Shown here: one piece after another, positions 1 through 20,000 of the stretch | Numbering within the stretch: the stretch's first letter is position 1 | Layout: each line of letters opens with the position of its first letter | From: an uncultured virus (IMG/VR IMGVR_UViG_3300025284_000066) | Lineage: Duplodnaviria > Heunggongvirae > Uroviricota > Caudoviricetes | Direction: 5' to 3' (one strand) | Length of the DNA stretch: 20,000 bases | IMG/VR virus record: IMGVR_UViG_3300025284_000066 | Translations under genes and position numbers: made by a program | The notes under the pieces: generated by a model | The model's input: only the letters and a program-made list of their open reading frames with translations | Told to the model about the DNA's origin: nothing | Database searches by the model: none

Positions 1-67
1 ACTTCGTGACCTGCGCTGAAGCACAGCATGAGGCCAGGACCAGGGCCAAAAAGACGAACTGTTTCAT
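1..67 (-). CDS. 5' end (partial) of a divergent secreted protein, MKQFVFLALVLASCCASAQVTK...
   Basis: Not in the ORF track. ATG at 67 on the minus strand, GGAGGT 7 nt upstream, TAACAT -10-like hexamer at 93-98 (minus). Typical Sec signal peptide ending ASA|Q. Runs off the window edge. Confidence 0.75.
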   Translation of the reverse strand, partial: MKQFVFLALVLASCCASAQVTK

Positions 68-104
68 GTCGCCCACCTCCAATTTTTGCGAAATGTTACT
101 CGCA

Positions 105-145
105 CCCCCGTGGGGTTCGACTGGCGCGCCGGCTCTCCGAAAAAT
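105..145 (+). promoter_or_regulatory. Repeated phage promoter-like motif, copy 1 (CCCCCGTGGGGTTCGAC-N18-AAAAAT)
   Basis: Near-identical 17-mers at 2216-2232 and 16004-16020. All three are intergenic and upstream of + strand late genes. Confidence 0.65.
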
Positions 146-174
146 GGCGCGCATCGAGATCGAGAGGTAGACCC

Positions 175-2193
175 ATGCACGGCTTCAAACCCGCCACCAA
201 GCGCGCCCAGGCGCAACACCTTGCCGAGGGAGGCCTTGTGCGCGGCTTGGTGCGCAAGGTGATGGGCATTCCCGAGCCCACAGACACGGGCGCCGCGGCG
301 CCGGCGGCCACACCAGCTGCGCCGCCTCCCGCGCCAGCGCCGGCCCCCGAGAAGGCGATCACCCAGTACGCGGGCATGGGCGCGACCGAGCGTCGCATGA
401 AGGCCATGGGCCTGAAAGACGGTGGGCCGGTGCGTGGGCCGGGCACCGGCACCTCCGACAGCATCGAAACCGAGGTTCGACCGGGCAGCTACATCATGCC
501 GGCGGACTCCACCGAGCAGCTTGGCGAGGACGGCGTGGCTGCATTGGGCTTCAGCCCGGAGAAGGTGCCGGTGAACCTGAGCAACGGCGAATACCAGCTC
601 CCGCCCGAGCACGTACATGCTGTCGGCGTGGAGGCGCTCGACGCGATCAAGGACGCTACCCATGCATCGGCCCCAGGCCCGCGCGGTTTCGCGCCGAGCG
701 CGGCCGAACCGCCGGTATTCTTCGCCGACGGTGGGCTGGTTGATGAAGATCCCCGTAAGGCGCGCACCCCGCCACCCGCTGCTTCACTGGATGTCAGCGC
801 CAGCATCCCTGCGCCCTTGCCGATGCTGACGGCCTCGCTGCCGCCCAGCCCGCAGGCGCTGCAGCTGGCCGCCAACGAGAGGGCCGCTGCCGCGCCCGCA
901 CCGGCGCCCTCGTCGCAGACGAGCCCACTGGCCCAGACCCAAGGGGCCGCATTCGGCGTATTCAGGCGTGAGCCGACGGCGGGGACGCGAGGCGGCATGA
1001 TGCAGCCCTACGTTGCAACCGGCCCCGCGTCGTTCGAGCCAGCAAAGGTGCAGGAGGGCACAGGACGGCTCGATGCATTCAACGATCCGCGCTCGACGTT
1101 GTTCAAGGGCGAGGCTGATGCGGCACCTGCGCCGACCAGCCGAGGATTCGCCGGTGTGGGCGAAGGCTGGGGCAGTGGCGCGAAGCCTGTGGCAACGACC
1201 GTCGCCCCGGCAGCGCCACCCGCGGTCCGCCCGGCTGCCGCCCCTGTAGTCGCGCCGACCGCACCTGCTGTCTCGAACGATGCACCGGCGAGCTCGGCGG
1301 CACCGGCTGCGAGCCAGGTCATGCCGGGCGTGTTCAGGCAGGGCAACAGCTACGGCGACTCGCCGGCCGCCGCCGCGGCGGGCTTCGCGCCACGCTCGGC
1401 GCCGAGCGCGCAGAACATGGCTGCGGCCGACGCGCTCGAGGCGCGTGGCATCGCAGAGCGAGCCGGTGAGCGAGCTGCTGCAGCTGGAGGCTCGGCAGCC
1501 GGGTTCGCACCTGGTAACGGCCTGACGGTGATCGGAGACGACACCCACGCGGATCGTGTGCGCCGGAGCGCGTTCGGCGCGGCGAGCACGCCGTACCGAG
1601 GATCGCCAAACGGACAGCTCACAGCCAACCAGGTGCGTGTGCTGGCCGGCATGGACGAGGCAAACGGTCGAAACGCGCTCCAGCGCGACACCACCGCCGC
1701 TAACAATGCCGCTTCGCTGGAGCGCGAAGCGATCCAGCAGGCTGGCGCCTCCGGCCGGACAGCGGTGCAGGAGGCGGGCGCCAATGTTCGTGCGGGCGCT
1801 ACCAACGATGTGCAGCGTGGCGAATTGGCCCTGCGGCAGGAGGCACAGGGGTTCCAAACTCGCGGCGCCCAGCGCGTGGAGAAGCTGTACGAGCAGTACG
1901 AGAAGGCCAAGCCCGAGGAGCGGGCGGCCATCGCAGAGCAGATCCGCACGATGACGGGCAAAGAGCACCCGAGCCGCTTCACCGTGGTGCCCGGCGGGCA
2001 GGAAATCGACCCGACCACCCAGCAATCCGTCACCAGGCCGGCGCGCGTCTTCAACAACCAGACCGGCCAGTTCGTCGAACAGGGTCAGGCGCCGCGAGCC
2101 GGCCTCCCTCCGGGGATGACCCGGCAGATTGGCACTTCCAACGGGAAGCCCGTCTACGAGGATGCACAGGGCAAACGGTTCATCGGCAGCTGA
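175..2193 (+). CDS. Phage virion/ejection-type protein (672 aa), Ala/Pro-rich, with GGPVRGPGTGTSDSI...LSNGEY motif
   Basis: GAGGT SD at 164-168 supports ATG 175 rather than 28. The GG.V.GPGT.TSDSI / LSNGEY motif is familiar from phage tape-measure and internal virion proteins. Lies directly upstream of the giant virion protein. Confidence 0.7.
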   Translation: MHGFKPATKRAQAQHLAEGGLVRGLVRKVMGIPEPTDTGAAAPAATPAAPPPAPAPAPEKAITQYAGMGATERRMKAMGLKDGGPVRGPGTGTSDSIETEVRPGSYIMPADSTEQLGEDGVAALGFSPEKVPVNLSNGEYQLPPEHVHAVGVEALDAIKDATHASAPGPRGFAPSAAEPPVFFADGGLVDEDPRKARTPPPAASLDVSASIPAPLPMLTASLPPSPQALQLAANERAAAAPAPAPSSQTSPLAQTQGAAFGVFRREPTAGTRGGMMQPYVATGPASFEPAKVQEGTGRLDAFNDPRSTLFKGEADAAPAPTSRGFAGVGEGWGSGAKPVATTVAPAAPPAVRPAAAPVVAPTAPAVSNDAPASSAAPAASQVMPGVFRQGNSYGDSPAAAAAGFAPRSAPSAQNMAAADALEARGIAERAGERAAAAGGSAAGFAPGNGLTVIGDDTHADRVRRSAFGAASTPYRGSPNGQLTANQVRVLAGMDEANGRNALQRDTTAANNAASLEREAIQQAGASGRTAVQEAGANVRAGATNDVQRGELALRQEAQGFQTRGAQRVEKLYEQYEKAKPEERAAIAEQIRTMTGKEHPSRFTVVPGGQEIDPTTQQSVTRPARVFNNQTGQFVEQGQAPRAGLPPGMTRQIGTSNGKPVYEDAQGKRFIGS

Positions 2194-2215
2194 TGACGGG
2201 GCGCCGCAGAGCGCT

Positions 2216-2256
2216 CCCCTGTAGGGTTCGACGCACAGAGCGCCCGTCGGAAGACT
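2216..2256 (+). promoter_or_regulatory. Repeated phage promoter-like motif, copy 2 (CCCCTGTAGGGTTCGAC-N18-AAGACT-N6-ATG)
   Basis: Same 17-mer and spacing. ATG 2263 lies 6 nt after the hexamer with no obvious SD, suggesting a leaderless transcript. Confidence 0.65.
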
Positions 2257-2262
2257 GGCGCA

Positions 2263-5200
2263 ATGGCTGGCGAAACTCTCAAGCCCTTCGACGGGCAACT
2301 CGATACCACACCGCACAACCTCACCCCGTTTTCGGGTGAGCTCGATCCGCCCGATGCAAAGCGCACCGTGCTCGGCACCGTAAAGGATGTCGGGGTCACG
2401 GCGCTGAAGGGCGCGGTCGGCCTTCCGCAGAGCGTCGTCGGCCTGGCTGACATCGTGACGGGCGGCCGCGCTGGCAAAGCTCTGGAGCAGGCCGGCGTCG
2501 GCTTCGAGGAGACACAGAAGTTCCTCGACGACCAATATTCCGACGCGCAGAAGGCCGCCAACCGCAAGGTGCAGGCGGCCGATGGCTTCGTCGATACGGC
2601 CAAGACCATGCTGGAGAACCCCAGCACCATCGCTACCAGCGTGGGCGAGTCGATTCCACAGATGCTCGGCGGCGCGGGCGTCGCGCGCGGCTTGCTCAAG
2701 GTGGCGCCCAAGATTGCGCCGGCCATCGCTGGCGCCATCGGTGAGGGCGTGCTGGGAGCGGGCTCGCAGGCCGAGCAGATCCGCCAAGAGACGCAGGACG
2801 GGTTGCTCACCCCGAAGCAGGCGGCTCTGTCCGCCGCGACCGGTGCCGCTACTGCTGGCTTCGGTGCACTCGGCGGACGCCTGGCGCAGCGCCTTGGCAT
2901 CGGCGATGCCGACACGATGCTGGCGCAGGGAGCCATCCACGGCGCCGGGCCCGCCTCGCAGCGTTCGCTCGCGCGCCAGGTTGGCGCTGGCATGCTGTCC
3001 GAGGGCGTGCTCGAAGAGCTGCCGCAGTCGATGTCCGAGCAGGCGCTGCAGAACCTCGCGCTGGACAAGCCCGTCGGAGAAGGTGTCGGCAAGGCCGCCG
3101 CCGCCGGGTTGCTCGCGGGCGGCGCCATGGGCGGCGGGGCCGCGCTGTTGCACGGCGCGACTGGTCAGCATGCCCCGAATCAGGCGGAGCCCGGTAGCGC
3201 GGAGCGCGTGCCCGGCGAGCAGCTCTCGCTGTTGCCGGTGGACGAAGCTCCGGCAGCCGCGGCGGCGAGCGAGCTGCCCGCCGTTGCGGGTGGCCTGGCC
3301 AGCGTGCAGCGCACCTTCGATCCGCGCGACCCGGGCAGCCGGCCGCCGCTGGACGTGATGCCCACGGCCCCCACCGATGGAGTGGAGTTCGAGGCGGCGC
3401 CGCAGGTCGCGCGCGAGTTCAGCACGGGCAATCTTTCGCTCGCTGATGAAGCACAGCCCGTGCGCCCCTCCGAAAAGATGGGGCTGGACCCTGCAGCAGG
3501 CCCGCTGTCCACTGCCGCCGCGATGGCGGTGGATGGTGGCGCGCACGACGTGATGAACGCGGCCGCTCAACTCGCCGCTCAGGCCGAAGCCGCCGACGGC
3601 AAGGGCACGAAGCCGGCAGCAGCTTCTCCGGCACCCGCCAGTGTGCCGATGGCGAACGTCAACGCCGAAACCGGCGAGATCTCCGGACAACCGCAAGACC
3701 GAGAGGCCGAACTGCGGGCACGCCTGGAGTTCGTGCGCCAACAGGCCGCGTCGAACGGCTGGGACCAGCGCCTGATCGCCGAGCGCGACAGCGCGCGAGC
3801 TGAACTGGCCGCACTTGCGCCCGCTGCCGCAGCGCCGACCAGCGTGCAGGAGGGCATCGCTCAAGCGCGCGCCCGCCGCGCAGCGCCCGAATCCGCACCG
3901 CAACCCAAAGGAGAAGCCCTTGGCACTCAAGCCGACCAAGCCCAGCAAGCAGGCACGCAACAAGCGCCGGCAGGAACAGAAGCGCCAGCAGCTGAGCCAA
4001 TCGCGTCCGCCACAACGCTGACGCCCGCGCCGGCAGCACCGGCTGTACCGAACGCGAAGCGCGAGAAGGCGGTGCGCCGCGTGGAAGAAGGGCGCGCATG
4101 GTTCTTGTCCCGCGACAAGGCGCAGTCCTTCGTGGACACGTCGGGCCTCGCGGACACGCACGAAGTGGTGCCGGACAACCGCCGTTTCGTTGTGCAGGCC
4201 AAGGCCGAGCAGCCGGCACAGGATGCGCAGCCGCAAACCGCTGCGCCGGCCGATCAGCTGGCGGACCTGCGCCGCCGACGCGCCGAGGCCGAGCCGGGCA
4301 CGCCCCTGCGCCGCGACATCGATAACGACATCGCGGCGTTGGAGCGCGAACAGCAGCAAGCAGTTCGCCGGCCTGAAGCGGTAGCGCCGGTGGATGCTGC
4401 GGCGAACGAAGCCGCCACCAGCCCGCAGAACGACCTGCCCGAGCCTAGTCAGGCCCAGAAAGAGGCGGGCAACTACAAGATGGGCCACCTGTCCGGTGAC
4501 GAGGTACAGGGCCTGCGCATCAGCGTGGAGAACCCGCACGGCAGCACGCGCAGCGGCACCTCGCCGGACGGGACCGAGTGGAGCAACACGATGGCCGCGC
4601 ACTACGGCTACGTGAAGGGCTCCGAGGCAGCAGACGGCGACCACGTGGATGTGTTCGTCGGGCCGGCAGCCGCGACAGCACCGACGGTCTACGTGGTGGA
4701 CCAGATCAACGCGGATGGCTCCTACGACGAGGCCAAGGCGCTGATGGGGTTCAACAGCGAAGCCGAGGCCTTGGCCGCCTACAAGGGGAGTTACAACAAG
4801 GGCTGGAAGGTCGGTCCGGTCACCGCGATGTCGATGGACGACTTCAAGGCTGCGCTCGCGGACGGGCGCCTGAAGAAGCCGCTCTCGTCCACATTGAGCG
4901 AGTCCGTGCGCGAATCCTCGCCCGCTCCAGCAGCGCAGCGCGCTACGACGATGGAGACGGCGCGCACCGCGCTGGCTTCGTACTTCGATTGGTATCTCAG
5001 CCGCAATCCGAAGGCATCCCGTCCGATGGGCGGGATCTATCAGGGCAACAGCTTCACGCTCGACTCCGGCGGCGCGCCATTCACGAAGGCGGGCCAGGTG
5101 CAGGTGAACGGCTTTAAGGAACTGACCTTCAACTACACGGCCGCGTGGAAAGAGGCTCAGTCGCGCGCCGCCGCAGCAGCGCCGGCCGCCGCCCCGATTG

Positions 5201-8200
5201 CTGCTACCAACGCAGGAGACGAAAATGGACGAAATGCAGGAACTGTACCGACCGAACGACTACCCGCCGCCGATCAAGGAAGCGATGCGCGCGATGCCGG
5301 CGCTGGCGACCGAGATCGCCAACCGGTGGATGCTCGGGTGGCCGAAGCGGGTGAAGGCGCTGATCGAGGCGAGCGAGTTCCTGCGGGCGCTGAAGGAGCA
5401 GGAGGAGGCCGAGCGGAGGGCGTACAGCGACTCCGGGAATCGGCACCTGGCGAGGCACGAGATAGCCGAGTTGTACGGCCTGAGCGACAGTCCGCCGACG
5501 CTGTAGCCGACCCGGCGACCGCCGAGGCCTCGCCAAAGCCCGAGCTCGACCAGTCGGGCGACCACACGCTGGATGCCGACGATATCGGCAAGGGTGGGCT
5601 CACCAAGAAGTACCGCGACAACATCGCTGCCATCCGCATCCTGAAGGCGCTCGCCAGCGAGAGCCGCAAGGCCACCCCGGAGGAGCGCAAGCAGATCGCG
5701 CGCTACGTCGGCTGGGGTGCGCTGAAGGGCGTGTTCGACCCGCAGAACAAGCAGTGGGCCAAGGAATTCGCCGAGCTGCGCGAGTTGTTGACCGATGCCG
5801 AGTACAAGGCCGCTCGCGCGTCGATGCTGAACGCGCACTACACGGCGCCGGTGGTGGTCAACGGCATCTACGATGCGCTCGAGCGCATGGGGTTCACCGC
5901 TGGCCGCGTTCTCGAACCGGCGGTGGGAACCGGCAACTTCTTCGGCCTGATGCCCGCGAGCATGCGCAAGCGCTCGCAGCTGCATGGCGTGGAGCTGGAC
6001 CCGCTCACCAGCCAGATCGCGGCGGCGCTGTATCCGAGCGCCAAGGTGGCGCGGGCCACCGCGTTCCAGGACTTCCAGGCCCCGTCCGAGTACTTCGACC
6101 TGGCGGTGGGCAATCCGCCATTCGGCTCGGAGCCCATCGTCGATGACGACCGCTCGCCGTATTCGGGTTTCTCGATCCACAACTACTTCTTCGCCAAGAG
6201 CATCGACAAGCTGCGCCCCGGTGGCCTGCTGACTATGGTGGTGTCGCACAACTTCCTTGACGCCAAGAACGAAGCAGCACGGCAGTGGATCGCCGATCGG
6301 GCCAACCTGGTGGCAGCGGTCCGGCTGCCGCGAACCGCGTTCAAGGAGAACGCCGGCACCGACGTGGTGACCGACATCGTGGTGCTCCAGAAGAAAACGG
6401 AATCCGAGCGCGCGAACGGATTGGGCGATGCGGCGTGGGTGAAGGTCGGCCAGCAGACCCTCACCAACCCGAAGACCGGCGAGGCGACGCAGCACAACGT
6501 CAGCAGCTACTTCCTGACCAATCCCGATGCGGTGCTGGGCACGCCGGTGGCGGCCGGAGCGATGTATCGCCTGGGCGAGTACACGGTGGAGCCCTCTGGC
6601 GATCTGGCGCAACAGCTGAAGGCATGGGCCACCGCGCTCCCGGAAGACCTCTATCAGCCTGTGGAGCGCACGCACGAGCAGGAAGCCGCCGACGTGGTGG
6701 TGCCTGACGGTGTGAAGGTCGGTTCGTTCTACGTGGACGACAGCGGCCGCGTGCAGATGCGCGGCCCGGATTCGCTGGGCAACCGAACGGCAGAGCCGTG
6801 GACGCCGCCCAACGTGAAGGCTGCCGAGCGCATGAAGGGGATGGTGGGCCTGCGCGACGCGCTGCGAGCACAGATGCGCCTGGAGCGCTCCCCGGACTCG
6901 ACCGACGGACAGATCGAGCAGCACCGCCGCGAGTTGAATCGCCTCTATGACGGGTTCCAGAGCAAGTACGGCTACCTGAACGACCCGACCAACCGCCGCA
7001 TCTTCCTGGACGACACCGAGTCGGCCCTGGTGCTGGCGCTGGAGTTCGACTACGACCGTGGCGTGAGCAAGGCGGTGGCCGAGCGCGAGGACATCGAACC
7101 GCGTGCGCCCAAGGCGATCAAGGCCGACATCTTCGCGCGGCGCGTGATGTTCCCGCCCGCGGACAACATCAAGGTGAGCAACGCCAAGGACGCGCTGCTG
7201 GCCAGCCTGAACTACAAGGGCCGGCTGGATGCCGCCTACATGGCGACGCTGTACGACAAGTCTCCGGCCCAGATCGTGTCGGAGCTTGGTGACGTGGTGT
7301 ATGCCGACCCGGTGAATGGGCTCGTGATGGCCGACGAATATCTGTCGGGCGACGTGAAGACGAAGCTGGCCGAAGCAGAAGCCGCCGCGCGTGACGACCC
7401 GGCGCTGCGCCGCAACGTGGAGGCCCTGCGCAAGGTCATTCCGGCCGACAAGCGGCCGAGCGAGATCCACGCGGCCATGGGCGCGGCTTTCATTCCACCG
7501 GAGCTGTTCCAGCAGTTCGCCAAGGAAGTGACCGGCGCCGAAGCGCGCGTCACCTACCTGCGCGCTACCGGCCAATGGCTGGTGGACTACACGTCCCAGC
7601 CCAACCCGGCGCTCAACACGGCGAAGTGGGGCATTGGCAGGATGACCGCGCAGAACATCTTCATGCGCACGATGGCCGGCCAGGGCGTGGTGGTCACGGA
7701 CACCATCCGCGACCCGAACGGTGGTACCCGCACCGTGGTGCTGGAGAAGGAAACGGAGGCCGCGCGCGAGAAGCAGGCCGCGATGAAGGCCGAATGGCAG
7801 CGCTGGCTGTGGAGCGACCCTGAGCGCGCCGACCGTGTGGCGGGCATCTACAACGACAAGATGAACCGCATCGTGGTGCGGCGCTTCGATGGCTCGCACA
7901 TGACCTTCCCGGGCATGTCGCCCGCGATGGAGTTGCTGCCGCACCAGAAAGATGCCGTATGGCGCGCGCTTCAGCAGCGCCAGATCCTGCTGGATCACGT
8001 CGTCGGTGCTGGCAAGACCTTCGAGGTTGTGGCTGCCATCATGGAAATGCGCCGGCTGGGCATCGCGCGAAAGCCAATCGTCACGGTGCCCAACCACCTC
8101 ACCCTGCAGTGGCGCAGCGAGTTTTCGCGCCTGTACCCGGCGGCCAACGTGCTGGCGGCCACGCCCGATGACTTCACCAAGGGCAACCGGGAGAAGTTCT

Positions 8201-11200
8201 TCTCCAAGATCGTCACCGGCGACTGGGATGCCGTCATCATCGGCCACTCCAGCCTGAAGAGGATCGCGCTGCCGGCCGAAACGGAAAAGGCCGTGCTGGA
8301 AGAGCAGATTACCGAGCTGGCCGACAGCATCGGCGAAATGAAGCGCGCCCGCGGCGACCGGAATGTCGTGCGCGACATGGAGAGCATCAAGGCCCGCCTG
8401 GAAGCCCGCATGAAGCAGCGCGTGCAAGCCCTTGGCGAGCGCGACAAGGTGGTGACCTTCGACGAGCTCGGCGTCGATGCTTTCGCCATCGACGAGCTGC
8501 ACGAGTTCAAGAACCTCTTCTACAACTCCACCATGGAGCGCGTGCCCGGCATGGGCAACCCCGGCGGCTCGGACAAGGCGTTCGACCTGTTCGTGAAGGC
8601 GCAGTACCTCTTCGACGCGCTGGGGGACAAGGCGCCGCTGATGGGCGCGACCGGCACGCCGGTTTCCAACAGCCTGGTGGAAATGTTCAATATGCAGCGG
8701 TTCCTGCAGTACCCGACGCTGAAGGCGCAGGGCCTGCACGTCTTCGACGCCTGGGCCAAGCAGTTCGGCAGCGTGGAATCGCTGTACGAGGTGTCGCCGT
8801 CTGGGACCGGCTACCGCCAGGCCTCGCGCTTCGCCAAGTTCAAGAACCTGCCGGCGCTGATGGGCATGTACCAGACCTTCGCCGACACGGTGACGCTGGA
8901 CGATCTGAAGGCGCAAGAGGAAGCCCGAGGCCGCACATTCCCGGTGCCGCAGGTGGCCGGCGGCCGCCCGGTGAACGTGGTGGCGAAGCGCTCGCCGGAG
9001 GTGGCCAACTTCATGGGCGTGCCGCAACTGGACATCCAGGGCGGGCGAGTGCAGTTCGGGTTCAACCCGGCCGCTGGGGAGCGCGCAGTTATCGAGAAGG
9101 CCGAGGACGGCAACAGCTGGCGCGCCGAAACCCGCGTGCCGCAGCCCGACGAGAAGGAGATTCGGCAGCTGATCGGCTCGGCCAAGACCGAAGAGGATGC
9201 CAAGCTGCTGGTGGTCGAAGCCGCCCTGTCGCCCAAGATCAAGGTGGACCCGAAGTCGATCCTCGGCCAGTTCGCCGACCTGAAGCGGCTGACGAAGGAA
9301 ACGAAGGGGAAGGTCAACGCGCTGTCGCTGACCGGCCAAGCCAACAAGGCGGGCTTGGACTTCCGCCTGATCGACCCGTCGGCGCCCGACTTCGAGGGCT
9401 CGAAGATCAATCTCGCCGTCGACCGCATGCTGGGCACCTACCAGAAGTGGACCAGCGACCGAGGAACGCAACTGGTCTTCTGCGACCTGTCCGTGCCCCT
9501 CTCGGCACGCAGCGGCTTCGGCAGCAAGGAGCGGCGCGTGTACGTGCGAGACGACGGCGCCCTGGTGCACAAGAAGGGCACCATGCACACGGTTCGCGGC
9601 CACGAAGACTTGCCGTTCTTCGTGGTGAAGGAGGGCGGCAAGGACGCCAAGGCCTTCGCCATCTACGACGCCGCCACGGGCTTGCGCGTGCACGCCGGCC
9701 TGCCGGCCAAGGGCATTGCGACCGACTGGGCGGCGCAGGCCCTGAACGACGACGGCCGCCGCCAGCGCTGGATCGACGCCCGCGACCGCATCGGCGACCT
9801 CCAGCAGGACGAGATCGACGACTACAACAACGCCAACGAGATCGACACCGAGGAAACCGAATCGATCTCGCTGGCCGACATCGCAGGCATGTCGGGAGCC
9901 ACCGCGTTCTCGGTGTACGACGACATCAAGGGCAAGTTGATGGCGCGCGGCGTGCCGGAGCGCGAAATCGCCTTCATCCACGACTACAACACGCCCGCAG
10001 CGAAGGACAAGCTGTTCAAGGCGGTGAATCGGGGCGACATCCGCTTCCTGCTGGGCTCCACGCCGAAGATGGGCGCCGGCACCAACGTGCAGGAGCGCCT
10101 GGTCGGGCTGCATCACATTGACGCGCCCTGGCGCCCGAGCGACCTGGAGCAACGCGAGGGCCGCATCATCCGCCGCGGCAATGCGCTCTATGCTCGTGAC
10201 CCGGATGGTTTCGAGGTGGAAATCTACCGCTACGCCACCGAGCAGACCTACGACACCCGCCGGTGGCAGATCCTGGAGCACAAGGCTCGCGGCATCGAGC
10301 AGCTGCGTAAGTACGACGGCACCCTCAACGAGATCGACGACATCGAGGGGGAGGCCGCCAACGCGGCCGACATGAAGGCCGCCGCCTCGGGCGACCCGCT
10401 CATCCTGGAAGAAACACGGCTCCGCAACGATGTGCGCCGCCTCGAATCACTGCAAGCCTCCCACGCGGACGAAACGGCTTCGATGGTGCGCCAGGCGCGC
10501 GACCAACAACGCTTCGCGCAAGACTGGGGCCCGAAGGAGCTGGAAACGTTCCGAGGTCTGCAGGCTGCCGCCGAGGCCAACCCGGTGCCCAAGGATGGCT
10601 TCGCTGGCCTGACCGTTGCCGGGAAGACGATCACCGACCGCGAAGCGGCTATCAAGGCCGTCAAGCGGGGCATCGATCGTGTGTTCGTAAGCGGCGGGCA
10701 GGAGGAGTTCCAGTACCGAGGCGTGACCTTCATGCTGGAAGGCACGCCCGACCACGTGGAGCTCAATTCGCCCACCGGTGGGCTGGATTCCTATCGGCCG
10801 GCCAGGGACGTGCTGCCGTCGGCGGCGGGCATCCTGACCCGCTTCGGCAACTACATCAACCGTCTCCCGGCGCACATCGTCGACCTCGATGCGAAGATCA
10901 CGGAAGCGAAGCAGGCGGCAGTGCAATTGCGCGAGCAGGCCGGCAAGCCATTCGCCCAGGCGAAGGAGCTGGAGTCAGCACGCGAGGCACATCGCCGGGT
11001 GCAGCGCCGGCTCGTGGCGAAGGGGCCGGACATCCCGCTGAACCAGCGACCCGCCCTGCAGAAGGCCATGGCCGAGCAGCGCCAGCAGCTCATCGAGCAG
11101 GGGTTCGGGGATACGCTCGAGGAGTTCGGCGGTGGCGCCGACGATGCGCAGTTCCGCCGGGACGGGACCGAAATGCTGTCGCCCGAGGCAGCCAGAGCCA

Positions 11201-14200
11201 TGCGGGCGCTCCTGCCCAACTACTCGCCGCAGGCTCGCGCACAGGCTGTAGCGTCTGTGACCAAGACGGTGGAGGCGATTCGCGCCGGTTGGGGCAACGG
11301 GCCCGAGGTGATCGTGGCGTTCGACATGGGCGACCCGGTTGTGCCCGGGGCGGCCCGCCGCGCGGACCTGAAGCAGCGCAGCGGCGGCGCACGGGGCGCT
11401 CCCGAGGGCTTCTACTACCGTGGCAAGGCCTACTTGATGGCCTCGCGGCTGCCCACGGCCAACGATGCGGCGCGCGTGCTCTTTCACGAAGTACTCGGCC
11501 ACCACGGGCTGCGCGGCCAGTTCGGCAAGGGGCTGGATGACGTGCTGAACCAGATCGGCACCATGCGCCGCGCCGACGTGGACGCGAAGATCAATGAATA
11601 CGGGCTGCGCGGCGTCAACAAGCTCGACCGGCGCGCCGCGGCGGAGGAAGTCCTGGCCGAAATGGCGCAGACCCATCCCGAACTGCACTTCGTGCGTCGC
11701 GCCATCGCCGCGATCCGCACCTGGCTGCGCGAGCACGTGCCGGGCTTCAGCAACCTGCGGATGACGGACGACGAGATCGTGCGCAACTTCATCCTGCCGG
11801 CTCGGCGCTTCGTTGAGCAGGGCGGCCCGGACGGCGGGCCCAGCGACGGGCTGCGCTTCAGCCGTGGTGACGCGGGCCCCGCCTCGACCAACAGCCTCGA
11901 TGCCCCCATCGCCGCCGACGACGACGGTGTAGCGAACTTCTGGCACTGGTACAGTGGGCAGGATGGAAGCCTCAAAGACACCCGAAGCGGCACGCAAGGA
12001 TCTGGAGGAACTGCTGGCGGAGCTGCCGCCGGTGGGCCCGGCCGAGATGGCGGCGCATCTGGGCGACTCGGACCCGTTGATGCGCAAGGCCGCCCGCTCG
12101 TATTTTTCCACGGCACGCGAGACGACTTCACCGCGTTCGATACCGAGCACCCAAACCGAAAAGACGTAGGCTGGCTTGGCCGCGGCGTCTACGGTGCGAG
12201 CGACCCGGCGGACGCCAACTACTATGCCGGCGCAAAGCGCGGCGGCGGTGGGCAGCGCGTCATGCCGCTGTACTTCGCGGTCACGAACCCCTACGTTGCC
12301 ACGCCGGAAATCAAGGCCCGTCTGAAGCGGGCCACGCAGGCGCAGGTCGATCGCTTCACGGCAAACCTGCGCGCGATGGGGCACGACGGCGTGACGCTCA
12401 CTGCCGAAGATGGCTCGGTGGAGATCGTCGCGTTCGATCCCAGCCAGGTGAAATCGGCCATCGGCAACAGTGGGGCATTCGACGCTGGCACCTCGGACAT
12501 CCGGTTCAGCCGATCCACGGTGCAGGACTTCGCCAAGAAGGCCACCGCCGAGCTCAATAAGACTTTCAATGCGCCCGGCAAGTTGTCCTGGTGGCACAAG
12601 ACCGTGGGCACCATGTACAACCTCGCGGAGCGTTCGCCAGCCTTCAAGGCGGTGTTCGACTCAGCGCAAGGGTTCGTCGACGACGTGAGCTTCTACGCCA
12701 ACGACGCGGCCGAACTGGCGCCCAAGCTGCTGCCGAAGCTGGAGACGTGGCGCGACATCAAGAAAGCGCCGGTGGCCGCGGCCGACAACGCCGCAGTGGC
12801 GAAGCCAGTCTTCGAAGGCACGCTGACCTGGGCGCGAGACGAACAGGGCAAGCCGGTACCGGTGCAGTCGCTCATCGACGCGGCGGCCGAGCTGTCGGCC
12901 GACCAGAAGGCGCAGCGCCTGCTGCGAAACGGGCAGATCGACGAGCGCATGCTGAAGGCATGGCAGGGCATGCCCCTGGAGTCCTACGAGAAGGCTATCA
13001 ATACGCGCTTCGAGTCGCGCATGCTGCAGCCGGGCGTCGTCTGGACCGATGCGGAGCTGCGCTCCATGTTCAAGCTCTCGGACGATCAGATCGCGCTCTA
13101 CCACGAGTTCCGCGAGACGACCGACCGGAGCCTGGACACGATGGCGCGCGCCGACATGCTGCGTTTCGTGGGCGACGATGCCAAGGGCATGCGTGGCATG
13201 GTGATGGATGCGCCGGATGCCCAGGCGGCGGCCGTGCTGCTGCGCGATCACCTGGTGCAGCTGGCCAACGAGCAGCCTGACCGCGCGACCCAGATCCTGA
13301 ATACCGCCAACGGCATCATCGACCGGGCCGACAAGGTGCGCGACCTGCAGGCCCGTGGGTATGCGCCGCTGTCACGCTTCGGCCGCTACTCGGTCGACGT
13401 GGTGGACGCTGCCGGCGAGCGGCAGTACTTCGGCCTGTTCGAGACGGCACGCGAGGCCAACAATATGGCCGCCCAGATGCGGGAGGAGTTCGGCGATGCC
13501 ACCGTCACCCAGGGCACACTGTCGGAGGAGGCCTTCAAGCTCTTCGCTGGCGTGACGCCCGAGACGCTGGAACTCTTCGGCAATGCCCTCGGCCTCGATT
13601 CGACCGGTGACAGCGCGCAGGACCAGGCTTTCCAGGAATACCTGCGGCTGACGAAGACCAACCGCAGCGCAATGCGGCGGCTGATCCATCGCAAGGGCAT
13701 CGCCGGTTTCAGCGAAGACGTGGGCCGCGTGCTGGCTTCCTTCATCTACTCGAACGCGCGCCAGACGGCCGCCGGCCTGCACATGGGCGACCTCGGCGAG
13801 GCGGTGCAGGCCATCCCGAAGGAACAGGGCGAGCTGAAAGATGCCGCCGTGCGCCTGGCCGACTATGTGAAGAACCCGCAGGAGGAGGCGCAGGCGGTGC
13901 GCGGGCTGCTGTTCGCGCAGTACCTGGGTGGCTCGGTGGCGTCGGCGTTCGTGAACATGACCCAGCCTATCGCGGTGACGATGCCGTGGCTGAGCCAGTA
14001 CGGCGGCGCGCGCGCGGCGGCCGCGCAGATCGGCCGGGCCGCGAAGAACATCGCCACGCGCGGCTTCGAATACGAACCGGATCTCGCTGCGGCGCTCAAG
14101 CGCGCCGAGGACGAGGGGACCGTGAGCCCGCAGGAGGTGCACCAGCTGATGGCGCAGGCGCGCGGCGCGAGCTCGCTGCGCTCCGGCGATGGCACGCGCG

Positions 14201-15390
14201 GCGGCGAGCTGCGCGCGATGGGCCAGAACGCGCTGTCGCGCTTGTCGCTGGCATGGGGGAAGCTCTTCGGCGCCGCCGAGCAGGTGAATCGCCGCATCAC
14301 CTTCATCGCGGCCTACCGAACGGCGAAGGCGCAGGGCATCGAAGACCCGGCAGGATTTGCTCGCAAGGCGATCACCGAGACGCAGTTCCTCTACTCGAAG
14401 GCGAACAAGATGGAGTGGGGCAGGGGGGCGATCGGCGGCACGCTGATGACCTTCAAGACCTACTCGGTGGCTTACCTCGAGCTGCTGCACCGCATGTACA
14501 CGCAGGGTGGGCCAGAGGGCAAGCGCGCCGCGCTGCTGGCGCTGGGCATGCTGATGCTGATGGGCGGCGCCGGCGGGCTGCCGTTCGAGGAAGACCTGGA
14601 GGATGCGGTCGACGCGCTGGCGCAGATGCTCGGCTACAACTTCTCGACGAAGAAGGCCCGCCAGGAATTTCTGGAGAGCCTGCTGCCGAAGCCGATCGCG
14701 CAGTTCATCGACAAGGGCGTGAGCGGTCTGCCCGGCGCGCCGCTGGATGTGTCGGGCCGCCTCGGCATGGGCAACCTGATTCCGGGCACGGGCCTGCTGC
14801 TGGAGAAGACCAGCCACGCGCGCGACCTGCTGGAGATCGCGGGCCCGGCCGGCGACTTCGCCAGCCGCATCCTCTCCGGCGGCCGCAGCATGCTCACTGG
14901 CGACGTGGGCGCCGGGCTGCTGGAAATGTCGCCCGCAGCGGTGCGCAACGCGGCCAAGGGCGTGGACATGGCCGCGACCGGCATGTATCGGGATGCCAAG
15001 GGCTACAAGGTGCTGGACACGAACACGCTGGAGGCGGCCCTCAAGGGCATCGGCTTCCAGCCGAACAGCGTGGCCACCATCCAGGAGGCGAACGGCATCA
15101 ACCAGGGCGCGAAGGCGTTCTACAACCTGCGTGCGCAGGAGATCCGGGCGCTGTGGGCACAGGGCGTGTTCGAGGGCGACCAGCAGAAGGTGCAGGAAGC
15201 CCGCGACCAGGTTGCCGCGTGGAACCGGAAGAACCCTGAGCAGCCGATGCTCGTACGCATCCCCGACGTGATGCGCCGGGTGCGGGAAATGCGCAAGTCC
15301 AAAGATGAGCGGATCGCTGATACCGCGCCGCGGGCGATGCGTGCTCAGATGCGCGAAGAGGCGGCTCGGGCACGTGCCGACACCATGTAG
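2263..15390 (+). CDS. Giant polyvalent virion-injected protein (4375 aa): Gly/Ala-rich N-terminus, InPase, DarB-like N6-adenine methyltransferase plus SNF2 helicase, metallopeptidase, ART-PolyVal-like ADP-ribosyltransferase, PLxRFG C-terminal region
   Basis: InPase motifs GNYKMGH/ENPHGSTRSG/YGY/DGDHVDVF (~4400-4875). Methyltransferase LEPAVGTGNF and NPPF (6112-6123). Helicase GAGKT (8005-8019), DELH (8491-8502), ATGTP, QREGRIIRRGN. HEVLGH (11485-11502). FHGT (HGT 12109-12117)...EIVAFDPSQVKS. PLSRFG (13366-13383). Strong GC3 bias in this frame. Confidence 0.92.
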   Translation: MAGETLKPFDGQLDTTPHNLTPFSGELDPPDAKRTVLGTVKDVGVTALKGAVGLPQSVVGLADIVTGGRAGKALEQAGVGFEETQKFLDDQYSDAQKAANRKVQAADGFVDTAKTMLENPSTIATSVGESIPQMLGGAGVARGLLKVAPKIAPAIAGAIGEGVLGAGSQAEQIRQETQDGLLTPKQAALSAATGAATAGFGALGGRLAQRLGIGDADTMLAQGAIHGAGPASQRSLARQVGAGMLSEGVLEELPQSMSEQALQNLALDKPVGEGVGKAAAAGLLAGGAMGGGAALLHGATGQHAPNQAEPGSAERVPGEQLSLLPVDEAPAAAAASELPAVAGGLASVQRTFDPRDPGSRPPLDVMPTAPTDGVEFEAAPQVAREFSTGNLSLADEAQPVRPSEKMGLDPAAGPLSTAAAMAVDGGAHDVMNAAAQLAAQAEAADGKGTKPAAASPAPASVPMANVNAETGEISGQPQDREAELRARLEFVRQQAASNGWDQRLIAERDSARAELAALAPAAAAPTSVQEGIAQARARRAAPESAPQPKGEALGTQADQAQQAGTQQAPAGTEAPAAEPIASATTLTPAPAAPAVPNAKREKAVRRVEEGRAWFLSRDKAQSFVDTSGLADTHEVVPDNRRFVVQAKAEQPAQDAQPQTAAPADQLADLRRRRAEAEPGTPLRRDIDNDIAALEREQQQAVRRPEAVAPVDAAANEAATSPQNDLPEPSQAQKEAGNYKMGHLSGDEVQGLRISVENPHGSTRSGTSPDGTEWSNTMAAHYGYVKGSEAADGDHVDVFVGPAAATAPTVYVVDQINADGSYDEAKALMGFNSEAEALAAYKGSYNKGWKVGPVTAMSMDDFKAALADGRLKKPLSSTLSESVRESSPAPAAQRATTMETARTALASYFDWYLSRNPKASRPMGGIYQGNSFTLDSGGAPFTKAGQVQVNGFKELTFNYTAAWKEAQSRAAAAAPAAAPIAATNAGDENGRNAGTVPTERLPAADQGSDARDAGAGDRDRQPVDARVAEAGEGADRGERVPAGAEGAGGGRAEGVQRLRESAPGEARDSRVVRPERQSADAVADPATAEASPKPELDQSGDHTLDADDIGKGGLTKKYRDNIAAIRILKALASESRKATPEERKQIARYVGWGALKGVFDPQNKQWAKEFAELRELLTDAEYKAARASMLNAHYTAPVVVNGIYDALERMGFTAGRVLEPAVGTGNFFGLMPASMRKRSQLHGVELDPLTSQIAAALYPSAKVARATAFQDFQAPSEYFDLAVGNPPFGSEPIVDDDRSPYSGFSIHNYFFAKSIDKLRPGGLLTMVVSHNFLDAKNEAARQWIADRANLVAAVRLPRTAFKENAGTDVVTDIVVLQKKTESERANGLGDAAWVKVGQQTLTNPKTGEATQHNVSSYFLTNPDAVLGTPVAAGAMYRLGEYTVEPSGDLAQQLKAWATALPEDLYQPVERTHEQEAADVVVPDGVKVGSFYVDDSGRVQMRGPDSLGNRTAEPWTPPNVKAAERMKGMVGLRDALRAQMRLERSPDSTDGQIEQHRRELNRLYDGFQSKYGYLNDPTNRRIFLDDTESALVLALEFDYDRGVSKAVAEREDIEPRAPKAIKADIFARRVMFPPADNIKVSNAKDALLASLNYKGRLDAAYMATLYDKSPAQIVSELGDVVYADPVNGLVMADEYLSGDVKTKLAEAEAAARDDPALRRNVEALRKVIPADKRPSEIHAAMGAAFIPPELFQQFAKEVTGAEARVTYLRATGQWLVDYTSQPNPALNTAKWGIGRMTAQNIFMRTMAGQGVVVTDTIRDPNGGTRTVVLEKETEAAREKQAAMKAEWQRWLWSDPERADRVAGIYNDKMNRIVVRRFDGSHMTFPGMSPAMELLPHQKDAVWRALQQRQILLDHVVGAGKTFEVVAAIMEMRRLGIARKPIVTVPNHLTLQWRSEFSRLYPAANVLAATPDDFTKGNREKFFSKIVTGDWDAVIIGHSSLKRIALPAETEKAVLEEQITELADSIGEMKRARGDRNVVRDMESIKARLEARMKQRVQALGERDKVVTFDELGVDAFAIDELHEFKNLFYNSTMERVPGMGNPGGSDKAFDLFVKAQYLFDALGDKAPLMGATGTPVSNSLVEMFNMQRFLQYPTLKAQGLHVFDAWAKQFGSVESLYEVSPSGTGYRQASRFAKFKNLPALMGMYQTFADTVTLDDLKAQEEARGRTFPVPQVAGGRPVNVVAKRSPEVANFMGVPQLDIQGGRVQFGFNPAAGERAVIEKAEDGNSWRAETRVPQPDEKEIRQLIGSAKTEEDAKLLVVEAALSPKIKVDPKSILGQFADLKRLTKETKGKVNALSLTGQANKAGLDFRLIDPSAPDFEGSKINLAVDRMLGTYQKWTSDRGTQLVFCDLSVPLSARSGFGSKERRVYVRDDGALVHKKGTMHTVRGHEDLPFFVVKEGGKDAKAFAIYDAATGLRVHAGLPAKGIATDWAAQALNDDGRRQRWIDARDRIGDLQQDEIDDYNNANEIDTEETESISLADIAGMSGATAFSVYDDIKGKLMARGVPEREIAFIHDYNTPAAKDKLFKAVNRGDIRFLLGSTPKMGAGTNVQERLVGLHHIDAPWRPSDLEQREGRIIRRGNALYARDPDGFEVEIYRYATEQTYDTRRWQILEHKARGIEQLRKYDGTLNEIDDIEGEAANAADMKAAASGDPLILEETRLRNDVRRLESLQASHADETASMVRQARDQQRFAQDWGPKELETFRGLQAAAEANPVPKDGFAGLTVAGKTITDREAAIKAVKRGIDRVFVSGGQEEFQYRGVTFMLEGTPDHVELNSPTGGLDSYRPARDVLPSAAGILTRFGNYINRLPAHIVDLDAKITEAKQAAVQLREQAGKPFAQAKELESAREAHRRVQRRLVAKGPDIPLNQRPALQKAMAEQRQQLIEQGFGDTLEEFGGGADDAQFRRDGTEMLSPEAARAMRALLPNYSPQARAQAVASVTKTVEAIRAGWGNGPEVIVAFDMGDPVVPGAARRADLKQRSGGARGAPEGFYYRGKAYLMASRLPTANDAARVLFHEVLGHHGLRGQFGKGLDDVLNQIGTMRRADVDAKINEYGLRGVNKLDRRAAAEEVLAEMAQTHPELHFVRRAIAAIRTWLREHVPGFSNLRMTDDEIVRNFILPARRFVEQGGPDGGPSDGLRFSRGDAGPASTNSLDAPIAADDDGVANFWHWYSGQDGSLKDTRSGTQGSGGTAGGAAAGGPGRDGGASGRLGPVDAQGRPLVFFHGTRDDFTAFDTEHPNRKDVGWLGRGVYGASDPADANYYAGAKRGGGGQRVMPLYFAVTNPYVATPEIKARLKRATQAQVDRFTANLRAMGHDGVTLTAEDGSVEIVAFDPSQVKSAIGNSGAFDAGTSDIRFSRSTVQDFAKKATAELNKTFNAPGKLSWWHKTVGTMYNLAERSPAFKAVFDSAQGFVDDVSFYANDAAELAPKLLPKLETWRDIKKAPVAAADNAAVAKPVFEGTLTWARDEQGKPVPVQSLIDAAAELSADQKAQRLLRNGQIDERMLKAWQGMPLESYEKAINTRFESRMLQPGVVWTDAELRSMFKLSDDQIALYHEFRETTDRSLDTMARADMLRFVGDDAKGMRGMVMDAPDAQAAAVLLRDHLVQLANEQPDRATQILNTANGIIDRADKVRDLQARGYAPLSRFGRYSVDVVDAAGERQYFGLFETAREANNMAAQMREEFGDATVTQGTLSEEAFKLFAGVTPETLELFGNALGLDSTGDSAQDQAFQEYLRLTKTNRSAMRRLIHRKGIAGFSEDVGRVLASFIYSNARQTAAGLHMGDLGEAVQAIPKEQGELKDAAVRLADYVKNPQEEAQAVRGLLFAQYLGGSVASAFVNMTQPIAVTMPWLSQYGGARAAAAQIGRAAKNIATRGFEYEPDLAAALKRAEDEGTVSPQEVHQLMAQARGASSLRSGDGTRGGELRAMGQNALSRLSLAWGKLFGAAEQVNRRITFIAAYRTAKAQGIEDPAGFARKAITETQFLYSKANKMEWGRGAIGGTLMTFKTYSVAYLELLHRMYTQGGPEGKRAALLALGMLMLMGGAGGLPFEEDLEDAVDALAQMLGYNFSTKKARQEFLESLLPKPIAQFIDKGVSGLPGAPLDVSGRLGMGNLIPGTGLLLEKTSHARDLLEIAGPAGDFASRILSGGRSMLTGDVGAGLLEMSPAAVRNAAKGVDMAATGMYRDAKGYKVLDTNTLEAALKGIGFQPNSVATIQEANGINQGAKAFYNLRAQEIRALWAQGVFEGDQQKVQEARDQVAAWNRKNPEQPMLVRIPDVMRRVREMRKSKDERIADTAPRAMRAQMREEAARARADTM
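3920..4021 (+). CDS. Candidate overprinted basic peptide (33 aa, MALKPTKPSKQARNKRRQEQKRQQLSQSRPPQR) in the +1 frame of the giant gene
   Basis: AGGAG at 3909-3913, 6 nt before a TTG start. By hand count 26 of 33 codons end in G/C, while the host frame here uses many A-ending codons (CAA, GGA, GCA, ACA). Confidence 0.5.
   Translation: MALKPTKPSKQARNKRRQEQKRQQLSQSRPPQR
5225..5506 (+). CDS. Overprinted 93-aa helical protein of unknown function in the +1 frame of the giant gene
   Basis: AGGAG at 5214-5218, 6 nt before ATG. By hand count 86 of 93 codons end in G/C. The sequence looks globular (EIANRWMLGWPKRVKALI). The host frame here is a G/R/A/D-rich linker with atypical codons (CGA, GGA, CTA, GAT). 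Confidence 0.8.
   Translation: MDEMQELYRPNDYPPPIKEAMRAMPALATEIANRWMLGWPKRVKALIEASEFLRALKEQEEAERRAYSDSGNRHLARHEIAELYGLSDSPPTL
11963..12169 (+). CDS. Candidate overprinted 68-aa protein (MEASKTPEAARKDLEELLAELPPVGPAEMAAHLGDSDPLMRKAARSYF...) in the +1 frame, overlapping the start of the ART domain
   Basis: Extended -10 TGgTACAGT (11947-11955), then 7 nt, then ATG (leaderless geometry). Codon bias favours the +1 frame for roughly the first 48 codons. The host frame there is a Gly-rich low-complexity insert. Confidence 0.55.
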   Translation: MEASKTPEAARKDLEELLAELPPVGPAEMAAHLGDSDPLMRKAARSYFSTARETTSPRSIPSTQTEKT

Positions 15391-15496
15391 TGGTTTGCGC
15401 TCTTCGCGCTGCGGTGCCTACTTTGGGGCGTTGCGGAGCATGAGCCCTCTCCGTAGCCGAATTTGCCCCGCTTGAGCGCGCTATGCTCCTGGAGCC

Positions 15497-15883
15497 ATGA
15501 AGCACTACCTTGCCCTACTTGTCACTCTCGCCAGTTCGAGCTCCGCGTTCGCGCTGACTTTCGCCGGCGCAACTGAGAACCTCCTTTACTTCGAATACGC
15601 CAGGCTCGGGGCTGACTACTGCGAGAGCAAAGGATTTCCCGCTCGTGAGATTCAGAGGAACTGGCAAGCCAAGCACGAGCCTCTGCATAGGCAGAGCATT
15701 CAAACGGTGCGGGGTGAGGGGGCAAGGCGCGGTCTGACAACAGCGACTGAACAGGACGCGCTTCTGGTTGAGGTCATGCGCCCGGTCACCAAGACCGCCC
15801 AGGCCAAGGTGGATGGCGCGGCGATACCGTGCGCAAAGTTCGGCCGACTCATCGAAGGGTTTGGAGCTGATTTCAAACGCTGA
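15497..15883 (+). CDS. Secreted/periplasmic accessory protein (128 aa), function unknown
   Basis: Signal peptide MKHYLALLVTLASSSSAFA, two Cys, weaker GC3 bias than its neighbours, TATGCT hexamer at 15482-15487. Confidence 0.75.
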   Translation: MKHYLALLVTLASSSSAFALTFAGATENLLYFEYARLGADYCESKGFPAREIQRNWQAKHEPLHRQSIQTVRGEGARRGLTTATEQDALLVEVMRPVTKTAQAKVDGAAIPCAKFGRLIEGFGADFKR

Positions 15884-16003
15884 ATAGTTGCCGAGATTGC
15901 GGCGAGAAGCGCCCGCTCCCTGCTGAATTTGGCCCGAAGGTGTGACCGGGCGCCTCCGGCCGAGAGCAGCAGTTCGGCACGGGTAGCCGCTTCCGATCAT
16001 CTA

Positions 16004-16044
16004 CCCCTCTAGGGTTCGACTGCGTGACTGCGCGCCGAGATTAT
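16004..16044 (+). promoter_or_regulatory. Repeated phage promoter-like motif, copy 3 (CCCCTCTAGGGTTCGAC-N18-GATTAT-N6-ATG)
   Basis: Same 17-mer and same distance to the ATG (16051) as copy 2. Precedes the lysis cassette. Confidence 0.65.
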
Positions 16045-16050
16045 CGGCGC

Positions 16051-16320
16051 ATGCGAAACGAAACCATCGACACCCTGGCCGCCGTCGGCGGCAAAGCAAC
16101 CGCCACCGGCGTGGGCATGACCGGCGTCGGCTGGTTCCTCTCGAACGAATTCTTCGGGCTGGTCGGTGCATTCGTTGCCGTCGCTGGCCTGCTGGTCGCG
16201 TGGTACTACAAGCGCGAGGCCAATCGGCGACAGGTCGTCGAGCACGAACTGCGCGTTGCTCGTCTCCGCCTCGGCATGAGCTCGGACACGGATCTCGGCG
16301 AACTGGGCAGGGACGACTGA
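16051..16320 (+). CDS. Phage holin (89 aa), probably pinholin-type
   Basis: Small protein with a weakly hydrophobic Gly/Ala/Thr segment, a strong TM helix (FFGLVGAFVAVAGLLVAWYY) and a charged tail. Its stop overlaps the endolysin start (TGATG). Confidence 0.85.
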   Translation: MRNETIDTLAAVGGKATATGVGMTGVGWFLSNEFFGLVGAFVAVAGLLVAWYYKREANRRQVVEHELRVARLRLGMSSDTDLGELGRDD

Positions 16321-16871
16321 TGAAGGGGGTGCGCATCGCGGTGGCCGCGCTAACGCTCTCGGCGGCTGGCTTTGCCGCCTGGGTCCAGCATGAAGGGACG
16401 GGGCCCGTCGCCGTGCGTCCAGATGGCGTCGAGGTGCTGAAGTCCTACGTGCCGACTCAGGGCGACGTCCCAACAATCGGGCACGGCTCGACCCGCTACG
16501 AGGACGGCACCCGCGTGACGCTCGCAGATCCGCCGATCACGCGCAGGCGAGCCGAAGAGCTTGCGCGCAACCTGAATCGCGCCGAGGAGCGGCGCTTCGC
16601 AGCTTCGCTACCTGGAGTGCTGCTTACCCAGGACGAGTTCGACCTCTACATGGATTTCGTTGGACAGTACGGTATGCCCAACTGGTCGGGCTCCAGTATG
16701 CGGCGCGAGCTGCTCGCTGGGCAGCCACGCGCGGCGTGTGATGCGCTGCTCAACTGGCGCTTTCAGGCCGGCAGGGACTGCAAGCTGCCGCAGAACTGGG
16801 GCCCGAAGGGCTGCAAGGGCGTGTGGCTGCGCCAGCAGGATCGGCACCGAGCCTGCATTGCCGCGCAGTAG
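16320..16871 (+). CDS. Endolysin, GH24/T4-lysozyme-like, with N-terminal SAR-like segment (183 aa)
   Basis: ATG 16320 is coupled to the holin stop. MKGVRIAVAALTLSAAGFAAW is followed by HEG...DVPTIGHGST, and the C-terminus has GVWLRQQ-type motif similarity to phage lysozymes. Confidence 0.88.
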   Translation: MKGVRIAVAALTLSAAGFAAWVQHEGTGPVAVRPDGVEVLKSYVPTQGDVPTIGHGSTRYEDGTRVTLADPPITRRRAEELARNLNRAEERRFAASLPGVLLTQDEFDLYMDFVGQYGMPNWSGSSMRRELLAGQPRAACDALLNWRFQAGRDCKLPQNWGPKGCKGVWLRQQDRHRACIAAQ

Positions 16872-16877
16872 GAGGAA

Positions 16878-17405
16878 ATGATGCTGCCCGACCTCAAGAC
16901 GCCTCTGCTGTGGGCACTCAGCCTTGCACTCGTCGCCGCGCTGGCCACGGCCGGCATCGAGCGCACGCGCGCAGCTGGTGCTCGCGCCGATGCTGCTGCA
17001 GCTCGCAAGGATCTCGCCGACTACCGTGCCTCACAGGCCGAATCCGGCCGGCTGGCCGAGCGCGCCGCGCGCACCCAAGAACAGACCTGGCGCGCTCGCG
17101 TCGATGGAGTGATTCAAGATGGTCAAAAACAGATTGCCCGTGCTCGGGATGATGCTGGCCGTGCTGGTGCTGCTGAACGCCGGCTGCGCGAACAGCTTGC
17201 CGCCTATCGCGCCGCCGTCCGCGCAGCCACCACAGCGGCCGGCCCTGCCGGCGGAAGCCCGCCAGCCGAAGCCGCCCTCGATCTGCTTGCCGACCTGCTC
17301 AGCGGGAGTGGAGCGGCTCTTCGGGAGCTGGGGCAATTCGCTGACGCCTCCTACAGTGCAGGAACCATCTGCGAGCGGCATGCCGACGCGGTGAGTACGC
17401 CGTAG
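16878..17405 (+). CDS. Rz: Rz-like inner-membrane spanin (175 aa)
   Basis: GGAGG SD, N-terminal TM helix, Ala/Arg-rich coiled coil, C-terminal Cys, directly after the endolysin. Confidence 0.85.
   Translation: MMLPDLKTPLLWALSLALVAALATAGIERTRAAGARADAAAARKDLADYRASQAESGRLAERAARTQEQTWRARVDGVIQDGQKQIARARDDAGRAGAAERRLREQLAAYRAAVRAATTAAGPAGGSPPAEAALDLLADLLSGSGAALRELGQFADASYSAGTICERHADAVSTP
17119..17394 (+). CDS. Rz1: Rz1-like outer-membrane lipoprotein spanin, fully embedded in Rz (+1 frame)
   Basis: GGAG at 17106-17109. Signal peptide with lipobox LLNAG|C. Pro-rich mature region with CxxxC. Embedded architecture as in lambda Rz/Rz1. Confidence 0.85.
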   Translation: MVKNRLPVLGMMLAVLVLLNAGCANSLPPIAPPSAQPPQRPALPAEARQPKPPSICLPTCSAGVERLFGSWGNSLTPPTVQEPSASGMPTR

Positions 17406-17432
17406 ACGGCGGTGCCGTCACGATCATAGAAT
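17403..17432 (+). promoter_or_regulatory. Putative sigma70 promoter (TAGACG-N18-TAGAAT) for the HNH gene leader
   Basis: Hexamers at 17403-17408 and 17427-17432, immediately before a run of hairpins. Confidence 0.45.
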
Positions 17433-17557
17433 TCGTTCGCTCGGATTGACATCCGACCGTGCGTTTCGTGAACGCACCCGCCGAAAGCACACAGCCCGGC
17501 GCCCGCACTGCAGCTCATGCAACCGGGGACTTCCAAGTTCAACCTTCGGAGTTCCCA

Positions 17558-17842
17558 ATGCGGGCTTCTCATCTTCAAAGACTTCGAGAACGCGCTTGCC
17601 GCGCACAGGGCGGGATCTGCATCTACTGCTGCCTGCCCATGGGCCGTGAGGTGACGGCCGAGCACCTGGTGGCGCGCATGGATGGCGGCAAGAACACGCG
17701 CACGAACATCGCTGCCGCCTGCAGGCGCTGCAACGCGGACCGCCACGCTCTCTTTCCTGCCGGGGCGCCTGCCCCCGAAACCTATCAGGCCTTCGTGCTC
17801 CTGATGCGTGCGGCTGGGCTGTGGCCTACGAAGCGCCCATAG
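17558..17842 (+). CDS. HNH endonuclease (94 aa)
   Basis: CIYC...TAEHLVARMDGGKNTRTNIAAACRRCN...H motif. GGAG SD at 17548-17551 supports ATG 17558. Confidence 0.88.
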   Translation: MRASHLQRLRERACRAQGGICIYCCLPMGREVTAEHLVARMDGGKNTRTNIAAACRRCNADRHALFPAGAPAPETYQAFVLLMRAAGLWPTKRP

Positions 17843-17883
17843 GAAAGCTGCCCGAAGGAAGCAATACGGGCGGAGGGGACGGG

Positions 17884-18111
17884 TCAGCCTGCCGCGGGTG
17901 GCCGCCGAATCTCTACCGGCCCGATGCCGTTGTAGACCGTCGTGCCGTCCTTCAGCGAGGTAACCGTCCAGCGCTCGGCGCCGTGGCCGGGCGTGACCTT
18001 GTAGTCGCCTGGGCTAAGCGGCAAGGGGCGCGCCTCGCGCTCAGTGTCGCTGTACCAGGCTGGGGTGTAGAGGACGGCGATTTCAGTGGGAAAGATGTCA
18101 GCTTGGCTCAT
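17884..18111 (-). CDS. Small hypothetical protein (75 aa, beta-strand-like), coupled to the upstream NDT-family gene
   Basis: ATG 18111 overlaps the last codons of 18098-18664. Protein-like composition (MSQADIFPTEIAVLYTPAWY...VYNGIGPVEI). Confidence 0.65.
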   Translation of the reverse strand: MSQADIFPTEIAVLYTPAWYSDTEREARPLPLSPGDYKVTPGHGAERWTVTSLKDGTTVYNGIGPVEIRRPPAAG

Positions 18112-18664
18112 CGCCTGATTGTCGTGCGCCTCGGCTGTTGCCTTGTGCGATGGTGCGGGCGATCTGCTGCAACGCCTCCTCGGCCGTAGATGCAATCTGC
18201 ACCGAGCGCGCCAGCATCAGGTTCATGGAGAGGCCGAGGTCTTCCACGATGAGATCGTCTGCATCGCGGAGAACGCCTTCGCGCCCTCTGCTCGTGCGCA
18301 TGGCGGCCATCACCCGGTCGGCATAGCTGCAGGGCGGCAGACCGTACGCGACGACAGGCACCCCCCGCGCCACGGCCACTCCGACCTCGAAGACCGTACC
18401 GGAGTCCGGTTCGATTCCTCGAAACGGCCTCAAGTTGGCGATGACGCCGTGAGCCTCTTGGAGCAAGCCCATGTTGATCTCGAAGATTCGCTGGGCTATC
18501 TCTGCCTCGGGTGTATCGACTGGCACCAGTCCGTCCGACGGAGCCAGCGCCTGCAAGCCTTGGCGCTCGCATACGGCCGTGAGCATGGCGAAGTGCTGGG
18601 CGGCGTCTCGCCGGAACACGTCTGGGCCGGCGAGGTAGATGCGGGGGCGGGATGAGGCGCTCAT
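18098..18664 (-). CDS. Nucleoside 2-deoxyribosyltransferase (NDT)/nucleotide N-glycosidase family protein (188 aa)
   Basis: IYLAGPDVF, IANLRPFRG.EPDSGTVFEVGVAVARGVPV and NLML motifs typical of the family. Confidence 0.9.
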   Translation of the reverse strand: MSASSRPRIYLAGPDVFRRDAAQHFAMLTAVCERQGLQALAPSDGLVPVDTPEAEIAQRIFEINMGLLQEAHGVIANLRPFRGIEPDSGTVFEVGVAVARGVPVVAYGLPPCSYADRVMAAMRTSRGREGVLRDADDLIVEDLGLSMNLMLARSVQIASTAEEALQQIARTIAQGNSRGARQSGDEPS

Positions 18665-18754
18665 TTCCAGAGTATCCCTGTGCGGAGGTGGGCGCGGGCA
18701 GAATCCCGCTCACTCGCCAATGTGTCCAGCGTGTCGAAACTGCGGAAAAAGCTT

Positions 18755-19189
18755 ATGAAATTTCTGGAGATGCGGCGCTTCGATCGGAGACGCCGAAAAA
18801 TTCAAGCTGCATACGACGTTGAGCTAGCGGACGCGCGCGCCGCAAAGGATTGGGATCGCGTCCGCCAAACGACCGGTTTACTCGCTCACGAGCTTGGTTT
18901 GCTCAAGGAAGAGGAAGACTCATATCTGACAAAGGAGCTCCGCGCGCGAGCACGCAAATTCACTGTCCCGCTGCCACCGATACGAGACGAGCGCGGCAAT
19001 GAATCTGAGAGCTGGCAGCAAGGCTCGCAGATGGAAGAGTGGACTCTAACCACAAAGGGACGGCGAGCAATTGAAGATGAGATTGACCGCGTGCGGAAGG
19101 CCAGCCAGGAACACTTTGGCAGATGGTTTGGATGGCTCACTGCGGCTGTCGCCGGCGGGTACGCATTGTTTTTGCACCTCACGAAATAG
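18755..19189 (+). CDS. Hypothetical protein with a C-terminal membrane anchor (~144 aa; start uncertain)
   Basis: Open frame with lower GC, charged helical body and hydrophobic tail (WFGWLTAAVAGGYALFLHL). In-frame GTG starts exist upstream. Confidence 0.7.
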   Translation: MKFLEMRRFDRRRRKIQAAYDVELADARAAKDWDRVRQTTGLLAHELGLLKEEEDSYLTKELRARARKFTVPLPPIRDERGNESESWQQGSQMEEWTLTTKGRRAIEDEIDRVRKASQEHFGRWFGWLTAAVAGGYALFLHLTK

Positions 19190-19321
19190 CGTTCTCTGCT
19201 GCGGGAGACTGCTCTATCTGTGGGAACAGCAGCCCGGCAGGCCGCGCCAGAGCGAGGTCAAAAGGCTGCTAGAATTCCCGCCAACACCGCTGCAACCCGC
19301 ATGGATGTTGGCTCGACGCCA

Positions 19322-19370
19322 CAGATTGTGATTCTGGTCGTCGTGGGTTCGAGTCCCATCAGCCACCCCA
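19322..19370 (+). other. 3' fragment of tRNA-His(GTG), probable prophage attachment-site core
   Basis: CAGA-TTGTGAT-TCTG anticodon arm, GTGGG-TTCGAGT-CCCAT T-arm and CAGCCACCCCA 3' end are present. No D-arm or matching 5' acceptor strand is present upstream. Confidence 0.88.
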
Positions 19371-19384
19371 AAAAATATCTCCTT

Positions 19385-19406
19385 GCCGCTATTGCGCAAT
19401 AGCGGC
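19385..19406. repeat. Perfect 22-bp palindrome GCCGCTATTGCGCAATAGCGGC
   Basis: Self-complementary by inspection; lies just downstream of the tRNA fragment. Confidence 0.85.
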
Positions 19407-19420
19407 GTTCAAAGGATCTC

Positions 19421-19450
19421 GACGCCGGGCTTGTCCCGGCGTTGTCATTT
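19421..19450 (+). terminator. Putative intrinsic terminator of the original tRNA-His locus
   Basis: GACGCCGGG-cttgt-CCCGGCGTT hairpin followed by a weak U-rich tail. Confidence 0.55.
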
Positions 19451-19655
19451 CCGGCCGTCGCATCTCCTGTTGCCTGCGCGCCGAAGACTCTTTTTCCATC
19501 CTGCCTGCATATAAGACGTCAACCGCGGCGTGCACTTTACGTTGCGAGTTGTTGCACTAATGCAATGCGCCGCCAATTTTTTCGCGTGGTAAGGCACTTG
19601 TGGCAAATGTAAACTGAATTAAAATCGCCCCGTTTTCAATTCCAGGAGTCCAACA

Positions 19656-20000
19656 ATGGCTTCGACCCTCGCCGATATCAATTCCCAGATCAAGAAGCAT
19701 GACGAGCAGATTGCGCAATTGCGCAAGCAGGCCGAAGACCTGCGCAACCAGGAGCGCGCTGGTGTGATCGAGGAGTTGCGCAGGAAGATTGCCGAATATG
19801 GTTTGACCGCTTCCGATCTGAAGCTGACCGGCCGCGTGGGCTCCGCCAAGCGCAGCGCAACTGCTGCGCCGGCCAAGGCGGCTGCTAAATATCGCAGCCC
19901 GACCGGCGAAACCTGGTCTGGCGGCCGCGGCCGCAAGCCGCGCTGGGTGACCGAGGCATTGGCCGCGGGCAAGTCGCTTTCCGATTACGAGATCAAGTAA
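19656..20000 (+). CDS. hns: H-NS family nucleoid-associated protein (114 aa), host chromosome
   Basis: AGGAG SD, N-terminal coiled coil, and KYRSPTGETWSGGRGRKPRW DNA-binding motif. Confidence 0.93.
   Translation: MASTLADINSQIKKHDEQIAQLRKQAEDLRNQERAGVIEELRRKIAEYGLTASDLKLTGRVGSAKRSATAAPAKAAAKYRSPTGETWSGGRGRKPRWVTEALAAGKSLSDYEIK

Follow-up and report, generated by a model that had tools for sequence, protein, structure and literature searches.

Three small +1-frame genes are probably nested in the inter-domain linkers of a giant polyvalent-protein gene from a phage

In Bacillus subtilis, comS is a small out-of-frame gene embedded in srfA, a giant multi-modular gene; unlike the small ORFs considered here, it encodes a competence regulator, is a single case and lies in a non-mobile context. 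In phages, the embedded spanins Rz/Rz1, a class described in the accessible part of the JC1 paper, consist of a small +1 gene located wholly inside a larger phage gene, both genes being functional. The polyvalent proteins (Iyer, Burroughs, Anand, de Souza and Aravind 2017, PMC5512222) carry, according to the accessible text of that article, an InPase domain, a methylase-helicase dyad with an N-terminal LPD36 region and an ART-PolyVal domain. In the same text, the words “frameshift” and “overlap” have no occurrence and “nested” appears twice, for a hairpin fold; nested out-of-frame genes are outside the polyvalent-protein concept as presented there. In phage P1, EcoB/EcoK protection involves Ulx, DarB and DdrB, the Dar proteins are incorporated in order and DarB needs small partner proteins, the accessory set being Ulx, DdrA, DdrB and Hdf (PMC12810830, accessible text). 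In P1, ulx (146 aa) stands as a gene of its own next to darB, on the downstream side.

The locus analysed here belongs to an uncultured phage. The window, i.e., the whole stretch of DNA that was analysed, is 20,000 nt long and holds the following features:

2263-15390, + strand: giant polyvalent-protein ORF, frame 1, 4375 aa, host gene of all three small ORFs
3909-3913, + strand: AGGAG Shine-Dalgarno-like element of ORF1, 6 nt ahead of its TTG
3920-4021, + strand: ORF1, TTG to TGA, +1 frame, 33-aa basic low-complexity peptide
4450-4857: InPase domain of the giant ORF
5214-5218, + strand: AGGAG Shine-Dalgarno-like element of ORF2, 6 nt ahead of its ATG
5225-5506, + strand: ORF2, ATG to TAG, +1 frame, 93 aa, five-helix protein of an unnamed conserved family
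5507-11145, + strand: DarB-like methylase-helicase module in the giant frame, starting immediately past the ORF2 stop
6046-6318: Eco57I-type MTase domain of the giant ORF
7927-8310: SNF2/ResIII domain of the giant ORF
9958-10179: Helicase_C domain of the giant ORF
11963-12169, + strand: ORF3, ATG to TAG, +1 frame, 68 aa, its tail overlapping the start of the ART domain
12079-12480: ART-PolyVal domain of the giant ORF
about 13357-15342: PLxRFG “tail-700” domain of the giant ORF
16878-17405: Rz-like ORF with an embedded lipobox ORF
17119-17394: lipobox ORF, in +1 inside the Rz-like ORF

Like polyvalent proteins, the giant ORF gathers several effector domains in a single polypeptide (InPase, Eco57I MTase, SNF2/Helicase_C, ART-PolyVal and PLxRFG) and shares with them the InPase, the dyad and ART-PolyVal. 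As in P1 DarB, an N6-adenine MTase domain is followed by an SF2 helicase; the P1 protein is carried by the virion, and that of the window may be as well. The homologue of the giant protein in phage 8P is annotated as a structural protein, and the accessible part of the JC1 paper reports the detection of a DarB-like protein in virions by mass spectrometry. Endolysin and spanin genes near the giant ORF point to a phage context.

All three small ORFs lie wholly within 2263-15390, on the same strand and in the +1 phase (frame 2), as the first-pass annotation of this DNA had indicated. The AGGAG elements that it placed exactly 6 nt ahead of two starts are present, as are the InPase about 400 nt past ORF1 (the domain starts at nt 4450, 429 nt after ORF1) and the overlap of ORF3 with the ART domain, which begins at nt 12079, inside ORF3. 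It had set ORF2 about 100 nt ahead of the methylase-helicase; homology to this module begins immediately past the ORF2 stop. A pair of the Rz/Rz1 kind is present in the window itself (16878-17405). The giant gene differs from it in its size of 4375 codons, its many domains and its three nested ORFs, one at each of three domain linkers; the host frame at these sites is constrained for openness alone, and the small products are predicted to be soluble helical or basic proteins, not lipoproteins. None of these products matched a Pfam, PHROG or NCBIfam family, nor a fold of the PDB.

The three ORFs correspond to islands where GC3, as previously noticed, leaves the giant frame. Sliding values are 0.50-0.60 in frame 1 and 0.82-0.86 in frame 2 at 3826-4050 (ORF1), 0.42-0.46 and 0.96 at 5251-5475 (ORF2), and 0.54-0.58 and 0.72-0.80 at 11926-12150 (ORF3). 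In the same way, a blind substitution scan of 2263-13400, made in 120-nt windows with the variable columns against L005, L009, L010, L039 and L011, finds these columns concentrated on frame-2 third positions only at 3883-4002, 5233-5532 and 11938-12102; this check of synonymous-site constraint, proposed at the outset, picks out exactly the three ORFs. In codon usage and in substitution pattern, each island behaves as coding sequence of frame 2. The giant frame, which is an Ala/Gln/Pro/Thr linker over ORF1 and a Gly/Ala/Asp/Arg-rich one over ORF2, shows there no constraint on its amino acids, except for staying stop-free. The earlier picture of a linker that nonetheless remains open is borne out, as a stop is absent from the window and from 48 loci. 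The best reading of these islands, and quite a likely one, is that they are dual-coding, separately initiated nested genes.

The frame-2 constraint in ORF3 extends from 11963 to about 12078, where 11 of 38 frame-2 third positions are variable, versus 2/39 and 2/39 for the two other positions. The island adds about 36 codons, as an insertion, to the conserved lead motif of ART. Such an insertion occurs in 7 of 80 ART-PolyVal loci, is absent from the other 73 and goes with one ART subclade. Divergent +1 homologues were found in L109, L110 and L111 (43% over 77 aa; 45% over 44 aa), each beginning with an ATG past the lead motif; no homologue outside this narrow clade was found by protein search. 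The ORF3 of the window appears as a shortened member, without the “PYSDRxxWxxIL ... GP..L..MERR” core that its relatives conserve. No clear Shine-Dalgarno element was found ahead of ORF3. The extended -10 in leaderless position, noticed earlier at this ORF, does exist as a pattern (TGGTACAGT, 7 nt ahead of the ATG). Its functional reading was not confirmed: the giant frame uses these very bases for its conserved W-x-W-Y lead motif, and a sigma-70 consensus scan of 2000-16000 gave 0 sites. Both start and stop are retained in close relatives. ORF3 is probably a dual-coding, separately initiated nested gene.

For ORF1, a 32-nt stretch covering the AGGAG is invariant among close relatives, the variable columns (14/5/6) favour frame-2 third positions, and start, Shine-Dalgarno element and stop are all retained in L005, L009, L010 and L039. 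In L195 the N-terminus is homologous and the start codon is GTG, a different +1 ORF replaces ORF1 in L194 and L196, and ORF1 is not seen in L011/L192; protein search found no homologue. The balance of these data tilts slightly towards a dual-coding, separately initiated nested gene. The variable occurrence of this short, basic ORF with its TTG start, the missing core of ORF3 and the outcome of the protein searches for both would also fit another scenario, in which ORF1 and ORF3 are decaying relics of separate genes swallowed at gene fusion, ORF2 being the only one that works. This is unlikely, since changes among close relatives still fall on frame-2 third positions (11/15 variable columns in ORF3, 14/25 in ORF1), none of the four to five relatives has lost the start or the stop, and the sequence around the ORF1 Shine-Dalgarno element does not vary.

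ORF2 is almost certainly a true gene, dual-coding and separately initiated, as judged from its family and its substitutions. This family comprises 115 clusters of 69-156 aa, typically about 90 aa, whose alignment reveals an “MQxLYxP” start and invariant ANRW..GWP and HLARHE motifs, including invariant W, H, R and E. The ORF2 of the window displays these hallmarks, with its family-typical start “MQELY” at 5234, and shares 100-40% identity with 37 other members. Its predicted fold is confident (pLDDT 85). Differences between ORF2 and its counterpart in phage 8P affect 18/90, 14/90 and 31/90 of the frame-2 codon positions 1, 2 and 3, and amino-acid identity reaches 68/90 in frame 2 versus 49/89 in frame 1; immediately past the TAG, the three counts become 9/65, 24/65 and 6/64. 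The conservation of starts and ribosome-binding signals that had been proposed as a check is found here also: the ATG is conserved at “MQxLY”, and 35 of the 42 ORF2-type loci with nesting have a Shine-Dalgarno core ahead of the small ATG, versus 9.8% of control positions. Furthermore, a search among 1.84 billion representatives gave 93 matches, all of 52-264 aa except one protein of 892 aa, in which the match is limited to some 30 residues (one of six matched stretches, query 44-74). This short match aside, the family was not found in-frame within a giant protein, neither in the 115 clusters nor in the 93 matches.

These data bear on programmed +1 ribosomal frameshifting, by which ribosomes of the giant frame would slip into the islands and produce truncated isoforms with island-encoded C-termini. 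The islands are indeed in the +1 phase, each closed by a stop, and SD-like elements can stimulate frameshifting (e.g., prfB, dnaX); also in favour, ORF3 has no good Shine-Dalgarno element. However, the N-terminal Met is conserved, at one family position shared by nested and free-standing copies; several nested loci (e.g., L016, L036, L024 and L026) have a stop in the small frame just 5-14 codons ahead of the ATG; in the upstream sequences listed, only the Shine-Dalgarno element and the ATG appear conserved at ORF2-type junctions; and no in-frame fusion of the family was seen. All this makes frameshifting quite improbable. It is very unlikely as well that the islands act in cis, their translation itself mattering rather than the product, for example by tuning ribosome traffic or the folding of the giant protein. 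Such a role would agree with the location of all three islands at domain junctions and with the short low-complexity peptide of ORF1, but not with the strong conservation of the ORF2 protein sequence up to its invariant residues, its confident predicted fold and the existence of free-standing copies away from any giant ORF. The latter are found in conjugative elements; members that lack any methylase-helicase lie beside relaxase and exonuclease genes, and also ahead of an LPD37 domain.

In 48 of the 49 loci with a methylase-helicase match, an ORF2-type gene is nested in +1 directly ahead of the module, which is in the giant phase, the frame being open throughout. Nesting concerns 40 of 59 distinct small-ORF sequences of the family, and homology blocks between giants start at the ORF2 ATG. 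According to a simulation with synonymous codons, the probability that the giant frame is open over the ORF2 stretch is 0.20 in the window; from the window alone, the values for ORF2 and ORF3 are 0.20-0.27, and the argument for selection therefore depends on relatives. The simulation yields 0/2000 for L015, L016, L017, L019, L036 and L053, 0.0005 for L052 and 0.0035 for L012, and the frame stays open even in relatives of 39-41% GC where 0/2000 is expected. In 12 nested loci with a GC content of 0.58 or less (39-58%), T-ending codons never precede codons starting with AA, AG or GA, pairs that would make a stop (0/310), versus 106/806 before other codons (p = 1.6e-16, a value that overstates significance, as the loci are not phylogenetically independent); free-standing copies have 28/339 such pairs. 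In low-GC relatives, selection and not chance holds the giant frame open over ORF2-type genes.

It is highly improbable, in this light, that the giant ORF is not one protein, its modules being separate genes and its frame being open over the islands by accident, with no true dual coding. Given the GC3 of 0.96, an open -1 phase is expected for ORF2 in about 20% of its synonymous versions, plasmid copies are annotated as separate genes in RefSeq, and L013/L040 has an in-frame stop 440 nt downstream. However, besides the absence of stops and the avoidance of stop-making pairs reported above, the methylase-helicase module lacks a start codon throughout its initial 30 codons, and conserved methylase sequence starts 36-39 nt ahead of the stop of the small ORF in L018, L026 and L027. 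In non-polyvalent versions, the methylase frame has an ATG and a “QLDLFG”-type N-terminus, located 40-715 nt ahead of the small ATG. The gene-within-gene layout of the ORF2 family is kept in dozens of phages and plasmids. Chance open frames in a 67% GC genome are hardly credible: dozens of off-frame ORFs exceed 100 aa in the window, Ala/Pro/Gln linkers distort GC3 and alone lift its apparent +1 value (e.g., 3376-3900), and ORF length is insignificant even in low-GC giants (shuffled maximum of about 105 codons), but ORF2 has homology and purifying selection, which already refute chance in its case, the periodicity scan marks only the three ORF sites, starts, stops and Shine-Dalgarno elements are conserved, and ORF3 has divergent homologues.

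If the islands are dual-coding nested genes, the giant gene would be read through in frame 1 to give a single polyvalent (virion/ejection-type) protein, while three inter-domain linkers would double as small +1-frame genes; the methylase-helicase module, devoid of its own start, relies on the upstream frame. In the producing cell, ribosomes could initiate internally on the giant mRNA and so make the small proteins alongside the giant one. Such an arrangement may have arisen by upstream growth: a methylase-helicase ORF, and later entire polyvalent ORFs, would have run across a small partner gene already in place, in the one phase that is naturally stop-poor, -1 relative to the small gene. By analogy with the small accessory proteins needed by P1 DarB, the ORF2 product might serve the adjacent DarB-like module in trans, either helping its assembly/packaging or holding its activity; this specific function is a guess, possible rather than probable. 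ORF3 and ORF1 might serve their neighbours likewise, with less certainty, and the inhibitor or chaperone role initially put forward for the small products would be of the same conjectural kind. Such nested small genes are missed by standard annotation, and the observation holds beyond this window.

The idea that the small ORFs travel with adjacent modules holds for ORF2 (48/49 loci) and, within one ART subclade, for ORF3, but not for the 73 of 80 ART loci devoid of the insertion, nor for the variable ORF1. Obligate co-occurrence of a small gene with an effector domain is contradicted by the 7/80 ART loci, by the counts among phage records given below and by ORF2-family members without the module. 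In P1 darB, no nested homologue of either the ORF2 family or a second small family was found. A scheme with one partner for each effector is therefore oversimplified. This second family was found in the DarB-like cultured phages PEp14, SopranoGao, Itty13 and POI1126, which have another unannotated +1 small gene at the position equivalent to ORF2; it encodes about 105 aa, has a Shine-Dalgarno element and an ATG and ends 30-54 nt ahead of the methylase start in the four phages. Three of these four members score 15.7-20.7 bits with TnpV (PF14198), below the cut-off of 27. TnpV was also considered for ORF2 and rejected, with no match to ORF2 and 0/38 family members matching at E up to 1. Comparing the profiles of the two nested families gives P = 0.034 and 0.0063 with a probability of 1.5-6%, which is only suggestive of kinship. 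Among phage records, the methylase-helicase module matches 119, where some CDSs are annotated “DarB-like antirestriction”, the second +1 family 21 and the ORF2 family one.

The window (GC 67%) carries a single ORF of 4375 codons (2263-15390, frame 1), flanked on one side by a 721-aa protein that falls in a PHROG of unknown function and on the other side by a lysis cassette (endolysin and Rz-like spanin). The domains recognized in this giant protein are:

aa 730-865, frame 1: InPase (Pfam)
aa 1262-1352, frame 1: Eco57I-type methylase (Pfam)
aa 1889-2639, frame 1: SNF2/ResIII and Helicase_C (Pfam)
aa 3273-3406, frame 1: ART-PolyVal (Pfam)
C-terminal, frame 1: PLxRFG "tail-700" domain (NCBIfam)

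Its best named relative is a 5145-aa "structural protein" of the Pseudomonas stutzeri phage 8P. The giant is a polyvalent, DarB-like virion-type protein as defined by Iyer et al. 2017 (PMC5512222). An Rfam search over the window gave no match.

The first-pass annotation had claimed that three small ORFs are overprinted in the +1 frame of this gene:

3920-4021, frame 2: ORF1
5225-5506, frame 2: ORF2
11963-12169, frame 2: ORF3

All three are indeed in place and +1 to the giant frame, two of them have AGGAG exactly 6 nt ahead of the start, and the proposed exit of GC3 from the giant frame is seen at each. It is clearest at 5251-5475, where GC3 is 0.96 in frame 2 versus 0.42-0.46 in frame 1, the latter value being that expected when a frame-2 gene is read at its second codon positions. 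Since Ala/Pro/Gln linkers can distort GC3, a composition-free substitution test was used, based on the variable columns between the window and its relatives L005, L009, L010, L039 and L011, in 120-nt windows across 2263-13400. Changes are concentrated on frame-2 third positions only at 3883-4002, 5233-5532 and 11938-12102, which correspond exclusively to ORF1, ORF2 and ORF3. These three linkers are dual-coding, the small frames being constrained and the giant frame merely held open. Neither ORF2 nor ORF3 belongs to a Pfam, PHROG or NCBIfam family, and a Pfam scan of ORF1 returned no match.

ORF2 is a genuine gene, whose product has homologues of about 90 aa in 115 clusters, and the motifs ANRW..GWP and HLARHE are invariant in the family alignment. 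Differences from 8P affect 18/90, 14/90 and 31/90 of the frame-2 codon positions 1, 2 and 3, and the same positions just past the TAG of ORF2 give the frame-1 pattern (9/65, 24/65 and 6/64); identity reaches 68/90 in frame 2 versus 49/89 in frame 1. With no length limit set, searching 1.84 billion representatives led to 93 hits of 52-264 aa, barring one protein of 892 aa in which about 30 residues matched, as one of six matched stretches. A full-length in-frame ORF2 domain within a giant protein was not seen among these 93 hits. The AlphaFold model is confident (five helices, pLDDT 85), with no Foldseek match at E <=0.001, no PDB match and a best VIA-align Z of 4.8, which for helical bundles amounts to noise. 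ESM Atlas returned only "hypothetical protein" clusters, and no TnpV was detected in members of the family. An argument from ORF length was dropped, because in low-GC giants the longest off-frame ORFs obtained by synonymous shuffling are at least as long as the ORF2-family ORF.

Seventy-one loci, each with an ORF2 relative, were gathered. In 48 of the 49 loci with a downstream methylase-helicase hit, the small ORF is in +1 and the giant phase is open throughout it, in agreement with the linkage initially suggested; the exception is L061, whose methylase-helicase lies in a different frame. The 59 distinct small-ORF sequences include 40 that are nested, 10 with stops in that frame and 9 that are open over the ORF and close within 1000 nt. 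For the ORF2 of the window, the frame stays open in 20% of synonymous resamplings; third positions seldom being T, this is unsurprising. In relatives at 39-48% GC, it was open by chance in 0/2000 trials for L015, L016, L017, L019, L036 and L053, and at a frequency of 0.0005 for L052. In 12 nested loci with GC <=0.58, T-ending codons precede codons starting with AA, AG or GA in 0/310 cases versus 106/806 elsewhere (p = 1.6e-16), this p and the nested-locus counts overstating independence since the loci are related and not phylogenetically corrected. Free-standing copies, which provide a natural control, have 28/339 such cases. The nesting of ORF2 is conserved and selected.

To judge by sequence conservation, ORF2 also has its own initiation signals. 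The conserved start and SD expected of it were both recovered: the ATG of the "MQxLY" N-terminus is kept in nested and free copies, and a GGAG/GAGG/AGGA core is found 4-13 nt 5' of the ATG in 35 of the 42 nested loci versus 9.8% of same-phase control positions. The methylase-helicase has no start of its own and relies on the upstream frame. ATG, GTG and TTG are absent from the first 30 giant-frame codons 3' of the stop of the small ORF, and in some loci the conserved methylase sequence starts 36-39 nt 5' of this stop. In the shorter versions found on plasmids and chromosomes, the methylase frame opens with an ATG and a "QLDLFG"-type N-terminus located 40-715 nt 5' of the small ATG, so that nesting of the small gene near the 5' end of the methylase-helicase gene is not limited to polyvalent proteins. 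In RefSeq, the plasmid copies are annotated as distinct genes that a gap sets apart, a choice that leaves a conserved N-terminal region without assignment.

Some variations on this arrangement were observed. A "QLDLF"-like motif occurs at the N-terminus of non-polyvalent methylase-helicases and also just 3' of the small ORF in L054 and L070 (compare 5509-5580 of the window). In L013/L040, a single in-frame stop (8750-8752) lies 440 nt past the nested ORF, and the methylase-helicase resumes directly in the same frame; possible explanations are a split gene, an error in sequencing and read-through. L033 and L034 (7706-7958) and L051 (2177-2405) carry a diverged tandem copy of the ORF2 family just 5' of the first one, also +1 to the giant ORF.

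The ORF2 gene is the 5' edge marker of a shuffled cassette. Protein homology between the giants of the window and 8P starts at aa 986, which is the start of ORF2, and DNA homology of the window to L001, L012, L014 and L041 starts at 5233/5234. The family also occurs without methylase-helicase. It is free-standing ahead of a Rv2179c-like exonuclease ORF in L060, L063, L064, L065, L067 and L068, where the Pfam hits to this domain are below the cut-off in five loci and absent in L067. In the five of these loci whose upstream side was considered, the 5' neighbour is a MobA/VirD2-LPD7 relaxase (L063, L064, L067), an AAA_30-domain ORF (L060) or a KfrA-like ORF (L065). In L041, the ORF2-family gene is nested ahead of an LPD37 domain.

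Among 119 phage records with this methylase-helicase, the ORF2 family is found in 8P only. In each of the next-best relatives, another +1 ORF is found instead, about 105 aa long ("MNLNxWxSQARxHWK...YLFPPEE"), whose frames were checked in PEp14, SopranoGao, Itty13 and POI1126. In these four phages it is provided with an SD and an ATG, and terminates 30-54 nt 5' of the methylase start. It is unannotated under the giant CDS in PEp14, SopranoGao and POI1126, where this CDS is annotated on that strand. In the Pseudomonas phage Itty13 (L234, NC_070969, 1-4419), the RefSeq CDSs across the DarB-like methylase-helicase region and the tblastn match are on opposite strands, which is likely an antisense mis-annotation in this phage of 68% GC. 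This second family matches 21 phage records (12 named phages), frames having been checked in 4 of the 21, and 21 called clusters. Comparison of its profile with that of the ORF2 family aligns the same landmarks (P = 0.034 and 0.0063), which is only suggestive of a kinship. TnpV hits below threshold were obtained for 3 of the 4 second-family members, TnpV exceeds the cut-off in 0/401 sampled genomes of the phylum, and the model of the second family (pLDDT 71) has no fold match.

ORF1 is a probable rather than an established gene. Its variable columns (14/5/6) favour frame 2 and its TTG, AGGAG and TGA are kept in L005, L009, L010 and L039; in the last of these, 18 nt are deleted in frame, and homology resumes exactly at the SD. 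L195, whose InPase is 62% identical, encodes a +1 peptide that starts with GTG and likewise opens with "ALKPxKPSKQ", and L014 has another basic +1 peptide at this junction. No +1 ORF was seen there in L011/L192. L194 and L196 (~940-1144) and L021 (3106-3315) have a +1 ORF of 69-70 aa ('MLQPHVVFGWQMT...' / 'MQQSIPLVYEFEMT...') 5' of their InPase modules. The 69-aa ORF of L194/L196 differs from ORF1; in all three loci, the ORF follows the same SD-encoding "NPKE" codons as ORF1 does in the window. By eye, the ORFs of these three loci possibly form a further nested family. Another +1 island, found in L041 (9234-9545) and L014 (15384-15503), has a protein-like product about 100 aa long ('...AERLRARLCCVPFYAKRAA...'), common to two different giants (58% over 41 aa).

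For ORF3, 11 of the 15 variable columns in 11963-12078 are on frame-2 third positions, and both flanks have the frame-1 pattern among close relatives. L039 differs from the window by 3 residues in the frame-2 peptide versus 12 in the frame-1 reading. The extended -10 reported there is present as a pattern, but the same bases are conserved W-x-W-Y codons and a sigma-70 scan of 2000-16000 found 0 sites. No clear SD was found for ORF3.

Homologue searches with ORF3 retrieved only itself and close relatives; its family surfaced solely by gathering 80 ART-PolyVal loci, for which a first alignment was too divergent for a pattern scan and a smaller one was used. The ART lead "F..WFGDSKVVDxxGKPLVVYHGT" is uninterrupted, with fixed spacing, in 53 of the 80 loci. 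Seven loci (L105-L111), whose ART domains are the closest to that of the window, have an insertion in the lead, and in L109, L110 and L111 this insertion has a +1 ORF with its ATG just past the lead motif. These three ORFs are interrelated (43% over 77 aa; 45% over 44 aa). Their similarity to ORF3 is weaker (33%, partly via the ART overlap), and ORF3 is without the conserved middle of its family. L110 (~1080-1500) shows an ART-lead fragment ('...PLRLYHGTRDDITAFD'), then the +1 ORF, then a complete ART domain, which looks like a duplicated junction. L055 (= L101), with an open frame of 5132 codons, has a 72-codon +1 island (13995-14210, GC3 0.83-0.90) 5' of a weak ART-like match.

The small proteins would be made by internal initiation, alongside the giant protein. 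The layout probably arose as a large ORF grew across a small gene that was there before, because the small frame is genome-typical in codon usage, the family is free-standing elsewhere and, in the giant frame, the stretch reads as a Gly/Ala/Asp/Arg-rich linker. Only the phase that is -1 to the small gene would be poor in stops, which would account for all the islands found being +1. This would make a clean natural case of dual coding, in which the small gene is older, the new reading is a disordered linker and selection for openness can be measured over 39-71% GC.

Our best guess is that the ORF2 product acts in trans on the adjacent DarB-like module, as its helper or holder, by analogy with the small accessory proteins of the P1 Dar system. 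In P1, ulx lies beside darB and is not nested, and P1 darB contains no nested homologue of either small family. The nested products may instead be antitoxins, but their co-occurrence with the module is not obligate. The nested genes would be missing components of a widespread anti-restriction machine, and the needs of DarB-type proteins for making, loading or control become directly testable.

It is conceivable, although rather doubtful, that the giant polyvalent/DarB-like genes of phages and plasmids are "operons inside an ORF", grown as their frame ran on across small partner genes in the -1 phase, the sole phase to allow it, many junctions still encoding a separately translated +1 helper, packaging adaptor or activity-holder specific to the neighbouring module. 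Leads in this direction are the methylase-helicase slot with its two small families (possibly one distant superfamily), the ORF3 family in the ART lead, the further islands of L041/L014 and L194/L196/L021 and the tandem ORF2 paralogues of L033/L034/L051. Full-text searches of main articles found no paper describing genes that are nested in, or overlap with, polyvalent or DarB genes. In a term search of Iyer et al. 2017 (PMC5512222), "frameshift" and "overlap" have 0 occurrences and "nested" has 2, both about a hairpin fold; in one of the JC1 paper, "nested" and "frameshift" have 0 and "embedded" has 1, about Rz1. Giant DarB-like/polyvalent genes, annotated as a single CDS, account for a fifth of the genome in some phages. 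Hidden conserved and separately signalled small genes also occur in phages in culture, namely those of Erwinia, Klebsiella, Pseudomonas, Agrobacterium, Ochrobactrum and Vibrio, and pipelines that forbid nested calls will go on missing such genes.

The lysis cassette of the window holds another overlap: the Rz-like spanin ORF (PHROG 312, 16878-17405) encloses a 91-aa +1 ORF (17119-17394) with a signal peptide and a "LNAGC" lipobox, which is a classical embedded Rz1-type o-spanin.

Follow-up and report, generated by a model that had tools for sequence, protein, structure and literature searches.

A functional, separately initiated gene for a 93-amino-acid protein very probably lies nested within the giant DarB-like gene of the viral DNA stretch analysed here (20,000 nucleotides; hereafter the window), with the same bases read as a linker in the host frame. 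Features of the locus are listed in Table 1. Judged from the sequence, some ribosomes would start internally at the AGGAGA/ATG site and others would pass through it in the host frame, and the same ~280 nt would be read twice, once as a folded small protein and once as a host-frame linker.

Table 1. Features of the nested gene, its host gene and the spanin locus in the window.
Feature	Coordinates	Strand	Remarks
Host gene, 4,375-aa polyvalent DarB-like virion-type protein	2263..15390	+	InPase, N6A methyltransferase, SNF2 helicase, ART-PolyVal; phrog_10089
InPase domain (aa 730-865 of host), last recognised module 5' of the overlap	4450..4857	+	PF18823, E 2.6e-47
Host-frame read-through of nested gene (~aa 980-1081)	5200..5505	+	Low-complexity linker without stops and, by its substitution pattern, without amino-acid constraint
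Shine-Dalgarno-like AGGAGA	5214..5219	+	5 nt 5' of nested ATG at 5225
Nested gene	5225..5506	+	93 aa, then TAG; +1 frame of host gene
Conserved methyltransferase-helicase cassette, beginning	5506..6942	+	Host frame
Eco57I-like N6-adenine methyltransferase core (aa 1262-1352)	6046..6318	+	Domain match
SNF2/ResIII helicase region (aa 1889-2639)	7927..10179	+	Domain match; Helicase_C included
Rz-like spanin gene with embedded ORF	16878..17405 (embedded ORF 17119..17394)		DUF2514 and phrog_312 matches (Rz-like)

The original prediction had assigned a Shine-Dalgarno sequence and an ATG start to the small ORF, and both are present in the window. From this ATG, 93 sense codons lead to a TAG stop at 5504-5506; a second ATG (5234, MQELY) corresponds to the start that is conserved family-wide. 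As had been claimed, 86 of the 93 codons end in G or C (two of the others end in T and five in A), the motifs RWMLGWP and RHEIAELYGL are found in the small-frame translation, and the giant frame has a shadow-type composition over the nested bases, with a low-complexity G/A/R/D/E translation. Between positions 5260 and 5439 third-position G+C was 0.98 in the small frame versus 0.48 in the host frame, and the host frame had values of 0.83-0.93 on both flanks of the nested gene; codon-position G+C changes frame exactly at this gene.

ORF length alone is weak evidence here, since the DNA is rich in G+C (67%) and the window contains 78 ORFs of at least 80 amino acids. Among 24 same-strand alternative-frame ORFs of at least 60 amino acids within the giant gene, the nested ORF is an outlier (GC3 0.90 versus a median of 0.63). 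It was also the sole one of five tested in which differences from close relatives occur mainly at its own third codon position. The other four (2582-3358, 3815-4021, 4190-4384 and 4578-5117) acquire stops in the comparison with close relatives and were dismissed as shadows. By these properties and by the homologues, selection and conserved start described below, positions 5225-5506 are a real nested gene rather than a shadow ORF.

The host gene combines the features of a DarB-like polyvalent gene, namely an N6-adenine methyltransferase fused to an SF2/SNF2 helicase in a multi-domain virion-type protein, and its product matched phrog_10089 (DarB-like antirestriction) with 2065 bits. The predicted position of the nested gene directly 5' of the methyltransferase-helicase was borne out, as homology of this cassette to its relatives starts at 5506, the last base of the nested stop. 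The earliest canonical host-frame start after the nested stop is located at 5731, and the host coding frame is free of stops all the way to 15390.

Conservation of the small protein in the +1 frame, in part as stand-alone ORFs, had been named as an expectation, and conserved homologues were indeed found, some of which stand alone. They comprise 62 loci (29 viral, 33 genome) plus phage 8P of Pseudomonas stutzeri, which encodes a 90-aa protein, with identities of 36-99%. One fragment (G001) encodes a small protein identical to that of the window. When 64 loci (window included, not de-duplicated; individual loci carry L numbers below) were classified, the host frame was open far on either side of the small ORF in 40, opened 67-799 nt 5' of the small gene in six, was open across the small ORF but short in nine, and was interrupted in the remaining nine. 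In the window and in 46 of the 64 loci (the two open classes, 40 + 6), the small ORF lies wholly inside a longer same-strand ORF in another frame. Methyltransferase homology was detected downstream in 47 loci, and in 46 of these it is in the -1 frame. DNA similarity of the window to phage 8P starts at 5233, at the beginning of the small gene, and the modules 5' of the small gene vary among loci (InPase, SLT, C5 methylase, GGDEF, ddrB-ParB plus PBECR1, LPD1). Judged by these arrangements, the small gene and the methyltransferase-helicase travel as one cassette that is joined to varied N-terminal modules.

Stand-alone copies occur on DNA of plasmid or ICE type where no methyltransferase-helicase is next to them, and these copies have pN/pS values of 0.20-0.41. 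Their neighbours, all separately encoded, include a relaxase plus LPD7, KfrA/KfrB, an Rv2179c-like 3'-5' exonuclease and HAD_SAK_2; one HAD_SAK_2 fusion of the small protein was found. Hosts of the family span Acinetobacter to a cyanobacterium, with a nearly invariant core, IANRWMLGWP. The small frame was never open beyond 255 aa in the 64 loci. Only five longer forms of the small protein were present among proteins of 164-2000 aa, and 136 of 139 representative clusters consist of proteins of 38-264 aa; the three longer ones (697, 1164 and 2809 aa) gave weak matches over short stretches only. Small-frame openness and protein lengths do not fit an LPD-type in-frame domain of a polyvalent protein.

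Differences between close nested pairs sit mostly at the third position of the small frame. For such pairs the small frame had pN/pS values of 0.11-0.34, compared with 1.3-3.3 for the host frame across the shared bases; two pairs that show no more than 6 and 9 differences are not included in these ranges. A dN/dS ratio near 1 had been proposed as the mark of a non-functional relic; the values obtained in the small frame are those of purifying selection. It is therefore highly improbable that the small ORF is a fossil, that is a pre-fusion gene which now codes for a linker and has still to decay. Such a fossil might persist, given that its bases are needed as host-frame linker and simple deletion is impossible. 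Within nested clades, however, the contrast between the two frames points to continuing purifying selection; moreover, ORF, ATG, stop and Shine-Dalgarno site are retained down to 36% identity, and a DNA divergence of 7-25% is enough for the four shadow ORFs of the giant gene to lose their frames. Of 36 nested loci, 23 have a core of at least 4 nt matching AGGAGGT 5' of the small start; at random positions within these loci the frequency is 12.8%. The ORF, start, stop and Shine-Dalgarno site of the small gene are all conserved.

The host frame was examined for stop codons over the small ORF in 22 representative nested loci, which we chose from 36, one per clade. Not a single stop was present where 76.9 were expected; in the control +1 frame of the same loci there were 124 stops versus 88.6 expected. 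As far as substitutions and stop counts tell, selection acts on both frames, in the small frame on amino acids and in the host frame against stops, and the host frame over the overlap behaves as a linker free of constraint apart from one detectable requirement, the absence of a stop codon. The region would represent a clean natural case of dual coding with separable constraints, amino acids in one frame and openness in the other. Deleting, truncating or recoding the 'linker' of the giant gene would also strike a second gene.

Two more small-protein families occupy the same position and frame, a PEp14/Itty13/SopranoGao-type and a Gervaise/Bcep22-type family. In all 13 cultured phages of these sister families that were examined, the host frame contained no stop (1.3-8.9 expected), and GC3 of the small frame was 0.70-0.90, as opposed to 0.33-0.47 for the host frame. 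The 69 unique IMG/VR loci of the PEp14 type likewise had no host-frame stop versus 284 expected, the control frame showing 373 versus 249.8; the host frame was open over the whole locus in 67 of the 69, and a Shine-Dalgarno core was present in 61 of the 69 as compared with 14%. Deposited phage records matching the sister families number 62 (21 PEp14-type, 41 Gervaise/Bcep22-type; GenBank and RefSeq copies counted separately), and the record of phage 8P matches the family of the window. None of these listed matches has a nested CDS, the giant CDS alone being annotated, nor was one found in any of the 11 regions opened in detail. A conserved gene is apparently missing from phage annotations; gene callers forbid overlaps of the nested type.

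Synonymous resampling gave a probability that the host frame is open of 0/5000 for seven nested loci of 39-48% G+C (L012, L013, L014, L016, L029, L045 and L048) and of 0.001 for L010. The corresponding values were 0.19 for the window and 0.13-0.26 for its close G+C-rich relatives. The case for the window rests on its relatives, because its own host frame would be open by chance about once in five times. Taken by themselves, the latter values are compatible with an annotation artefact in which the giant ORF is in fact two or three genes and the frame over the small gene is open by chance in G+C-rich DNA, the more so as 86 of 93 G/C-ending codons leave few T-ending codons to make stops in the -1 frame. 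This reading is disfavoured, and we regard it as extremely improbable, on the following grounds: (i) the lack of host-frame stops in the 22 representative loci, which include Acinetobacter-type loci of 39-41% G+C with ~8 stops expected in each; (ii) the equally stop-free sister family; (iii) the upstream coding frame, which meets no stop before 15390; (iv) the conserved beginning of the methyltransferase module, for which no start codon is available.

This last feature would also suit a frameshift, in which the small ORF is reached by a +1 shift from the host frame, the N-terminal part gaining an alternative C-terminal domain, or in which ribosomes that started at the small ATG shift by -1, close to the end of the small ORF, into the methyltransferase-helicase frame. 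Such a mechanism would agree with the exact -1 relation of the host frame to the small frame in 46 of the 47 loci with a downstream methyltransferase, with the match of the sister family to C-terminal profile positions of phrog_938, and with two arrangements in which an upstream part is in frame with the small ORF, in phage PBC5 (sister family) and in P0118 (LPD37 plus small domain). These two arrangements fit expression as a C-terminal extension as well, and either could be due to an indel or a sequencing error. We nevertheless consider frameshifting improbable. A canonical X_XXY_YYZ slippery heptamer occurred in the small frame of only one of the 22 representative loci, at a non-conserved place, and a programmed -1 ribosomal frameshift cassette was rejected for want of a conserved heptamer in this set; an Rfam scan of positions 4900-5800 returned no element. 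The host frame is stop-free along the entire small ORF and not just at its end, which would be needless if ribosomes entered from the small frame. In L013, L018 and L029 a stop closes the small frame merely 2-5 codons before the ATG. Finally, the small ATG and its Shine-Dalgarno site are conserved, and the same methionine starts the stand-alone homologues.

With regard to its origin, the nested gene had been thought to be a once-free gene in front of a darB-like gene that was retained upon in-frame fusion of this cassette into an ejection protein. The first part of this proposal is plausible: the -1 host frame is the relation produced by a 4-nt ATGA/GTGA stop-start overlap, and in L059 a GTGA junction still joins the small gene to an exonuclease gene that follows it in the -1 frame. 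That nesting is a by-product of the ejection-protein fusion did not hold. In six loci without a large N-terminal fusion (L028, L045, L046, L047, L048 and L062) the methyltransferase-helicase ORF opens 67-799 nt upstream and reads through the entire small gene under selection against stops, so that nesting is independent of the fusion to ejection parts. A small gene standing free directly 5' of a methyltransferase-helicase gene with its own start was not found among the 64 loci, and several of the stand-alone copies that exist today resemble leftovers of nested cassettes. We propose that the overlap arose by overprinting. The small gene would once have preceded the methyltransferase-helicase gene, with an ATGA/GTGA-type overlap setting the -1 relation, and the downstream gene would then have lost its start and extended in the 5' direction through the small gene. 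Such an extension is likely where DNA is rich in G+C and the -1 frame has a 15-40% chance of being open. The overlap might then have been locked and have spread to A+T-rich hosts, in which selection would keep the host frame open. With the nested gene as the older and the linker frame of the host as the younger partner, the overlap resembles the preserved scar of a gene fusion, and it suggests one possible assembly route of polyvalent proteins, in which a downstream gene is extended through a functional upstream neighbour and both are locked thereafter.

The AlphaFold2 model of the small protein consists of five helices (pLDDT 85.8, pTM 0.76). Searches with the protein of the window retrieved no family from Pfam or PHROGs, no match at E up to 1 from NCBIfam or PADLOC, nothing in a PDB sequence profile search, and unnamed clusters only from the ESM Atlas. 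Foldseek comparison of its model with PDB and BFVD gave E values above 3 throughout, and VIA-align wide found no usable fold match (best Z 4.8, unrelated chain). Our leading guess, offered tentatively, is that the small protein is a co-expressed accessory of the DarB-like module, possibly a chaperone, loading factor or regulator. In that case, the search for accessory factors of DarB-like anti-restriction proteins would have a concrete candidate. Prediction of a complex with the first 479 residues of the methyltransferase module gave no answer (score 0.00) and counts neither for nor against binding.

Nearly as likely as this partnership, and ranked just below it, is that the small protein acts autonomously, as an anti-defence or establishment factor of mobile elements, with no physical link to the methyltransferase-helicase, and that its gene was trapped by overprinting. 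Autonomy would account for the stand-alone copies, which are under selection on plasmid- or ICE-like DNA where the polyvalent-type genes around them are encoded separately, and for the HAD_SAK_2 fusion; the near-invariance of the core motif from Acinetobacter to a cyanobacterium suggests a conserved target. An obligate cis partnership with the DarB-like module is disfavoured by the purifying selection on copies that lack a methyltransferase-helicase. A structural lead towards autonomy came from the PEp14-type sister family, the model of which had 2apl_A as its best neighbour (Z 7.6, rmsd 2.2 over 64 residues; next Z 5.4). This chain presumably represents a solved member of Pfam DUF1896. DUF1896 is reported, in a passage of PMC6739104, in 98 proteins around AcrIIA9 homologues, alongside ArdA, which would again favour an autonomous factor. 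Members of the PEp14-type family also gave sub-threshold matches to TnpV (PF14198; five of nine members, best E 1.8e-4, 20.7 bits versus a cut-off of 27). TnpV, DUF1896-type and PEp14-type proteins are alike in being small helical proteins of mobile elements. Against autonomy, both leads belong to the sister family and not to the window's own protein: 2apl was not within the top 50 structural rows for the model of the window, and membership of its family in TnpV was rejected, as none of 96 members matched at E up to 1. Moreover, the three small-protein families are all located immediately 5' of a DarB-like module, in over 170 loci examined, and the presumed ancestral stop-start coupling would imply co-expression with it. 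That the two genes are always adjacent says little about a shared function, since overlapped genes are inseparable.

In a profile comparison the family of the window matched the PEp14-type family only weakly, over 57 collinear columns (E 9.8e-4, probability 22%), and hhalign found no match between the former and the Gervaise/Bcep22-type family. It is conceivable, if on the whole doubtful, that the three nested families are remote homologues of one ancestral gene, overprinted by the 5' end of the DarB-like methyltransferase-helicase gene before several phage genera and conjugative elements diverged, whose product is the missing small accessory of DarB-like proteins. As part of the same doubtful reading, this accessory would be a functional analogue of P1 Ulx/DdrA/DarA, with a role in loading, restraining or activating the giant anti-restriction protein. 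If true, few dual-coding regions known in tailed phages would be as widespread or as old as this overlap.

The P1 DarB antirestriction system includes the small accessory proteins Ulx, DdrA, DarA and Hdf. Homology of the window's family to Ulx and DdrA was rejected (hhalign probabilities 1.0% and 0.2%), and tblastn of the small proteins gave no match in P1. The host gene resembles P1 darB in encoding the same methyltransferase plus SNF2 helicase dyad; unlike the host gene, P1 darB opens with the methyltransferase region itself, and no nested ORF occurs on the same strand at its 5' end. Passages of PMC10269572 state that P1 DarB depends on other proteins and that no darA homologue was detected in Bcep22-like phages, with which a hidden accessory gene would fit. 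With its InPase, methyltransferase-helicase dyad and ART-PolyVal modules, the host protein is a textbook polyvalent protein, the dyad being one described for this class (Iyer et al. 2017, PMC5512222), and the stand-alone small genes sit among separately encoded domains of polyvalent type. Unlike such domains, the small protein is out of frame and not part of the giant polypeptide. The passages of the polyvalent-protein survey (PMC5512222) that deal with frameshift, overlap or linker make no mention of an out-of-frame gene. In the literature searched, which did not extend to the original genome paper on Bcep22, genes nested within DarB-like or polyvalent genes were not found described.

As in the overprinting of small viruses, two frames share one stretch, one of them older and constrained and the other younger. 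Known examples are phiX174 B within A and E within D, and tombusvirus p19 within p22, and overprinting in small viruses is attributed to genome compression in tiny genomes. The DarB-like case differs in that it occurs in ~60-kb tailed phages and prophages and in that the nested gene would be the older partner and the host linker the younger. The concept of overprinting is treated in PMC8227390. The nested gene is also comparable to Rz/Rz1 of lambda-like phages, where the smaller gene is complete, has a start codon of its own and sits in the +1 frame within a larger same-strand gene. The two frames of Rz/Rz1 each encode a constrained lysis protein, and the two products interact; by contrast, the DarB-like host frame appears as an unconstrained linker over the overlap, and the nested product is predicted to be a soluble helical protein. 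Such spanin genes form an 'embedded' class in PMC9144972. The window itself carries an Rz1-type ORF of this kind, which begins with a lipoprotein-type signal ending in LNAGC.

The window has a G+C content of 66.7%. The product of its largest ORF matches phrog_10089 ('DarB-like antirestriction', 2065 bits; PHROGs) and carries methyltransferase, helicase and further domains; genes for a lysozyme, an Rz-like spanin and an HNH endonuclease lie 3' of it (Pfam, PHROGs). These domains and downstream genes show that the window comes from a phage or a prophage encoding a virion-type polyvalent protein. The canonical Shine-Dalgarno sequence and ATG claimed for the ORF nested in this host gene are present, and a recount gave exactly the 86 of 93 G/C-ending codons of the original prediction. 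Third-position G+C moves from the host frame to the small frame at about position 5200 and back at about 5510. Between 5260 and 5439 it is 0.98 in the small frame versus 0.48 in the host frame, which has 0.83–0.93 on both flanks of the nested ORF. This low value and the low-complexity host-frame translation over the nested stretch agree with the shadow-type composition ascribed to the giant frame.

Features of the host gene, the nested ORFs and related loci (window positions unless a locus, L, or host amino acids, aa, are given)
Feature	Location	Strand	Remarks
Host ORF	2263-15390	+	13,128 nt, 4,375 codons
InPase	host aa 730-865		Pfam
Eco57I-type N6-adenine methyltransferase	host aa 1262-1352		Pfam
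SNF2/ResIII/Helicase_C	host aa 1889-2639		Pfam
ART-PolyVal	host aa 3273-3406		Pfam
Shine-Dalgarno-like AGGAGA	5214-5219	+	five bases, then ATG of nested gene
Nested ORF	5225 (ATG) to TAG 5504-5506	+	93 sense codons, +1 frame of host ORF
Rz-like spanin gene	16878-17405	+	DUF2514, phrog_312
Embedded Rz1-type ORF	17119-17394	+	91 aa, +1 frame, lipoprotein-type signal ending LNAGC (lipobox)
Nested ORF, Erwinia phage PEp14	L066 1118-1435		unannotated
Nested ORF, Pseudomonas phage Itty13	L067 1124-1447		unannotated
Nested ORF, Ralstonia phage Gervaise	L068 1216-1539		unannotated
Nested ORF, Burkholderia phage Bcep22	L076 701-1024		unannotated
DEDD-type 3'-5' exonuclease genes	L059 4261-4770, L040 4147-4815	+	-1 frame, after small gene, plasmid-like loci

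As DNA of this composition is rich in long alternative-frame ORFs (the window has 78 ORFs of at least 80 aa), the nested ORF was tested through its relatives. In tblastn the window protein matched one deposited phage, Pseudomonas stutzeri phage 8P, whose ORF is 76% identical and shares position, frame and G+C switch; the sole annotation at that place is a 'structural protein'. With the 29 IMG/VR loci and 33 genome loci recovered by pattern scans (36–99% identity), the +1-frame homologues that the original prediction called for were found, some of them stand-alone. Protein databases hold 115 clusters of the small protein, all unnamed or 'hypothetical' and none with a Pfam domain. A profile search of 1.84 billion representatives returned 139 proteins: 136 have 38–264 aa; the other three, of 697, 1164 and 2809 aa, show only short, weak matches. 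The family is characterized by a conserved start (MQxLYxPxxYP), a nearly invariant core (IANRWMLGWP), a HLARHEI/HLSSWEK helix and a C-terminal PP. Four other alternative-frame ORFs of the host gene served as negative controls in comparisons with relatives at 75–93% DNA identity. These long or G+C3-rich ORFs (2582-3358, 3815-4021, 4190-4384 and 4578-5117, all +) differ from relatives on their own first or second codon positions and acquire stops there; they are shadow ORFs. Differences in the candidate ORF fall on its own third codon position, and its sole stop is the terminal one. We consider it highly probable that the nested gene is real, as originally observed.

Each of the two frames is under a different kind of selection. 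Amino-acid constraint was determined for close pairs in which both members came from nested loci, leaving out two pairs that, with 6 and 9 differences, are too close to inform. Small-frame pN/pS was 0.11–0.34 (e.g. 0.061/0.365 for the window and fetched locus L009, and 0.041/0.360 for L041 and L042), whereas host-frame pN/pS over the same columns was 1.3–3.3. A small-frame ratio near 1, as envisaged for a non-functional relic, was thus not seen, and the contrast between the frames points to the small protein as the conserved product of the overlap.

In the stop test, synonymous codons of each small ORF were resampled with the codon usage of its own locus. By chance alone, the host (-1) frame would stay free of stops with a probability of 0.19 in the window, 0.001 for L010 and 0/5000 in seven nested loci of 39–48% G+C (L012, L013, L014, L016, L029, L045 and L048), with 5–8 host-frame stops expected in each. 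The 22 representatives, chosen one per clade from 36 nested loci with defined coordinates, have no host-frame stop versus 76.9 expected; in the other alternative frame, used as a control, 124 stops were counted versus 88.6 expected. Judged by this depletion, ribosomes must cross the nested stretch in the host frame. The first canonical host-frame start after the small stop, at 5731, lies downstream of position 5506, where homology of the methyltransferase module to relatives begins, which is in line with read-through.

Nested and stand-alone copies start with ATG, rarely GTG or TTG, at one alignment position. Among the 36 nested loci, an AGGAGGT core of at least 4 nt lies 5–17 nt upstream in 23 (12.8% of random positions) and one of at least 5 nt in 15 (2.2% of random positions). 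Several loci have a small-frame stop just 2–5 codons 5' of the ATG; canonical slippery heptamers are absent from 21 of the 22 representatives, and Rfam gave no match at the nested region. Because of these features we prefer internal initiation of the small gene, as suggested by sequence, over frameshifting. Two counter-examples were encountered. In Sinorhizobium phage PBC5, which belongs to a sister family (L074, locus 433-1009), the upstream, N-terminal part of the giant protein shares the frame of the small ORF, the CDS as annotated terminates with the small stop, and the methyltransferase frame opens only 268 nt 5' of the small start. Its close relative Atu_ph08 has the usual arrangement. 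The PBC5 junction may be a genuine in-frame variant or the product of a 1-nt indel or a sequencing error. The database protein P0118, in which LPD37 precedes the small domain, may likewise be genuine or stem from an indel or a sequencing error.

The 64 classified loci (the window, 8P and 62 fetched loci) were not de-duplicated, several contigs having been reached twice. The host frame is open far to both sides in 40 (class A), opens only 67–799 nt upstream in six (class B; L028, L045, L046, L047, L048, L062), is open across the small ORF but short in nine (class C), and is broken within the small ORF in nine (class D). A downstream methyltransferase is in the -1 frame of the small gene in 46 of 47 loci with methyltransferase homology, the exception (L055) lying near a contig end. 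In class B the methyltransferase-helicase gene has no large N-terminal fusion; it starts 5' of the small gene, reads through it without a stop (3.0–5.8 expected) and continues for more than 3.9 kb. The nesting therefore belongs to the methyltransferase-helicase cassette as such and is not a consequence of fusion to the ejection protein. Of the evolutionary course originally proposed, an ancestral free upstream gene is plausible, but nesting through fusion to the ejection protein does not hold in view of class B. This cassette is mobile; the DNA of the window resembles that of 8P from 5233 onward, and upstream modules vary by locus (InPase, SLT, C5 methylase, GGDEF, ddrB-ParB with PBECR1, LPD1, or none recognised).

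On the contig represented by L011 and L032 the host frame closes at 4752 with methyltransferase homology going on past the stop, which is a frameshift or nonsense mutation in a metagenome-assembled copy; the frame is intact in the related L033. QLDLF-like host-frame motifs, which presumably resemble the beta-clamp-binding consensus, flank the overlapped stretch in L045 (FQLDLFG at the N-terminus, ~3835-3860) and, just after the small stop, in L047 (KPQLDLLFD) and L062 (KPQLDLFD); in the window the motif is degenerate (KPELDQ, ~5530-5550).

Classes C and D reside mostly on plasmid- or ICE-like DNA, with neighbours including relaxase with LPD7, KfrA/KfrB, a Rv2179c-like 3'-5' exonuclease, HAD_SAK_2 and an N6 methyltransferase. 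These copies are under purifying selection (pN/pS 0.20–0.41); resampling gave 0 stops versus ~26 expected in the -1 frame of seven class C loci and 14 versus ~40 in eight class D loci. Recognisable remnants of the methyltransferase N-terminus follow the small stop in L050 and L038. In a short, unrooted tree of 51 rows (13 duplicate, near-duplicate or truncated loci omitted), classes C and D are interspersed among A and B, L050 is sister to the nested L029 (support 99/90), and Gallionella-type class D copies group with L045 and L028 (98/99). Tree and remnants favour a history in which nested ancestors repeatedly lost the host gene. In L059 the TGA of the small gene overlaps the GTG of an exonuclease gene in the -1 frame; HAD_SAK_2 genes lie nearby downstream of the exonuclease genes of L059 and L040, and in database protein P0122 HAD_SAK_2 is fused to the small domain. 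A 4-nt stop-start overlap places the downstream gene exactly in the -1 frame, the relation seen throughout. The small gene and the methyltransferase-helicase gene may thus once have been coupled by such an overlap in an ancestral operon. The latter gene would then have lost its start and its ORF would have extended 5' through the small gene, a plausible step because the -1 frame is open by chance in 13–40% of resamplings in G+C-rich DNA; the overlap would subsequently have locked the two together. In L053 (3271-4410, +) another host gene overlaps, in the -1 frame, a small-gene homologue with a replaced C-terminus; the 379-aa product of this host gene has a KfrB domain (aa 323-367) starting where small-protein homology ends.

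In other DarB-like phages, similarity to the window is confined to the methyltransferase module and what follows it. Directly 5' of this module, PEp14, Itty13 and Gervaise have an ATG-initiated +1-frame ORF of 105–107 aa with the same G+C switch. Such genes (102–132 aa) form two further families. By tblastn, 21 records were found in Erwinia, Klebsiella, Pseudomonas, Agrobacterium, Ochrobactrum, Vibrio, Sinorhizobium and Microcystis phages, and 41 in 31 Ralstonia and 10 Burkholderia phages, including Bcep22, BcepIL02, DC1, BcepMigl and CSP3. Among the matches listed only the giant gene is annotated, and none of the 10 sister-family phage regions inspected has a nested CDS. All 13 phages examined lack host-frame stops (1.3–8.9 expected), with a GC3 of 0.70–0.90 in the small and 0.33–0.47 in the host frame. 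Sister-family pN/pS was 0.29–0.53 in the small and 0.87–3.3 in the host frame, and ~1 in both for one saturated pair. The 69 unique loci among 76 PEp14-type IMG/VR loci contain no host-frame stop versus 284 expected (control frame, 373 versus 249.8), the host frame is open across the entire fetched locus in 67, and 61 have a Shine-Dalgarno core (14% of random positions). P1 darB has no such nested ORF. In Itty13 (L067), the 'hypothetical protein' CDS annotated at 5006-8467 of record NC_070969 runs antisense to the 1,212-codon open frame that has the methyltransferase homology; in this DNA of 68% G+C, the RefSeq CDS seems to be a shadow ORF of that frame.

The three families may be homologous. 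With hhalign, the window family gave a weak match to the PEp14 type (E 9.8e-4, probability 22%, 57 collinear columns from W35 to P91), and the latter matched the Gervaise type (E 0.0016); window and Gervaise types gave no match. AlphaFold2 with a 96-sequence alignment modelled the window protein at pLDDT 85.8 and pTM 0.76, with predicted helices at 15–22, 26–38, 40–48, 52–68 and 77–84; the order of the four core helices is the same in the PEp14-type model. The net charge of the small protein tends to be slightly negative. The window model had no fold match (Foldseek E >3; best VIA-align Z 4.8), and the protein had no family match in Pfam, PHROGs, NCBIfam, PADLOC, PDB sequence profiles or ESM Atlas and no similarity to P1 Ulx or DdrA. 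Two weak leads exist for the PEp14 type. One consists of sub-threshold Pfam TnpV matches in five of nine members. In the other, the PEp14-type model matched PDB 2apl, which we take to represent DUF1896, at Z 7.6 (rmsd 2.2 over 64 residues; next Z 5.4), a score too low for a helical match to be relied on. DUF1896 is reported to occur near AcrIIA9 homologues, alongside ArdA (PMC6739104).

Embedded out-of-frame genes are known in phages. What sets the present case apart is that a polyvalent DarB-like gene serves as host, that the overlap covers only a linker of it, that the nested gene is apparently the older of the two, and that the arrangement is conserved over several phage genera and three small-protein families. 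No earlier description of it was found in the literature searched, and it is of clear interest for phage genomics and annotation. The window also contains a second, ordinary nested gene, as its Rz-like spanin gene and the Rz1-type ORF within it constitute a classical embedded Rz/Rz1-type spanin pair.

Follow-up and report, generated by a model that had tools for sequence, protein, structure and literature searches.

In lambdoid phages, the Rz1 gene lies wholly inside the Rz gene in the +1 frame, and phiX174 is an example of a small virus with overprinted genes. ADP-ribosyltransferase (ART) toxins are accompanied by cognate immunity proteins or antitoxins, as in the DarT-DarG and Tre1-Tri1 pairs. 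Overlapping genes are among the subjects treated in two reviews (PMC8227390, PMC6195259). Here we describe a stretch of 20,000 nucleotides (hereafter the window) from an uncultured virus of the Caudoviricetes (IMG/VR IMGVR_UViG_3300025284_000066), in which a short ORF in the +1 frame lies within the ART module of a giant polyvalent protein gene. The features discussed are listed in Table 1. Our results make it very likely that nt 11963-12169 constitute a real nested protein-coding gene. As for the explanation as a whole, namely that this is an overprinted +1 gene on a disordered loop splitting an ART motif, and that its product acts on the ART, we consider the chances to be even. Overprinted genes as such are a known kind of thing; a family of nested ORFs inside an ART insert appears, from our searches, to have neither a prior description nor a database family.

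Table 1. Location of the features of the window discussed in the text
Feature	Coordinates	Strand	Remarks
Giant polyvalent-protein ORF	2263..15390	+	4375 aa; host gene, frame 0
Second nested +1 gene	5225..5506	+	In a low-complexity linker of the giant ORF, adjoining the methylase region
ANFWHWYSG, first half of the N-terminal motif of the ART module (FxxW[FY]...)	11932..11958	+	Frame 0, aa 3224-3232
TGGTACAGT, extended -10-like element	11947..11955	+	Last T 7 nt before ATG 11963; overlaps GTG 11954-11956
Gly-rich frame-0 insert	11959..12072	+	38 aa, aa 3233-3270
Nested +1 ORF	11963..12169	+	68 aa followed by TAG; MEASKTPEAARKDLEELLAELPPVGPAEMAAHLGDSDPLMRKAARSYFSTARETTSPRSIPSTQTEKT
Tail of the nested ORF overlapping the conserved ART core (GPVDAQGRPLVFFHGTRDDF...)	12073..12169	+	Frame 0 dominant, variation suppressed
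ART-PolyVal domain	12079..12480	+	aa 3273-3406, Pfam PF18760
Rz	16878..17405		phrog_312
Rz1, embedded in the +1 frame of Rz	17119..17394		Signal peptide, LNAGC lipobox

Concerning the host gene, which encodes a polyvalent protein of the virion type, Pfam matches on the giant ORF corresponded to InPase (aa 730-865), an Eco57I-type MTase (aa 1262-1352), SNF2/ResIII (aa 1889-2016), Helicase_C (aa 2566-2639) and ART-PolyVal. The ART-PolyVal match had an E value of 8.9e-25 and 88.5 bits against a gathering cut-off of 31.2, and the window ART retained every invariant column of an alignment of 67 sequences, H13 and Y40 among them. Position 11932 shares the reading frame of the giant ORF. As the original prediction had described, the N-terminus of the ART is split, with ANFWHWYSG separated by 38 Gly-rich residues (14 of them Gly by our own count) from PVDAQGRPLVFFHGT, which begins at aa 3271, after the insert. 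The statement that the two motifs are normally close in ART-PolyVal domains also proved accurate. In insert-less relatives the FxxW[FY] motif runs straight into ..G.P.VVYHGT, and the distance from W[FY] to xxHGT was 14 residues in 39 of 40 unique homologous loci and 17 in the other one. The distance in the window ART is 50 residues, the 36-38 extra residues being the +1-coding insert. In an AF2 model the insert displayed pLDDT values below 50 and no secondary structure. Among 94 unique ART-PolyVal loci, 46 had no counterpart of the insert, and about half of the modules are without the nested ORF. Positions 11700-12500 had no blastn match in the phage collection. The nearest record (G001), being 100% identical to the window, was not counted as independent.

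The 68-aa ORF itself was present as predicted, beginning at ATG 11963. A +1-frame stop codon (TAG) is found upstream at 11930-11932 and a GTG at 11954. In 10 close relatives the ORF has the same ATG and the same stop and is open throughout. We examined which frame of the insert carries the coding signal. GC contents at the three frame-0 codon positions were.79/.79/.47 in the insert and.69/.48/.85 in the whole ORF, and the codon log-likelihood in the insert was -3.63 for +1 versus -4.58 for frame 0. The fit of both measures to +1 was confined to the insert. The substitutions pointed in the same direction. Among seven unique close relatives, the synonymous and non-synonymous variants in the insert numbered 13 and 5 when read in +1 versus 4 and 14 in frame 0, with 12 of the 18 variants on frame-0 codon position 1, while the flanks counted 61 and 14 in frame 0. 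Between the window and a copy in a prophage of Variovorax paradoxus NBRC 15149 (L014), the codon changes in the insert were S10/N3 in +1 and S1/N12 in frame 0; outside the insert frame 0 prevailed, as in the downstream region (S77/N22). These ratios indicate purifying selection at the amino-acid level in +1. In a further subgroup, STPYSD, third positions of the +1 frame were the most variable (0.86 vs 0.56 and 0.54). The tail that overlaps the ART core contained only 6 variants over its 97 nt, or 6.2 per 100 nt compared to 24-29 in the flanks; five of the 6 were synonymous in frame 0, and synonymous variation was lower by about 4-fold. This comparison shows +1 to be the selected frame in the insert, where frame 0 is kept open only as a low-complexity tether.

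The wobble positions of +1 coincide with those of a 540-aa antisense ORF at 10975-12597, and the selected frame could in principle be a gene within this ORF. Read this way, the variants of the window clade count S12/N6, which almost matches the S13/N5 of +1. The other loci speak against such a gene. Over the 33 insert-bearing loci described below, the stops between the nested start and the ART core numbered 19, 33 and 33 in the three antisense frames, and even the most open of them was interrupted within the insert in 15 of the 33 loci (19 stops in total). The antisense ORF is a shadow frame of the kind that usually accompanies a GC-rich gene, substitutions outside the insert follow frame 0, and conserved starts and motifs lie on the plus strand. 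We regard a selected antisense frame as barely credible.

Conservation of the +1 frame in homologous ART domains that carry the insert had been set beforehand as one of the tests on which the prediction was to stand or fall, and it was borne out. A +1 ORF was found at the same place in all 33 insert-bearing ART modules examined, which come from diverse phages and are counted without phylogenetic independence. In a first set of 18 loci, an ORF of 42-92 aa covered the insert in every case; its ATG was located 13-34 nt past the F codon in 15 of them, and the remaining three had a later ATG or a GTG. The other 15 loci comprise a second junction type and metagenomes. As a control, only 6 of 40 insert-less loci had a +1 ATG that opens an ORF of 40 aa or more. 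Between the nested start and the ART core of the 33 loci, we counted one stop in frame 0, two in +1, both of them natural ORF ends, and 91 in +2. By codon usage, 13 of 18 inserts had +1 as the best frame and not one had +2; in the control, frame 0 was best in 4055 of 4061 windows. When a 90-nt window upstream of the ART core was scored blind, +1 was best in 18 of 27 nested loci compared to one of 56 others. A motif ending in LP, which was defined post hoc after the data had been seen, was present in the +1 frame of 21 of 48 loci, in frame 0 of two and in the +2 frame of none, the corresponding counts in 46 insert-less loci being 1, 0 and 0. When the profile of the window group was compared to that of the other groups, the E value was 9.8e-5 and the probability 58%. 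In a jackknife HMM search the window ORF ranked at the top of 381 six-frame pieces, with an E value (0.43) that is not significant. Conservation among the nested peptides is low, except in a motif of about 12 aa. One short contig (L126, 1152 nt) displayed a frame switch inside the insert beside a short tandem duplication, which we treated as a mutation or an assembly error. The comparison shows one and the same nested gene, with its place, frame and start conserved, accompanying the ART module across a large number of divergent phages and prophages.

We considered whether the +1 frame might have opened by chance in GC-rich DNA, its frame signal being a relic of captured DNA and the ORF having no function. 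Long +1 stop-to-stop stretches, for example of 78-200 codons, are indeed often found at this site in insert-less loci, the window start has no Shine-Dalgarno (SD) sequence, and the peptide belongs to no known family. A relic is nevertheless incompatible with substitutions that occurred after divergence and are synonymous in +1. Chance also leaves unexplained the conserved ATG and SD sites, and is opposed by the near absence of +1 stops against the 91 in +2 as well as by the blind codon test. The frame signal in the insert lies far above what chance would give, and we find it quite unlikely that there is no functional gene.

Recoding was examined as another explanation for a +1 coding signal between two frame-0 flanks. 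The +1 stretch would then be part of the giant protein, entered by a +1 shift before the insert and left by a -1 shift after it, or would form the end of a truncated isoform. A T-run, TATTTTTCC, is in fact present in the overlap in the window. Its presence is due to the FF codons; on inspection it was limited to lineages with these codons and absent from those with VFYHGT, and a conserved slippery site was not found. Recoding also does not require frame 0 to stay open, yet it is open in every insert but one. In most lineages the +1 stretch begins with an ATG (or GTG) preceded by an SD-like sequence, and the ends of the nested ORFs vary, two of them falling within the insert. Recoding is thus highly improbable, and we return to the nested ORF as a gene with a start of its own.

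For 16 of the 33 nested starts, pairing with the anti-SD sequence ranked within the top 10% of positions, with AGGAGG present in L104 and GGAGGT in L027 and L099. The start in the window ranked at the 35th percentile, without a good SD sequence. The element proposed in the original prediction, TGGTACAGT, was confirmed 7 nt before the nested ATG. It matches TATAAT at 4 of 6 positions, including T1, A2 and T6, has TGn upstream, and conforms to the extended -10 motif. In the 20-kb window, the plus strand has two copies of TGnTAnnnT that agree with TATAAT at 4 or more of 6 positions, and the minus strand has none. TGnTACAGT-N7-ATG is conserved in six lineages that have no SD site (L016, L095, L025, L026, L125 and L173), and the AGT Ser codon within the element is rare (5 of 209 Ser codons), yet kept in all six. 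A two-hexamer promoter scan of positions 11000-13000 detected no -35 element and no full sigma-70 site. No RNA run was found to contain the locus, and two runs presumed to be RNA contained 5-8% of its sequence words. Taken from the sequence, an internal promoter at TGnTACAGT is plausible, and this for the present lineage only. We propose that the nested gene is translated independently from ATG 11963. In most lineages, translation would be driven by an SD sequence built from frame-0 codons (GGA GAx, or W-E encoded as TGG GAG G). The window lineage, which is without one, may instead use a short or leaderless transcript from the TGnTACAGT element, which would also make expression in the lysogen possible.

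The first 40 residues of the nested product contain 9 D/E and 3 K/R by our own count, in agreement with the acidity noted originally. An AF2 model of the 68-aa protein, which is of low confidence (mean pLDDT 64.5), placed helices at residues 7-20, 26-33 and 38-52. We infer a small protein, acidic and helical, with the core ..[DE][ILM]..[LV][LVIM]..[LI]P. On the other hand, the HEAT-like motif that had been read in its sequence did not hold up. No match to a HEAT-family profile was obtained in Pfam with the 68/71-aa ORF. A phmmer search listed a HEAT-repeat protein at an E value of 8.2e-4 among matches to repeat proteins (P0104-P0107) with many weak stretches, which we judged to be noise, and BLASTP gave no alignment between the nested ORF and the top repeat match, P0104. 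The likeness to HEAT arises because the stretch DPLMRKAAR overlies GPVDAQGRP, which is conserved in the main frame, and this conservation also accounts for the recurrence of DPLMRKAAR in L026 and L114.

When 15 nested ORFs were searched in Pfam, PHROGs and NCBIfam, no match reached or approached the curated cut-offs. Among 1.84 billion representative proteins scanned, the only one found was the nested ORF itself, present in the public library as an exact 68-aa called protein (P0103). With a profile of 26 members, 5.8 billion clusters were searched among proteins of near length, and one other protein was found (P0108). This is a 74-aa protein with 64% identity to the ORF of L103, encoded on a contig of 1059 nt, and is probably another nested ORF. 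The same profile search among longer proteins (133-2000 aa) gave no match, which is weak evidence, and a query of the ESM Atlas with the L103 ORF returned no usable match. A free-standing or annotated homolog was thus not found in the protein and profile searches, so that known proteins offer no guide to function, and we found no published description of the ORF. ORFs that lie within another gene are passed over by gene callers, and a family of this kind is therefore invisible in annotation.

As to what the product may do, the nested ORF is tightly linked to the ART module, occupying the same spot within it in 33 of 33 loci. On a quickly built ART tree, the ART domains that carry it cluster together (4 changes compared to a mean of 20.6 after shuffling, with none of 500 shuffles as low). 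A predicted complex of the ART domain and the nested protein scored 0.36 against 0.00 for the best of three controls, which is weak support. In calibration, 116 of 157 solved complexes reached the mark, as did 2 of 215 mismatched pairs; passes at 0.60 or below included only 18 of the 157 and both of the passing mismatches. A pass in this range is wrong more often than not, unless the pairing was already likely on other grounds. In the three runs of the complex, at least 89% of contacts agreed and the pLDDT of the partner was at least 63; the alignments supplied were our own, so that the calibration counts hold only roughly.

Taking into account these observations, the probability that the nested protein is a partner directed at the ART seems to us evenly balanced. 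An inhibitory role is suggested by the strict linkage to the ART module together with the one weak complex prediction, and that the partner is specifically an inhibitor is a tentative proposal, possible and at present rather doubtful. The part of the original prediction that concerned the locus has stood, in that the insert splits the ART motif and the +1 ORF behaves as a real gene with independent initiation, while the HEAT motif has fallen away.

The nested gene may alternatively be viewed as real with a product that does not inhibit the ART, such as a helper in folding or packaging, or an unrelated small protein that saves space by residing in a permissive disordered linker. A second +1 gene in another low-complexity linker of the same giant ORF (Table 1) favours such a reading. 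It is found embedded in every one of 29 related loci and is better conserved than the ORF at 11963-12169, and since it lies far from the ART, linkers may be mere parking places for small genes. The 46 of 94 loci without the insert further suggest that the ART does not generally need an inhibitor, and the prediction of binding to the ART is weak. Against this, the nested ORF is always found inside the N-terminal motif of the ART, across different polyvalent architectures and with co-clustering on the ART tree. Its linkage follows the ART module rather than the gene, and the complex scored above all three controls. A non-inhibitory product is a substantial possibility, which we place short of even. 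Separately from these two genes, positions 3853-4047 also score better in +1. As the +1 peptide there is basic and of low complexity, we do not claim a nested gene in this region.

If the nested protein is indeed directed at the ART, it would act on the very domain in which it is embedded. Most likely it would then bind the ART and hold it inactive in the producing cell or the lysogen, in the manner of an immunity protein. This could explain how a potentially harmful ADP-ribosyltransferase can be made and packaged, and would provide a natural inhibitor for an uncharacterised ART clade in a compact design of a toxin with an internal antidote. A broader and more speculative proposal, which we consider rather unlikely, is that the regulators of polyvalent effectors are encoded within the effector genes themselves, in the +1 frame of interdomain linkers. 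An ART immunity gene co-translated from the late mRNA would silence the ART in the producer. In this lineage, a leaderless mRNA from its own extended -10 element would be made in the lysogen and would neutralise the ART injected by superinfecting relatives. The gene at 5225-5506 would follow the same design, and effectors with a built-in antidote gene would form a general, unannotated layer of phage genomes. Whatever the function, the locus offers a clean example of dual coding in large dsDNA phages. This ORF and the gene at 5225-5506 jointly suggest that low-complexity ‘linkers’ in giant polyvalent proteins merit re-reading in other frames.

The nested gene resembles several known systems in part. 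Compared to canonical ART-PolyVal modules (PF18760; polyvalent proteins, Iyer et al. 2017), the window has the intact domain, the FxxW[FY] motif and the company of MTase, SNF2 helicase and InPase domains, and differs in the spacing from W[FY] to xxHGT (50 residues, against 14 in 39 of 40 loci). With the immunity proteins and antitoxins of ART toxins, it shares a small gene strictly linked to an ART, an acidic and helical product and some, though weak, support from complex prediction. The gene here does not adjoin the ART gene but lies within it, in another frame, its product resembles no known immunity family, and many ART-PolyVal modules are without it. The Rz/Rz1 pair, also present in the window, is alike in that a larger phage gene wholly contains, in its +1 frame, a small gene with a start of its own, both products being made. 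Rz and Rz1 are, however, two subunits of one complex and annotated families, whereas the nested ORF sits in a disordered loop of an enzyme module within a 4375-aa effector, belongs to no known family and has a putative partner. As in the overprinting of small viruses, two coding frames share one strand, with disorder and an odd composition in one of the two products. In the present case it is the host segment that is disordered and the nested frame that has normal codon usage, and the setting is a large dsDNA phage, free of tight limits on genome size.

In frame 0, the reading frame of the giant polyvalent ORF, the N-terminal motif of the ART-PolyVal module is split. Between ANFWHWYSG (aa 3224–3232) and PVDAQGRPLVFFHGT lies a Gly-rich insert of 38 aa (nt 11959–12072). 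An extended −10-like element, TGGTACAGT, lies at 11947–11955 and ends 7 nt before the ATG (11963) of an ORF in the +1 frame. The original prediction, which saw in the insert an internal promoter and a possible embedded antitoxin of the ART, had described this sequence correctly in all details. It had also held that the two motifs normally lie close together, and a family survey of giant homologues and 179 related loci in phages, prophages and metagenomes (L-numbers below) bore this out. The usual form is F..W[FY]GDSKVVD..G.P.VVYHGT, and the distance from W[FY] to xxHGT was 14 residues in 39 of 40 unique insert-less loci and 17 in the other. A subset of loci carries G/R/D/A-rich low-complexity inserts of ~29–86 residues at exactly the same spot. 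A second subset differs at the junction, which reads GFLT..W.. in frame 0 and is likewise followed by low-complexity sequence. An AlphaFold2 model of aa 3200–3406 was poor overall (pLDDT 56.5, 9 sequences); the ART core was folded, and the insert stayed below pLDDT 50 without any secondary structure, so that in frame 0 it looks like a tolerated disordered loop.

Features of the window considered in this analysis
Feature	Position	Strand	Description
Giant polyvalent ORF	2263–15390	+	4375 aa; inorganic pyrophosphatase, Eco57I-type methylase, SNF2 helicase and ART-PolyVal domains
Nested ORF	11963–12169	+	68 aa, +1 frame; stop TAG 12167–12169
Second nested gene	5225–5506	+	93-aa +1 ORF; ATG 5225, AGGAG 7 nt upstream
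Antisense ORF	10975–12597	−	540 aa, in register with the giant gene's codons
Embedded spanin pair	Rz-like 16878–17405; Rz1-like 17119–17394	+	phrog_312; signal peptide and LNAGC lipobox

The window comes from the late region of a phage or prophage; genes for an endolysin, an Rz-like spanin and an HNH endonuclease lie downstream of the giant ORF. The Variovorax paradoxus NBRC 15149 chromosome carries a copy 89% identical at the protein level (207-aa ART-region query), so that the element is temperate. Against this copy, codon changes in the insert were 10 synonymous and 3 nonsynonymous when read in +1, and 1 and 12 in frame 0; every flanking region follows frame 0. Seven unique sequences of the clade gave 18 insert variants (13 synonymous and 5 nonsynonymous in +1, 4 and 14 in frame 0), 12 of them at frame-0 position 1. 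GC content by frame-0 codon position was.69/.48/.85 over the whole ORF and.79/.79/.47 in the insert, which is the normal pattern displaced by one base. In a codon scan of the entire giant ORF, frame 0 came out best everywhere except at four places, of which the insert was the strongest. The 97-nt tail of the nested ORF that overlies the ART core held 6.2 variants per 100 nt vs 24–29 in the flanks, the mark expected of double constraint. An antisense frame with the same wobble positions was also considered; it scored 12 synonymous to 6 nonsynonymous in the window clade, but is interrupted by stops within the insert in 15 of 33 loci, and so does not account for the signal. Together, these patterns indicate that the frame under selection in the insert is +1. 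The Gly richness of the insert looks like a side effect that arises when the codons of an E/A/L-rich +1 peptide are read with a one-base shift. As for the 540-aa antisense ORF, coding was unsupported, and it is the kind of shadow frame that GC-rich genes usually show.

ART domains with an insert keep the +1 ORF: every readable insert-bearing locus has one over the insert. In 15 of the 18 loci of the first set, an ATG 13–34 nt past the F codon opens an ORF of 54–92 aa. In L104 the ATG lies 64 nt past the F codon, preceded by AGGAGG, and the start is a later ATG in L101 and a GTG in L117. A second batch, from metagenomes and the second junction type, added 15 more. Among 40 insert-less control loci, a +1 ATG was found near the motif in 17, and with an ORF of at least 40 aa in only 6. 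Between the nested start and the ART core, the 33 loci contained 1 stop in frame 0, 2 in +1 (both the natural ends of nested ORFs) and 91 in +2; the antisense frames contained 19, 33 and 33. With each locus trained on its own flanks, codon usage preferred +1 in 13 of the 18 inserts and +2 in none, frame 0 being best in 4055 of 4061 control windows. When the 90 nt ahead of the ART core were scored blind, +1 came out best in 18 of 27 nested loci vs 1 of 56 others; L093 is the sole locus not labelled nested in which these 90 nt are better in +1 than in frame 0. On this sequence evidence, a nested gene at 11963–12169 is well supported.

A core of roughly A-K-[TS]-x-E-E-[ILM]-x-x-[LV]-[LVIM]-x-x-[LI]-P recurs in the nested peptides, and its proline is invariant across 20 aligned peptides. 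The core is often preceded by an F-[ND]-x-x-x-W helix and followed by P..T.EE...STPYSD..W or LTPEQ.AMLDEHGD. Profile–profile comparison of the window's group with the other groups gave an E-value of 9.8e-5 (probability 58%), but a jackknife HMM, which ranked the window's ORF first of 381 six-frame pieces, gave only E 0.43. Homology across groups is thus likely, short of proof. ART domains with a nested ORF cluster on a quick ART tree (4 changes vs 20.6 in shuffles), and a single origin of the ORF is conceivable. Several loci depart from the common arrangement. L126, a 1152-nt metagenome contig, contains a short tandem duplication, after which the N-terminal portion of the nested peptide (..EEEVRMSTPYSDVATWRR) shares the frame of the ART core; either this copy is frameshifted or the assembly is wrong here. 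L173, L114, L100 and L189 have frame-0 stops in or shortly upstream of the junction motif with nested ORF and ART core intact; they could represent shorter ART genes that stand alone, or degenerating copies retaining the nested ORF. L170, L176, L177 and L180, of the other junction type, carry frame-0 ..L..LPMDEASRMARAKEMGFD.. ahead of the ART core. This LP-containing helix loosely recalls the LP..TPE..M.DE.GD of nested peptides, probably by coincidence, although it could conceivably be their in-frame equivalent.

In most lineages, the frame-0 codons directly upstream of the nested start spell a Shine-Dalgarno site, for example G-D/E as GGA GAx, W-E as TGG GAG G, or Arg AGG leading to GGAGGT. 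By anti-Shine-Dalgarno pairing, 16 of the 33 nested starts ranked in the top 10% of all positions and 21 in the top 25%; in L028, L030, L100 and L189 the real start is probably a second ATG behind GGAGA. The window's lineage has no good site of this kind at the nested start (35th percentile). At the position over the ATG, frame 0 encodes D in the window, L025, L026 and L125 and encodes N in L173; all of these correspond to an NAT codon with G after it. Five relatives available only as proteins (P0015–P0019) have D, N or Y there, which by inference fits NAT plus G. This variation points to selection on the nested ATG rather than on the residue. TGnTACAGT, 7 nt and ATG are kept in six lineages (the window, the Variovorax prophage L095, L025, L026, L125 and L173), including an AGT serine codon, which is rare in the giant ORF (5 of its 209 Ser codons). 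This conservation gives real, if indirect, support to the predicted extended −10, which would place the transcript start at or beside ATG 11963, so that the mRNA would be leaderless. The T might be conserved just as well for the GTG at 11954, and a two-hexamer promoter scan found no site in 11000–13000. A candidate internal promoter is plausible for the window's lineage.

The same codon scan flagged 5158–5487. Here the second nested gene lies within a low-complexity frame-0 linker (aa ~988–1081) ahead of the methylase, with a GC content by frame-0 position of.93/.64/.44. Its peptide (MDEMQELYRPNDYPP...EIANRWMLGWPKRV..., core EIANRWMLGWPKRV) was found at 37–99% identity in 29 viral contigs, in all of which the giant frame is open across the gene. 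No family in Pfam, PHROG or NCBIfam fitted, and the ESM Atlas returned look-alike clusters of 'hypothetical proteins' of 85–94 aa. Nesting of small genes in linkers of the giant gene therefore appears to be a habit rather than a one-off, which strengthens the case for 11963–12169 as a gene. A third stretch with +1 codon usage above frame 0, 3853–4047 (+; ORF 3815–4021, 68 aa, TTG start), is low-complexity in both frames (A/P/Q-rich vs K/R/Q/P-rich) and probably reflects composition.

We then considered the nested product. A model of the 68-aa protein consisted of three short helices at low confidence. The predicted HEAT-like motif did not hold up: DPLMRKAA overlies the conserved frame-0 GPVDAQGRP and recurs wherever the latter does, and no HEAT profile matched the ORF. 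No Pfam, PHROG or NCBIfam family fitted any of 15 nested-ORF members. The family is nearly absent from protein databases, matching only the ORF itself (P0103) and one further short protein (P0108). In proteins of 133–2000 aa, an in-frame copy of the peptide was not found, which is weak evidence.

Whatever the rest of the polyvalent protein, the nested ORF always lies inside the ART module's own N-terminal motif, and this linkage argues for an ART-directed role. Loci without an HGT site by motif search (8 of 104 in L016–L119, 7 of 75 in L120–L194) were left out and near-duplicates collapsed to 94 unique loci; 46 of these, about half, lack the insert, so that the ART-PolyVal domain needs no such partner in general. 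A complex prediction with the ART domain (67-row alignment) and the nested protein (20 rows) scored 0.36 vs 0.00 for the best of 3 controls, with contact agreement of at least 89% between runs and a partner pLDDT of at least 63. In calibration, 116 of 157 solved complexes and 2 of 215 mismatched pairs passed the mark; 18 of these complexes, and both of these mismatched pairs, did so with scores of at most 0.60. For our own alignments these counts hold only roughly. The prediction thus weakly favours binding, modestly raising its odds. An immunity-like inhibitor, as originally proposed, would be the most economical mechanism, silencing the ART in the cell that produces it or in the lysogen; we regard this as possible but doubtful. 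It is about as likely that the product is a partner without inhibitory action, or a small protein with no connection to the ART that occupies a permissive linker, and the second nested gene weakens the argument that nesting alone implies an ART antidote.

In the accessible part of the paper defining polyvalent proteins (PMC5512222), the words 'frameshift', 'overlap', 'linker' and 'low-complexity' do not occur, and 'nested' refers only to a hairpin fold. Elsewhere, as far as the sources could be consulted, the name 'ART-PolyVal' occurred in papers on a eukaryotic family, and writings on overlapping or embedded phage genes and antitoxins dealt with overlapping genes in general and not with polyvalent proteins. 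Within these portions of the literature on polyvalent proteins, ART-PolyVal and overlapping phage genes, we found no earlier description of the nested family. The architecture itself is familiar: the Rz1-like ORF of the window occupies the +1 frame inside the Rz-like gene, a pair of the classical embedded-spanin type, so that this phage also uses a known +1 embedded-gene arrangement.
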